Origin: Candidatus Aenigmatarchaeota archaeon
Lineage (GTDB): Archaea > Aenigmatarchaeota > Aenigmatarchaeia > Aenigmatarchaeales > JACQIB01
Assembly (NCBI GenBank): GCA_046760225.1
Contig: JBHIDR010000008.1
Coordinates: 1-22,696, forward strand
Length of the DNA stretch: 22,696 nucleotides
Direction: 5' to 3'
In this document: piece by piece, positions 1 through 22,696 of the stretch
How positions within the stretch are numbered: the stretch's first letter is position 1
Layout: each line of letters starts with the position of its first letter
Translations under genes and position numbers: made by a program
The notes under the pieces: model-generated
Database searches by the model: none
Told to the model about the DNA's origin: nothing
The model's input: the letters and a program-made list of their open reading frames with translations, nothing else

Positions 1-57
1 GATAGCTTTATATACTAGTTTGACATAATATTTATTACGAACAAGTGATACTTTTAG

Positions 58-411
58 GTGGTTAACATCAAGATAAAGGCGTACATGAAGAAGGTAAACA
101 AGATGCCCCATAGTTTTCCAGAAAGCGGGATTCCCATGGGAAGCATGAGGTACAGGAAGATTGAACCCAAGAGGCCAAGCGTGATAAGAAAGGGTGACAA
201 GGTCAAGAAATGCTTCTATTTCCAAGGCATGAAGCAATGCCTCGGAGTAAGGTGCTACTGGCCAAGAGTGGGCATGTGCGCTATCTGGGATAAAATAAAC
301 AAGAATAAAAGAAAGAACGGAAGGAATGGAAGAATAAAGAAGAAAGGATACACAAGAAAGAAAACAAGGAGAAAAAGAACAACAAAGAGGAAGAAGACAA
401 GAAAAAGATAA
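58..411 (+). CDS. Hypothetical highly basic protein (start could be ATG at 86)
   Basis: 117-aa ORF, Lys/Arg-rich, small Cys cluster; TATA-like TTTATATA near 8-15; no recognisable family. Confidence 0.5.
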   Translation: MVNIKIKAYMKKVNKMPHSFPESGIPMGSMRYRKIEPKRPSVIRKGDKVKKCFYFQGMKQCLGVRCYWPRVGMCAIWDKINKNKRKNGRNGRIKKKGYTRKKTRRKRTTKRKKTRKR

Positions 412-429
412 TAATTCTAGGTGACATGA

Positions 430-678
430 ATGTATACTGAAAAACAGGAACCTGAACTTGTAACAGAAAAACCAGCTGATGTTGACAAGGAAAAGGCAAG
501 GAAAGGTTATGAGCATCAAAAAGCGCAAGAGGAAGCTGAAGAAGATTTGAATATGTACAAGAAAAGGAAAAAGAAAGTGCAAGATGACCTAGAATCTCTT
601 AAGTATGATATAGAAGAGAGAAGGAAAGAGAAAATAAAGAAGGTTAAAAAGACTAAATATTATCCTGAACTAGATTAA
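430..678 (+). CDS. Hypothetical charged coiled-coil protein
   Basis: 82-aa ORF preceded by SD-like GGTGA; E/K-rich. Confidence 0.6.
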   Translation: MYTEKQEPELVTEKPADVDKEKARKGYEHQKAQEEAEEDLNMYKKRKKKVQDDLESLKYDIEERRKEKIKKVKKTKYYPELD

Positions 679-729
679 TGCTCCCACGTTCCCTGTGAAT
701 GCCATGGGTTTTACCGTTGGGCGGGGTTC

Positions 730-1791
730 TTACCCGCCCGCGTAAAACCTCTTCAATATTTTCTTTACTTCTTCGAGGCTAGCATCAGTCTTTAATGCTG
801 TTGGACAGAAGTGTGTTCTGGAAACTCTGAAGTGTTTTTTAGCGAGCTCTTCCATAACAGCTTCTGTCTTTGGTACTTTGCCTAATCTCATTTTTTTGAC
901 AAGTTTGTGTAAATCATAATAGAAAGGGACATCAAGCTCAGAATAAACAAGAGAAATTAGACTTGCTCTGTCCTTTTCAAATTTTCTTTTCTTTACTTCC
1001 TCCAATACCTGTTTGCAGAATTTCTTGTCATTCAGCTTTCCAAGATAAATCGGTCCTATTGTCTGATCATTTTCCTTTATGTACCCGAACTGTTTCAGTA
1101 TGGATTTTATTTTGCCTGAATGCTCCATTTTTCCGAAAATCCTGAAGTAATGCTTGTCAGCAAAGCACAGCATCGGTACCAGTGCCCTGTCCCTTTTTGT
1201 AAATGCAAGAATAGAATGGGAAAGCAGTATTCTTAGACCAAGTTCAGCATAATAATCTGTCTTAACAGACCTGATTCCGTATTTCCTGAAGCATGCATCA
1301 GGGTATGAGCCAGAGAGTGGAGCCGTATCAGTGGCTGTTATGCCCACAAAACCCAGATGGAATATGGAGCGAGCTGCAGAATCAAGATAAATATTCGGCG
1401 AACCAAAGGGGTCTATGTCAATGAAATCAAACACAACACCGCTGTAAAGGTAATGGTTAACATCGTCCTTTACTGCCTCGCACTTCTTGCAGTTGTTCTC
1501 CTTTATGTTCTTCTTTATCAGCCTAATTGCCAGCGGGTTCTTGTCCACCATTACTGATTTCCTTATTCCCTTTACTTCCTTTGCATACCTTATCCCCCTG
1601 ATTCCTGTTCCTGAAAGTGCATCACAAACCGTGATTGTCTTTCCCGCATGCCTCTGATAGGCCTGAAGCGCTGCAACAGAAATGTCCCTTGACAGCTCGG
1701 CAGCAGGATTATAAAAAACAGCTGCCTCATACAGTTTTTCCTTTGGTACCCATAATTTCACTTTTCCTTCCGTAATTCGACGAGTTCTCAT
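730..1791 (-). CDS. trm1: tRNA (guanine26-N2)-dimethyltransferase Trm1
   Basis: Motifs VFYNP..ELSRD, DALSGTGIRGIRY, FDFIDIDPFGSP, TATDTAPLSG, ELGLRIL, SRTHF.PTALKTDA. Confidence 0.95.
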   Translation of the reverse strand: MRTRRITEGKVKLWVPKEKLYEAAVFYNPAAELSRDISVAALQAYQRHAGKTITVCDALSGTGIRGIRYAKEVKGIRKSVMVDKNPLAIRLIKKNIKENNCKKCEAVKDDVNHYLYSGVVFDFIDIDPFGSPNIYLDSAARSIFHLGFVGITATDTAPLSGSYPDACFRKYGIRSVKTDYYAELGLRILLSHSILAFTKRDRALVPMLCFADKHYFRIFGKMEHSGKIKSILKQFGYIKENDQTIGPIYLGKLNDKKFCKQVLEEVKKRKFEKDRASLISLVYSELDVPFYYDLHKLVKKMRLGKVPKTEAVMEELAKKHFRVSRTHFCPTALKTDASLEEVKKILKRFYAGG

Positions 1792-1844
1792 ATTACCTAA
1801 CTTATATGCGTCAAATATATATTACATCAACTGAATGTTGTTTC

Positions 1845-2249
1845 ATGATAAACCAGAGGATAATGGCAACAGCAGTAATCAAGAGGGGAAACAAGTACCT
1901 TATGGTCAGGCGCAGCAGGTACAGCAAGACATACCCCAACCAGTGGCAGTTCCCTGAAGGCGGGGTCAAATTCGGTGAAGAGCCGCTGCAGGCGCTCAAA
2001 AGGGAACTGAACGAGGAAACGAAACTGAAAATCAGGAATGCCAAGCTCCTTGGGATAAACTCGAGCACAATAAAATACTTCAACAAAAGAATCTACCATT
2101 TCGTGCGCCTGCTTTACTCGTGCAAGGCAAGCGGAAAAATAAAGCTCTCAAGGAAACATAATGATTACAACTGGTTCACCAAAAAGGAGATAAAAAGCCT
2201 CAGGTTACTGAAAGGTTTCGGGTACAAGGACATTGAAAAACTGCTTTAG
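1845..2249 (+). CDS. Nudix hydrolase
   Basis: Nudix box GGVKFGEEPLQALKRELNEETKL; ATG at 1845 lies about 22 nt after a TATA-like run (leaderless); stop abuts the IPK start. Confidence 0.88.
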   Translation: MINQRIMATAVIKRGNKYLMVRRSRYSKTYPNQWQFPEGGVKFGEEPLQALKRELNEETKLKIRNAKLLGINSSTIKYFNKRIYHFVRLLYSCKASGKIKLSRKHNDYNWFTKKEIKSLRLLKGFGYKDIEKLL

Positions 2250-2254
2250 TGATT

Positions 2255-3049
2255 ATGATGAAACCACTAATAATATTGAAAATCAGGGGCTCTGTAATCA
2301 CTGACAAGCACAGCGAAGAGCCCAAGGTGAATTCAGACTCGCTCAGAAGGATTTCAAAGGAGATTGCAAATGCATATTCTGAAGACTCATTCGGGCTGGT
2401 TGTGATACACGGGGCAGGGTCATACGGCCACCAGATTGTAAAGAGAACAGGCATACATAAGGGTATTACTAGCAGGGAGCAGCTGGAAGCATTTGCTGAA
2501 ACACAGAGGCTGCAGAACGAGCTGAACTCAATTGTTACCAAGGCCATGATAGAAGAAGGGCTGCCTGCGATTCCAACACAGGTGTCATCGCACGCAATAA
2601 TGTTCAGGGGCGAGCTGCTGAGAATGGATATAGAATGCATAAAGGGGCTGGTTGACATTGGAATGATACCTGTGCTCTACGGTGTGCCTGCATATGACAT
2701 GAAGCAGAAATGCTCGATACTTTCCGGGGACAAGATTGCGCCCTATGTTGCAAAGTTCCTCTCCGCGAAAAAAATCATTCACGGCACCAATGTTGACGGT
2801 GTTTTCACTGCTGACCCGAACAAATTTGCAAATGCAAGGCTGATATCCGAAGTCAACAAAGAAAACCTCGAGGAAGTGAAAAGAAAACTGGGCGGCTCAA
2901 CAGCTGTTGATGTGACAGGTGGGATGTACAGCAAGGTCGTAGAGCTTCTGAACCTGGGAATAGAGTCGCAGATCGTGAACGCAAATGTGCCAGGAAACAT
3001 CGAGAAGACACTGAAAGGGGAAAGGATAGGAACAGCAATAAGGATGTGA
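2255..3049 (+). CDS. ipk: Isopentenyl phosphate kinase (amino-acid kinase family)
   Basis: ILKIRGSVITDK, IHGAGSYGH, ILSGD, NVDGVF..DP, DVTGGMYSKV motifs; start could be 2249, 2255 or 2258. Confidence 0.9.
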   Translation: MMKPLIILKIRGSVITDKHSEEPKVNSDSLRRISKEIANAYSEDSFGLVVIHGAGSYGHQIVKRTGIHKGITSREQLEAFAETQRLQNELNSIVTKAMIEEGLPAIPTQVSSHAIMFRGELLRMDIECIKGLVDIGMIPVLYGVPAYDMKQKCSILSGDKIAPYVAKFLSAKKIIHGTNVDGVFTADPNKFANARLISEVNKENLEEVKRKLGGSTAVDVTGGMYSKVVELLNLGIESQIVNANVPGNIEKTLKGERIGTAIRM

Positions 3050-3058
3050 TTTCAGAAC

Positions 3059-3121
3059 TTTCTCCAGCCCAGGACTCTGTCAGACTTCCTGATTATGCTG
3101 CTGGCTATTGCATCTGTCTTT
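3059..3121 (+). repeat. 63-bp exact direct repeat, copy 1 (duplicate of the 3' end of ORF 5362-5784)
   Basis: Identical to 5369-5431 (TTTCTCCAGCCCAGGACTC...GCATCTGTCTTT). Confidence 0.95.
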
Positions 3122-3166
3122 TGATTGCGCTAAACGTTTTTAAGTTCCAAAGGAGAAAAGATTTGT

Positions 3167-4156
3167 ATGAAAGCAACTGCCGTGGCAAACTCGAATATCG
3201 CCCTAGTGAAATATTGGGGGAAACGTGACGACAAACTAATATTACCGCAGAACGGTAGCATTTCCGTGGCCTTGGACGGATTGAGCACAACCACCACAGT
3301 GGAATTTGGGCCACATGAAAGGGACATCTTTATTTTGGATGGAAGAGAAAGAACAGAAGAAGAGGCCAAGAGGGTTTTTGGACAGATAGACTTGATAAGG
3401 GAACGCGCAGGAATAGGGGAGAAAGCAAAGATTGTATCAGAGAACAACTTTCCAACTGCTGCAGGCTTGGCTTCGTCAGCATCTGGTGCAGCAGCTCTGG
3501 TTGTTGCAGCGGCTGCAGCAGCAGGCATTGGACTCGATAAAAAAGGTCTCTCGGTTTTGGCACGACGCGGCTCAGGCTCTGCATGCAGATCAATTTCAGG
3601 AGGGTTTGTGGAGTGGCTCATGGGGGAGAGGGAGGACGGCTCTGACAGCTACGGAAAACAGATAGCAAAACCAGAATATTGGCCTGACTTCAGAATAATA
3701 ACAACTGTTGTTTCGAAGACTGAAAAGCATGTGAAGAGCAGGGCTGGAATGCGCCAAACTGTGAAGACATGCCCCTTTTACGGATGCTGGCTTGAAAGTA
3801 TAGGGTCAGACCTGAAGGCTGTCAGAAACGGTATAGCGGAGAAGGATATCGCAACCGTGGGTTCTATTGCAGAGATGAACGCACTAAAAATGCATGCGCT
3901 CATGTGGACAACCAAGCCTTCTATAGTTTATTGGATGCCCGAAACACTAAAAATAATTCAAAATATAGTCATCTGGAGGAAAGAAGGTCTTGATTGCTAC
4001 TTCACTATAGATGCGGGGCCACAGGTAAAAATAATATGCCTAAAGAAGGAAGTGAAAGAGATTGAAGCAAAGCTGAAAGAATGTCTAGGGAAAGTAGAAA
4101 TCAGCCAGCATGCTCCGGGCGGTGATGCCAGGCCCATCAACAATCATTTGTTCTGA
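3167..4156 (+). CDS. mvaD: Diphosphomevalonate decarboxylase (GHMP family)
   Basis: NSNIALVKYWGKRD, NNFPTAAGLASSASG, RRGSGSACRS, KHVKSRAGM, FTIDAGPQV motifs. Confidence 0.92.
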   Translation: MKATAVANSNIALVKYWGKRDDKLILPQNGSISVALDGLSTTTTVEFGPHERDIFILDGRERTEEEAKRVFGQIDLIRERAGIGEKAKIVSENNFPTAAGLASSASGAAALVVAAAAAAGIGLDKKGLSVLARRGSGSACRSISGGFVEWLMGEREDGSDSYGKQIAKPEYWPDFRIITTVVSKTEKHVKSRAGMRQTVKTCPFYGCWLESIGSDLKAVRNGIAEKDIATVGSIAEMNALKMHALMWTTKPSIVYWMPETLKIIQNIVIWRKEGLDCYFTIDAGPQVKIICLKKEVKEIEAKLKECLGKVEISQHAPGGDARPINNHLF

Positions 4157-5301
4157 GATTCGTAGCAGACCGGGAATTTGTTTTCCATTCTTATGCCGTC
4201 GCTTTCTATTCTCATGTCTCTAGTTGGCTTTATATCAAACCTCTTCCATGCGTCATGAATGCTTTGGCGTACCTTTTCATCAGTATAGATTGCTATTATA
4301 CTGTCTCCTCCGCCTGCCCCTGGAAGCTTTGATGCTATTGCACCGGCTTCAAGGGCAGCGTCAATCATTTGGCTCAGTTCGGGCGTTTCAATGGGAGCAC
4401 CTGAACGCCTGCCCAGCTCCCTTGTGAGCTTACGGGAAAGCATGAAGGATTTTGCAAATTTATCTATAGCACCTCCACGATTTTCATTGATATCCCTTAA
4501 GGCTCCTATGGCTTTCTTATCCTCCTCATTCAATGTGTGTAGGAGTGCGGCATACTCATCAGGGCTCTTAGCAGCCCATTCCCTGACCTTTCTGACCATA
4601 ATGCGGGTATTGGCAGCACTCCCCGTATATCCAACAATAGTGTGTAGAACGTCTGGAAATGGCAATGGATCTATCCTGTAGTCCCAGTCGCGGTCAATTA
4701 TGCCTTTTATTGTACCTGGCAAAACATCAGGAATAAATTTCTTGCTGAAACGCTCATAGACAGCACCACCATAAACACATGCTGCAATGTCAAATCCAGA
4801 ACCAACCTTTCCCTGCGTGATGTTGTGGCTAAGCTGGGCTAACTTATGTATGGTGTCTTTATTTTCTATGACATCAAACCCATGAAAAGCGAGTATTGCA
4901 GCGATTGTCGCCACTGTGACAGCGGAAGAGCTGCCGAGACCCGACTTAGATTTCCCCCATTGGTACGTGAATGCTGGATTATTGTGAGTTGTCAGCTTAA
5001 AATGCCTAAGTTTATATCCCTTCTCGCTGATGTATCTTAAACTTAATTTCGTTGCAGTATCAGTAAAATCTGTGGCCCTTTCCGAACCAGGTTCATAAAC
5101 AAGTTCTTGGCCCTCAAAGTCTGCTGTTGTACGTATCTTGAAGTCAGGAAACTCGAACTCGAACCTATTCTCGCTTTCCGATACTCGCGCATACACTCTT
5201 TTATTGAGACTAACGACATAACCAACATTGGGCTTCTCAAGAACAGCATAACTTCCTAAAAGCAACATCTTGCCTGGTGCAGATGCTATTACTTCTTCCA
5301 T
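4144..5301 (-). CDS. Phosphomevalonate kinase (GHMP, ERG8/MvaK2-like)
   Basis: SAPGKMLLLGSYAVLE, KSGLGSSSA, QGKVGSGFDIA..VYG, IETPE, PGAGGGDSI motifs; 3' end overlaps mvaD. Confidence 0.88.
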   Translation of the reverse strand: MEEVIASAPGKMLLLGSYAVLEKPNVGYVVSLNKRVYARVSESENRFEFEFPDFKIRTTADFEGQELVYEPGSERATDFTDTATKLSLRYISEKGYKLRHFKLTTHNNPAFTYQWGKSKSGLGSSSAVTVATIAAILAFHGFDVIENKDTIHKLAQLSHNITQGKVGSGFDIAACVYGGAVYERFSKKFIPDVLPGTIKGIIDRDWDYRIDPLPFPDVLHTIVGYTGSAANTRIMVRKVREWAAKSPDEYAALLHTLNEEDKKAIGALRDINENRGGAIDKFAKSFMLSRKLTRELGRRSGAPIETPELSQMIDAALEAGAIASKLPGAGGGDSIIAIYTDEKVRQSIHDAWKRFDIKPTRDMRIESDGIRMENKFPVCYESQNK

Positions 5302-5361
5302 ATTTCTATAGATAGATAACAAGCTTATATATTAATAATATTTCTGTGTCATCATCTGGAA

Positions 5362-5784
5362 TCAGACTTTTCTCCAGCCCAGGACTCTGTCAGACTTCCT
5401 GATTATGCTGCTGGCTATTGCATCTGTCTTTCCTTTGTAACTGACATCCCGTGCTATACCTTCCAGGTTTCTCCTGACTTTGTTTACAAAGTATCTTCTC
5501 CCTCTTCTCCTGGTCTGAGATTCTCTTATTGATGAATCAAGGAAAAATGCTATGGCTTTCACAGCAGCCTCCTTGCTCGTTATCAGTCCAGGACTGTCAT
5601 AAACAGCCAGGTAAGCGCTTACATTCTTTGCCCTAAGGAGCTGGATCATCCTCTCGTACTTCTTTTTGTTGTTGCTCAGTCTTTTCATGCGCCTGAGAAC
5701 AGCCAGGGTATACGGATATGTGCCTGACTGTATTCTTTTTTCTTTGCGCCTTCTGGTCCCCCTTATCCATGCCACCCATACCAC
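5362..5784 (-). CDS. Hypothetical basic protein
   Basis: 140-aa ORF starting immediately after the Yip1-like gene stop; no recognisable family. Confidence 0.65.
   Translation of the reverse strand: MVWVAWIRGTRRRKEKRIQSGTYPYTLAVLRRMKRLSNNKKKYERMIQLLRAKNVSAYLAVYDSPGLITSKEAAVKAIAFFLDSSIRESQTRRRGRRYFVNKVRRNLEGIARDVSYKGKTDAIASSIIRKSDRVLGWRKV
5369..5431 (+). repeat. 63-bp exact direct repeat, copy 2
   Basis: Identical to 3059-3121. Confidence 0.95.
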
Positions 5785-6330
5785 CTAAGAAACCACTGCA
5801 AAAACCCTGAATATTGTTGAAACGGTGATCAAGAGGAAGAATACCAAGAGGAGAGACAGCACCACTATGGTTACTGACTTCCTGGTATCAAAACCATGAA
5901 CAATCTGGACTGCAACAAAGAGCAGGTAAAGGCTGTAGAGCAAAATAACCAATGTCAGTATGCCGCCAAGGGGGAGCATGCTTACAAGCATACCCACAAT
6001 GGTCAATGGCGCTGTATAGAGCGCCATCATGTAGCTCTGTGTAACAAAACCTCCCCTGCCATCCACTATCTTCGAGAGTATGAACACTATTGCTGACCAC
6101 AGGAGCCATCCTATTATCACGGATATTCCTGAAAGCAGCGCTATAAGAATGAGCACCCCGAGATTCAGTGCTGCAATGCTTAATGACGCGAAATAGGTGA
6201 CCACTCCCATTACCAATGCCGGGAACATCATATGGAACAGGGCCGAAGCAAGGTTCGCCTTGTACATTGCCTTCCTGAATTCCTTAACCGGGTTTGCCAG
6301 AGCACCGGCCCACTGGTTCCAAAATGCCAT
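5785..6330 (-). CDS. Yip1-family membrane protein
   Basis: N-terminal L.NP...F, about 5 hydrophobic helices, G+G.F motif, 'YSLYLL..AV..VHG' pattern typical of Yip1. Confidence 0.75.
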   Translation of the reverse strand: MAFWNQWAGALANPVKEFRKAMYKANLASALFHMMFPALVMGVVTYFASLSIAALNLGVLILIALLSGISVIIGWLLWSAIVFILSKIVDGRGGFVTQSYMMALYTAPLTIVGMLVSMLPLGGILTLVILLYSLYLLFVAVQIVHGFDTRKSVTIVVLSLLLVFFLLITVSTIFRVFAVVS

Positions 6331-6417
6331 GTTATCGCCTAATTAATATTGACAGGGCTGTATTTAATGGTTTTGGATATAAAATAAAAAGAAAAAGAAA
6401 GAGGAAAAGGGGAAAAT

Positions 6418-6702
6418 TTAGGTGTTCACTACTATTCCACCAACCCTTCCTGCAACAATGTTGTAGATGAACGCTCCGATTACTCCTGCTACAAAGCCTA
6501 TGAACGCGAACACTATTGGCAATATGATGATTGCTGCTATTCCGAATCCTACTGCCATTCCTCCGACGCCTGGCATTCCTGCAAACATTGAAGCAAACAG
6601 GGCAAACACCAATCCGTACAAGAAGCCTATTATTGCCCATATCGCTGCAAATATCTTTCCGACTGAAACAACATCGAAGCTCTTCCACTCGACTCTCGTC
6701 AT
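6418..6702 (-). CDS. Small two-TM membrane protein (DUF3566-like)
   Basis: 'DVVSVGKI' N-terminus and 'IYN.VA..VGGI' C-terminus; strong SD GGAGGTGA. Confidence 0.7.
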   Translation of the reverse strand: MTRVEWKSFDVVSVGKIFAAIWAIIGFLYGLVFALFASMFAGMPGVGGMAVGFGIAAIIILPIVFAFIGFVAGVIGAFIYNIVAGRVGGIVVNT

Positions 6703-6717
6703 TTTTTCACCTCCTTT

Positions 6718-7641
6718 TCATTTTTTTCTCTTAATTGGTTTTCTGACCTTCCTTCTGTTCCTCAAGTAGAATGATGTGAACCCCAGGTACTGTATTGGAA
6801 CCGCGAATATGATGCCTATGATGAATGCGAAATAAAAGCTAAGAAGCGGTTGCAGGGATAAAAGGAGGGAGAGTATCAGGGCCAGAATTATCGTAGGTAC
6901 AAGCGCCACTGCAAACATCATGATTCCCAGAAGTATCATTAGTGCCAGCACGCTAAGGAAGTTGGACTTGGACAGGTGATAGCTCCTTTTCACGGCTTCA
7001 ACAACCCTGTAATTGTCCAGTGCAACTGCCTGGAAGGAGAAGATAAGGAGGAGTGCCACGATGAATATCGCTATGTATCCTACATACATGAAAATCATTC
7101 CGAACATGAACAATCCAGGTGATTGGAGCACTATGCCCAGAACAAGGGGAGCAAGAAATATCCCGAACACGAGCATGGTTATTGCAAATACGAGCAGGCC
7201 AACGCCAATGAATGGCTTCCACTTCTTCTTGCTTGTCTCAATCATTGTTTTTACTCTTGTTCTTCTCTTCAGGGCCTCTTCACACATCTTTATGAAGCCA
7301 CCAACGAGCACATATGCCAGAAGCAGTGCAACTACAAGCATGATGCCCATGAAAACAGGAGGAAACAGCCCCATTACAGGAGGAGCCGCACATATTGCTG
7401 TAGGCCCAAGGCATGTAGCAGCGTATGCACTGTAACTGTAAAGATAAGAGAACATTGGAACGAATCCCACCAGTACCGAACCGTAAATTACTACATAAAT
7501 CAGGAAGATTCCTCCGAGAAGGGATTTGAGGTTCCTCTTATAGGAATGCCATGCAGCACTTACGTCCTCCATTACCATGGTGAATTTTTGGTTGGCTGTC
7601 TTATAAAGGTTAGTGTTTTTGTCGAAATTGGCTACGCTCAT
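6718..7641 (-). CDS. Polytopic membrane protein
   Basis: About 6 hydrophobic segments, 'EAVKRS..L.K.NF' motif, basic tail; abuts the upstream gene. Confidence 0.75.
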   Translation of the reverse strand: MSVANFDKNTNLYKTANQKFTMVMEDVSAAWHSYKRNLKSLLGGIFLIYVVIYGSVLVGFVPMFSYLYSYSAYAATCLGPTAICAAPPVMGLFPPVFMGIMLVVALLLAYVLVGGFIKMCEEALKRRTRVKTMIETSKKKWKPFIGVGLLVFAITMLVFGIFLAPLVLGIVLQSPGLFMFGMIFMYVGYIAIFIVALLLIFSFQAVALDNYRVVEAVKRSYHLSKSNFLSVLALMILLGIMMFAVALVPTIILALILSLLLSLQPLLSFYFAFIIGIIFAVPIQYLGFTSFYLRNRRKVRKPIKRKK

Positions 7642-8262
7642 TTATTTCTTTCTTTTCTTACTTCTCAATTCTTTTCCATACCTGAAAAGGGCTGTCTCTA
7701 GCCTTACAATATCAAGCTTATTTTTCTTTGTAAAGGACCTGATGTCCTTTATTCCCAGCTTCTTCATCGCTATCCTCATAAGAGGTGTTGGTTTTGGCTC
7801 TGCTCTTCTCCATGTCTTTTGCATGTCGCGCAGGAATATTGATACTGTTGCAGGACCTATGCCCTTTCCGAGTCCCATGAGCCTTTTTTCAATGTCCTGG
7901 CTGTCAGATGATCTCTGATAAAGGACGTTAAGGTTTCCCCTGTACTTCTTTAACAGGGCACTGAAAACAGAAAGAAGCTTTGTGGCTGTGCTGAAATCAT
8001 ATCTGGTATAGCTGCCTGCATCAAGTATTTCAACCAAATCATCCCAGCCAGTGTCAACTATTTTCTTAGCTGTCACAACCCTTCTTCTTTCAAACTCCCT
8101 ATAAGTCCTTGTGGCGCAGCTTTCCTGGATGGGCTTTGCATACAGCAAGGACGCAAGAAACCATTTCACAATCTCTGAGTTCTTCCTGCTTCTCAGGTTT
8201 ATGCCCAGTATTTCAGAGTAGGGTTTACCATATTCCTTCAGAAGGTCCCTTATGCTTACCAT
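7642..8262 (-). CDS. HhH-GPD superfamily DNA-binding/glycosylase-like protein
   Basis: KWFLAS.L..KPI, GSYTRYD..TA..L, helix-hairpin-helix KGIGPATVSIFLR; overlaps the nfo stop. Confidence 0.65.
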   Translation of the reverse strand: MVSIRDLLKEYGKPYSEILGINLRSRKNSEIVKWFLASLLYAKPIQESCATRTYREFERRRVVTAKKIVDTGWDDLVEILDAGSYTRYDFSTATKLLSVFSALLKKYRGNLNVLYQRSSDSQDIEKRLMGLGKGIGPATVSIFLRDMQKTWRRAEPKPTPLMRIAMKKLGIKDIRSFTKKNKLDIVRLETALFRYGKELRSKKRKK

Positions 8263-9071
8263 TTTTTATACCCTAGGTTCTCAAATACCTTCTTCATTTT
8301 CAGGCTGTCCTTTTCAAGAATTGGGGACTCGCTGATTATTGTTATGTCCATTTTCTTCTTCAGTATCTCCCCTGCAACTGCTCTAAAATCTGGCTTTTTT
8401 GCAGCCAAGATCATGTGGTTCCTCTCTCCCTTCTCGGTGTAATTTATGCACGAGAAATGGGAATGCAGATGGCCGAAAGCCCTGACAGCAGAAAGCACCT
8501 TTCCGAAGTCTATGTTGCCCATTGCCCTTGCATAGAGGTGGGCGAAATCAACAACAGGCTTGCATCCCTTCACCTTCCTGCAGAGCCTTATTGTCTCCTC
8601 CAGCGAGCCAAAGGCCGAGTGCTTTCCGGTTGTCTCAGGGCCAAGAAGAACCTTCCAGCCATTACCCTTTATCTTGTCTGACATCTCCTGGCATGCATGT
8701 ACTATCATTTCCTCTACCTTCTCTTTTGAGAACTTTCCGAAGTAGCCTGGGTGGAACACAACTATCTTTGCTCCCATGTGATGGCCGCGCTCACAGGAAT
8801 CAAGAATTCGCTTCATGCTCTGCCTTATCTTTATCCTTTCCATAGAGCTCAGATTGATGTAGTAGGGAGCATGTATTGAGAGCTCTATCTTCAGTTCCTT
8901 TGCAACCTTGCCGAGCTCCTTTGCAGTCGGGTTCTTCATGCCAACTCCGCGCACGAACTCGATTTCCATGGCCTGGAGCCCAAGCTCTTTCACCTTCCTG
9001 ACCCCATCGACAGAAGTCATCCCCCTTGCAGACAAGGGTATTCCTGCTGGCCCGAGCTTTACCTTTGCCAT
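8256..9071 (-). CDS. nfo: Endonuclease IV (AP endonuclease family 2)
   Basis: HAPYYINLSS, VFHPG, PETTGK..AFGSLEE, DFAH, H.HFS, ISESP motifs. Confidence 0.9.
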   Translation of the reverse strand: MAKVKLGPAGIPLSARGMTSVDGVRKVKELGLQAMEIEFVRGVGMKNPTAKELGKVAKELKIELSIHAPYYINLSSMERIKIRQSMKRILDSCERGHHMGAKIVVFHPGYFGKFSKEKVEEMIVHACQEMSDKIKGNGWKVLLGPETTGKHSAFGSLEETIRLCRKVKGCKPVVDFAHLYARAMGNIDFGKVLSAVRAFGHLHSHFSCINYTEKGERNHMILAAKKPDFRAVAGEILKKKMDITIISESPILEKDSLKMKKVFENLGYKKW

Positions 9072-9103
9072 GCTATATTTTTCTTTCTACCAGAATAAAA
9101 ATC

Positions 9104-9268
9104 TTAAAGCGGGAACATCAGGTAAAGGAATATCTCAAGAATCACAAGGGCGGCGCAGAAAGCAACCACATGCTCGGGCCTGAGCTTCACAAGGCTCTTT
9201 TCCTCCTCATAATACCTTACCAGCCCGGCCATGCCGGAAGGCGCCTGCATCCTTTGCTTCTCTGCCAT
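9104..9268 (-). CDS. secG: Preprotein translocase subunit Sec61beta (not in the ORF track)
   Basis: My translation: MAEKQRMQAPSGMAGLVRYYEEEKSLVKLRPEHVVAFCAALVILEIFLYLMFPL; AGLVRYYEEE...PEHV plus a C-terminal TM is the archaeal Sec61beta signature. Confidence 0.9.
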   Translation of the reverse strand: MAEKQRMQAPSGMAGLVRYYEEEKSLVKLRPEHVVAFCAALVILEIFLYLMFPL

Positions 9269-9300
9269 ACAAACCACATTGCTTGTGAAGTATTTAAAGT

Positions 9301-9729
9301 TTATTCTATTTTTTCGAGCTTGCCGTCAAGGATAATGGGCCCCATTGCTTTTACTTCTGCCAGCAAATATTCAAATTCCGGCAAACCGTTCAAAAGATAT
9401 ATCTTCTTGTTCAGAACATGGGCAAAGCCCATCTCAATAAGGGTGTTTGCACCGATATAATTTTTGATGTTGTTCTTTTCGCTATTGATTATCAGGATTG
9501 CATCGCTTTCCTTAATTTTTTGGTAATGCTTATAAATTAAATTATGCTCTTTCTTTTTCTCTGCCCCTTCCTCACTGTTCAGGCTGCCCATCTCCCAATC
9601 CAGTTTTCCTTCAACAAATTCAATAACGAATTCTGGCAAGAAAACGTCATGGCCTTTCTCCCTTAGGAATTTGTATGCATCATGCATCTCTTTAGCAAAT
9701 CTCATGCTACCGCAAATTGTTATTTTCAT
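9301..9729 (-). CDS. Nucleoside 2-deoxyribosyltransferase-like fold protein
   Basis: ITICGSM.F, SDAILIIN, YIG.NT.IEMGFA..LNKKIY pattern. Confidence 0.6.
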   Translation of the reverse strand: MKITICGSMRFAKEMHDAYKFLREKGHDVFLPEFVIEFVEGKLDWEMGSLNSEEGAEKKKEHNLIYKHYQKIKESDAILIINSEKNNIKNYIGANTLIEMGFAHVLNKKIYLLNGLPEFEYLLAEVKAMGPIILDGKLEKIE

Positions 9730-9739
9730 GATAATACCA

Positions 9740-10264
9740 CTAAGTTTTGCCTTGGAAGTGCTCTATGACCTTGTCCAGCACAATCTTGAACCATGGTGTG
9801 TAGTTCTGCGGGTTGTTGCTTACATCCTCCTTCAGCTCATCAATTGTTACCCATTTTATCTCTGCTATTTCCTCTGGGTTGGGCTTTATCTCGCCTTCAT
9901 AATTTCCTATGAAAACATGATCGAACTCGTGCTCTGACAGTTCCCCGTCTGAATCTGCTTGATATATAAAGCTTGTGATTTCCTTGAGTCCTGTGTCAAA
10001 GCCGCATTCCTCGACCAGACGGCGGTGGGCCGCTTCTTCGGTTGTCTCTCCTTTCCTTGGATGGCTGCAGCATGTGTTTGTCCAAAGGCCGCTGAAATGA
10101 TATTTTGAAAGCGCCCTTCTCTGAAGAAGCATTTTGCCTTCGGAATTGAAGATGAAAACTGAGAATGCCCTGTGGAGTGTTCCTCCGTTCTTGTGCGCCT
10201 CTATCTTCTCCATGCTCCCTATTTCATTATCATCCCTGTCAACCAGAATCACGTATTCTGCCAT
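9740..10264 (-). CDS. idi: Isopentenyl-diphosphate delta-isomerase, type 1
   Basis: LHRAFSVFIFN, LLQRRA..KYHF.GLWTNTCCSHP, EHEFDHVF, EIAE..W, YTPWF motifs. Confidence 0.95.
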   Translation of the reverse strand: MAEYVILVDRDDNEIGSMEKIEAHKNGGTLHRAFSVFIFNSEGKMLLQRRALSKYHFSGLWTNTCCSHPRKGETTEEAAHRRLVEECGFDTGLKEITSFIYQADSDGELSEHEFDHVFIGNYEGEIKPNPEEIAEIKWVTIDELKEDVSNNPQNYTPWFKIVLDKVIEHFQGKT

Positions 10265-10354
10265 TCAATCTATTTCCACTCAAATGTTTTAAAGTTAATC
10301 TTTCGACTTCAGAATTTAACGAAGTAAAAAGAGGTGTGCTTTAGTAACTTAATC

Positions 10355-10543
10355 TTATACAGAACCCTTCTCTTTCCTTTTTTCGTACTCTATGTCGCGC
10401 CATAAGAAATAATCATCTTCATATTCAAAGTCCCCAGGAAATTTCGGTCCTATCCTACCCTCTTTAACATGTTGGCTAAACTCTTCAAGACTATTTACAC
10501 TGTACTTTTTCTTCAGTTCACTTATTATTTTATTATTGTTCAT
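10355..10543 (-). CDS. Small hypothetical protein (possibly antitoxin-like)
   Basis: 62 aa from ATG 10543 (MNNNKIISELKKKYSVNSLEEF...EDDYFLW); the longer ORF-track call overlaps RNase P RNA. Confidence 0.55.
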   Translation of the reverse strand: MNNNKIISELKKKYSVNSLEEFSQHVKEGRIGPKFPGDFEYEDDYFLWRDIEYEKRKEKGSV

Positions 10544-10563
10544 TAAAGCCGCCCATGAATAGC

Positions 10564-10842
10564 GGTGTGCTGGACATAGCCCGTCTTCTGTGAAGCGAAT
10601 CAGCGCTGCAATTCGCGCTTCATCTGCATCGCTTTGCAACATTTGACTTAGCTGCCTACCCGCCCCTCTTTCATCATCAGGGCCTACTTGGCATTGCACC
10701 TTGCCGGCTTGTGCCGTGAGAAACCATGAAGCTTCTCTTCGACTGCCTTGACCTCTCGGCCATGCGCCTTGGGCGCGGCAAATGTATCGGTGGACGGAAC
10801 TTCCTCACTGCAGAGCAGCGGTGGTTGCGTGCCCAGCTCACC
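10564..10842 (-). ncRNA. rnpB: RNase P RNA
   Basis: CR-I GAGGAAGUUCCGUCCACC, CR-V ACAGAAGACGGGCUA (P4 pairing), P1 GGUGAGCUGGGCA/UGUCCAGCACACC, P2 GCAAC/GUUGC, P7 UUGCCG/CGGCAA. Confidence 0.93.
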
Positions 10843-10864
10843 AGTTAAAAGTAGATTTCTGGGG

Positions 10865-10872
10865 TTTTTAAA
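10865..10872 (-). promoter_or_regulatory. TATA box of rnpB
   Basis: TTTAAAAA about 23 nt upstream of the RNase P P1 start. Confidence 0.6.
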
Positions 10873-10922
10873 GGTTTGCAGGAAACGATAGCTTTATATA
10901 CCACTTTAAAGTAATAACTATT

Positions 10923-13622
10923 ATGAAGAATCTTGTGGTTACTGCCTTATTGATAGGTATCTTTTTTGCTGTTTTTTCAATATTTTCCTATGCGTCTGGG
11001 GAATGGATAGATCTTTATCCTTCTTACATCGTCCATGTTAATGATTCTTCCTATGCCTCGTTCGGTTTCAAATATCATAGCTCTGATAATAACAGCGCGC
11101 TCTGTATTCTATGGATTGATAACGAGGCCGTGAATGAGACAAGTGCAACCAAAGACATGCAGTATTATCTTTTTCCGAACAAAACTTATGCAGAAGGCTC
11201 ATATACGTGGTATGTCAGCTGCGAGAATGTCACAACAACCAATTCGTCGACAGGAGATTTTTATGTTGACAAGACAGGACCCTATATAGAAGTATTCCTT
11301 TGGCCCTTTGAATCCCTCTACATGGGACCTAACCAGAATCTTACAATAGAATACCATGACATCTGGACAAACATGCCTTCTCCGAATGTTACGACAAATT
11401 GTTCCGCTGACTACTATTATGGCCCATCATCTAGCCTTATCAATCAGACAGCATACGAGGAAACATATGACTGGTCGTTTTTCAATCCCAACTGCGATGT
11501 TGCAGAAGTATATGCATATGCTATTGATGATGCAGGAAATGACCAGTGGCTCAACTTCACCATTGGCCTTGATAAAGATGGCTCAGAATTCGGAAATTCC
11601 ACATTCGAAAACACAACATACAACAGGGTTGAATATCCGGTCATTGAGGTCGAAATAACAGACAGCAAAAGCGGTATTGACTATGTTGTAGGCTACATAC
11701 CGCATGATTATCTTTCCTTTATGTATGAATTTTATAACCTGAGCACGACAGACGGGCAATACGGCGTTGACGGGAATTACTCATTTGAATGGGACACCTA
11801 CATGTACTATCTGAACGGTACTGACAGCTCCTCTTCCCAGTCAACACCAGACGTCGGTGTTGTTGAGGACGAAACAGGAGACTTTATTGTCTTTGTGTGG
11901 ATAGATGAAAACGGCACCAAATCATCTCAAAACTTTGATCCGACTTTCAGTCCATGGACAGAAGGGTTTCTGATTTTTAATTCGAACGGGGAATTCACTG
12001 ATGTATATTCCATGAACCTTTCCTTTGCCACAGAAGACATTATAAGCAATGCAACAAAAGTGGTATATAGGCCAGTCAATCCTGTTACCTACGACTATAT
12101 TGGCTCATGGAACTCTTATATGGAAATAGTGCTTTTCAATGTTTCAAATTCCTCGGAGAACATCCACAACCCAAAACTCAAAAAGAGACTTTACGGGGAA
12201 TATACGAGGCGGGAAAATGTTGGTGCAGTAATAACAGCATTGGACGTTCTGGAAAACAGGAGAAGTTCAACTTATAACTTCACTGCAGATAACACCTTTA
12301 TCTTCGAAAAATATGGTGCAAATCCATCAGAACATGTGAGTTCAAACAATTCTGCAAATATAATGATCAACATAACCACAACGCGCAATGAGGCATATCC
12401 ATGGTTTAATATTTATGATTCGGACAACAAGTCAATTCTGATTCATCCATTCTTCAACAACACATACGGCAATCAGGACTCCGGATTATACATGTACCTT
12501 TGGAACGCAATCGGATTTGATATTGTGACAGAAGAATGGATAGTCAACAATGTTACAGTCGTGGAGGACAGTGTAGCAGAACTGCCGACAGTCTATATGT
12601 ACACCAACGGTACTGTAGATTGGTATGAGGTGTATGGCTATATCGAAAAGGACGGCACAAACTACAGCGCAAGATTGTTCTTTGGCTCTGATGGAATTTT
12701 GGATGATGCAGAATGCTATAATGGCTGTTCATTCGAAGGAGATGGGAATGAGACGTTCATGCCTGCAAGACATACAATCTACGCCTCATACACGCAGAGT
12801 TATTACATACCGGTAAAGTTCACAATATATGACCCGACATACCCTGTGAATGGCCCATTGAATCCTAAACTAAAATCTAGAAGCGTTCCTGACGGGAACT
12901 ACAGCTTTTATTTTGGTGCATATTGGAACAATTACAACAAAACAATGATACTGAGCACTGACAGCACAGCGCCCGACATAACCAATGTATCAGCGGTAAA
13001 TGTGACCAAAAACAGTGCTGTGATAAGCTGGGAAACGGATGAAGATACGATAGGAACAGTGTACTATGGAACTGACGCAGGTAAACTTAATCTGAATGTC
13101 AGCGAGAGCTCCTACGGAACAACCCACTCATTAACACTTACAGGACTTTCAGCAGGAACAACCTATTATTATAAGATTGTTACATTTGACCTTGGCAACA
13201 ACGGCGCTGAAAGCGAAATATTCAGCTTTGCAACAAAAAGTTCCAGTGGAGCTTCAGGAAGTGGAAGTTCTGGCGGCGGAAGCTCGGGAGGGCTGTCTGT
13301 AACAATGTCATCATCCAAGAACACTGCAAATGAGACAGATACCAATACAGCAAATGAGCCAGTAATAAACCAAGAAAATTCAACTGCTTCGGGTAAGAAC
13401 GGTACTAAGGACGTGGCGAGCAGTGCTTCAGAAACACACCAAGGAGGTATGTTTGCCCACAGCATAAGCAACATAGTGGGAATGTTCACCCAGAATACTA
13501 CAACTGGTGTGCTTGCTGTAATAGTCGGCATAAGCGGCGTGGTAAGCCAGTACCTGTACTTCAAGGGTATAGGGAAGAAAAGGAAGAGCAAAAGAAGAAA
13601 GAAAGCTAGAAAGAGGAATTAG
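10923..13622 (+). CDS. Large secreted, membrane-anchored surface glycoprotein with FN3/Ig-like domains
   Basis: Signal peptide, many N-x-S/T sequons, FN3 motif (AVISWETDE...LTGLSAGTTYYYKI), S/G linker, C-terminal TM plus basic tail; TTTATATA about 23 nt upstream. Confidence 0.85.
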   Translation: MKNLVVTALLIGIFFAVFSIFSYASGEWIDLYPSYIVHVNDSSYASFGFKYHSSDNNSALCILWIDNEAVNETSATKDMQYYLFPNKTYAEGSYTWYVSCENVTTTNSSTGDFYVDKTGPYIEVFLWPFESLYMGPNQNLTIEYHDIWTNMPSPNVTTNCSADYYYGPSSSLINQTAYEETYDWSFFNPNCDVAEVYAYAIDDAGNDQWLNFTIGLDKDGSEFGNSTFENTTYNRVEYPVIEVEITDSKSGIDYVVGYIPHDYLSFMYEFYNLSTTDGQYGVDGNYSFEWDTYMYYLNGTDSSSSQSTPDVGVVEDETGDFIVFVWIDENGTKSSQNFDPTFSPWTEGFLIFNSNGEFTDVYSMNLSFATEDIISNATKVVYRPVNPVTYDYIGSWNSYMEIVLFNVSNSSENIHNPKLKKRLYGEYTRRENVGAVITALDVLENRRSSTYNFTADNTFIFEKYGANPSEHVSSNNSANIMINITTTRNEAYPWFNIYDSDNKSILIHPFFNNTYGNQDSGLYMYLWNAIGFDIVTEEWIVNNVTVVEDSVAELPTVYMYTNGTVDWYEVYGYIEKDGTNYSARLFFGSDGILDDAECYNGCSFEGDGNETFMPARHTIYASYTQSYYIPVKFTIYDPTYPVNGPLNPKLKSRSVPDGNYSFYFGAYWNNYNKTMILSTDSTAPDITNVSAVNVTKNSAVISWETDEDTIGTVYYGTDAGKLNLNVSESSYGTTHSLTLTGLSAGTTYYYKIVTFDLGNNGAESEIFSFATKSSSGASGSGSSGGGSSGGLSVTMSSSKNTANETDTNTANEPVINQENSTASGKNGTKDVASSASETHQGGMFAHSISNIVGMFTQNTTTGVLAVIVGISGVVSQYLYFKGIGKKRKSKRRKKARKRN

Positions 13623-13638
13623 ATTATTTCTTTGTTAA

Positions 13639-13815
13639 TTAAGAGCCCATTGGGAAAAGCGCGTAGTCAAGGTAGAGCAAGCGATTGTTTGTGTCCCTTG
13701 CATATCTGAGATTACTACAATAAAGTGCAAGCTCGTCTTCAAGCTCTTTAATCTTCTTAAGTTTTTGGTCAAGGGTTCTAATATCATGGAGAAGTTTGGT
13801 TTCAACTTTGCACAT
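13639..13815 (-). CDS. Small hypothetical protein, 58 aa (not in the ORF track)
   Basis: My translation MCKVETKLLHDIRTLDQKLKKIKELEDELALYCSNLRYARDTNNRLLYLDYALFPMGS; fills the intergenic gap. Confidence 0.5.
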   Translation of the reverse strand: MCKVETKLLHDIRTLDQKLKKIKELEDELALYCSNLRYARDTNNRLLYLDYALFPMGS

Positions 13816-13861
13816 AACTAAGATTAGAACAGAAAAGGCTTATGCTGATATCTTTCTGTTT

Positions 13862-14155
13862 TCAGACCCTGTTCCAGATTGCTGCGAAAATCCAGCCTGT
13901 GATGTAGCCGCATATGAAGGCACCTATCAGGCCAATCACAGCTGCCGTTGCATCGAATGCCAGAACCGTGTACGGGTTAGTGAGCATGTGTACTCCTGAT
14001 ATCCATGCTATAAAAGCGTCTCCGATGCCTGCTGCCACGAACAGAACCCATCCTGCGTGCCATATTGCGAAAATCGCACCAAGGCTGAGTCCTGCCCTGT
14101 GCTCTTCAATCATCAGTCTTGCGGGTTTTCTTGCAGCTCTTCTTCTTTTTGCCAT
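13862..14155 (-). CDS. Small membrane protein
   Basis: 97 aa, hydrophobic segments with H..W and GY..GW.FA.IWN pattern. Confidence 0.7.
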   Translation of the reverse strand: MAKRRRAARKPARLMIEEHRAGLSLGAIFAIWHAGWVLFVAAGIGDAFIAWISGVHMLTNPYTVLAFDATAAVIGLIGAFICGYITGWIFAAIWNRV

Positions 14156-14194
14156 GAAAGTTATTCAGATTGGTTGTAAATAAAGAAATCGTTT

Positions 14195-14262
14195 TTCAGA
14201 TGCTGGGCGAATGTGCCTTCATTGCCCCGCATTTGGCTCGGCACATACTCTGGTAGCATCAA
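14195..14262 (-). ncRNA. K-turn / C/D-like hairpin in the 23S 3' trailer
   Basis: UUGAUGCU...AUGUGC CGA GCC-loop-GGC AAU GAA GGCACAU...AGCAUCUGA. Confidence 0.5.
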
Positions 14263-14294
14263 GCCAGTGGAGGAGAAATTTTAAGGGGGTCTAA
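14263..14294 (-). other. 23S pre-rRNA processing stem, 3' arm (BHB)
   Basis: UUAGACCC-CCUU-AAA-AUUUCUCCUCCACUGGC pairs with 22026-22057. Confidence 0.92.
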
Positions 14295-14509
14295 ACAAAA
14301 AGGCCGTTGGGGGCAGTGAGCTGAAATAGTCGCCGAAGCTTCTATCTTACACCCCTGCTCCATTAAACAGGTCGTCTCGCCTGTGGCCATTGCCTATTTT
14401 TCCCGGACGCTTCAGCCTTAGATGCCTTCAGGCTTTAACGCTTATGGCGTAGCTACCCGGCGTTACCATATGATAACCGGTGAACCAGAGGCCACGAGGG
14501 GGCGTTCCT

Positions 14510-15137
14510 TTTACGTGTGCCTACAAAAGATTAAATTTTACCTTGTTAGAGGTACCAACATGTTTCAAAAACTTTTCCACATTCCTCCATGTAAACACTA
14601 TCAATCTGAAAATATTGTTAGTGCCATTTTTATAGGGCCCATAGATTTTAGCTCTTATTTCCAACCTTTGTAAAATATATTGAGTGTATTCCAGAATTTT
14701 CTTGTCTTTTTGATACATTATTACTCTTATATCAGATTTCTTGTTTTTATTTTTGTATATAGAGCCTTCCGCATCAAAGAACCCCCTCAGGAAACTTATC
14801 TCATCACTTAATGTGTCAAATTTTACTTCATTGAGAGGTTTCATTAAAATGTTCAACACATCACTGTCTAGATTATTCTTGTGAATGTACACATAGATTA
14901 TATAAATTCCGTCAGGAGTTCTTAGAATCTTTGGGTTCTTTCCAGATACGTCCTTCAATATTGGAGCGATTGTATTTTCCAACCATTCCTTGTTCTTCTG
15001 CCTAACTACTATTCTTATCCTTTTGTTTAAATCGTATACGTGGCCATCCGCCAAAGATCCTTTCAAATAAGCCAGGGCTCCTTCCATGCACATTTATTTT
15101 GTTGGTTCCTTTAAATATTTTCTTAAGTAAGGCACAT
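14510..15137 (-). mobile_element. BHB intron 13 (after Ec 2661, sarcin-ricin loop), endonuclease-encoding
   Basis: UACG-AA^A-UGUGCCU...AGGCACA-CGUA-AA^A; splicing restores AGUACGAAAGGAAC. Confidence 0.9.
14521..15093 (-). CDS. LAGLIDADG homing endonuclease (two motifs)
   Basis: LAYLKGSLADGH and FLRGFFDAEGS. Confidence 0.9.
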   Translation of the reverse strand: MCMEGALAYLKGSLADGHVYDLNKRIRIVVRQKNKEWLENTIAPILKDVSGKNPKILRTPDGIYIIYVYIHKNNLDSDVLNILMKPLNEVKFDTLSDEISFLRGFFDAEGSIYKNKNKKSDIRVIMYQKDKKILEYTQYILQRLEIRAKIYGPYKNGTNNIFRLIVFTWRNVEKFLKHVGTSNKVKFNLL

Positions 15138-15296
15138 TTCGTACTTGCCCCTTCTTCGGGTCAGGCAACAACACCCTCAGTAGATATAAACCGTACTGTC
15201 TTTGTCGTTTGGTGTAGGACACCCAAAAAGCATAAGCGAGACAATTCTCTTAGGCTCATAAGCTACTCCTTGCGGGCATATCTAGCCTATGGGGCG

Positions 15297-15365
15297 GTTT
15301 CAGTCATTGCCTGAACTGCCTCGATATAAATTTATCATACCCTGGTATACCAACCTCATTGAAAT
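15297..15365 (-). ncRNA. Possible second intron-encoded C/D sRNA
   Basis: AAUGAGG-guide UUGGUAUACCAGGGU-AUGA...guide GCAGUUCAGGCA-AUGA; weak terminal stem UUUCA/UGAAA; degenerate C'. Confidence 0.4.
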
Positions 15366-15439
15366 GGCTACCAAACTCTGAAAGTTTCGGTCACAGCCAG
15401 AGCTAATGCTCTCTCAGTTGGATCATCTGAGGTATGACA

Positions 15440-15512
15440 GCAGGAATCGGATGTGACCTCATCTGTCATCTGCATAATGCATCATATTATCGACACTAAC
15501 CTCATACCCTGC
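15440..15512 (-). ncRNA. Intron-encoded box C/D sRNA
   Basis: Stem GCAGG/CCUGC, C UAUGAGG, D' AUGA, UGCA/UGCA hairpin, C' GAUGACA, D CCGA; D guide UGAGGUCACAU has 11/11 complementarity to 23S at 21905-21915. Confidence 0.75.
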
Positions 15513-15611
15513 TCGAAGACCACTATTGTTTGCGTCCCACTACCAAATCACGACGTACTGAACCCAGCTAATGTCCCCCTTTGATCAGTGAACACCTGCA
15601 CCCTTGGCTGC

Positions 15612-16414
15612 TTGCAGTTCAAGATAGGAAACCGGTATCAGGCAAGCCTCTTCAAAAATGCCATAATTTCTGGTTTGGTTTTGAATTTTTTCAATTCCAA
15701 TTGTTTTACTTCGTAACTTCTTACTGCGATATCAAGCACTTTATTCTTCTCGTATCCTTCCCAGTTCTTACTATCACCTGTTACCCTTACGCTTGGAATG
15801 AATCTTATTGTTCTCGCAAATTTTTTGATATCTTTTTTCTTTATTAATAAAACTTCATCATTTTCAGGTCTTATAATGGGCTCAAAACCGAGTTCTCTTA
15901 ACAGTGCATATACTTGTCTTCTTATTGTCGGATGCTTACAAGCAAATTTAACCCACTTTTTTATTTCCCATAATCCATATCTCTTATTCCAAACAACCCA
16001 TAAGCTAATTGAACCGTCGCAAGAAAACATTACTTGCAACATTCTAATCTTATGGATTTTAGGAAGTTTGAAAACAAACTTCGGTATTCTGGAATTTGGG
16101 AATTTCCCATTTTCCAGCTGTTTTGTTCTAAATGTGGGTATTAGCGTTAGCAAATATTCTCCTATTCTCTTGCTGGTAACCTTTGTTTTAATAACATCTC
16201 TGTATCTACTATCTCTGAATTGAGTAAATTTTACGTCACCAAAGATGTCCCTCATAATTTTCTTAAAAAGGCTGTGTAATTCTTTGGATTTACCTGTAAA
16301 TTCTATAACCCAGCCTCTACCTTTAGAGCTAACGCTTCCGTCTGTTAAAAGCAACCCTACTAACAAGGCTAAGTGACCCGATACCGGCGTGCTACGCACA
16401 TCCCCATCCTGAAT
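15612..16414 (-). mobile_element. BHB intron 11 (after Ec 2534), endonuclease-encoding
   Basis: GCAG-UA^A-UUCAGGAUGGGGA...UUCCUAUCUUGAA-CUGC-AA^G; second stem CCGGUAUCGGG/CCUGAUACCGG encloses the ORF. Confidence 0.9.
15638..16399 (-). CDS. LAGLIDADG homing endonuclease (probable GTG start inside the intron)
   Basis: LALLVGLLLTDGSV and MLQVMFSCDGSI motifs; G-rich SD-like sequence before GTG 16399. Confidence 0.82.
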   Translation of the reverse strand: MRSTPVSGHLALLVGLLLTDGSVSSKGRGWVIEFTGKSKELHSLFKKIMRDIFGDVKFTQFRDSRYRDVIKTKVTSKRIGEYLLTLIPTFRTKQLENGKFPNSRIPKFVFKLPKIHKIRMLQVMFSCDGSISLWVVWNKRYGLWEIKKWVKFACKHPTIRRQVYALLRELGFEPIIRPENDEVLLIKKKDIKKFARTIRFIPSVRVTGDSKNWEGYEKNKVLDIAVRSYEVKQLELKKFKTKPEIMAFLKRLA

Positions 16415-16440
16415 TACTGCACAGCCAGGAGGGGGGAAGC

Positions 16441-16474
16441 TTCTGCCTACAGTAAGTTTGCACCTAGCTGTAGT
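16441..16474 (-). other. BHB intron 10, 34 nt (after Ec 2508)
   Basis: CUGU-CG^A-CUACAG...CUGUAG-GCAG-AA^G. Confidence 0.88.
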
Positions 16475-16499
16475 CGACAGCGAGGTAGCAACGCGCGGG

Positions 16500-16745
16500 T
16501 TCTCGTTCCGAGAAGGGCTATAATTTCTCCCCAATTGGTTCCTCAAAAATAAATCTGACTTCTTGCTTTTATTTTGAAACGATTTTTTAAGTGACATAAA
16601 ATCACTGACCGAATATTTGTCGAAACTTCTTTATCTAAATTTCGTGTCTGGATAATATCAATGACCGAAATTGAGAATATGGAAGTTGAGACAGAGGTCA
16701 AGTGATTTTATGGAACCTATTGAAGAGAAAACCCCTCACCGAAAT
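16500..16745 (-). other. BHB intron 9, 246 nt (after Ec 2483); probable endonuclease-deleted remnant
   Basis: AUCG-AC^A-UUUCG...CGGAA-CGAG-AA^C (one mismatch in the central helix); splicing restores AUCGACCCCGC. Confidence 0.82.
16622..16690 (-). ncRNA. Conserved intron RNA motif, copy in intron 9
   Basis: UC-AACUUCC-AUAUUCUC-[stem]-UAGAUAA-AGAAGUU-UC. Confidence 0.75.
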
Positions 16746-16751
16746 GTCGAT

Positions 16752-16791
16752 TTGCTCATTGCTATCTTTCTGTTGAAAGATTTGAGCAATT
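16752..16791 (-). other. BHB intron 8, 40 nt (after Ec 2477)
   Basis: GCUC-CU^A-AUUGCU...AGCAAU-GAGC-AA^A. Confidence 0.88.
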
Positions 16792-16964
16792 AGGAGCTCT
16801 CGCCCGCCACGACTCTGTTATCCCCGGGGTAGCTTTTCTGAAGTCACCGGCATCCATCAAGGACAAACTGGTGTATCGTTAGCCCACGCTTTCGCGGCTG
16901 GATCCTTTACTGTGCAGAATCCAGTCAGGCCTCCTTTTGCGCTTACACTCTACTCCTGATTTCT

Positions 16965-16995
16965 TTCTGGAAGCAATAGCTATGACTAATGCTAT
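16965..16995 (-). other. BHB intron 7, 31 nt (after Ec 2306)
   Basis: CUGG-UC^A-UAGCA...UGCUU-CCAG-AA^A. Confidence 0.85.
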
Positions 16996-17014
16996 GACCA
17001 GGATGAGGAAACCT

Positions 17015-17053
17015 ATGCCCGAATATCTCCCAGACTAATCTGATAGATACTCT
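17015..17053 (-). other. BHB intron 6, 39 nt (after Ec 2287)
   Basis: GCCC-AA^A-GAGUAUCU...AGAUAUUC-GGGC-AU^A. Confidence 0.9.
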
Positions 17054-17280
17054 TTGGGCGCCCTTGATCTCCTGTCAAGGGCGTACCGCCCCAGCCAAGC
17101 TGTCCACCAACCGGTGTCCCCCCGAGTCGAGGGTTAGCCATACAGTCACAAAACGGCAGTGTTACATTGGCGCCTATCCAACGCCCGAAAACGTTGGCTT
17201 AGCAGCTCCTGCCTACACTATGGAAACGTAACCATACAGCAACGACAGGCTACAGCAGAGCTTTCCGTTGAGGTAAATAG

Positions 17281-17988
17281 TCAAAGAAGCGACAACCGCT
17301 GTTCAGTTGTTAGTTTAGGCGGGCAATTGCCCGTCTTTTCAAAAAGATAAATTTTTGACAAATGTTTTGGATTGAAAAAACCAATTTTATACATCCAATC
17401 GTTCAACATCTTCTTTCCATACATCCTTATCCTGAATTCTTTGAAACCTCTTCTTGAGGTCTTCTCAAGAGCAGGTTTAAAGCCCAGCAGTTTAAGCTGA
17501 GTCTGCACAAAATCTGCCAGTACTTCATTATTTGTGAACATCTCTATTCTAGGTTCGCAGTGTAGACCTTTTCTATTCTTTTTGAATGAAACAGAAAAAT
17601 CTGCATCTGCAAGCCCTCGTATGAAGTGTGGTATAAGACTTCCTTGAATCCATATCGGTACGTGCTTCAATTTCAATTTATTACCAACAGGAATTCCAAT
17701 GTTAACTTTCTTTTGTACGACTTCTTTGGAATTCAGAACAGCTATTAATGTACGTTCTCCCTTCTTCAAATAAACCCTTGGTCTTTTCCTATAAAGTCTT
17801 TCTATGATGTCTGGAACAATATTGGAATAAAATTCCTTATCGTTCTCTACATCACCAGAAAATTCCACACGGAAAATCCCATGATTTTTATTTATGTAAA
17901 GACAACCATCACCCAAATGTAAACCAGTTTCATATGCAAATAATTCCTTCTTTTTAAGTTTTTTGATATGAAAATTTTTAATTTTCAT
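17281..17988 (-). CDS. LAGLIDADG homing endonuclease
   Basis: FAYETGLHLGDGC and FIRGLADADFS. Confidence 0.9.
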   Translation of the reverse strand: MKIKNFHIKKLKKKELFAYETGLHLGDGCLYINKNHGIFRVEFSGDVENDKEFYSNIVPDIIERLYRKRPRVYLKKGERTLIAVLNSKEVVQKKVNIGIPVGNKLKLKHVPIWIQGSLIPHFIRGLADADFSVSFKKNRKGLHCEPRIEMFTNNEVLADFVQTQLKLLGFKPALEKTSRRGFKEFRIRMYGKKMLNDWMYKIGFFNPKHLSKIYLFEKTGNCPPKLTTEQRLSLL

Positions 17989-18002
17989 GAGGACATTTAG
18001 GT

Positions 18003-18056
18003 GAAGCTGACTTATCTAACTTTCTATGAAATAGAAAGGGAGAATATGTCAGCTGA
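18003..18056 (-). ncRNA. Conserved intron RNA motif, copy in intron 5
   Basis: UC-AGCUGAC-AUAUUCUC-[stem]-UAGAUAA-GUCAGCU-UC. Confidence 0.75.
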
Positions 18057-18219
18057 ACTCGCCTCTTCTCATTCTACTTAACCCCATCCACGGGGTCTTC
18101 TCTTCCCTCTGAGGGTCTGTGGCCTATTCACCACAAAAGCAGGTTCGCCGGGGTCCGACCCGGGACAGTGGGAAAGTCGTTAATCCATTCATGCGGGCCG
18201 ACAATTAATCGGCAAGGGA

Positions 18220-18251
18220 TTTCGTTGTAAGGTCTGGGAAGACCTTGACAT
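18220..18251 (-). other. BHB intron 4, 32 nt (after Ec 1938)
   Basis: GCGU-AA^A-UGU(C)AAGGUC...GACCUUACA-ACGA-AA^U (one central mismatch). Confidence 0.82.
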
Positions 18252-18539
18252 TTACGCTACCTTAAGACGGTCAGAGTTACCGCCGCCGTTTACGGGGGCT
18301 TGGCCCGGTTGAAACCGGGTTTAACACACCCGCACTGGGCAGGACTCACCAACTATACTTAGGATTTCTCCCTAGCAGTCAGCTACGTTTTTGTTAAACA
18401 GTCGCCTTCCCCTGGTTACTGAGACCTACCTGATCTCCAGATAGGCAAGGGTTCTACCAAAGATACCCCTCTAATTTGCCGAGTTCCCTGGATCGGTGTA
18501 TCCCGTCACGCCGTCGCCTTTTCAGCAAGAGTCACCTGT

Positions 18540-18569
18540 ATCCTGAGATATTAGTGAAGCTAATATCTT
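18540..18569 (-). other. BHB intron 3, 30 nt (after Ec 1615)
   Basis: ACUG-AC^A-AGAUAUUAG...CUAAUAUCU-CAGG-AU^A; splicing restores AACUGACACAGGUG. Confidence 0.85.
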
Positions 18570-19033
18570 GTCAGTTCTTGATACGGACACAGCCAATCCG
18601 ACCGGTTTCATTTTCATGGTCTCCTGGAGTCACCCGAACTCCCGTATACACAGAAGCTATTAGCGCCTTCACCCGGTTCTCTCTTTGACAGAACTTCCCG
18701 GGTTTCAGCGGTTAACTTACGTCGGACTATCCTGAAGCGTCTGAAACCGGACTTGCGTTGCCGCGTGTATGGCCGTGGTGCAGGAATATTAACCTGCTTC
18801 CCTTTCCCGAGCTTCAGTTAAGGGCTCAGTTAGGATCGACTAACTCCCGGCTGAACGACATTGCCGGGAAAATCTTGCTCTTCTGGCGGTCGGGGTTCCA
18901 ACCCGACTTTGCTGCTACTACCAGCAGGATTCTCATTTCCGGGCGGTCCACACCTGCTTACGCAGATGCTTCTGTCCGCGCGGAACGCCTTCCTACGCTA
19001 TGACTTTCGTCATCTGGGGTCTCGGTAGCAAGC

Positions 19034-20053
19034 TTACTCCCGTCCATTTTCACCGCGCCGCCCCTCGACGGGTCCGCTGTTTCGTGGGCGATGAATCAAC
19101 TTTAATAAAACTTCCAAATTCCTTTTCTTTGGGTGTGCAGACCCAATTAAAAAACAAAATTTTTCTATGTCATCTTTATTGCGAATACTTAATGTCCATC
19201 TTGGATATGTGCTGCCTTTGTCAGGCATCGTTACAGATAAGTTCGACTTAATCTTCAAGTCCAATAAAATTTTTTTCATATCTTGCAAAGGCGGACATGC
19301 TGTTCGGCTATCCCAGCTCTGATAAAATCTTATTGCCATATTCTGCTTCATGGCCTTCTTCAAAGACATATCAGCTAGGTTGCCACATCCGCCTTCTGCG
19401 TCAAAAAACCCTTTGATGTAAGCTTTTTTCAGTCTTTCTGGAGCCTTCAATACGATTGATGGGGTTCGCCATTTCGTTTGCTTACCAAATGGATGATTGC
19501 AAACGACATGTAAAAATGTAGCCATAATTCTTGATTCGACTCGTAAACCCCATACATCACCCCTAAAAAGCGTGTATTGTGGCTTTTGATTAAAGTTCTC
19601 AAATACGGGTTTGATTTCTGTTTCCAGCCAAGATTTGTGCTTGGCAGAAACCATCACACTGTATCTGTGCTTTCCTGACGATGATATGAAGTGGCTTACA
19701 CTCCCATCTCGTAATGCTCCTAGAAAGTATGCCAGCCTCTCATCAAAAGTTTTGGGCAGAATGACATGTTCGGGGCTTCCAAGCAGCCCGATAAACTCGA
19801 ACTGCCTGAAAGCTTCGTCTAGTAGCTTTGCATTCGAAGTCCTAGCGACATCTTTCACAAAGGCTATCGTCGGCAAAGACGACCATGCCCGTACTGAAAG
19901 ATAGCGTTCAAGACTTTTTACGGAATATCCAAACTTTTTTGCAAAGCCTCTGTATGTCATGCCATTATCATCCCAATAAGCTCTGACAAGCTTCTTTACT
20001 CCACCCAGACGAAAATCGCCTGGTAGTTTATTGAGATAATTTGATAGATGCAC
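19034..20053 (-). CDS. HTH + LAGLIDADG homing endonuclease; stop codon lies in the downstream exon
   Basis: HTH-like GMTYRGFAKKFGYSVKSLERY, LAYFLGALRDGSV, YIKGFFDAEGG. Confidence 0.87.
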   Translation of the reverse strand: MHLSNYLNKLPGDFRLGGVKKLVRAYWDDNGMTYRGFAKKFGYSVKSLERYLSVRAWSSLPTIAFVKDVARTSNAKLLDEAFRQFEFIGLLGSPEHVILPKTFDERLAYFLGALRDGSVSHFISSSGKHRYSVMVSAKHKSWLETEIKPVFENFNQKPQYTLFRGDVWGLRVESRIMATFLHVVCNHPFGKQTKWRTPSIVLKAPERLKKAYIKGFFDAEGGCGNLADMSLKKAMKQNMAIRFYQSWDSRTACPPLQDMKKILLDLKIKSNLSVTMPDKGSTYPRWTLSIRNKDDIEKFCFLIGSAHPKKRNLEVLLKLIHRPRNSGPVEGRRGENGRE

Positions 20054-20099
20054 ATACCCTTAATGGGTCCGCTAGTATTTATAGTCGACTCCTTCGCCT
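19081..20099 (-). mobile_element. BHB intron 2 (after Ec 1095), endonuclease-encoding
   Basis: CGCG-UA^A-GGCGA...UCGCC-CACG-AA^A (one central mismatch; boundaries +/-1); splicing restores GCGUAACAGC. Confidence 0.85.
20076..20083 (-). promoter_or_regulatory. Putative intron-internal TATA box for the endonuclease
   Basis: TATAAATA about 22 nt upstream of the GTG at 20053. Confidence 0.5.
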
Positions 20100-20661
20100 T
20101 ACGCGTTGATTATCGGATGGCTGCTTCTGAGCCTACCGCCCCGCTGTTTTTGGAACGGCACCAGCTTTGTGACTTAGCTTGCATTTGGGGACCTTAACCC
20201 CAGGCTAGCTTGTTCGCTTTTCGGATACCTAGCTTACCCAGGTACCCTCACTCCCACCTTCTATGGCGCTTGCAGATTATTAGTTTGACAGGAAAGACAG
20301 GGATTTCTCCCCACAACTTCCCAATCAGTGCTTTACCCCACAAGCTACCTCTGGTGAGGCTGTGCTGAGACACATTTCGGAAGGAACCAGCTATTAGGAC
20401 TCTCGATTGGCTTTTCACCCCTATGCCCAGGTCACCCGATCACTTTGAGATAGAACCGGTAACAGGCCTCCACGGAGCTTTCGCCCCGCTTCACCTTGCC
20501 CAGGCATAGATCGAGTCCTTTCGGGTCTTATCCCCGTGACTCCTCGCGCTTTCACACGACGCCCCTGGCCCGAAGGCTGCGGGCTTTTTGCTTTCGCTAT
20601 GGCTACGCGCCGAAGCGCTTAACCTTGCCACGAGAATAAACTCCCTGCCACGTGATTCTCG

Positions 20662-21291
20662 TTAAAGAAGCGCTCTCAGTTTCTTCGCCTTTATAGGATG
20701 TTCAAATCCTATTTTTTCAACAAAAATAGAAGCTTGTTTTTTTCCATTAATATGTATCATTGAAAAATCATTATATTCATAGAGGTTCGATTTTATTCCT
20801 TCTAAAGAAAGAACCTCAAAAACGTCTTTTGCTAACCCATGATTATGGACTTTCATTTGAATTCTCAAATATCCGTTCTTATGGTGAGAATCCTTCATTT
20901 CGATAACCGAACCTTCGGCATCAAAAAGTCCACATAAAAGAGAACATCTTAATTTTGAGTCCTCTTTGACGGTCTTCGGTACTCTTACTATCCTGGACTT
21001 ATTACCCGAAGGTATTCCAAGATGCTTAAATATTGTCCATATTTTCTTGGAATGCACATAAGCTACAAAGGAGTTATTGTAGCTATCAAAGTATATTTTT
21101 GGCATCCTCTTGAAGACCTTTGAAAATTTTCTAGCAAATATTTCTTGTATAAATTCTTTATTTTCTTCTACTGCCCTCACAAGATATTTACTGGAAAGAT
21201 TTCCGTCTCCAATTATGAATCCCATCAGATAATTCAAATCCTCATTATTTTTCAGAATTTCAGCTTCTTTATTGAAAATTTGAATTTTCAT
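20662..21291 (-). CDS. LAGLIDADG homing endonuclease
   Basis: LNYLMGFIIGDGN and LLCGLFDAEGS. Confidence 0.92.
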   Translation of the reverse strand: MKIQIFNKEAEILKNNEDLNYLMGFIIGDGNLSSKYLVRAVEENKEFIQEIFARKFSKVFKRMPKIYFDSYNNSFVAYVHSKKIWTIFKHLGIPSGNKSRIVRVPKTVKEDSKLRCSLLCGLFDAEGSVIEMKDSHHKNGYLRIQMKVHNHGLAKDVFEVLSLEGIKSNLYEYNDFSMIHINGKKQASIFVEKIGFEHPIKAKKLRALL

Positions 21292-21305
21292 GGGTCTTCT
21301 TAGGC

Positions 21306-21372
21306 GAAGCTTCCTTATCTACTTTTCGCGTCTCCCTACGTCCAAGACCGAAAAGGAGAATATGGAAACTGA
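21306..21372 (-). ncRNA. Conserved intron RNA motif, copy in intron 1
   Basis: UC-AGUUUCC-AUAUUCUC-[stem]-UAGAUAA-GGAAGCU-UC. Confidence 0.75.
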
Positions 21373-22025
21373 GTCATCACACTTGCTCTAATTTCGAAAC
21401 GGACACCATGACACTGTAAGCCTTTCCTCCTACACACCCATTTCTGGATTTTCGTTCGGAAAGGCACCTTTCGCGCCATGGCTGACTATAACTGACTGGC
21501 TTCAAGCTCTTTTCATCTTCTATGAAGAATGCTTTTCAGCTTTCTGTCACCATACTAGTGCGCTATCGGACTCCAGACATATTTAGGGTTGGGTGTTGAT
21601 GCCACCCACCTTCCTACAGCATATCCGAGCTGCAGTACTCTTTTCCCGCAATCAGCTTTCTGTCCTACCCCTACAGGGCTATCACCTTCTCGGGCACGCC
21701 TTTCCAGGCGACTTCGAGTCGGACAGCGAAGCTGTACACGGGTTCCACATATCCACTGCATTTCTGCAGCGATTCGGTTTGCCCTGTTCCGCCTTCACTC
21801 GCCGTTACTAACGGAATCGAATTTCTTTCTCTTCCTCCGCTTAATAAGATGCTTCAATCCAGCGGGTTCCCTTTCTCCGAAGAGAATGACAGCCGAAGCT
21901 GCCGTGAGGTCACATTAGGTAATTCCTGGTTCTAGGGCTGCGTGCGCCTCGCCAGGACTTATCGCAGCTTGCTACGACCTTCTTCAGTGCTGGAGCCAAG
22001 CTATCCACCAGGCAGTGTGTGGTGC

Positions 22026-22057
22026 TTAGACCCTATCCTCATTTCTCCTCCACTGGC
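22026..22057 (-). other. 23S pre-rRNA processing stem, 5' arm (BHB)
   Basis: GCCAGUGGAGGAGAAAU-GAGG-AUA-GGGUCUAA; with 14263-14294 forms 17 bp / 3-nt bulge / 4 bp / 3-nt bulge / 8 bp. Confidence 0.92.
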
Positions 22058-22080
22058 ATCATCGTGATAATTTCACTACA

Positions 22081-22150
22081 GAAGCTCACGTGACCGTCCT
22101 GATTTCATTGCCCGAAGGCTCAAAAGGTGTTCCACGCAGTCCATCGCTTC
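22081..22150 (-). ncRNA. Box C/D double-guide sRNA (predicted Um2552 and Cm1920)
   Basis: Stem GAAGC/GCUUC, D' UUGA, GCC-UUCG-GGC, C' AAUGAAA, D GUGA; guides GAACACCU and AGGACGGUCA are antisense to 23S. Confidence 0.8.
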
Positions 22151-22198
22151 CTTTTCTACCCTTCCACCACAACCGGCATCTGTTGCGATGTGCACTTT

Positions 22199-22234
22199 GC
22201 TGCTCACGAGACAGTTCCCTTAGTTCATTGCAGC
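22199..22234 (-). ncRNA. Single-guide box C/D sRNA (predicted Cm2601)
   Basis: GCUGC-AAUGAAC-UAAGGGAACUGUCUC-GUGA-GCAGC; ACUGUCUC is antisense to spliced GAGACAGU. Confidence 0.7.
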
Positions 22235-22240
22235 TTTTTC

Positions 22241-22302
22241 GCCATCATATACCCCTGGGCCTTTCATTGCTCTTGCTCAGGCATTGGCTTTATTCATCTG
22301 GC
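22241..22302 (-). ncRNA. Box C/D sRNA, target not identified in the window
   Basis: GCCA-GAUGAAU-AAAGCCAAUGC-CUGA-GCAAGAGC-AAUGAAA-GGCCCAGGGGUAU-AUGA-UGGC. Confidence 0.7.
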
Positions 22303-22487
22303 ACGCCATGTAGGACATGACCATGATTGAATGGATTTTGATAAACCCATTTGAGGTGGTTTGTTTGGTCTTTCGACCAGAAGGAGCGTCATCTCGTCGC
22401 CGATTCAGCTAGTTTTCCATTGAGTCTTCAGTTGCTGTACATACAAAGCCACCATTTTCCTGTAAGTATAATACTGTTTTCTGAAGG

Positions 22488-22495
22488 TATTTAAA
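22488..22495 (-). promoter_or_regulatory. Putative TATA box for the pre-23S transcript (possibly shared with the divergent ORF)
   Basis: TTTAAATA on the minus strand; the palindromic TTTAAA is also about 23 nt before ATG 22518. Confidence 0.55.
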
Positions 22496-22517
22496 GCTTA
22501 CGATACTTATTGGGGAT

Positions 22518-22696
22518 ATGAAGATTCTAAAACCAATCAGGGAACAGGCAAGGTTCATAGATAATTTCTACCGCCACATGAAGAACACGGGAGAATGGTA
22601 TATGGGAGGTGGCTGGGGCATATCAGGATTTGCCGGGAAGCTGCAGAGAAACCACAAGGGCCCTGACATGTGCATGCCGGCTGTACTTAAGGAAGA
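22518..22696 (+). CDS. Partial ORF, possible ANT(2'')/LnuA-like nucleotidyltransferase-fold protein
   Basis: MKILKPIREQ...WYMGGGWGISGFAGKLQRNHKGPD resembles W..GGW...G...R.H.DxD, but the first Asp is missing; truncated by the window end. Confidence 0.4.
   Translation, partial: MKILKPIREQARFIDNFYRHMKNTGEWYMGGGWGISGFAGKLQRNHKGPDMCMPAVLKE

Follow-up and report, generated by a model that had tools for sequence, protein, structure and literature searches.

The window, meaning the whole 22,696-nt stretch analysed, carries on its minus strand a 23S rRNA gene in which 13 inserts, 4811 nt in total, account for 62% of 7735 nt and leave 2924 nt of exon sequence divided into 14 exons (640, 556, 511, 288, 132, 209, 19, 173, 6, 25, 26, 63, 64, and 212 nt). 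It is the only LSU gene found in the assembly. The genome of the host, a tiny symbiotic DPANN archaeon, measures ~0.85 Mb, and its assembly is 83% complete in 83 contigs. Insertion points are given below in E. coli numbering, which is uncertain by about 1-2 nt because it was calibrated on landmark positions that we assume to be correct.

14298..22032, minus strand: 23S rRNA gene, 14 exons and 13 introns (Rfam, blastn, MAFFT)
20656..21392, minus strand: I1, 737 nt, after ~572; central helix 4/4, inner stem 6 bp
19081..20099, minus strand: I2, 1019 nt, after ~1095, loop of the GTPase-associated centre; central helix 3/4
18540..18569, minus strand: I3, 30-nt mini-intron after ~1615; central helix 3/4, inner stem 8-9 bp
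18220..18251, minus strand: I4, 32-nt mini-intron after ~1938; central helix 3/4
17263..18087, minus strand: I5, 825 nt, after ~2070; central helix 4/4
17015..17053, minus strand: I6, 39-nt mini-intron after ~2287; central helix 4/4, inner stem 8 bp
16965..16995, minus strand: I7, 31-nt mini-intron after ~2306; central helix 4/4, one mismatch preceding the inner stem
16752..16791, minus strand: I8, 40-nt mini-intron after ~2477; central helix 4/4, inner stem 6 bp
16746..16751, minus strand: 6-nt micro-exon (2478-2483) between I8 and I9
16500..16745, minus strand: I9, 246 nt, ORF-less, after ~2483; central helix 3/4
16441..16474, minus strand: I10, 34-nt mini-intron after ~2508; central helix 4/4
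15612..16414, minus strand: I11, 803 nt, after ~2534; central helix 4/4, inner stem at least 8 bp
15202..15548, minus strand: I12, 347 nt, ORF-less, after ~2597; central helix 4/4
14510..15137, minus strand: I13, 628 nt, after ~2661, within the sarcin-ricin loop; central helix 4/4, inner stem 7 bp

The Rfam model LSU_rRNA_archaea matched the minus strand with its end forced at 16724. Because blastn against five relatives, MAFFT alignment with E. coli 23S and three relatives, and a separate Rfam match (14302..14540, LSU model positions 2725-2973) all extend past this point, the true 3' end lies at ~14298. The sequence-only reading had taken the gene down to this position and had described 13 inserts, about 62% of the gene, at these sites: five with LAGLIDADG ORFs, six of 30-40 nt, and two ORF-less. 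The alignment-based table agrees on every count, with the upper end of the gene at 22032. The same reading held that removing each insert restores conserved rRNA sequence, and in the MAFFT alignment the relatives are indeed uninterrupted there; the joined exons retain every conserved block and are 83-94% identical to a same-genus relative. The intron load was rightly called very high, as this 23S gene is the longest and the most intron-rich of 19 in the order. The 16S gene is heavily interrupted as well, with at least nine introns. Four of the six bases of the micro-exon make up the central helix of I9, and all six read without a break in intron-free relatives.

Splice cores and the predicted splicing machinery

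A BHB core was found in 13/13 introns, the central 4-bp helix being complete (4/4) in nine and 3/4 in I2, I3, I4, and I9, which reproduces exactly the 4-nt helices, four with one mismatch, first read from the letters. Every intron begins with A, and the last bases are AA in 11 and AU in two. When a pass was defined as a central helix of at least 3/4 and an inner stem of at least 6/8, 12/13 real site pairs passed, compared with 3/156 decoys joining 5' sites to wrong 3' sites and 0/208 in which the 3' site was moved by 1-8 nt. Among relatives, 69/89 inserts from 18 genomes passed; 62 of these 69 begin with A and 51 finish with AA or AU. A 28-nt register of I3 has a 4/4 helix, yet its product is 2 nt too long.

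As a positive control for the geometry, we used the stem formed by the pre-23S leader and trailer.

22023..22057, minus strand: pre-23S processing stem, leader strand (RNAduplex with the trailer, -117 kcal/mol)
14263..14297, minus strand: pre-23S processing stem, trailer strand (same RNAduplex)

The leader strand consists of a 17-nt helix, a 4-nt helix strand (22040..22037), a 3-nt bulge (22036..22034), and an 11-nt helix; the trailer strand consists of an 11-nt helix, a 4-nt helix strand (14286..14283), the bulge AAA (14282..14280), and a 17-nt helix. This stem is a strict BHB of the same handedness as the intron cores. All large introns have an inner stem of 5-10 bp beside their 4/4 or 3/4 core, and hardly any of the outer exon-exon helix of a strict BHB forms in the 13 introns (0-2 contiguous pairs).

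We therefore regard the inserts as very probably archaeal protein-spliced (BHB) introns in a single 23S gene. Within the precursor, the 3' end of each intron would pair with the six exon bases that precede the intron (four paired, two bulged), and the two intron ends would make a 5-10 bp stem adjoining the central helix. A two-subunit EndA would cut behind the second base in each 3-nt bulge, and RtcB would ligate the exons and probably circularise the introns. The strict BHB of the leader/trailer stem would be cut by EndA too, releasing the pre-23S.

The genome encodes two EndA genes and RtcB. The closest match of the His-bearing EndA subunit is the catalytic subunit of N. equitans (3IEY_A, E 4e-35), with which it shares a Lys-rich insert ahead of the His; the partner subunit is His-less. 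Tyr and His in the catalytic subunit, the Lys-rich insert, and the separate His-less subunit are shared with N. equitans EndA (3IEY) and with the DPANN 'L3 loop' EndAs. In contrast to these, both paralogues have Ala at the position of the M. jannaschii EndA Lys that we take to be the third residue of the catalytic triad, and a third gene sits between the two subunit genes. Since nearly all 13 introns lack the outer BHB helix, cleavage would rely on an enzyme tolerant of relaxed motifs. A relaxed-specificity EndA had been anticipated from the introns, and typing supports it: by sequence the enzyme is a two-subunit, Nanoarchaeum-like EndA with the Lys-rich insert, of the kind whose acceptance of relaxed motifs is reported in passages of PMC5829648 on 'L3 loop' enzymes.

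Homing endonucleases and the short introns

Five introns contain frames above the Pfam cut-off for LAGLIDADG_3.

20662..21291, minus strand: I1 LAGLIDADG ORF, 209 aa, wholly within the intron (E 1.2e-10)
19034..20053, minus strand: I2 LAGLIDADG ORF, 339 aa, GTG start (E 1.7e-5)
17281..17988, minus strand: I5 LAGLIDADG ORF, 235 aa (E 7.2e-5)
15638..16414, minus strand: I11 LAGLIDADG frame, 258 codons, open from intron base 1 (E 1.2e-9)
14521..15093, minus strand: I13 LAGLIDADG ORF, 190 aa (E 2.4e-21)

All five are intact and two-motif, and in pairs they share 21-30% identity or no detectable similarity. The I2 ORF has no stop within the intron and extends 47 nt into exon 3. The I11 frame has no ATG ahead of its first LAGLIDADG motif; in the upstream direction no stop interrupts it across exons, I10, and I9 as far as an ATG at 16597. 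Each of these divergent genes presumably put its own intron into its own conserved rRNA site, and the six 30-40-nt introns would be bare splicing cores, most likely left after deletion of the endonuclease gene.

The sequence-only reading saw here a full homing-endonuclease decay series, a description that holds in part. Long and short introns occur at the same site among relatives at 572, 1095, 2070, 2483, 2534, and 2661; long and 30-60-nt versions were found in relatives at 572, 780, 803, 2054, 2255, and 2534/2661, and matching intron ends were checked at 572 and 2483. At the I9 site, one same-family genome carries an intron of 62 nt whose ends match, and at the I4 site one carries a mini-intron whose ends likewise match. 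A contig from a vent sample (run X3) joins 17280 to 18073 with five letters between, that is, I5 cut to a ~38-nt core. The supposed intermediates fit the series less well: a tblastn search for ORF remnants in I9 and I12 gave none (best E 0.12), and I12 is not a decay intermediate, because 18/18 aligned relatives keep it and a conserved structured RNA lies within it.

It is also conceivable, though we think it unlikely, that the mini-introns are not decayed homing introns but have another origin, such as transposition or reverse splicing of small BHB cores or a local duplication that by chance made a cleavable motif; this would touch one step of our explanation only. For Thermoproteales tRNA genes, BHB introns have been proposed to spread without endonucleases, none of the 19 relatives examined has an ORF-bearing intron at 1615, 1938, 2287, 2306, 2477, or 2508, and the ORF-less introns are free of detectable ORF remnants. 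However, the 13 introns are mutually unrelated in sequence save for one 22-nt match (E 0.003) and thus give no sign of a spreading mini-element, and both the six other sites with long and 30-60-nt introns, with matching ends at 572 and 2483, and the reduced I5 of run X3 speak against this origin.

I-DmoI, I-PorI, and I-ApeI are endonucleases of crenarchaeal rRNA BHB introns. The introns described here resemble those of the Crenarchaeota (Thermoproteales, Desulfurococcales) in their conserved sites, their BHB junction core, and the presence of LAGLIDADG genes in some and short ORF-less forms in others, but differ in the DPANN host, the 6-nt exon, and the number, with 13 in one 23S gene besides those in the 16S. 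The homing-then-degeneration life cycle is discussed in portions of PMC4496867, which name the Thermoproteales as the richest archaeal group.

Retention, assembly, and self-splicing

That the short (30-40 nt) or all inserts are retained as expansion hairpins, or excised unligated to leave a fragmented rRNA, is very improbable. In principle the surface of the ribosome can accommodate small hairpins, nearly all the inserts lack the outer BHB helix, and the RNA contigs analysed, which come from relatives only, leave removal of the inserts as our inference. In rRNA contigs of relatives from other habitats, I1, I2, I3, and I4 are skipped at exactly the predicted boundaries: RNA contigs omit exactly the I1 stretch, another omits exactly the 30 nt of I3, the joint 19079->20099 skips 1019 nt (I2), and another joint skips 32 nt (I4). 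As these RNA runs are only 90-95% alike to this gene, the contigs show intron-free relatives and not splicing. However, the insertion sites (1095, 1938, 2477/2483, 2508, and, at 2661, the sarcin-ricin loop) are functionally buried and universally conserved in sequence; the mini-inserts share the splice core of the ORF-bearing introns, including the 5' A and the 3' AA/AU; fragmentation would yield a free 6-nt piece; RtcB is encoded; and a same-genus relative is without 11/13 inserts, its flanking sequence unaltered.

A chimeric assembly, or a degenerating pseudogene copy with the working 23S elsewhere, is a highly improbable explanation. An incomplete metagenome-assembled genome leaves room for an unassembled intron-free copy, and intron-free junction contigs (joint 19079->20099) occur at higher depth in the same samples, but they differ from this gene in sequence and depth and fit other organisms. 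Read mapping, on which the sequence-only reading would have let a chimera be decided, gave non-zero depth in 30/30 bins in both DNA runs. Among the contigs listed from two further samples of the same study, both junctions of at least 8/13 introns, and one junction of at least two more, were matched with zero differences; zero-difference contigs of run X3 span I5 and I13. The conserved exon blocks and the single LSU locus likewise speak for a working gene.

The least probable alternative reads the larger inserts as group I (or group II) introns that splice themselves: group I introns, some with LAGLIDADG genes, are recorded at LSU 1923, 1931, 2500, and 2593 in Woese-, Pace-, and Micrarchaeota in excerpts of PMC6125680, the group I model of Rfam is known as insensitive, and in some relatives inserts near 1923/1931 fit the BHB test poorly, but Rfam gave no group I/II match over 13800..22696 (E<=0.01), nor over 14250..16850 or in I12 alone (E<=10 for both), U precedes only 1/13 introns and G ends 0/13, no intron lies at the four listed sites, a junction at 2593 fails to restore the conserved exon that the BHB junction at 2597 restores, and every large intron has a BHB core with its inner stem. 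The BHB assignment of the sequence-only reading thus stands.

In the excerpted parts of Nawrocki, Jones and Eddy 2018 (PMC6125680), which catalogue LSU group I introns, BHB introns are mentioned only as co-occurring. Those DPANN introns are, like ours, metagenomic, several per gene, concentrated in domains IV and V, and in some cases equipped with homing endonucleases; here, in contrast, all 13 are BHB-type and none occupies their sites. The rRNA insertion sequences of CPR bacteria, as portrayed in extracts of PMC11270868, are similar in that small-genome symbionts carry many rRNA inserts, some with homing endonucleases, but the hosts are bacterial and the removal routes are others.

The intron at 2597 and its guide-like RNA

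The stem adjoining the 2597 splice sites covaries over 19 genomes, and I12 contains two further covarying structures.

15253..15311, minus strand: module B, covarying box C/D-like RNA inside I12
15334..15438, minus strand: module A inside I12, a K-turn-like hairpin (~15413..15394) surrounded by covarying helices
17085..17093, minus strand: P-loop (2249-2257) in exon 6, perfectly complementary to the module B spacer over 9 bp, all Watson-Crick

Module B comprises a 3-bp terminal stem, a C-like box, a D-like box, an internal hairpin, and the spacer, which is antisense to the P-loop with G2251. Of its boxes only an AUGA core is left, and a plain hairpin often stands in for D' and C'. The genome also encodes fibrillarin, Nop5, and L7Ae. 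The 2597 intron thus seems to harbour a small guide RNA directed at the ribosome's catalytic centre, and it is an old intron kept across the order, with module B acting as the putative guide.

According to a section of PMC11542601, 2'-O-methylation of the P-loop G is common to all three domains, with RNA guidance in H. marismortui, plants, and yeast; part of PMC4644070 predicts an RNA guide for this G in three archaea. Our literature search found no description of a C/D RNA within an archaeal rRNA intron. The candidate target here is the same P-loop G as that of the known C/D guides (the Gm2251 equivalent), and, as with the C/D guide in the pre-tRNA-Trp intron of Euryarchaeota and the intronic snoRNAs of eukaryotes, an intron would deliver a guide possibly acting on its own host RNA. 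Unlike in those intronic systems, the host intron lies in the 23S rRNA itself and the boxes keep only the AUGA core. A further difference is that this RNA changes place between relatives: those without the module in the 2597 intron have the same module in the 23S leader or trailer.

Extent of the 23S gene and its inserts

The 23S gene has the extent that the sequence-only reading gave it: Rfam, blastn and an E-INS-i alignment agree on 22032..14298 on the minus strand. Rfam reports a single archaeal LSU rRNA match on the minus strand, at 22032..16724, into which the entire model is squeezed; the end at 16724 is an artefact that leaves the annotation 2.4 kb short and the 3′ domain misplaced. Indeed, collinear blastn matches to the LSU loci of five relatives run down to about 14300, the alignment with E. 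coli 23S rRNA and three relatives likewise reaches about 14300, and a separate Rfam search of 14250..16850 with the archaeal LSU model placed 14302..14540 at model positions 2725-2973. No second LSU locus was found in the 851-kb, 83%-complete assembly. The gene divides into 14 exons of 6-640 nt, together 2924 nt, and 13 inserts that take up 4811 of 7735 nt, so that both the number of introns and the 62% share claimed from the sequence were recovered. All 13 insertion sites were also reproduced in E. coli 23S positions (Ec), a numbering calibrated on landmark positions, good to about 1-2 nt, and read from an E. coli 23S copy with 3 nt more than the reference in the stretch from 1620 to 1906.

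Introns of the 23S gene (minus strand), with approximate site and length
I1, after Ec572, 737 nt, with ORF
I2, after Ec1095, 1019 nt, with ORF
I3, after Ec1615, 30 nt
I4, after Ec1938, 32 nt
I5, after Ec2070, 825 nt (17263..18087), with ORF
I6, after Ec2287, 39 nt
I7, after Ec2306, 31 nt
I8, after Ec2477, 40 nt
I9, after Ec2483, 246 nt
I10, after Ec2508, 34 nt
I11, after Ec2534, 803 nt, with ORF
I12, after Ec2597, 347 nt
I13, after Ec2661, 628 nt, with ORF

The sites include the peptidyl-transferase ring and the sarcin-ricin loop. That the gene of an essential RNA is divided into 14 exons, one of them 6 nt long, in an organism with less than 1 Mb of genome shows the reach of protein-dependent splicing. 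With I13 removed, the sequence of the sarcin-ricin loop is GAAA, against GAGA in E. coli, with A at Ec2661 (exons 13 and 14, 15138..15143 and 14507..14509); the three relatives inspected (G001, G010 and G018) also have GAAA. The insertion point of I13 lies exactly inside this tetraloop.

The annotation artefact is not confined to this gene. cmscan squeezes the full LSU model into the 5′ two thirds of intron-rich genes and ends more than 1 kb short in the relatives G016 and G012 (loci L006 and L007), so that the 3′ ends of automatic rRNA annotations are systematically wrong in these lineages. Primers and probes for their 23S and 16S genes will fail. On the same strand, 3.5 kb downstream of the 23S gene, lies an archaeal RNase P RNA (10565..10841, minus strand, Rfam RF00373, 113 bits).

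Splice motifs, intron class and splicing machinery

Intron boundaries were set by two demands, namely that the product have the length and sequence of uninterrupted relatives and that a bulge-helix-bulge (BHB) splice motif lie at the junctions. The geometry was taken from the canonical tRNA 37/38 site: on each strand a helix, four paired bases and a 3-nt bulge, with the cut between the second and third bulge bases. As the sequence-only reading had it, the central helix has four of four pairs in nine introns and three of four in I2, I3, I4 and I9, and removal of each insert gives the relatives' uninterrupted sequence at all 13 junctions. The inner intron-intron stem has 5-8 of 8 possible pairs in every intron, and at least 6 in 12 of them. 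Twelve of the 13 real pairs of 5′ and 3′ sites pass the BHB test, against 3 of 156 decoys in which a 5′ site was combined with the 3′ site of another intron and none of 208 in which the 3′ site was slid by 1-8 nt. All 13 introns begin with A, and they end with AA (11 introns) or AU (two), a signature absent from the scoring. The stem formed by the 23S leader and trailer, which served as a positive control, is a textbook BHB of the same handedness as the introns, in which helices of 17 and 11 bp enclose a 4-bp helix flanked by one 3-nt bulge on each strand.

The intron motifs are relaxed and HBh′-like. At the introns, the outer exon-exon helix of the strict hBHBh′ form has only 0-2 contiguous pairs, and a scan demanding at least two contiguous outer-helix pairs missed or mis-registered most of them; this requirement was dropped after inspection of the folds. 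In the literature, introns with relaxed motifs such as HBh′ nonetheless go under the BHB type (PMC5829648). At I3, a 28-nt register with a complete central helix (4/4) was rejected in favour of a 30-nt register (3/4), as only the latter gives the conserved length; the contig of a relative omits exactly 30 nt at this site.

Because group I introns are known from DPANN LSU genes at positions 1923, 1931, 2500 and 2593, according to PMC6125680, they were tested as a rival explanation of the inserts. With the Rfam models, which are less sensitive than the subgroup models IA3 and IB4 of PMC6125680, no group I or group II match was found in the gene (E ≤ 0.01), nor in its 3′ third or in I12 alone (E ≤ 10). 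The end signals of group I introns are also missing, as only one of the 13 introns is preceded by U and none has a terminal G. Finally, a junction at the group I site 2593 does not restore the exon, whereas the BHB junction at 2597 does. These features argue that the inserts are not group I introns. In five loci of relatives (L005, L006, L023, L024 and L030), inserts of 200-750 nt near Ec1923/1931, and further ones near 2446-2449, do poorly in the BHB test, with no initial A and a weak inner stem. They lie at known group I sites, and these inserts of the relatives may be group I introns.

Archaeal rRNA introns of the BHB type, with LAGLIDADG genes and short ORF-less forms, have long been known from Crenarchaeota. 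Thermoproteales are described as the richest group for BHB introns in PMC4496867, and PMC6125680 mentions BHB introns alongside group I introns in DPANN LSU genes. The gene described here is an extreme case of this known kind; a literature search that took in few subscription papers found no published gene with such an intron load, nor a 6-nt rRNA exon.

The genome encodes the ligase RtcB (PF01139, 497 bits) and two genes of the splicing endonuclease (EndA) family (PF01974, 85 and 66 bits), about 1 kb apart on contig C2 of this genome:
L015:1297-1788, EndA paralogue
L015:2332-2862, EndA paralogue, with a nitroreductase-like gene between the two

The 176-aa paralogue has its nearest match in the catalytic subunit of Nanoarchaeum equitans (3IEY_A, E = 4e-35); it retains the Tyr and His and, like that subunit, has a Lys-rich insert of seven residues just before the His. 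The 163-aa paralogue has no His. Both paralogues have Ala at the position of the M. jannaschii Lys that is the third residue of the catalytic triad (the RKK stretch reads RAV and RAN), unlike the N. equitans catalytic subunit, which retains this Lys. According to PMC5829648, only EndAs that bear a loop of this lineage-specific kind cut relaxed motifs, and in DPANN this is the C-terminal "L3" loop. It is therefore reasonable to predict that this genome encodes an enzyme of relaxed specificity, as the sequence-only reading had expected.

Reads, relatives and intron turnover

Between 84 and 98% of the window was found in four DNA runs of one hydrothermal-vent study. In two of these vent runs, neither of them flagged as the likely source, contigs with zero differences cross both junctions of at least eight introns (I1, I2, I5, I6, I7, I10, I11 and I13) and, among the matches listed, one junction of I9 and of I12; these matches also hold a contig across I3 with five differences. 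Depth was present in all 30 bins. Two RNA runs from other habitats, X5 (wetland) and X8 (sediment), contain 5-7% of the window's words, from conserved exon parts only and at 90-95% likeness. Their contigs skip I1 (737 nt), I2 (1019 nt), I3 (30 nt) and I4 (32 nt) exactly at the predicted boundaries, which confirms the boundaries but reflects intron-free relatives and not splicing in this organism; the zero intron depth in both runs is uninformative on splicing or expression here. That the introns are spliced in this organism is what we infer.

The order is represented by 42 genomes in the collection, of which 19, including that of the window, have both ends of the 23S gene on one contig. The gene measures 3060-6714 nt in the relatives and about 7723-7735 nt in the window. 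When the 18 relatives were aligned to the spliced sequence, each gene carried 1-11 inserts of at least 14 nt, 89 in total; 69 of these pass the BHB test, and among the 69 an initial A is seen in 62 and a terminal AA or AU in 51. The lineage as a whole is thus marked by multi-intron 23S genes, of which the gene of the window is the extreme in intron number and in length. A genome of the same genus has just two of these introns; intron turnover is fast, and this pair of genomes offers a natural system for measuring how archaeal introns are gained, lose their endonuclease and are precisely deleted. The 16S gene of the same genome, on another contig (C1, about 42900..46861, locus L031), is similarly spread over about 3.9 kb, with at least nine BHB-like inserts of 33-820 nt (4/4 core, starting with A and ending with AA or AU), a count taken up to reference position ~1330, past which the alignment is unreliable. 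Three ORFs of 188-270 aa lie inside these 16S inserts.

Five of the 23S introns had been said to carry LAGLIDADG genes, and this was borne out: the ORFs of I1, I2, I5, I11 and I13 (190-339 aa) all score above the Pfam cut-off for LAGLIDADG_3 (23.4-76.2 bits, cut-off 22.5), and two LAGLIDADG-like motifs can be seen in each translation, from which nuclease activity is predicted. The five share 21-30% pairwise identity or no detectable similarity, a divergence that points to separate lineages and not to recent copies. Two of the frames are irregular. That of I2 (19034..20099) has no stop codon within the intron, and that of I11 (15612..16597) has no ATG before the first LAGLIDADG motif; it is already open at the first intron base and stays open upstream across two exons, I10 and part of I9. 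Either translation of these two proteins uses unspliced precursor or unusual starts, or decay of their genes has begun.

The sequence-only reading had also seen in the gene the full decay series of homing-endonuclease introns, a claim that stands in part. Long and short versions do occur at several sites. At 572, the introns of the window and its relatives measure 737, 721, 280, 193, 167 and 144 nt; other such sites are 1095, 2070, 2534 (803 versus 53 nt) and 2661 (628, 221 and 31 nt). Matching termini were checked at 572 and at 2483, where the intron is 246 nt long here and 62 nt in a genome of the same family. In the vent DNA run X3, a contig passes from 17280 to 18073 over just five letters, which cuts I5 to a core of ~38 nt with both ends kept. 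Its depth is 7.9, compared with 8.6 for the full-length form, and it may belong to a co-existing strain in which the endonuclease gene was lost. Against a full series, among the relatives examined, no ORF-bearing intron was found at the six mini-intron sites, and tblastn with the five endonucleases found no ORF remnant in I9 or I12 (best E = 0.12, a chance match). Taken together, the paired lengths suggest that the endonuclease gene has likely been lost at some sites, leaving a bare splicing core.

A conserved RNA in the intron at position 2597

One intron stands apart from this turnover. All 18 aligned relatives have an intron at 2597, of 151-396 nt and always ORF-less. Its splice-site stem covaries strongly, two inner helices covary too, and two conserved elements can be recognized within I12:
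15253..15311, minus strand, module B, a box C/D-like RNA of 59 nt
15334..15438, minus strand, module A, a second conserved structure

Module B is found in 14 of the 19 introns at 2597, where it measures 42-72 nt. It consists of a 3-bp terminal stem, C-like and D-like boxes, each with an AUGA core, a 12-nt spacer (13 nt in the window) and an internal hairpin, which is flanked by D′-like and C′-like boxes in some genomes. The three pairs of the terminal stem and the contact of C position 6 with D position 1 are formed in every cell (56 of 56), with compensatory changes in all four pairs, and none of 500 shuffles reaches the observed score. Box C and box D have the consensus RUGAUGA and CUGA, of which the boxes here keep the AUGA core only. 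Within the spacer, a 9-nt block has full Watson-Crick complementarity to the P-loop at Ec2249-2257, the sole such match in the 7.9-kb gene, and is invariant but for one C/U change that keeps the pairing as G-U. In the copies with a D′-like box (G016, G040, G010, G017 and G012), the spacer is 12 nt and the fifth base upstream of the box pairs with G2251; in the module B of the window, a hairpin replaces D′ at the same distance. G2251 is 2′-O-methylated from E. coli to humans, with RNA guidance in H. marismortui and plants, according to PMC11542601, and is a predicted C/D target in three archaea according to PMC4644070. Fibrillarin, Nop5 and L7Ae are all encoded in the genome.

A covariance model of module B finds exactly one copy in 26 of the 42 genomes. 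In 21 of the 26, it lies a few hundred bases upstream of the 3′-terminal exon, consistent with the intron; in four genomes with a module-less intron, a same-strand copy lies in the 23S leader (G010, G012 and G017) or trailer (G027), and the copy of G009 has no detected LSU gene for comparison. The 3′ exon was detectable in 27 genomes, and 25 of these have the module; in the remaining two, the region is at a contig edge or the copy is degenerate. Our conclusion is that a conserved functional RNA lies in I12 and is carried along with the 23S precursor.

This RNA is most likely a C/D-type guide with Gm2251 as its predicted product. On balance, we lean slightly towards the fuller reading that the 2597 intron has been domesticated across the order and bears a single-copy C/D-type guide, always in the 23S precursor, targeting G2251, the 2′-O-methylated G shared by all domains; we go no further because the boxes are degenerate and the methylation is predicted only. 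Such a guide-bearing intron would be new, if confirmed. An archaeal guide RNA encoded in an rRNA intron would be a prokaryotic counterpart of the intron-encoded snoRNAs, would account for the retention of one intron amid the rapid turnover of the rest, and would link intron retention to ribosome modification in a testable parallel to the eukaryotic case.

Several other assignments were considered. Rfam searches at E ≤ 10, of I12 alone and of 14250..16850, place module B and I12 in no family; the SNORD38, snoR116, GlsR14, miRNA and lncRNA model matches are at chance level, far below the gathering scores. A 14-nt version of the P-loop guide nowhere reaches 12 of 14 pairs, only the 9-10-nt core being paired. 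A second conserved stretch, upstream of the D-like box, was rejected as a guide: its best exon complement (Ec2434-2443) has a central mismatch and many equal chance matches. Module A was likewise rejected as a C/D RNA, having no D-like box on its 3′ side and no recognisable guide. It is present in nearly all the 2597 introns, with covarying helices and a K-turn-like hairpin (GA / 3-nt bulge / GA).

Follow-up and report, generated by a model that had tools for sequence, protein, structure and literature searches.

The 23S rRNA gene examined here, from an uncultured Aenigmatarchaeota archaeon, contains an ORF-less bulge-helix-bulge (BHB) intron that probably directs 2'-O-methylation of 23S rRNA by means of two C/D methylation-guide modules, accompanied by a K-turn hairpin without a guide. 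The gene lies in the 22,696-nucleotide stretch of DNA that was analysed as a whole (the window). Archaeal rRNA introns are usually regarded as selfish homing elements or inert leftovers. If the present reading is true, a cargo of guides would represent a host function and hence a reason for such introns to outlast the loss of their endonuclease gene. A first-pass annotation of the window had already proposed that this intron is a carrier of several guides; comparative evidence largely supports that proposal, with corrections to the targets and to some of the unit boundaries.

The host gene runs on the minus strand from 22032 to about 14281, as determined by sub-searches and by comparison with 28 related loci. 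A global Rfam 23S match at 16724-22032 was discarded as misleading, since the same sub-searches and related loci extend the gene to about 14281. Seven conserved blocks, 3029 nt in total, are parted by six inserts, among them the intron considered here and those encoding LAGLIDADG proteins. Among public genomes the nearest relative is L025, a metagenome-assembled genome of Aenigmatarchaeota, with 85.9% identity over 3477 aligned bases. Positions in E. coli numbering refer to NC_000913 rrlH; one other rRNA copy, L065, has indels that make it unfit as a numbering reference. In another intron of the gene, a SNORD38-like match forms a good K-turn but has no rRNA complement of at least 9 nt. The inserts, and the splice element of the intron, are as follows.

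20662-21291, 19034-20053, 17281-17988, 15638-16597 and 14521-15093: five LAGLIDADG ORF inserts of the 23S gene (Pfam)
15202-15548, minus strand: ORF-less BHB intron in 23S rRNA (exon break, E. coli numbering, fold, no ORF)
15204-15207, minus strand: intron 3' CGAC, half of the 4-bp central BHB helix, pairing with exon GUCG at 15554-15551

The intron (15548 to 15202, 347 nt) falls between E. coli G2597 and A2598. The exon ends in ...ACGUCGUG at 15549 and restarts with AGACAGUACGG at 15201, and the alignment to E. coli 2590-2607 is gapless. On either side of the central helix are bulges of 3 nt each (UGA at 15550-15548 and AAA at 15203-15201), which in the predicted fold are adjoined by an intron closing stem of 6+9 bp. 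Because the exon-exon helix of the strict hBHBh' form is weak, the intron is of the relaxed BHB form. The intron alone folds at z = -2.6. No ORF is present, the longest stop-free run on the sense strand being 37 codons, and a tblastn search with the five LAGLIDADG proteins of the window found no remnant of such a gene in the intron (best E = 0.10 over 9 aa). The exon break, the BHB ends and the absence of an ORF or remnant bear out the first-pass description of an ORF-less BHB-type intron after E. coli 2597. Near the 3' end, UUGUCUCGC (about 15245-15237) complements the spliced junction GUGAGACAG; it is probably a piece of a small local hairpin, and it has no adjacent GA. Overall, the insert is an archaeal BHB intron built from K-turn modules, two of which have a C/D layout.

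Introns at the same site in other archaea, which the first-pass annotation had proposed as a check, form a family in which C/D-type units are kept. A site-specific scan for 23S genes interrupted at this position, with one genome per species, returned 95 loci. An insert at G2597|A2598 is present in 25 archaeal loci with a placeable end, comprising nine short inserts (69-132 nt), 15 long ORF-less ones (178-461 nt) and one with a LAGLIDADG ORF (L009, 722 nt); three further same-site loci are cut by short flanks and stand outside the 25 counted. Most of these loci belong to Aenigmatarchaeota, two are labelled Nanoarchaeota and one Infirmifilum. The 3' end is of the ACGAC, ACGAU or GCGGC type in all 23 same-site introns shown (22 of them archaeal), and the 22 archaeal ones have a GUCG / CGAC-type junction of the same BHB design. 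The LAGLIDADG intron at this site in another genome fits the earlier suggestion that the present intron gained a host function in place of homing. When the whole introns were aligned (A1), RNAalifold returned no structure, as this alignment is too gappy, and the module alignments A2 and A4 were used.

Within the intron the box sequences are degenerate. A strict RUGAUGA is absent, CUGA occurs only twice, and the boxes present (AUGAGGU, AUGA, AUGACAG and CCGA) have to be taken as xxGAxxx and xxGA, in which case the first unit shows true archaeal C/D geometry. At E <= 1, the span 15202-15548 has no match among the Rfam C/D families; these families are guide-specific, so that their miss says little about the kind of RNA. 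Tandem GA/GA pairs, a 3-nt bulge and covarying closing stems are present, but the terminal boxes of both units (AUGAGGU/CCGA and AUGACUG/AUGA) depart from RUGAUGA and CUGA. The first unit is organized as follows.

15440-15512, minus strand: C/D unit 1 (architecture scan, homologues in L025 and L076)
15512-15507 and 15445-15440, minus strand: terminal stem, GCAGGG / UCCUGC
15505-15499, minus strand: C box, AUGAGGU
15498-15486, minus strand: D' spacer, 13 nt
15485-15482, minus strand: D' box, AUGA
15481-15471, minus strand: hairpin, UGCA-UUA-UGCA
15469-15463, minus strand: C' box, AUGACAG
15462-15451, minus strand: D guide AUGAGGUCACAU, 12 nt
15450-15447, minus strand: D box, CCGA

Single linker nucleotides precede the C box (U) and the C' box (G) and follow the D box (U). 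The internal C'/D' motif is present as AUGA, a 4-bp stem and GAU-GA, and the spacers of 13 and 12 nt compare with about 12 nt in archaeal C/D sRNAs. With a scanner designed once the unit was already known, this double-K-turn layout has one match in the intron, arises in 8 of 2000 dinucleotide shuffles, and is found neither in five other introns nor on the antisense strand. L025 and L076 keep the layout with altered, covarying stems: GCAGGG/UCCUGC is replaced by GCUAG/CUAGC, and UGCA/UGCA by CGCGCGC/GCGUGCG or GCUGC/GCAGC. A version with one K-turn and a canonical CUGA occurs in L032. The boundaries of the unit conserved in L025 and L076 are exactly those of the complete C/D unit drawn in the first pass at 15440-15512.

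The second unit lies closer to the 3' splice site and is the more widely conserved.

15252-15312, minus strand: C/D unit 2 (terminal-stem covariation at 7/7 pairs; covariance model R1, 63.9 bits)
15312-15309 and 15255-15252, minus strand: terminal stem, AGGC / GCCU
15307-15301, minus strand: C box, AUGACUG
15300-15288, minus strand: D' guide AAACCGCCCCAUA
15287-15275, minus strand: hairpin
15271-15260, minus strand: D guide AAGGAGUAGCUU
15259-15256, minus strand: D box, AUGA

Besides the window, 14 of the 15 long ORF-less introns at the site contain unit 2. The long introns have two blocks in common, GGY-RAU-GA-NUK-NACCGYCCC and GGAGUAGCU-NAU-GA-RCC, which together form a K-turn. Neither its bulge RAU-GA nor the GA opposite varies, and the terminal stem has changes on both sides at all seven pairs (for instance GGC/GCC, GGU/ACC, GCAU/GUGC and UUCAAC/GUUGAA). 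None of 500 shuffles reached the observed covariation score, and pairing fell from 84% to 22-53% in controls in which the strands were slid. In most of the long introns the C'/D' motif is missing from the unit. The copy in L016 is complete, consisting of a C box, 12 nt, AUGA, a 5-bp hairpin, GAU-GA, 12 nt and AUGA. In the window copy, a plain hairpin takes the place of C'/D', the spacer is 13 nt long and the terminal stem has only 4 bp, which makes the ruler that places its guide on G2251 less certain than in the relatives.

The cassette is not confined to this intron. Covariance model R1 finds 22 copies in 31 sources, that is, at 21 loci besides the window, and recovers all 16 strong copies (the window, the 14 intron copies and one in L077 that lies outside its intron). 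Copies outside the same-site intron score 58.7 bits in L077 and 33.7-14.4 bits in L021, L067, L063, L008, L059 and L024. In these last six the cassette caps a different domain V helix, at whose tip it is flanked by ...GGGUCAUAGCAG and CUGCUACCC..., and, the L077 copy apart, the outside copies (6/7) have a textbook layout: stem, C, 12 nt, D' (A/C/UUGA), a 3-6-nt loop, C', 12 nt and D. Three of them are parsed by the scan, and their terminal stems measure 12-13 bp. The cassette thus occupies the ORF-less BHB intron at G2597|A2598 in some genomes and the domain V helix tip or another place in others. That one guide cassette turns up at several positions of the rRNA gene suggests an RNA element that is modular and mobile. 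It could well be, in a judgement that is evenly balanced, that a mobile C/D guide cassette within the 23S genes of Aenigmatarchaeota and their neighbours methylates nucleotides of the peptidyl transferase center in its own transcript, including G2251, and perhaps holds them during folding, the introns being kept for this host function.

Between the two units lies a third K-turn module, Kt-A.

15335-15437, minus strand: K-turn hairpin module Kt-A (stem covariation on 11 homologues)
within Kt-A, minus strand: outer stem UCAUACC / GGGUAUGA
15428-15423, minus strand: conserved AGAUGA
15415-15414, minus strand: non-bulged GA, which follows the stem UCCAAC / GGUUGG
15363-15356, minus strand: bulged strand UUC-AAU-GA, followed by a conserved UAUACC

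Across 11 homologues, double changes occur at five of the seven pairs of the Kt-A stem and 93.7% of cells are paired; the hairpin is flanked by invariant AGAUGA and UACC. No guide could be assigned to Kt-A. The idea that Kt-A is itself a C/D unit, AGAUGA being its C box, was rejected on account of a D' spacer of just 4-5 nt and an outer stem without a conserved closing GA. One conjecture is that Kt-A offers a second L7Ae/Nop5 site that serves unit 2. These modules replace three further C/D-like units suggested in the first pass, two of which had been wrongly paired: the one at about 15411-15431 is only the 5' half of the conserved K-turn hairpin, whose partner lies at 15363-15350, and the one at 15297-15365 joins halves of two different K-turns. 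The third, at 15251-15289, is the 3' half of C/D unit 2.

One rival explanation is that the intron is a decayed homing-endonuclease intron whose C/D-like motifs and antisense matches arose by chance. The LAGLIDADG intron of L009 at the very same site is consistent with such an origin, and K-turn-like patterns are indeed common, with a mean of 5.9 per shuffle against two observed, so that a count of K-turns in the intron is uninformative. The lack of any detectable ORF remnant, the strong covariation of the unit 2 and Kt-A stems, the model copies at 21 loci besides the window and the appearance of the full architecture in just 8 of 2000 shuffles all speak against it, and we consider decay highly improbable. 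For the guides of the two units, four targets are proposed.

17085-17093 (E. coli 2249-2257), minus strand: P loop UGGGGCGGU, proposed target of the unit 2 D' guide, N+5 on G17091 = G2251
16826-16835 (E. coli 2434-2443), minus strand: AAGCUACCCC, proposed target of the unit 2 D guide, N+5 on U16831 = U2438
16838-16849 (E. coli about 2420-2431), minus strand: CGGUGACUUCAG, candidate target, conserved among relatives, for the D guide of unit 1, N+5 on G16845
21905-21915 (E. coli about 119-129), minus strand: AUGUGACCUCA, target matched 11/11 by the D guide of unit 1 in the window alone, N+5 on G21911

The best-supported guide is the P-loop guide of unit 2, which was absent from the first-pass annotation. 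In the window it forms 9 bp with 17093-17085. The ACCGYCCC of the D' spacer is antisense to UGGGGCGGU in each genome's own 23S, where available, and UGGGGCGGU itself is invariant in 11 relatives where it is readable. In the AT-richer copies, C-to-U changes in the guide stay paired as G.U. The window is alone in having a 13-nt spacer, the other 21 of the 22 copies having 12 nt; nnGA directly follows the spacer in 16 of 22, and in every copy the fifth guide position falls on G2251. C/D-guided methylation of this nucleotide is predicted in three thermophilic archaea according to PMC4644070, and the listing in PMC2584109 gives Gm2251 for E. coli, yeast cytoplasm and yeast mitochondria and shows Haloarcula without it.

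The D spacer of unit 2 ends in GGAGUAGCUU, which is antisense to 16835-16826 at 9 of 10 positions with one constant A.C mismatch. This pairing had been noticed in the first pass and proves to be conserved and to co-vary with its target. Most of the long-intron genomes combine guide GGAGUAGCUU with target AAGCUACCCC; L039, L040 and L053 combine GUAACUU with AAGUUACCCC; L067, L008 and L024 combine GGGGUAGCUU with AAGCUACCUC; and in L021 guide GAGGUAGCUU faces AAGCUAC|CUC, which becomes AAGCUACCUC after removal of a mini-intron. This guide-target covariation comprises few independent events. When each sequence is judged by itself, neither guide of unit 2 matches its target significantly (D' guide, P = 0.10; D guide, P = 0.35), and the best-scoring site of the D guide in the window lies elsewhere than 16826-16835. 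The two guide strands of unit 2 could also partly pair with each other, at six of nine positions. An intramolecular helix of ACCGYCCC with GGAGUAGC is nevertheless disfavoured, because the GUAACUU of the L039 clade breaks it (pair 20-72) and yet matches the rRNA target.

Complementarity of this kind may serve ends other than modification. The K-turns could be merely structural, or be L7Ae sites that fold the intron and present the BHB, and the antisense stretches could act as placeholders or chaperones for domain V, with no methylation involved. Several observations are in keeping with such a role: Kt-A is strongly conserved and yet has no guide; most long introns lack C'/D' in unit 2; the targets lie in the domain V core (the H74 strand and the P loop) or, in L025 and L038, beside another intron site; and GGAGUAGCUU complements AAGCUAC better than does that segment's own 23S partner, ...CCCCGUGGA|AGCU..., at the exon ends. 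However, six of the seven outside copies show the canonical two-box C/D sRNA design, their spacers measuring exactly 12 nt, a geometry that is needed for methylation and not for mere pairing, and N+5 falls on G2251 in every copy. On balance, a purely structural or chaperone role seems distinctly unlikely, and methylation guidance remains the preferred reading.

For unit 1, two sites compete for the D guide. As the first-pass annotation had observed, UGAGGUCACAU (15461-15451) is antisense to 21915-21905 in the 5' domain by 11/11 Watson-Crick pairs, which places N+5 on G21911. It could be supposed that unit 1 serves chiefly for the methylation of this G (E. coli about 123) through the 11/11 duplex, which occupies exactly guide positions 1-11 adjoining box D. 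A comparison with shuffled controls, called for in the first pass, gives a divided answer. An 11-nt antisense match somewhere in the intron arises in 295 of 2000 dinucleotide shuffles (15%), so that the match alone is not significant; for the 12-mer whose position is fixed in advance by the boxes, the 10/10 match at positions 2-11 has P = 0.002 (19200 null 12-mers). Conservation argues against the 5'-domain site as the main target, since L025 has the identical target and a guide, AUGAAGUCACCA, that matches it at only 8 of 11 positions (mismatches at 1, 2 and 8) while pairing at 10/10 with its own domain V sequence CCGGUGACUUCA, and the guide of L032 likewise reaches 8/11 with its own 5'-domain site. 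The supposition is thus somewhat unlikely as a statement of the unit's main function, and the site itself may be a lineage-specific second target.

The conserved target of unit 1 is instead read as the domain V site. The D-guide core GARGUCAC is common to the window, L025, L032 and L076, and also to the partial L082, and it is antisense to GUGACUUC, a sequence carried by 13 of the 20 23S genes shown, including those of L025 and L032. In the window the guide would form 9 bp, one of them G.U, with 16847-16839 and place N+5 on G16845, at a site 3 nt upstream of where the D guide of unit 2 is proposed to pair. The non-contiguous guide score discriminates poorly in such comparisons, with null 12-mers reaching a median of 8/10. 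For the D' spacer of unit 1, no convincing target was found (P = 0.79).

These elements suggest how the intron may work. Transcribed as part of pre-23S rRNA, its K-turns would bind L7Ae, upon which Nop5-fibrillarin would assemble. The spacers could then pair with the nearby domain V of the same transcript, in cis, or with other pre-rRNAs after excision, in trans; the excised RNA might be stable or circular. 2'-O-methylation would be directed to the nucleotide opposite the fifth guide position. For unit 2, the proposed sites are P-loop G2251 for the D' guide and U2438 for the D guide; for the D guide of unit 1, the candidate is a G at about 2424 that is conserved among relatives, with a G at about 123 as a possible further site here.

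Several known systems resemble this arrangement in part. The euryarchaeal pre-tRNA-Trp intron encodes the C/D sRNA sR50, and the tRNA-Met intron of Nanoarchaeum equitans yields a stable RNA, according to the relevant passages of PMC7994747 and PMC3491384. As described there, sR50 is likewise a BHB intron RNA that forms a C/D-type guide aimed at its own host transcript (PMC7994747, PMC3491384). Here, in contrast, the host is 23S rRNA rather than a tRNA, the intron holds two units and an extra K-turn hairpin, and the boxes are degenerate; the targets of sR50 lie next to its intron, whereas those proposed here are separated from the intron by 150-350 nt, or by 2.4 kb, when counted in rRNA numbering. 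The free-standing archaeal C/D sRNAs predicted for G2251, as presented in PMC4644070, share the target nucleotide, the N+5 rule and the 12-nt spacers. They are independent genes of thermophiles, whereas the present guide resides inside the 23S gene, where it occupies an intron or the tip of a helix, in Aenigmatarchaeota, Nanoarchaeota and other archaea. Eukaryotic intronic box C/D snoRNAs, as outlined in PMC7994747, are guide RNAs freed from introns of host transcripts that have to do with making ribosomes. The likeness lies in a guide housed in an intron of a ribosome-linked transcript; the difference is that the intron here is of the BHB type, is cut by an endonuclease and interrupts the very rRNA that is targeted.

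Stable or circular ORF-less rRNA introns of the BHB type, with a long closing stem, occur in Thermoproteales and Desulfurococcales; to our knowledge, they have not been described as containing K-turns or C/D elements. The present intron resembles them in its BHB type, its lack of an ORF and its long closing stem. A literature search found no report of a C/D sRNA in an rRNA intron, with the qualification that the slash in the term is not searchable. The locations listed in the sections of a 2021 review on C/D genomic contexts are intergenic, tRNA-linked and within tRNA introns (PMC7994747). A link between an rRNA intron and guide RNAs thus appears not to have been described in the literature searched.

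If true, the present reading would mean that introns of rRNA, and not only those of tRNA, can host C/D guides. A guide that is made stoichiometrically with its target, in cis, would be economical for small genomes. The arrangement would also constitute a prokaryotic counterpart of intronic snoRNAs and bear on the origin of the latter. For the uncultured archaea concerned, the 2'-O-methylation sites predicted are G2251, U2438, a G at about 2424 and a G at about 123.

Outside the introns at the 2597 site (E. coli G2597|A2598), the unit 2 cassette, a C/D unit carried by the window intron at that site, recurs at other places in the 23S loci. Among the loci (L handles) found in a scan for 23S genes interrupted at this site, six carry canonical C/D sRNAs with both unit 2 guides at a domain V helix tip (E. 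coli ~2305), and a further copy lies in L077.

L021, 316-383: helix-tip C/D sRNA
L067, 4017-4084: helix-tip C/D sRNA
L008, 8356-8421: helix-tip C/D sRNA
L063, 8966-9029: helix-tip C/D sRNA
L059, 3048-3111: helix-tip C/D sRNA
L024, 5061-5127: helix-tip C/D sRNA
L077, 7376-7443, minus strand: unit 2 copy outside the 2597-site intron (58.7 bits)

No clear BHB was found near the six helix-tip sRNAs, a single 3-nt bulge being present nearby; these copies may be cut out, may break the rRNA into fragments or may persist as an expansion segment. In the window, this helix tip bears just a variable hairpin of short length (17051-16971). In L077, unit 2 is absent from the 2597-site intron and its copy lies ~365 nt downstream in AT-rich surroundings that belong to a different intron or to the 3' trailer. 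The position of the cassette within the rRNA locus is thus not fixed.

Introns also occur within or between the guide targets. In L021 (about 530-566), a mini-intron of ~31 nt interrupts the unit 2 D target (AAGCUAC|...|CUCGGGG), and in L025 and L038 an intron upstream of AAGCUACC separates the two adjacent guide targets (E. coli ~2433/2434).

Other modules are found within the 2597-site introns. Those of L027, L038 and L039 hold an additional K-turn hairpin in their 3' part, for example GUUGC-AAU-GA ... ACUGUCUAAAC-GA-GCAAC, in which the segment ahead of the non-bulged GA contains ACUGUCU. This motif is antisense to AGACAGU, the start of the 3' exon, and A2600 would be the N+5 nucleotide of the predicted pairing. 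Eight short introns of 69-132 nt (L008, L067, L024, L021, L045, L091, L059 and L063) share a K-turn hairpin (UCCAAU-GA ... GAU-GA-AUUGGA) that resembles Kt-A, a module of the window intron, and is flanked by conserved GGUCAC and AUCGUUGCUGGGUC; none has a recognisable terminal C box. Three loci matching the site pattern (L065, L056 and L088) are E. coli and Shigella chromosomes, which matched only because their 23S copies have indels near position 2597 (2859 nt vs 2904 nt in L065). These copies look like assembly errors rather than introns.

The window 23S rRNA gene (14281-22032, minus strand) is split by six inserts, five of which encode LAGLIDADG proteins; an end point at 16724 in the Rfam global alignment is wrong.

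Insert sites (E. coli numbering): ~569/570, ~1090, 2070/2071, 2530/2531, 2597/2598, ~2659/2660
14782-14836, minus strand: weak similarity to SNORD38 (26.1 bits, E = 0.037)

The SNORD38-like match falls inside a LAGLIDADG ORF (14521-15093). Its terminal K-turn (CCUCUC-AAU-GA ... CUGA-GGGGG) is well formed and its GUGAUGA is perfect. The D' spacer measures just 5 nt, and no stretch of 9 nt or longer antisense to the 23S was found. Near the rRNA gene, also on the minus strand, are an archaeal RNase P RNA (10565-10841, 113 bits) and a gene for a Trm1-type tRNA N2,N2-dimethylguanosine methyltransferase (730-1791).

Follow-up and report, generated by a model that had tools for sequence, protein, structure and literature searches.

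A conserved hairpin in three introns of one archaeal 23S rRNA gene, with a possible double role as endonuclease promoter and RNA domain

The closest described relatives of the elements reported here are the bulge-helix-bulge (BHB) introns of archaeal rRNA genes. In the 16S genes of Thermoproteales, as set out in the available sections of PMC4496867 (and of PMC6125680 for co-occurrence with group I introns), such introns carry a BHB at the junction and their splicing restores conserved rRNA, as at the present locus. The same sections describe LAGLIDADG ORFs, ORF-less remnants and hairpin mini-introns shorter than 50 nt within one gene (PMC4496867, PMC6125680), and all of these recur here. Predicted intron structures are, in the part of PMC4496867 that treats them, not generally conserved, even at one insertion locus. 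The locus analysed here differs from that description in having a hairpin of about 67 nt, with an invariant core, that is common to three insertion sites.

To our knowledge, the expression of homing endonuclease genes inside archaeal rRNA introns is poorly documented. These genes sit in RNA that is heavily transcribed and not translated, in hosts that use mostly leaderless mRNAs. The window, a 22,696-nt stretch of a Candidatus Aenigmatarchaeota archaeon contig (JBHIDR010000008.1), suggests a testable answer: each intron may bring its own promoter, placed in the exact leaderless register of the host. If so, the same letters would be read twice, as a DNA signal and as one arm of a covarying RNA hairpin.

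Three copies of one hairpin motif lie in the window, all on the minus strand, which is the sense strand of the 23S rRNA (Table 1). Each copy runs stem, AUAUUCUC, hairpin, UAGAUAA, stem, at the places given in the original prediction. The sequence ATATTCTC occurs only three times in the window in the 23S sense, each time with TAGATAA 21–35 nt downstream; the combined pattern is expected 0.01 times by chance, and none of 100 shuffles held three or more matches. A covariance model trained on these same copies and run with filters off found no fourth one in the whole window. Reverse strands of the copies aside (20.9 and 13.4 bits), its best match elsewhere reached 13.1 bits. All 15 core letters are the same in the three copies, and the endonucleases of introns I1 and I3 are only 29.7% identical. 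We take the hairpin to be a genuine element, apparently specific to one intron family and of unproven function.

Table 1. Coordinates of the introns, motif copies, endonuclease genes and promoter-like stretches (window positions)
Feature	Coordinates	Strand	Size	Details
Intron I1	20656..21392	minus	737 nt	after E. coli position ~572; motif begins 20 nt in; BHB CGU UUCG AAA UUAGAG / CUUUAA CGAG AAUC ACG
Intron I3	17263..18087	minus	825 nt	after E. coli position ~2070; motif begins 31 nt in; BHB CCGU GGA UGGGGU / ACCUCA ACGG AAA
Intron I4a	16500..16745	minus	246 nt	ORF-less; between E. coli 2483 and 2484, in the loop of helix 89; one-mismatch BHB (A)UCG ACA UUUCGG / UCGGAA CGA(G) AAC
Motif copy 1	21306..21372	minus		inside I1; model score 97.8 bits; fold z -4.2; UC 21372-21371; stem 1 21370-21364 with 21314-21308; AUAUUCUC 21363-21356; stem 2 21355-21349 with 21328-21322; UAGAUAA 21321-21315; UC 21307-21306
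Motif copy 2	18003..18056	minus		inside I3; model score 75.6 bits; fold z -6.15; stem 1 18054-18048 with 18011-18005; AUAUUCUC 18047-18040; inner stem of 8 bp with UUC loop; UAGAUAA 18018-18012
Motif copy 3	16622..16690	minus		inside I4a; model score 92.5 bits; fold z -3.9; stem 1 16687-16681 with 16630-16624 (top pair C.A); AUAUUCUC 16680-16673; UAGAUAA 16637-16631
Endonuclease gene of I1	20662..21291	minus	209 aa	LAGLIDADG_3 homing endonuclease; MKI start; domain match E 1.2e-10
Endonuclease gene of I3	17281..17988	minus	235 aa	LAGLIDADG_3 homing endonuclease; MKI start; 29.7% identical to I1 protein
Promoter-like stretch of I1	21292..21327	minus		GAAAAG at -36..-31; TAGATAAG at -30..-23, the 3' arm of the hairpin
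Promoter-like stretch of I3	17989..18024	minus		GAAAGT and TAGATAAG at -36..-23, then spacer ACCTAAATGTCCTC

Covariation, the invariant core and folding stability support a selected, structured cis element. The stems are as predicted: standard pairs fill 37 of 39 pair cells across the copies and both sides change at 5 of 13 pairs, the covariation evidence consisting of three paralogous copies only. Of the two non-standard cells, one is the top pair of stem 1 in copy 3 (C.A) and the other the basal pair of stem 2 in copy 2 (C.U). Only 5–11 of 500 shuffles reached the observed pairing and covariation measures, and a control with the partners slid gave 28–62% pairing. Each hairpin beats all 200 of its shuffles in folding. 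Full-length folds of I3 and I4a retain it, with stem 1 pair probabilities of 0.84–1.0, and that of I1 retains its upper part.

The core is better described as an irregular helix than as two single strands. Its letters are indeed identical in all copies, as had been claimed, but the opposing strands are able to pair: AUAUUCUC and UAGAUAA form UAU/AUA and CU/AG and leave over an A.A, a bulged U and a C.U. Taken as an open loop of 8 and 7 nt, the core could act as an H/ACA-like guide on the 23S exon stretch AUAUCUA-CU-GAGGGUGU at 15187-15171, where 14 of the 15 loop letters can pair in a guide-like geometry. When the gene region was shuffled 200 times, however, 52 shuffles gave a match as good or better; no ACA/ANA box follows stem 1 at a fixed place, the upper stem has no K-turn, and the first unpaired target letter is C instead of U. 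With complementarity at chance level, no box, no K-turn and a C target, we rejected the guide as extremely improbable. A K-turn/L7Ae site was discarded too (G is absent from AUAUUCUC, and the 3' strand contains a single GA), and a C/D box, a BHB-like cut site inside the core and an 11-nt receptor gave no fit by eye against short consensus motifs.

Each motif copy lies in its own BHB intron of one heavily interrupted 23S gene. The junction of I1 has 4 bp between bulges of 3 and 4 nt, and the Rfam alignment of the 23S gene shows a 738-nt insert there; I3 has the canonical 3-4-3 geometry. The search for BHBs used a purpose-written script and no trained model; that of I4a was found by hand, with its letters checked, and has three of four central pairs and 3-nt bulges. 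Predicted splicing of the three introns restores conserved 23S rRNA, the junctions aligning to E. coli without a change in length. Judged by junction structure and restored rRNA, the motif-bearing elements are predicted archaeal BHB introns. All three share an initial AU and a final (A)CG(A)GAA, and a terminal AACGAGAA is common to I1 and I4a.

Intron I4a keeps the hairpin and has no gene. The motif was said to stand upstream of a start codon in three different introns; the introns are separate and the distances to AUG correct (14 nt for copies 1 and 2, 24 nt for copy 3), and in two of them that AUG starts a LAGLIDADG gene, but the intron of copy 3 is ORF-less. There the AUG is buried in a 16-bp helix, and neither blastx nor blastn detected an endonuclease remnant. 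Closing helices of I4a total about 25 bp, and the motif caps the helix 16712-16696 / 16610-16595. We dismissed a recent origin of I4a by deletion from I1 or I3, since similarity is limited to the motif and the terminal 8 nt. Heavily interrupted rRNA genes are easily mis-annotated, and this one shows how: the Rfam alignment ends about 2.4 kb before the end of the 23S gene, and a 319-aa ORF at 15638-16597 is false, spanning two exon pieces and other introns.

A purely structural role for the hairpin is possible, though we consider it unlikely. The hairpin would bring the ends of a long intron together for EndA or stabilise the excised circle, and its match to the promoter register, described below, would be coincidence. 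In all three introns it branches off first above the helices that join the ends, and ORF-less I4a retains it. The 5' strand of stem 1 can alternatively pair with the 3' tail, in I1 as CUCAGUUUC/GAAACUGAG and in I3, with one mismatch, as GUUCAGCUG/CAACUGAAC. Yet a purely structural part would not call for 15 core letters to be invariant; the same gene has BHB introns without the motif (I4b, a 347-nt intron, I6 and two mini-introns) that manage without the hairpin; and why the match to the TATA register of the host should be exact is left unexplained.

Searches of families and genomes returned no further copy. The comparison with Rfam proposed in the original prediction matched no family at any copy: E-value scans of Rfam 15 covering all copies gave none with a limit of E 1 for 13000-17300 and of E 10 for 17250-21420, and gathering scans found LSU rRNA and RNase P only. 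Matches to PK-repZ (19.8 bits, E 0.39) inside the I3 ORF and to SNORD38 (E 0.051) inside the I6 ORF were treated as chance. Across 185,579 species genomes, the pattern CATATTCTC-N15-45-TAGATAANNNANNTTC, which demands all invariant letters and would let diverged copies escape, matched once at each of 53 loci, all 53 by chance. Stems are absent at these loci, where the best has 5/7 and 4/7 pairs; the best-scoring (L039, 27.9 bits) is a chance match where two protein genes of the opposite strand meet. The literature covered, including PMC6125680, PMC4496867 and PMC11270868, yielded no description of the motif, nor of a promoter within an archaeal rRNA intron. The hairpin could help to track down this intron family in metagenomes.

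The copies could in principle be functionless, either recent duplicates or products of gene conversion between introns of one gene. Their confinement to one gene, with none further in the genomes searched by the strict pattern, fits such an origin. It is nonetheless very improbable: on each strand the stems differ between copies at 2–3 of 7 positions, and the changes compensate one another; the proteins that go with them share 30% identity or are unrelated; and conversion would homogenise the stems as well as the core.

The 3' arm of the hairpin falls in the promoter register of host genes. An A/T-rich 8-mer, the TATA box, stands exactly at -30..-23 from the ATG in 7 of 9 host ORFs that head transcription units, and host genes in that position appear to be leaderless. 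A strong Shine-Dalgarno sequence, GGAGGTGA, precedes one internal host gene; none precedes any intron ORF in the window. Of the motif-bearing introns, the two with an ORF have GAAANN-TAGATAAG at -36..-23 from the AUG, and boxes at -30..-23 are found as well in the I2 endonuclease gene (TATAAATA upstream of GTG) and the I6 gene (TATTTAAA upstream of the second ATG). The spacer of I1 has CCTAA at -13..-9 ahead of the AUG at 21291, and 8 of its 14 letters are identical in I3.

A promoter matrix ranks both sites highly, with low specificity. Motif discovery without constraints had drifted from the host TATA box to unrelated sites, and a fixed-register matrix trained on 7 host promoters picked by eye was used instead. 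It gives 4.35 bits to I1 (top 0.9% of window 14-mers) and 4.13 bits to I3 (top 1.1%); leave-one-out scores of host promoters run from -3.8 to 9.4. Shift 0 scores best of five shifts in both introns, and each site is the highest-scoring in the 5' non-coding part of its intron. On the sense strand of the 23S region, 99 of 7730 positions score at least 4.1, mostly inside A/T-rich ORFs.

These results do not support translation initiation on the excised intron, a role that had been put forward for the motif. Host genes look leaderless, with a 7/9 TATA register, intron ORFs have no Shine-Dalgarno sequence, and the third copy lies in an ORF-less intron, where the hairpin therefore cannot serve translation. 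Because TAGATAAG fills the host TATA register, the 14 nt is better read as a promoter-to-start spacing; alternatively, its equality in I1 and I3 may be simply inherited.

Other observations count against a promoter. Position 3 of the TAGATAAG box is G, versus T in all 7 host boxes and in those of I2 and I6, and copy 3 retains GAAA and TAGATAA though it has no gene to transcribe. Nor does a promoter account for the A, bulged U and C that stay unpaired and invariant in the 5' arm. The I2 and I6 promoter regions do not lie in stable hairpins (z +1.29 and -0.68), so the hairpin is no general need of intron promoters.

One relative appears to retain a trace of the upstream sequence in its protein. 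The I1 endonuclease has 36 relatives, at least 6 of them sharing its MK start. Among 70 endonuclease relatives, encoded mostly on metagenome contigs of 1–10 kb, N-terminal read-through occurs in one, P0022. Its last 13 read-through codons fit the upstream DNA of I1 and I3 at 25 of 39 positions, a fit reached by 7 and 18 of 2000 residue shuffles. Tyr-Ile-Asn stands at the place of TAG-ATA-AGx in the window; the DNA of P0022 should thus read TAY-ATH-AAY there, still TATA-like and with the G lost.

An element acting in RNA only, for regulation or protein binding, is an alternative that we likewise consider unlikely. Its irregular helix would be bound by the LAGLIDADG protein of the intron or by a host protein, and binding on the excised intron or a leadered mRNA would control translation, stability or folding. 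The A.A, bulged U and C.U are invariant although single changes could pair the A.A and the C.U, and recognition sites typically show such invariant mismatches and bulges. ORF-less I4a keeps the core, as expected of a factor acting in trans, and in I1 and I3 the hairpin lies near the AUG. Weighing on the other side, the missing spacer Shine-Dalgarno sequence and the leaderless first genes of the host leave no evident use of an AUG 100 nt into intron RNA; there are no tandem G.A pairs, hence no K-turn; and the G of UAGAUAA is absent in P0022.

The hairpin is also a candidate binding site for the LAGLIDADG proteins of the introns, or for one host protein, that would aid folding or splicing and feed back on expression; we consider this improbable. 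ORF-less I4a would then survive through protein supplied in trans. Such a site would add a maturase-like, protein-assisted layer to archaeal endonuclease-spliced introns, which, as far as we know, need no assistance of this kind.

We tentatively favor, at somewhat below even confidence, a double role: the motif may be the conserved 5' domain of one mobile archaeal BHB intron family, acting as a promoter in DNA and a hairpin in RNA. The three copies would be paralogs at three 23S sites. At the DNA level, the 3' arm of the hairpin and the 14-nt spacer would form the intron's own putative promoter, made up of a BRE-like GAAA, TAGATAAG as a TATA-like box at -30..-23 and, around -10, a patch of A/T. 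Transcription from it would yield a leaderless mRNA for the LAGLIDADG endonuclease, beginning at the AUG, which would explain the exact spacing and the absent Shine-Dalgarno sequence. In pre-rRNA and excised intron, the same stretch would fold onto its complementary 5' arm into a stable, irregular hairpin stacked directly on the helix that joins the intron ends. We infer both the promoter activity and the RNA-level role, in which the hairpin would keep the intron compact so that the BHB splice structure can form; it may serve as a protein-binding site too. Its retention in an ORF-less derivative hints at a role in intron RNA, be it in folding, splicing or protein binding.

The element shares parts with several known systems. 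Like H/ACA hairpins, it has a two-sided internal loop (8 and 7 nt) between two stems; unlike them and K-turn (L7Ae) sites, it has no ACA box and no tandem G.A pairs. Like archaeal leaderless BRE/TATA promoters, it has an A/T-rich 8-mer at -30..-23 after a purine-rich hexamer and no Shine-Dalgarno sequence, and it differs in its G at position 3, a T in all nine local boxes, in forming the 3' arm of a covarying hairpin and in being kept in a gene-less intron. In group II introns, the high-affinity site for the intron-encoded protein is an irregular hairpin, DIVa, at or just before the start of the ORF. Those introns are of another class and encode another protein family, and the hairpin described here has no start codon or ribosome site inside it. 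Group II protein-binding sites are retained in ORF-less derivatives that rely on protein supplied in trans.

A hairpin motif recurs three times in the rRNA sense of one archaeal 23S gene, at each place where the original prediction put it (Table). Each copy runs stem 1, an invariant 5' strand, the stem 2 hairpin, UAGAUAA and the second half of stem 1. The two invariant strands occur together 3 times, where chance predicts 0.01. A covariance model of the copies, run over the window with filters off, scored them at 97.8, 92.5 and 75.6 bits and recovered no further copy (next match, 13.1 bits); their own reverse strands scored 20.9 and 13.4 bits. The proposed stem covariation held up: across 13 stem pairs, standard pairing holds in 37 of 39 cells, and five of the pairs are altered on both sides. 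Only 5–11 of 500 shuffles equalled the observed pairing measures, sliding the partners lowered pairing to 28–62%, and each hairpin folded better than 200 of 200 shuffles. The motif is thus well supported as a feature, in three paralogous copies within one gene, while its function is a matter of inference; that it has none is hardly credible beside these values.

The core is an irregular helix, the same in all copies: its two internal strands are indeed invariant but can pair with one another (UAU/AUA, CU/AG), which leaves A.A and C.U as mismatches and one U bulged. Conservation extends beyond the limits first drawn, to UUUC/GAAA within stem 2, to the UC on either flank and, for copies 1 and 2, to RCCUAA following the 3' UC. 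A check against Rfam matched no family to any of the three copies, and an H/ACA-like guide was considered and rejected.

Features of the interrupted 23S rRNA gene (BHB, bulge-helix-bulge; exons numbered as in E. coli)
Feature	Position	Strand	Remarks
I1	21392-20656	(-)	737 nt; after E. coli ~572
Motif copy 1	21306-21372	(-)	in I1
Insert, ~27-31 nt	near 18251-18225	(-)	
I3	18087-17263	(-)	825 nt; after E. coli ~2070; canonical 3-4-3 BHB
Motif copy 2	18003-18056	(-)	in I3
Insert, 87 nt	near 17000	(-)	Rfam local scan
Mini-intron, 40 nt	16791-16752	(-)	BHB; no motif
I4a	16745-16500	(-)	246 nt; helix 89 loop, between E. coli 2483 and 2484
Motif copy 3	16622-16690	(-)	in I4a
Exon piece 2492-2508	16491-16475	(-)	
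Exon piece 2509-2538	16440-16411	(-)	
I4b	16413-15613	(-)	real endonuclease intron
Exon 2539-2597	15607-15549	(-)	alignment to E. coli rrlH
ORF-less intron, 347 nt	15548-15202	(-)	after E. coli 2597; clean BHB; no motif
Exon 2598-2667	15201-15132	(-)	alignment to E. coli rrlH
I6	15137-14510	(-)	sarcin-ricin loop; BHB; no motif
Exon 2683-2759	14488-14417	(-)	alignment to E. coli rrlH
Exon 2821-2852	14377-14346	(-)	alignment to E. coli rrlH

A scripted BHB search and comparison of the junctions with E. coli bore out that the copies occupy three separate introns. I1 appears in the Rfam alignment as a 738-nt insert. I4a, whose central BHB helix has one mismatch and whose ends are joined by ~25 bp of helices, holds neither an ORF nor an endonuclease remnant. 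Copy 3 caps a 16-bp helix there (16712-16696 with 16610-16595); the AUG predicted 24 nt downstream lies inside this helix, and the third copy does not precede a gene. In I1, I3 and I4a alike, the first branch above the end-joining helices is the hairpin; in I1 the lower part of stem 1 can give way to pairing that involves the 3' tail. Each of the three starts with AU and finishes in (A)CG(A)GAA. The elements I1 and I3 are homologous, their proteins 29.7% identical across 212 residues; I4a has nothing in common with I1 beyond the motif and the final 8 nt. That shared 3' end is AACGAGAA (20656-20663 and 16500-16507, (-)), the preceding exon letters are similar (UUUCGAA, 21393-21400; UAUCGAC, 16746-16753), and a BHB requires pairing between the 3' end of the intron and the 5' exon. 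This suggests a route for the family to colonise new sites resembling old ones.

The 23S gene is heavily interrupted and longer than Rfam indicates. Its Rfam placement at 22032-16724 (-) is forced: a local scan matched model positions 2174-2535 at 17262-16829 and nothing further. Exons located downstream by alignment to E. coli rrlH carry the gene to ~14300, so the Rfam end (16724) falls ~2.4 kb short of the true 3' end. At least nine inserts interrupt 14300-22032 (-): I1, I2, ~27-31-nt, I3, 87-nt, 40-nt mini-intron, I4a, 32-34-nt mini-intron, I4b, 347-nt and I6. No convincing BHB was found for I2 (ORF 19034-20053). The 347-nt insert (GUCG UGA UUUGGU / ACCAAA CGAC AAA) had no Rfam match, group I intron included.

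Five (-)-strand ORFs match Pfam LAGLIDADG_3. One matching 319-aa ORF (15638-16597, (-)) is an artefact that takes in two pieces of exon and portions of three introns: the I4a tail, an exon piece, the 32-34-nt mini-intron, the other exon piece, then I4b. The I4b endonuclease probably starts at GUG 16402, 12 nt past the 5' splice site, and has no TATA-like box upstream because -36..-23 is GC-rich exon. The I4b tail holds an exon-like stretch. An alternative BHB-like pairing (15644-16726, (-); GGG GUUU UCU CUUCAA / UUGAAG AGGC UUG CCU) would take out 1083 nt, the better-conserved exon pieces among them, and join this stretch (GAUACCGGUUUCCUAUCUUGAACUG, ~15636-15612), another but poorer look-alike of E. 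coli 2500-2530; we rejected it because helix 89 would lose its pairing. A SNORD38 C/D-box-like match in the I6 ORF (14782-14836, (-); 26.1 bits vs gathering 44, E 0.051) is probably chance. The spliced rRNA departs from E. coli-conserved letters (15137/14510, 16491-16475, 15570-15190, (-)): the sarcin-ricin loop reads AGUACGAAAGGAAC, with A for E. coli G2661, and CUCGCUGUCG replaces E. coli CUCGAUGUCG (position 2503). Helix 93 changes (CAGUACG...CAGUACGG) appear to compensate for one another, evidence for an rRNA that is divergent yet works and against a pseudogene.

Outside the 23S gene lie archaeal genes: TRM1, isopentenyl phosphate kinase, mevalonate-pathway enzymes and RNase P RNA. Its isoprenoid cluster (2249-5322 and 9740-10264; isopentenyl phosphate kinase, diphosphomevalonate decarboxylase, phosphomevalonate kinase, type-1 IPP isomerase) combines parts of the classical and archaeal mevalonate routes.

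The 3' arm of the motif stands in the register of local promoters. Of the 16 host ORFs whose upstream regions we compared, 7 are operon-internal; for 2 (1806, 4144-5322) the start is uncertain and the register holds no box. The remaining seven are the first genes of their transcription units (730-1791, 3167, 8256-9071, 9740-10264, 10923, 13862-14155, 22518); each has an A/T-rich, TATA-box 8-mer exactly -30..-23 from its ATG and is thus leaderless. For the RNase P RNA gene (10565-10841) such a box, CTTTAAAA, lies at ~-32..-25, and the operon-internal gene 6332-6688 carries GGAGGTGA ahead of its ATG. First genes are therefore leaderless and internal genes use a Shine-Dalgarno, which every intron ORF lacks, as the prediction had it for I1 and I3. 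At -30..-23 the I2 gene has TATAAATA (from GTG), the I6 gene TATTTAAA (from the second ATG), and I1 and I3 the invariant TAGATAAG, after GAAAAG or GAAAGT. The stretches upstream of the I2 and I6 genes lack structure, so the hairpin is not a general feature of intron promoters here.

A fixed-register matrix from the seven host promoters, chosen by eye, scored I1 at 4.35 bits (top 0.9% of all window 14-mers) and I3 at 4.13 (top 1.1%), against host leave-one-out scores of -3.8 to 9.4. Shift 0 was the best of five in both introns, and the motif stretch is the top site in the 5' non-coding part of each. Besides the choice by eye, three points weaken the promoter reading: the motif carries G at a position where each of the nine local boxes carries T; 99 of 7730 gene-region positions, mostly within A/T-rich ORFs, also pass the matrix; and the equal I1/I3 spacing may be inherited, 8 of the 14 spacer letters being the same. 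A purely structural domain with a coincidental promoter register sits poorly with the exact register; we consider it unlikely.

Some relatives of the endonucleases mark the same insertion sites. A strict-pattern scan of 185,579 species genomes returned 53 loci, all chance matches without stems. At E <= 1e-5 the I1 endonuclease has 36 relatives and that of I3 34, nearly all on short metagenome contigs; one carries the source label Candidatus Micrarchaeota. An MK start stands at the equivalent position in at least 6 of 36 and 9 of 34, respectively. Exon 2, translated in one of three frames, forms the C-terminal tail of 10 of the 36 I1 relatives (P0007, P0008, P0010, P0011, P0014, P0017, P0018, P0019, P0028, P0034) and of at least 2 I3 relatives, which therefore occupy the same rRNA sites. 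The tailed relatives of the I1 endonuclease are without the stop codon and between them use all three frames; such tails mark the insertion site and make the gene calls partly rRNA.

One relative, P0022, reads through upstream, and the last 13 codons of this extension agree at 25 of 39 positions with the DNA that precedes the I1 and I3 genes, a fit equalled by 7 and 18 of 2000 residue shuffles. Tyr-Ile-Asn falls opposite the window's TAG-ATA-AGx. This homologous stretch of P0022 keeps its A/T-richness (TAY-ATH-AAY) and lacks the G. The core UAG in I1 and I3 is an in-frame stop ten codons upstream of the AUG, so read-through proteins can reveal variants only. This case, single and indirect, is easier to reconcile with a TATA box than with an RNA core of strict invariance. 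It counts against an RNA-only element, protein-binding or translational, which we likewise consider unlikely.

We tentatively favor a two-level element, a 5' domain that belongs to a single family of BHB introns and would act as both promoter and RNA hairpin, because no single reading fits all features. The 3' arm would be the promoter for a leaderless endonuclease mRNA, which accounts for its invariance, the register, the missing Shine-Dalgarno and P0022. A promoter role leaves unexplained the covariation of the stems, the invariance of the 5' arm and its unpaired letters, and retention in ORF-less I4a, which call for a role of the hairpin in pre-rRNA or excised intron. As RNA it may form a compact, possibly protein-bound hairpin over the end-joining helix.

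A hairpin domain common to several insertion sites, its invariant core overlapping a promoter-like stretch, does not appear in the consulted portions of PMC4496867, PMC6125680 and PMC11270868 or in our full-text literature searches, whose scope excluded older subscription work on archaeal introns. The setting is familiar: LAGLIDADG genes in BHB rRNA introns, along with ORF-less remnants and mini-introns, are already described in the portions of PMC4496867 and PMC6125680 consulted.

Follow-up and report, generated by a model that had tools for sequence, protein, structure and literature searches.

The window analyzed here, a stretch of 22,696 nucleotides, comes from a Candidatus Aenigmatarchaeota genome (G000; 851,505 bases in 83 contigs, 83% complete) and carries on its minus strand an archaeal 23S rRNA gene, which runs from about position 22033 to about position 14287 and is interrupted by about 12 insertions. 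Open reading frames of 190 to 339 amino acids lie within introns of the gene (20662-21291, 19034-20053, 17281-17988, 15638-16597, and 14521-15093, minus strand); these probably encode homing endonucleases. Another insertion, a bulge-helix-bulge (BHB) intron of 347 nt (15202-15548), separates G2597 from A2598 and is found in 20 of the 20 genomes of the order that have the region; it is small and ORF-less, with a length of 151 to 396 nt in most of the genomes (L041-L064). An archaeal RNase P RNA occupies 10565-10841 (minus strand). In an Rfam search of the window, LSU rRNA and RNase P were the sole matches at the gathering score, and the 23S leader matched no described Rfam sRNA family at that score. 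The 16S gene of G000, with about 14 insertions, lies on a separate contig from the 23S; the two genes are at separate loci in most other genomes examined and are linked in G141, G016, and G021 (L120, L084, and L085). Positions in rRNA are given in E. coli numbering, for which six relatives were aligned to rrlB and each genome was then mapped by profile.

The region upstream of the 23S gene consists of a series of folded elements, all on the minus strand. The only match to a TATA pattern in the 700 nt upstream, TTTAAATA at 22488-22495, is a putative promoter for the pre-23S transcript; this stretch is conserved in two relatives (G001 and G004), and from the TATA-like box to the 23S gene of G000 the longest T run is four. 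Near the 5′ end of the leader, element A (22377-22424) is a K-turn hairpin capped by a GNRA loop, here a 3-bp stem with a GCGA loop, and was recognized by eye in many members of the order. Then come unit 1 (22241-22302), a four-box C/D module; unit 2 (22199-22234), a half module with a single K-turn, one box pair, and one guide; element B (22158-22197), a hairpin that is not of the C/D type; and unit 3 (22081-22150), again a four-box C/D module. The four boxes of unit 1 and those of unit 3 are degenerate. The processing stem begins 24 nt after unit 3. Its 5′ arm, with the BHB helix and bulge (22034-22057), pairs with the 3′ arm and its BHB helix and bulge (14263-14286), forming 17 bp (22057-22041 with 14279-14263) followed by the bulge-helix-bulge.

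A preliminary description of this DNA had placed three C/D units between the promoter and the BHB stem, each with K-turn geometry and a terminal stem. All three are present, with terminal stems of 4 bp (unit 1) or 5 bp (units 2 and 3), but unit 2 is a half unit with one K-turn, and the C box of unit 3, GAUGGAC, is deviant, with a G in place of the sheared A. The letters of this box are identical in contigs of runs X1 and X4, both possibly the source of this DNA; the relatives in which unit 3 could be parsed have the GA, unlike G000. The sequence of the terminal stem varies among the homologues of unit 3, and the stem is still 4 to 5 bp in 9 of 12 parsed units. For stem II of the K-turn, pairing over the 12 units did not exceed that of partner shuffles, which reached the observed value in 412 and in 2000 of 2000 trials; the unit of G001, which the pattern did not parse, shows stem II pairing by eye.

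C/D guides direct ribose methylation by the N+5 rule, so that the register of each pairing with respect to its D or D′ box predicts a single nucleotide. In unit 3 (D′ box at 22123-22120, C′ box at 22109-22103, and D box at 22089-22086), the D guide forms 10 bp, one of them G-U, with 18273-18264 in helix 69, and its position 5 lies opposite C1920 (window position 18270). The D′ guide forms 8 bp with 15597-15590 in the A-loop, with position 5 opposite U2552 (window position 15594). Both pairings had been put forward in the preliminary description, and both hold, down to the predicted nucleotide. The same description took the G at 2551 to be unusual for this genome; in fact it is a property of the phylum, being present in 54 of the 54 genomes scored.

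The D guide of unit 1 makes 9 of 10 possible pairs with 2438-2447 (16822-16831, with U2438 at 16831 and C2441 at 16828), with one mismatch and with position 5 on C2441. C2064 was considered as a target of this guide and set aside, as a constant A at guide position 2 and the precedent of MKAsR16 favor C2441. The D′ guide of unit 1 is an orphan in G000, no target scoring above 6.5 being found in 23S, 16S, or the 21 tRNAs found. The guide of unit 2 pairs over 8 bp with 2597-2604, placing position 5 on C2601, and is then mismatched at A2605; in most relatives that carry such a guide, position 5 falls on A2600 instead. The target of this guide lies at the intron junction, and we considered whether the pairing would require spliced RNA, but only guide position 1 spans the junction, and this is without consequence. 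Element B is bounded by fixed flanks, UGCA before and GAAG after, and could be recognized by eye in 23S leaders from most of the families inspected, including families without leader guides; a pocket search with it gave no convincing target.

Guides are not confined to the leader. Within the 2597/2598 intron, a C/D module at 15253-15311 carries a G2251 antisense element and a D guide for U2438; the G000 copy has an intact U2438 guide and a degenerate D′ box after the G2251 element. The same intron has an H/ACA-like K-turn hairpin (15333-15436, seen by eye), for which the pocket search gave no clear target site. A second H/ACA-like hairpin, in the 3′ trailer (14198-14260), has a pocket that fits U1911 of helix 69 with a score of 10.5, the next best being 6.5; it has no ACA after the stem and was not seen in the trailers of other genomes of the order. 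Overall, the guide duplexes of G000, at 8 to 10 bp, are at the short end for C/D guides, and the N+5 nucleotide is Watson-Crick paired at U2552, C1920, C2441, C2601, and U2438, with one guide left as an orphan.

How much of this might be chance? Of the 411 K-turn-closed candidates in G000 alone, 58 carry a D guide whose score against the rRNAs is at least 9, and unit 3 scores 9.5. A genome-wide C/D scan with this pass rate is unusable for listing true guides, and chance matches similarly dominated a looser guide scan of single genomes. Folding of the bare leader gave no excess stability over shuffles (minimum free energy z of 0.09), and a search of G000 for free-standing copies of eight guides returned only unconvincing matches. 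The pairings in one genome are therefore within chance, and they go beyond it solely through conservation and covariation. The commonness of such matches in a single genome, together with the missing thermodynamic signal, is what one would expect if the units were accidental or relic antisense matches set among K-turns that serve spacer processing, with no function as guides; the comparisons that follow make us regard that explanation as scarcely credible.

Among relatives, 41 genomes were searched, 29 had a 23S match, and 27 were fetched; G005 was excluded, having no usable 23S start, and G036, whose locus is split over two contigs, was kept out of pooled counts. In the phylum, 98 of 151 genomes matched, of which 40 outside the order were picked by hand, covering 15 families. 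Under a strict rule (an NNGA box, positions 2 to 8 paired for 7 bp, and at most one G-U), the U2552 guide was found in all 19 genomes of the order with a complete 23S, in the leader in 16 and in an intron in 3. The antisense and two shuffled controls did not exceed 4 of 19 genomes at any one position, after multi-base bins (the fractional positions 540.5, 270.5, and 639.5) were dropped. When all 23S positions were ranked in these 19 genomes, U2552 (19) and U2438 (18) came top, where the background averaged 1.3 and had its 99th percentile at 6; the next were 2091 and 2441 (11 each), 2251 (10), and 2626, 1920, and 1946 (9 each). The genomes are related and not independent, so that these recurrence counts are not probabilities.

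With a scored rule, applied to leader, short introns, and trailer, the U2552 guide was found in 41 of 54 genomes of the phylum and in 20 of 20 in the order, compared to a mean of 3.6 and a maximum of 8 in shuffles and 5 in antisense; one of the 41, in G131, looks like a chance match. Other guides recurred across the phylum as well: C1920 in 25 of 60 genomes (shuffle maximum, 5), U2438 in 27 of 56 (maximum, 2), G2251 in 19 of 57 (maximum, 4), C2441 in 15 of 56 (maximum, 6), and A2600 in 11 of 53 (maximum, 5). The C2601 guide, in 7 of 53 with a shuffle maximum of 6, is not above shuffles. Of 19 genomes of the order, 7 have a U2449 guide, 11 have the C2441 guide in the leader, and 10 have either no C1920 guide or a decayed one. 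The search detected no U2552 guide in 13 of the 54 genomes; among these are families f11, f22, and f27 and two of the three genomes of f17, in which position 2552 is A or G. More generally, U2552 is replaced in several Aenigmatarchaeota lineages (G2552 in G017, G010, G012, and f11; A2552 in f17, f22, and f27), C1920 is U or G in some members of the phylum, and position 2503 is C in the order.

Some of the recurrent positions were set aside. Matches of element A to 1946 and 2091 recur, but the matching bases form its own GNRA hairpin, and in most genomes position 5 of the pairing is a G-U and another position is mismatched; we therefore reject a guide role for this element. The hits at 2626 and 2724 represent the second-best matches of the guides for U2552 and U2438. 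In 10 relatives, but not in this genome, 7 to 8 bp can also form between the U2552 guide and 16S near U868; when the A-loop changes, this guide follows 23S.

Beyond these samples, a scan of the GTDB collection with the leader pattern gave 16 loci, in 8 Ca. Aenigmatarchaeota, 5 uncultured archaea, 1 member of the Thermoproteota, and 2 bacteria. The Thermoproteota match (L104) is not an rRNA leader. Runs X5 and X7 cover only conserved 23S and come from other organisms.

We regard covariation between guide and target as stronger evidence than the recurrence counts. Guide and target change in step at 1920, 2437, 2453, 2549, 2550, 2552, 2554, 2555, and 2556. In G017, G010, and G012, the A-loop has G2552 and U2556, and in two of them also A2550, with the guides altered at the facing positions. 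C2555 in families f12, f16, and f19 and C2554 in G086 and G097 are each matched by a G in the guide, and G2549 is matched in G070, G092, and G139. In helix 69, U1920 is faced by an A at guide position 5 in G137, G057, G070, and G092, of families f9 and f18. U2437 is matched by the guide in G026, G029, and G035 and, in another family, in G012, and C2453 is matched in G016 and G021. Not every change is compensated; G078 is mismatched at 2554, and guide position 2 is mismatched in f14, f15, f18, and f21.

Because the guides for C1920 and U2552 recur well above shuffles and because relatives show compensatory changes, we consider them real beyond chance. Recurrence far above both shuffles and antisense controls, and some nine compensated positions spread over several families, largely refute an origin as accident or relic. 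The preliminary description had also asked whether boxes and guides are conserved in relatives; they are, and the guides covary with their targets. Covariation in K-turn stem II apart, every feature of a C/D guide that can be judged from sequence is present.

The modules move freely between sites in the precursor. The G2251/U2438 module is in the 2597/2598 intron in most members of the order, in the leader in G017, G010, and G012, and in the trailer in G034; in the same three genomes, the U2552 guide has made the opposite move, from leader to intron. Outside the order, an intron near 23S position 2306 (L114, L115, L117, L119, L134, and L135) houses the G2251/U2438 module in families f16 and f19. 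Introns of 31 to 79 nt at 1927/1928 (L115, L116, L120, L126, L134, L135, L141, and L058) contain a stretch complementary to 1917-1924, followed by a D-type box that places C1920 at N+5; only a few bases separate this stretch from its target. These are weaker cases, since the guide pairs with the other arm of its own intron. An intron of 84 to 86 nt near position 1084 (L137 and L138) resembles a complete four-box sRNA, and in G103 its guide to C1920 spans 12 bp.

All guide families that recur in pre-23S RNA are directed to 23S. Among 17 genomes with both genes, pre-23S RNA had no guides to 16S beyond the U868 cross-match and matches in at most 5 of 17, and no C/D guide recurred in the non-exon RNA of pre-16S (those to 23S did not exceed 5 of 17, and those to 16S did not exceed 4 of 17). 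By eye, many 16S leaders (L066-L086) have a K-turn hairpin with a pocket complementary on its two strands to 16S 960-964 and 968-973, on either side of U966, and ahead of the processing stem they have another K-turn hairpin; a pattern written for the pocket caught 4 of the 21.

If the modules are guides, the proteins of a C/D RNP should be encoded, and they are. In G000, fibrillarin and Nop5 are adjacent on contig C30 (C30:5544-7366) and L7Ae is on C3 (C3:6719-6997), as the preliminary description had suggested should be looked for; fibrillarin was found in G000 and in 66 of 66 further genomes. That description had likewise raised the absence of the protein enzymes for U2552 and C1920. RlmE (rrmJ) was found in 0 of 67 genomes, all of them incomplete, and the FtsJ model gave only two short SAM-binding matches in G000; TlyA was not found in G000 (83% complete), so that neither rlmE nor tlyA was detected there. 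TlyA-like matches below the cutoff occur in 4 of 37 genomes, of which G013 and G018 are without a C1920 guide and G137 and G057 have one. Nep1 was not found in G000 at the same completeness. For H/ACA RNPs, the DKCLD domain of Cbf5 and Nop10 were found in G000. The Cbf5 domain (G000:C20:7483-7626, L087) sits in an open frame of just 79 amino acids. Introns in cbf5 occur in other archaea, and the short frame may be due to a cbf5 intron or a split gene.

Two further explanations were considered. One can envision that the antisense elements are folding chaperones that use L7Ae-bound K-turns as scaffolds and keep 23S domains IV and V open or ordered while the RNA is being made; methyl transfer would then be missing or a side effect. 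C/D RNPs have been proposed to act as chaperones (PMC4644070, in the part available), and some antisense elements are kept with a broken box: the G2251 element in G000 and G001, and elements in G138, G119, and G133, where the antisense is retained but the box reads GCUA. Against this, the boxes stand exactly N+5 from sites that are predicted to be methylated in other archaea, and RlmE was not found in the 67 genomes; we consider chaperoning in place of methylation very unlikely, and in any case the chaperone and guide roles are mutually compatible. Alternatively, the units could be a conventional cluster of sRNA genes, transcribed from a separate promoter, that adjoins the 23S gene and lies outside the pre-rRNA. 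Clusters of two or three C/D sRNA genes are described in archaea (PMC7994747, available in part). Yet from promoter to 23S in G000 there is neither a second TATA-like match nor a T run over four, unit 3 ends just 24 nt before the processing stem, and relatives carry the same modules within 23S introns, which are necessarily made as part of the precursor. A separate cluster therefore seems to us very unlikely.

We think it very probable that the modules of the pre-23S leader are working methylation guides made together with 23S. The basis for this is the sequence anatomy, the register, the conservation, the covariation, and the encoded proteins; assembly of RNPs and methylation at the predicted sites would follow by analogy with established C/D biology. 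The claim of the preliminary description that the rRNA precursor carries its own guide cluster is thus supported by conservation and compensatory changes, and the introns, the trailer, and C2441 extend the picture. These would be ordinary C/D guides in an unusual host transcript, conserved across the order and much of the phylum.

The likeliest reading is that the 23S precursor itself hosts the guides for its methylation. Transcription from one promoter would give a leader, about 430 nt long, in which K-turn modules fold early and are loaded with L7Ae, Nop5, and fibrillarin. The guides would then pair with 23S domains IV and V, and the ribose five nucleotides from the D or D′ box would be methylated, at U2552, C1920, C2441, and probably C2601 for the leader and at U2438 for the intron. 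Release of the leader would have to wait for the processing stem to close, at the far end of a transcript of 7.8 kb; in that case the guides would be tethered to their target during its synthesis. BHB cleavage would then yield a ligated leader-trailer and circular introns, and these could keep working in trans as free RNPs, in keeping with the BHB cleavage and ligation of pre-rRNA described in model archaea (PMC7714728 and PMC10351888, both available in part).

The single transcript, the timing, and the choice between cis and trans action are points that we infer, and on the last we lean only slightly toward action on the guides' own precursor, whether tethered or just after splicing, over action by released RNPs only. 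The restriction of targets to the modules' own rRNA and the presence of introns near their targets speak for cis action; the ease with which modules change site speaks for trans action and against any fixed geometry in cis. The peptidyl transferase region is in any case a methylation hotspot (PMC4644070, in the part available).

A broader proposal is that, in these organisms, the leader, trailer, and BHB introns of an rRNA encode most of its RNA-guided modification, which would act in cis on the nascent transcript. It would include C/D guides for U2552, C1920, G2251, U2438, C2441, U2449, and A2600 and H/ACA-like guides for U1911 and, from the 16S leader, U966, and a non-coding rRNA intron would have been made indispensable and vertically inherited across the order. 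This we put forward tentatively, thinking it rather less probable than its opposite.

If the guide function is correct, the flanks of pre-rRNA and some of its introns have been given a job, supplying guides one for one with their substrate, which would be economical for a genome of less than 1 Mb. Introns in archaeal rRNA are commonly regarded as mobile passengers; guide function offers a possible reason why the small ORF-less intron at 2597/2598 persists in 20 of the 20 members of the order examined. The long-standing question of whether a C/D RNP can modify the transcript that contains it becomes testable in vitro, and the guides predict a modification map for the ribosome of an uncultured phylum, including guides that track U2552G in the A-loop.

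K-turns in the flanks of archaeal pre-rRNA have a precedent. Tang et al. in 2002 reportedly described C/D-like K-turn motifs, without a methylation guide, in ligated archaeal pre-rRNA spacers. Those motifs are reported to lie likewise near the BHB processing stem; unlike them, the guides here covary with their targets.

The guides themselves resemble known ones. NeqsR10 has as its target U2826, which is E. coli U2552; the targets of NeqsR14 and MKAsR16 are U2712 and C2715, and guides for C2186 are predicted in four archaea (PMC4644070, available in part). From the offsets in that paper, U2712, C2715, and C2186 should correspond to U2438, C2441, and C1920, the first two being backed by the guide words. 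NeqsR10, NeqsR14, and MKAsR16 are expressed, free-standing sRNAs according to the same source, and the leader and intron modules share with them the four-box layout, the N+5 register, the guide words, and the predicted targets; the modules here differ in lying in an rRNA precursor, in their degenerate boxes, and in moving among leader, intron, and trailer.

Hosts described for guides are mRNAs, tRNA precursors, tRNA introns, and small clusters (PMC7994747, PMC6009581, PMC3491384, and PMC3608112, each available in part), and our literature search, which covered few subscription papers, found no account of guides hosted in rRNA precursors. In dicistronic tRNA-sRNA transcripts, archaeal sRNA clusters, and plant snoRNA clusters, guides are likewise cut from a longer transcript (PMC3491384, PMC7994747, and PMC6009581), and the available parts of these sources name no rRNA precursor as host. 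The closest parallel is the C/D sRNA in the intron of euryarchaeal pre-tRNA-Trp, directed to C34 and U39, likewise a guide made within a precursor and freed by the BHB endonuclease (PMC7714728 and PMC7994747, in the parts available). The arrangement proposed here differs from it in that the host is an rRNA precursor, with several modules, up to eight targets in functional centers, and guides in leader and trailer as well as in introns. It would extend the tRNA-Trp intron arrangement to the ribosome and parallel the intron-hosted snoRNAs of eukaryotes. Within the literature covered, what is new is the host transcript, and the guides it carries are akin to the free-standing sRNAs of other archaea.

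Follow-up and report, generated by a model that had tools for sequence, protein, structure and literature searches.

Box C/D guide RNAs and their targets are, as a rule, encoded by separate genes. The window analyzed here (the whole stretch of 22,696 nucleotides) raises the question of whether a ribosomal RNA precursor can carry guides of this type for its own modification: an earlier note, made from the sequence alone, had read the segment 22081-22302 as a row of C/D-type guides in the leader of the pre-23S rRNA, aimed at the same transcript. Whether this reading is sound depends on where the 23S gene begins, on how the units are built, on which nucleotides their antisense stretches address, and on whether any of this recurs in relatives.

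In an Rfam scan of the whole window, RNase P and LSU rRNA were the only matches. The first position of the archaeal LSU model falls on 22032 (minus strand), and the segment 22081-22302 is therefore 5' leader. The single LSU match of that scan (16724-22032) was rejected as the extent of the gene, because introns cause it to misplace the 3' end: the 23S gene, on the minus strand, is interrupted by at least 7 insertions, its true 3' part is 14540-14302 (minus strand), and its 3' end lies near 14288. No tRNA or 16S gene was found upstream of the 23S gene within the window, and a TATA-like box precedes the leader, with a motif and flanks that recur in the nearest relative found (locus L020, 86% identity over 642 nt of exon 1). 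Between this box and the leader strand of a processing stem lie three K-turn units, A, B and C. The earlier note had placed such a stem 3' of the units, and the corresponding leader-trailer duplex is indeed present. No second TATA-like box could be read between the units and the 23S gene, which share one strand; likewise in five relatives, guide units and 23S target occupy one strand with a TATA-like box upstream. The features of the leader, in the order of transcription, are:

22495-22488, minus strand: TATA-like box, by direct reading the putative promoter of a stand-alone 23S transcription unit

22303-22240, minus strand: unit A, double C/D-like; 5-bp closing stem 22303-22299 with 22244-22240, C-type box 22297-22291, D' box CUGA 22280-22277, C' box 22267-22261, 12-nt D spacer 22260-22249, D box AUGA 22248-22245

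22234-22199, minus strand: unit B, single K-turn half-unit; stem 22234-22230 with 22203-22199, bulge and GA 22229-22225, 14-nt spacer 22221-22208, D box GUGA 22207-22204

22183-22154, minus strand: leader block between units B and C, near-invariant between the window and L020

22151-22080, minus strand: unit C, double C/D-like; closing stem 22151-22146 with 22085-22080, C-like box 22145-22139 (GG for GA), D' guide 22138-22124, D' box UUGA 22123-22120, hairpin 22119-22110, C' box 22108-22102, 12-nt D guide 22101-22090, D box GUGA 22089-22086

22057-22041, minus strand: leader strand of the pre-23S processing stem, pairing with the trailer at 14279-14263 (duplex -54 kcal/mol)

For the conserved leader blocks (22409-22385, 22183-22154 and others) no convincing partner was found in the pre-23S.

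Units A and B each close with a 5-bp stem, and their K-turns have a bulge of 3 nt, with tandem GA on either strand. Units A and C have the two-guide layout with an internal C'/D' motif, which in A comprises a 2-bp stem and a 4-nt loop, and in C a well-formed K-turn (3-bp stem, UUCG loop); unit B is a half-unit that lacks this motif. Unit C has a 6-bp closing stem, and its terminal K-turn, absent from the matches of a K-turn pattern search, is possible only with a 4-nt bulge, the C-type box reading GG where GA is expected. The earlier description of three units, each with a terminal stem and K-turn geometry, applies fully to A and B and to the stem of C, and needs correction at the terminal box of C. 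The boxes are far from canonical, with none of the five C/C' boxes of the window equal to RUGAUGA and one of the five D-type boxes equal to CUGA; the K-turn core (UGA, and GA) is kept despite this, and the deviating letters pair with each other. The spacers measure 12 nt in A and in C, 10 nt on the D' side of A, 14 nt on the D' side of C, and 14 nt in B; a conserved spacer of 10-12 nt has been described as required for methylation (PMC3608112). No Rfam family matches the units at its gathering score, either in the window leader or in the relatives. The sole Rfam match in the window leader is unit C itself (22084-22146, a C/D-box snoRNA family, E=2.4, below threshold), and the sub-threshold matches over the units belong almost only to C/D-box families (1 of 1 in the window, 7 of 11 in locus L064, and 5 of 5 in locus L035, where they include archaeal sR24 and sR55).

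Two further C/D-like elements, at 14782-14836 within an intron and at 14225-14196 in the trailer, are without exonic target.

Three of the five guides in the window, searched against the 23S rRNA, have an rRNA nucleotide at position 5 (U2552, C1920 and C2601). The sites concerned are:

18273-18264, minus strand: helix 69 site addressed by the D guide of unit C, with 18270 (C1920) as the N+5 nucleotide

15597-15590, minus strand: A-loop (helix 92) site addressed by the D' guide of unit C, with 15594 (U2552) as the N+5 nucleotide

15547-15201, minus strand: bulge-helix-bulge intron without an ORF, by direct reading, which interrupts the site addressed by unit B; its central helix is formed by 15554-15551 and 15207-15204, its bulges are 15550-15548 and 15203-15201

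15200-15193, minus strand: 3'-exon part of the unit B target, joined by splicing to 15549-15548 to give E. coli 2597-2604, with C2601 at 15198

Both pairings that the earlier note had proposed for unit C were reproduced. Positions 2-11 of its D guide, the 12 nt before GUGA, form 10 bp with 18273-18264 (one G-U), position 5 facing 18270, while positions 2-9 of the D' guide, the 12 nt before UUGA, form 8 bp with 15597-15590 (no G-U), position 5 facing 15594. An alignment with a copy of the E. coli 23S rRNA identifies these nucleotides as C1920 and U2552, the very residues that had been named under the N+5 rule. One supporting argument has to be given up: G at 2551 had been regarded as unusual in this genome, and a pattern permitting G or C at this position found G in all 10 non-haloarchaeal loci in which the A loop was matched, so that this commonplace residue is no evidence for guide-target covariation.

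Unit B addresses a third region (E. coli 2597-2606). Positions 1-8 of its guide are fully complementary to E. coli 2597-2604 of the spliced 23S rRNA, placing C2601 at N+5, and a mismatch follows at the lineage-specific A2605; it pairs better with an intronic look-alike at 15322-15313 (10 bp, one G-U) than with the spliced rRNA (8 bp). The intron that splits this target is common to the window and L020, and no intron is found at that place in loci L019, L035 and L064. Unit B is missing from L020, and guides of like kind occur in L019 and L035. As regards unit A, no convincing exonic 23S target was found in the window for its D and D' guides. Its homologue in L020 (10302-10228, minus strand) has a D guide that forms 9 bp with C2064 at N+5 and a D' guide with C2601 at N+5; CUGA, tried as the D' box of this homologue, gave a shifted register and was dropped in favour of AGGA, because AGGA is the box that the internal K-turn showed.

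The relatives come from a genome scan keyed on an exact 23S motif containing GGTGGATAGCT, and 72 loci were retrieved; because the scan required GGTGGATAGCT exactly, most Aenigmatarchaeota and other DPANN genomes lie outside the sample. In 22 non-haloarchaeal loci we searched the whole length of both strands for antisense 8-mers followed by a D-type box, and leader guides appeared in six loci only: the window, L020, L003, L064, L019 and L035. In these six Aenigmatarchaeota-type genomes the units lie directly upstream of the 23S gene (within ~300 nt), and since the loci are related, their recurrence amounts to conservation, not to independent origin. A BLAST search of the window leader against the 72 loci gave no match at E 1e-5, the homology with L020 being visible only by reading and alignment. 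Units A and C both have counterparts in L020, where the boxes are better formed, and the helix 69 and A-loop guides of L020 are in the same register as those of the window. The leaders of L003, L064, L019 and L035 cannot be aligned with that of the window; each of these loci has a unit 40-190 nt upstream of the 23S gene whose D guide places position 5 on U2552 or C2601, the units of L064 being located in a 16S-tRNA-23S spacer.

U2552 occupies N+5 in all five loci that have an A-loop guide, C1920 in both loci with a guide to it, and C2601 in three of four cases, the exception being the second unit of L019, where A2600 takes this place. Altogether 12 of the 17 guides examined in the six loci, including the L020 D' guide with the AGGA box, address four functional-core sites, and the remaining 5 are orphans. 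Guides and targets also change together. The A loop of L019 reads UGCCC, not UGUUC, and its guide has GG at positions 7-8 as against AA in the other four; guide position 12 forms a G-C pair in L003 and an A-U pair in L064; and the C2601 guide of L020 has U opposite the lineage-specific A2605. The earlier note had counted conservation in relatives among the tests of its reading, and the related loci do preserve the units, their register and the covariation of guide and target.

The architecture is conserved as well. Exact consensus boxes occur in relatives (AUGAUGA with CUGA in L003, GUGAUGA in L020), while the usual C/C' forms are AAUGAA or AUGAAGA and the D-type boxes read NUGA, AAGA, AGGA, UAGA or CGGA. 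The first two letters of the D box pair with letters 5-6 of box C and change together with them; all 9 units have a Watson-Crick outer pair, which is of three types. Among the nine aligned units, 54-76 nt in size, the C'-to-D spacer is 12 nt long in seven and 13 nt in two. In the same nine units, which were picked partly for having stems, 93.3% of the 45 terminal-stem cells are paired, with changes on both sides in 6 of 6 pairs; none of 500 shuffles matched this pairing, and slid controls reached 29-57%.

We consider it likely, from the sequences compared, that the 5' leader of a stand-alone 23S transcript encodes box C/D-type guide RNAs that are co-transcribed with their target. The core of the earlier reading, that the pre-23S leader holds C/D-type guides aimed at its own transcript, is thereby supported, in that the relatives conserve both register and covariation; the window alone is suggestive in this respect, and the relatives are decisive.

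Among the other explanations, an improbable one is that the units are L7Ae-binding spacer K-turns whose antisense stretches hold open, or bring together, helix 69, the A loop and the A2602 region, so that the leader would serve as a tethered chaperone or timer without any methylation. Such a role would be in keeping with the off-consensus boxes and the weakened terminal box of unit C, with the fact that this unit links two sites ~630 nt apart (E. coli numbering), with the target-less K-turn or C/D-like motifs reported in ligated pre-16S spacers ("16S-D RNA"), and with the chaperone role that has been proposed for dual guides (PMC4644070). Pure pairing, however, needs neither a target nucleotide at position 5, yet the three sites occupy it in 5/5, 2/2 and 3/4 instances, nor the fixed 12-nt distance from C' to D seen in 7 of 9 units. 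Chaperone and methylation-guide functions do not exclude each other.

It is quite improbable, in our view, that the guides are real in the relatives and partly decayed relics in this genome. Several details do have the look of decay: the C box of unit C has GG where L020 has GA, the D guide of unit A has a 1-nt deletion relative to L020 and has lost the match to the C2064 region, the D' guide of unit A is without target, and unit B is mismatched at A2605. Against this, the paired guide parts of unit C are identical in the window and L020 while the surrounding boxes and loops differ, closing stems are kept in both K-turns of unit C and in the K-turn of unit B, and the leader as a whole is 79% identical to that of L020, i.e. 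about as conserved as the exons (79-98%).

A third explanation is chance, by which brief stretches of a 450-nt leader that happen to be complementary to a gene of 7.7 kb would have been taken for guides post hoc. It draws some support from unremarkable duplex lengths (equalled or surpassed by shuffled guides in 56 of 1000 cases for helix 69 and in 349 of 1000 for the A loop), from a loose C/D scan of all leaders (159 matches, processing stems included) and from loose K-turn geometry, which is frequent in shuffled sequence. It is nevertheless most improbable, because it is contradicted by site-specific shuffles (about 1 in 1000 per guide), by the spacer fixed at 12 nt, by the covariation of the terminal stems and by compensatory guide-target changes, and because six genomes with leaders that otherwise defy alignment keep the same nucleotides at N+5. 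In the site-specific trials a shuffled guide placed position 5 on either named nucleotide with at least 8 bp in 16-24 of 20000 trials per guide, as compared with two of the five real guides. The loose K-turn pattern (4-bp stem) is mildly enriched, with 4 occurrences in the window and 1.33 on average after shuffling, a count of 4 being attained in 19 of 300 shuffles; the loose C/D scan was set aside as evidence, being too noisy.

If the leader does encode guides for its own transcript, L7Ae would bind each K-turn as the leader is transcribed, and would be followed by Nop5 and fibrillarin. The 12-14 nt spacers would pair with 23S rRNA whose promoter they share, and fibrillarin would methylate the ribose opposite guide position 5, namely at U2552 (A loop), C1920 (helix 69) and C2601 (next to A2602), with C2064 as an additional target in L020. 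The units may act while tethered to the nascent rRNA, or they may be trimmed to sRNPs of ~60-70 nt once the processing stem has been cut. What we infer here is that the units bind proteins, are excised and direct methylation. More speculatively, the pre-23S could be a self-guiding precursor, in which C/D RNPs assembled on the leader, and tethered until the stem is cut, methylate helix 69, the A loop and the A2602 region and help to fold them in cis, and the leader cluster may constitute a minimal, stoichiometrically coupled set of essential guides in small-genome archaea, replacing enzymes such as RlmE; we regard this extended proposal as possible and somewhat doubtful. No gene for fibrillarin, Nop5 or an RlmE-type enzyme was found among the ORFs of the window and 63 flanking ORFs of five loci. 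One RsmB/F-type protein among these 63 ORFs gives a secondary FtsJ match.

Work on archaeal ribosome biogenesis has yet to settle how a cell keeps its supply of guides in step with the rRNA that it makes, and whether guides act co-transcriptionally. Guides borne by the leader would tie their own dose one-to-one to 23S synthesis and place them beside the nascent target, and the leader units would thereby offer a natural system for distinguishing cis from trans action and for studying the proposed chaperone role of dual guides. The cluster also hints at which ribose methylations a lineage with a reduced genome has retained (U2552, C1920, C2601 and C2064), and the boxes indicate that consensus can be left far behind while the K-turn pairs persist, which is relevant to sRNA gene finders.

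As far as the literature searched reaches, guide sRNAs proper have not been described from the leader of a pre-23S rRNA, and the units are best appreciated by comparison with systems that share some of their properties. RlmE/FtsJ makes Um2552 and TlyA makes Cm1920; these protein-only enzymes modify the same nucleotides, in the same functional regions, and recognize their sites without RNA. Comparable in location is 16S-D RNA, reportedly described by Tang et al. in 2002 (Nucleic Acids Res 30:921) as a C/D-like, L7Ae-binding RNA derived from ligated archaeal pre-16S spacers. It shares with the leader units, which lie upstream of a processing-stem strand, K-turn or C/D-like motifs in a pre-rRNA spacer and a suspected role in rRNA biogenesis, and would share release tied to cleavage of the processing stem. 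Unlike the leader units, it flanks the 16S gene and has no identified antisense target, whereas here several units stand in a row, flank the 23S gene and possess conserved, covarying N+5 complementarity to named nucleotides. The leader units thus fall outside the 16S-D type, having clear antisense targets and flanking 23S, not 16S; the name "16S-D RNA" is cited in PMC7038931.

Archaeal C/D sRNAs are known to be processed out of longer transcripts and to need no promoter of their own (PMC7994747), and the leader units would resemble the guides in tRNA-Trp and tRNA-Met introns, dicistronic tRNA-sRNA and polycistronic sRNA transcripts in maturing without one. With the tRNA-intron guides, for which action in cis has been reported (PMC7994747; PMC3491384), they would also share the presence of guide and target in one primary transcript. 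They differ in that the host is the 23S precursor and not a tRNA, that they occupy a 5' leader and not an intron, and that their targets are 1.9-2.6 kb away in the mature sequence and, before splicing, as much as 6.9 kb away.

A further likeness is to the archaeal box C/D sRNAs themselves, which have the same succession of closing stem, K-turn, spacer, internal K-turn or K-loop, 12-nt spacer and D-type box, with the antisense stretch ending 1-2 nt before the D or D' box and the target at its fifth position. Size (54-76 nt) and targets in helices 68-71 and 90-93 agree too, these helices being methylation hotspots (PMC7994747) and U2552 having been predicted as a target of C/D guides in 5 of the 7 archaea examined (PMC4644070). 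The leader units depart from these sRNAs in their boxes, which stray from RUGAUGA and CUGA, in the single-guide half-unit B, and in the location of their genes within the leader (in L064, the 16S-tRNA-23S spacer) of the very rRNA that they target.

The leader of the window's 23S gene is best read as carrying box C/D-type guides that are produced within the pre-23S transcript, a reading based on architecture, pairing register, conservation and covariation. In the window, Rfam assigned an archaeal LSU rRNA to the minus strand, position 1 of the model falling at 22032, and an archaeal RNase P RNA to 10565-10841; a tRNA search found no tRNA in the window, and no 16S gene lies there upstream of the 23S. 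Based on the LSU frame, the lack of an upstream 16S gene and the presence of a TATA-like box, we assign 22081-22302 to the 5' leader of a 23S gene that forms a transcription unit by itself. The single Rfam LSU match stops at 16724, and the real 3' part of the 23S is found at 14540-14302; the gene spans about 7.7 kb, because five LAGLIDADG ORFs and further ORF-less insertions reside inside it. On the minus strand of the leader, GCAAUGAA occurs three times and NUGAGC four times, arranged as three units (A, B and C).

Features of the leader and of the 23S gene in the window
22495-22488, minus: TATA-like box, read from sequence
22303-22240, minus: unit A, closing stem of 5 bp, internal K-turn with a 2-bp stem
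22234-22199, minus: unit B, closing stem of 5 bp, no internal motif (half-unit)
22151-22080, minus: unit C, closing stem of 6 bp, internal K-turn with a 3-bp stem and UUCG loop
22057-22041, minus: leader strand of the processing stem, pairing with trailer 14279-14263
20662-21291: LAGLIDADG ORF in 23S
19034-20053: LAGLIDADG ORF in 23S
18251-18225, minus: 27-nt insert directly 3' of helix 69
17281-17988: LAGLIDADG ORF in 23S
15638-16597: LAGLIDADG ORF in 23S, 319 aa
15547-15201, minus: ORF-less bulge-helix-bulge intron, 347 nt
15554-15551 with 15207-15204, minus: bulge-helix-bulge helix
15550-15548 and 15203-15201, minus: bulge-helix-bulge bulges
14521-15093: LAGLIDADG ORF in 23S

Units A and B show K-turn geometry: a 3-nt bulge and GA come after the closing stem on one strand, and a GA on the opposite strand abuts the stem. 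The earlier note ascribed K-turn geometry to each of the three units; after the closing stem of unit C, GG stands in place of the expected GA. The pairings proposed for unit C proved exact: positions 2-11 of its D guide (the spacer preceding box D) pair with 18273-18264 (10 bp, one G-U), and positions 2-9 of its D' guide with 15597-15590 (8 bp). Their fifth positions face 18270 and 15594, which alignment to a copy of the E. coli 23S identifies as C1920 and U2552, respectively. The G at 2551, which had been called unusual, is present in all ten loci that yielded an A loop and carries no information. By themselves, the duplex lengths in the window are unimpressive, as shuffled guides equalled them in 56 (helix 69), 349 (A loop) and 74 (unit B) of 1000 trials. 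Shuffling brought U2552 or C1920 opposite the fifth position, in a duplex of at least 8 bp, in only 16-24 of 20000 trials, compared with two of the five real window guides; this pair of sites was named post hoc by the earlier note, so we do not base the argument on the window. The sole Rfam match in the leader (22084-22146, minus strand; E=2.4, sub-threshold) is to the Tetrahymena C/D snoRNA model TtnuCD16, which has in common with unit C an A-loop antisense core, a D'-type box and a GCCUUCGGGC hairpin; this likeness could be due to convergence on a universal target, or to chance.

A genome scan with a 23S 5'-end pattern, limited to genomes with the exact motif, returned 72 loci, mostly from haloarchaea that chance to share it. 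The nearest relative, L020, is a metagenome-assembled Candidatus Aenigmatarchaeota with 86% identity across 642 nt of exon 1; L003, L019 and L035 bear the same label, and L064 ("archaeon") is closest to L003 among these in 23S similarity grouping. The kingdom to which the phylum is assigned is Nanobdellati. Conservation in relatives was borne out, with units upstream of the 23S in all five of these loci. The L020 leader is 79% identical to that of the window and has homologues of units A and C, with unit B absent; its unit C has boxes nearer consensus, a 6-bp closing stem and an internal K-turn whose 3-bp stem differs from that of the window by one compensatory pair change, and the paired parts of both guides are identical to those of the window, while boxes and loops differ. 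The leaders of L003, L064, L019 and L035 could not be aligned to that of the window; even so, 40-190 nt ahead of the 23S, each contains one complete unit or two, that of L064 being located between a spacer tRNA and the 23S. A search for an antisense 8-mer with a D-type box in 22 non-haloarchaeal loci (whole, both strands) confined the leader guides to the six loci, and three haloarchaeal spacers hold the A-loop guide's core of 7 nt with no in-register D-type box after it.

Two further leader blocks (22385-22409 and 22154-22183, minus strand) are identical or nearly so in the window and L020, more conserved than the C/D boxes; we found for them no K-turn reading and no pairing partner across the pre-23S. 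Both loci share the gene order NUDIX, Yip1, DUF7847, TIM-barrel, NUDIX, and the neighbours at 730-5322 of the window include Trm1, two NUDIX proteins, an amino-acid-kinase-family protein, a diphosphomevalonate-decarboxylase-like protein and a GHMP kinase (mevalonate-pathway type genes). L019 encodes an aTrm56-type tRNA ribose methyltransferase (13396-13914, minus strand) a few kb from its 23S, so the lineage retains one or more protein-only 2'-O-methyltransferases.

Among the 17 guides examined in the six loci, 12 are directed to four functional-core nucleotides and five are orphans.

Nucleotides facing the fifth guide position before the D or D' box (N+5), E. coli 23S numbering
U2552 (A loop): window, L020, L003, L064, L019; 5 of 5; 8-10 bp
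C1920 (helix 69): window, L020; 2 of 2; 10 bp (1-2 G-U)
C2601: window unit B, L020 unit A, L035; 3 of 4; 8-10 bp (0-2 G-U)
C2064: L020 unit A; 1 locus; 9 bp

The remaining guide of the C2601 type, in the second unit of L019, has a 13-nt spacer and A2600 at N+5. Guides and targets covary: L019 has UGCCC in its A loop against UGUUC in the others with this guide, and the L019 guide has GG against AA in the other four. Guide position 12 forms a G-C pair in L003 and A-U in L064. At position 2605, close to A2602 of the peptidyl-transferase centre, the window, L020 and L003 have A, and L019, L035 and L064 have U; the L020 guide has the matching U, and those of L019 and L035 carry A. The A loops of L019 (UGCCC, idx 2950-2965) and L035 (UGUCC, idx 2775-2790) depart from the near-universal UGUUC, and these two genomes therefore lack U2554 and/or U2555.

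The spacer of unit B pairs over 10 bp (one G-U) with 15322-15313, which comparison with relatives places within the ORF-less intron, a textbook bulge-helix-bulge intron common to the window and L020. The spliced exon junction restores E. coli 2597-2606, with which unit B positions 1-8 pair perfectly, the fifth facing C2601 (window 15198), a target that the earlier note did not list. Since this best mature target arises only upon intron removal, the guide must persist to or past splicing. The intronic near copy of 2597-2606 at 15313-15322 gives unit B 10 bp against 8 bp with the spliced exon, and the L020 intron has a comparable look-alike. At least seven insertions interrupt the window 23S (14288-22032, minus strand), five with LAGLIDADG ORFs, and several lie within ~50 nt of guide targets; smaller length differences from L020 occur at 18568-18543 and 17051-16965. 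Two stretches inside ORF 15638-16597 (16502-16475 and 16440-16417, minus strand) match contiguous L020 23S at 96%; these may represent micro-exons, or the ORF as called could extend across exon sequence.

We aligned nine double units, picked partly for having a stem. Box C retains the core UGA in eight of them (the exception is window unit C), box C' AUGA is invariant, and the C'-to-D spacer is 12 nt in seven and 13 nt in two. Pairing in the terminal stem reaches 93.3% over 45 cells, a value inflated by the choice of units; 6/6 of its pairs change on both sides, which 0 of 500 shuffles matched, and slid registers gave 29-57%. Letters 1-2 of the D-type box pair with letters 5-6 of the C-type box, the outer pair being Watson-Crick in 9/9 units with three pair types, and hence the boxes drift from RUGAUGA/CUGA with the K-turn kept. 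Short-range Rfam scans gave sub-threshold matches only, nearly all to C/D-box families (7 of 11 in L064; 5 of 5 in L035, including archaeal sR24 and sR55). Outside the leader, a C/D-like element at 14782-14836 (minus strand; SNORD38, E=0.045, sub-threshold) lies within the LAGLIDADG ORF of the last intron, and its guides match intron sequence only; the 3' trailer at 14196-14225 (minus strand), past the processing stem, holds GCAAUGAAG ... CUGA with a 17-nt spacer, with no closing stem and no exonic target.

The units would bind L7Ae, Nop5 and fibrillarin, be released and direct methylation; they may act in cis or in trans. Archaeal C/D sRNAs mature out of longer transcripts at any place that allows a K-turn RNP to assemble, and methylation hotspots are helices 68-71 and 90-93 (PMC7994747), U2552 is a predicted C/D target in five of seven archaea (PMC4644070), and activity requires a 10-12 nt spacer (PMC3608112); the C/D-guide reading fits all four. 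A tethered chaperone or timer that does not methylate is compatible with the off-consensus boxes and with the dual-guide chaperone idea of PMC4644070, yet it leaves the fixed fifth-position register and the 12-nt spacer unexplained. Partial decay in the window genome is plausible for unit A and perhaps affects the terminal box of unit C. The window counterpart of the C2064 guide, in unit A, has a 1-nt deletion and no longer matches. Chance complementarity is excluded by the site-specific shuffles, the spacer alignment, the register and covariation of pairing, and the terminal-stem covariation.

A full-text literature search, covering main texts and few subscription papers, returned no report of a pre-23S leader that holds true guides for named rRNA targets, and an earlier account is possible. 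The closest known systems are ordinary archaeal C/D sRNAs, guides located in tRNA introns or co-transcribed with tRNAs, and the "16S-D RNA". The last, described by Tang and colleagues in 2002 as cited in PMC7038931, is reported to be a C/D-like, L7Ae-binding RNA from pre-16S spacers.
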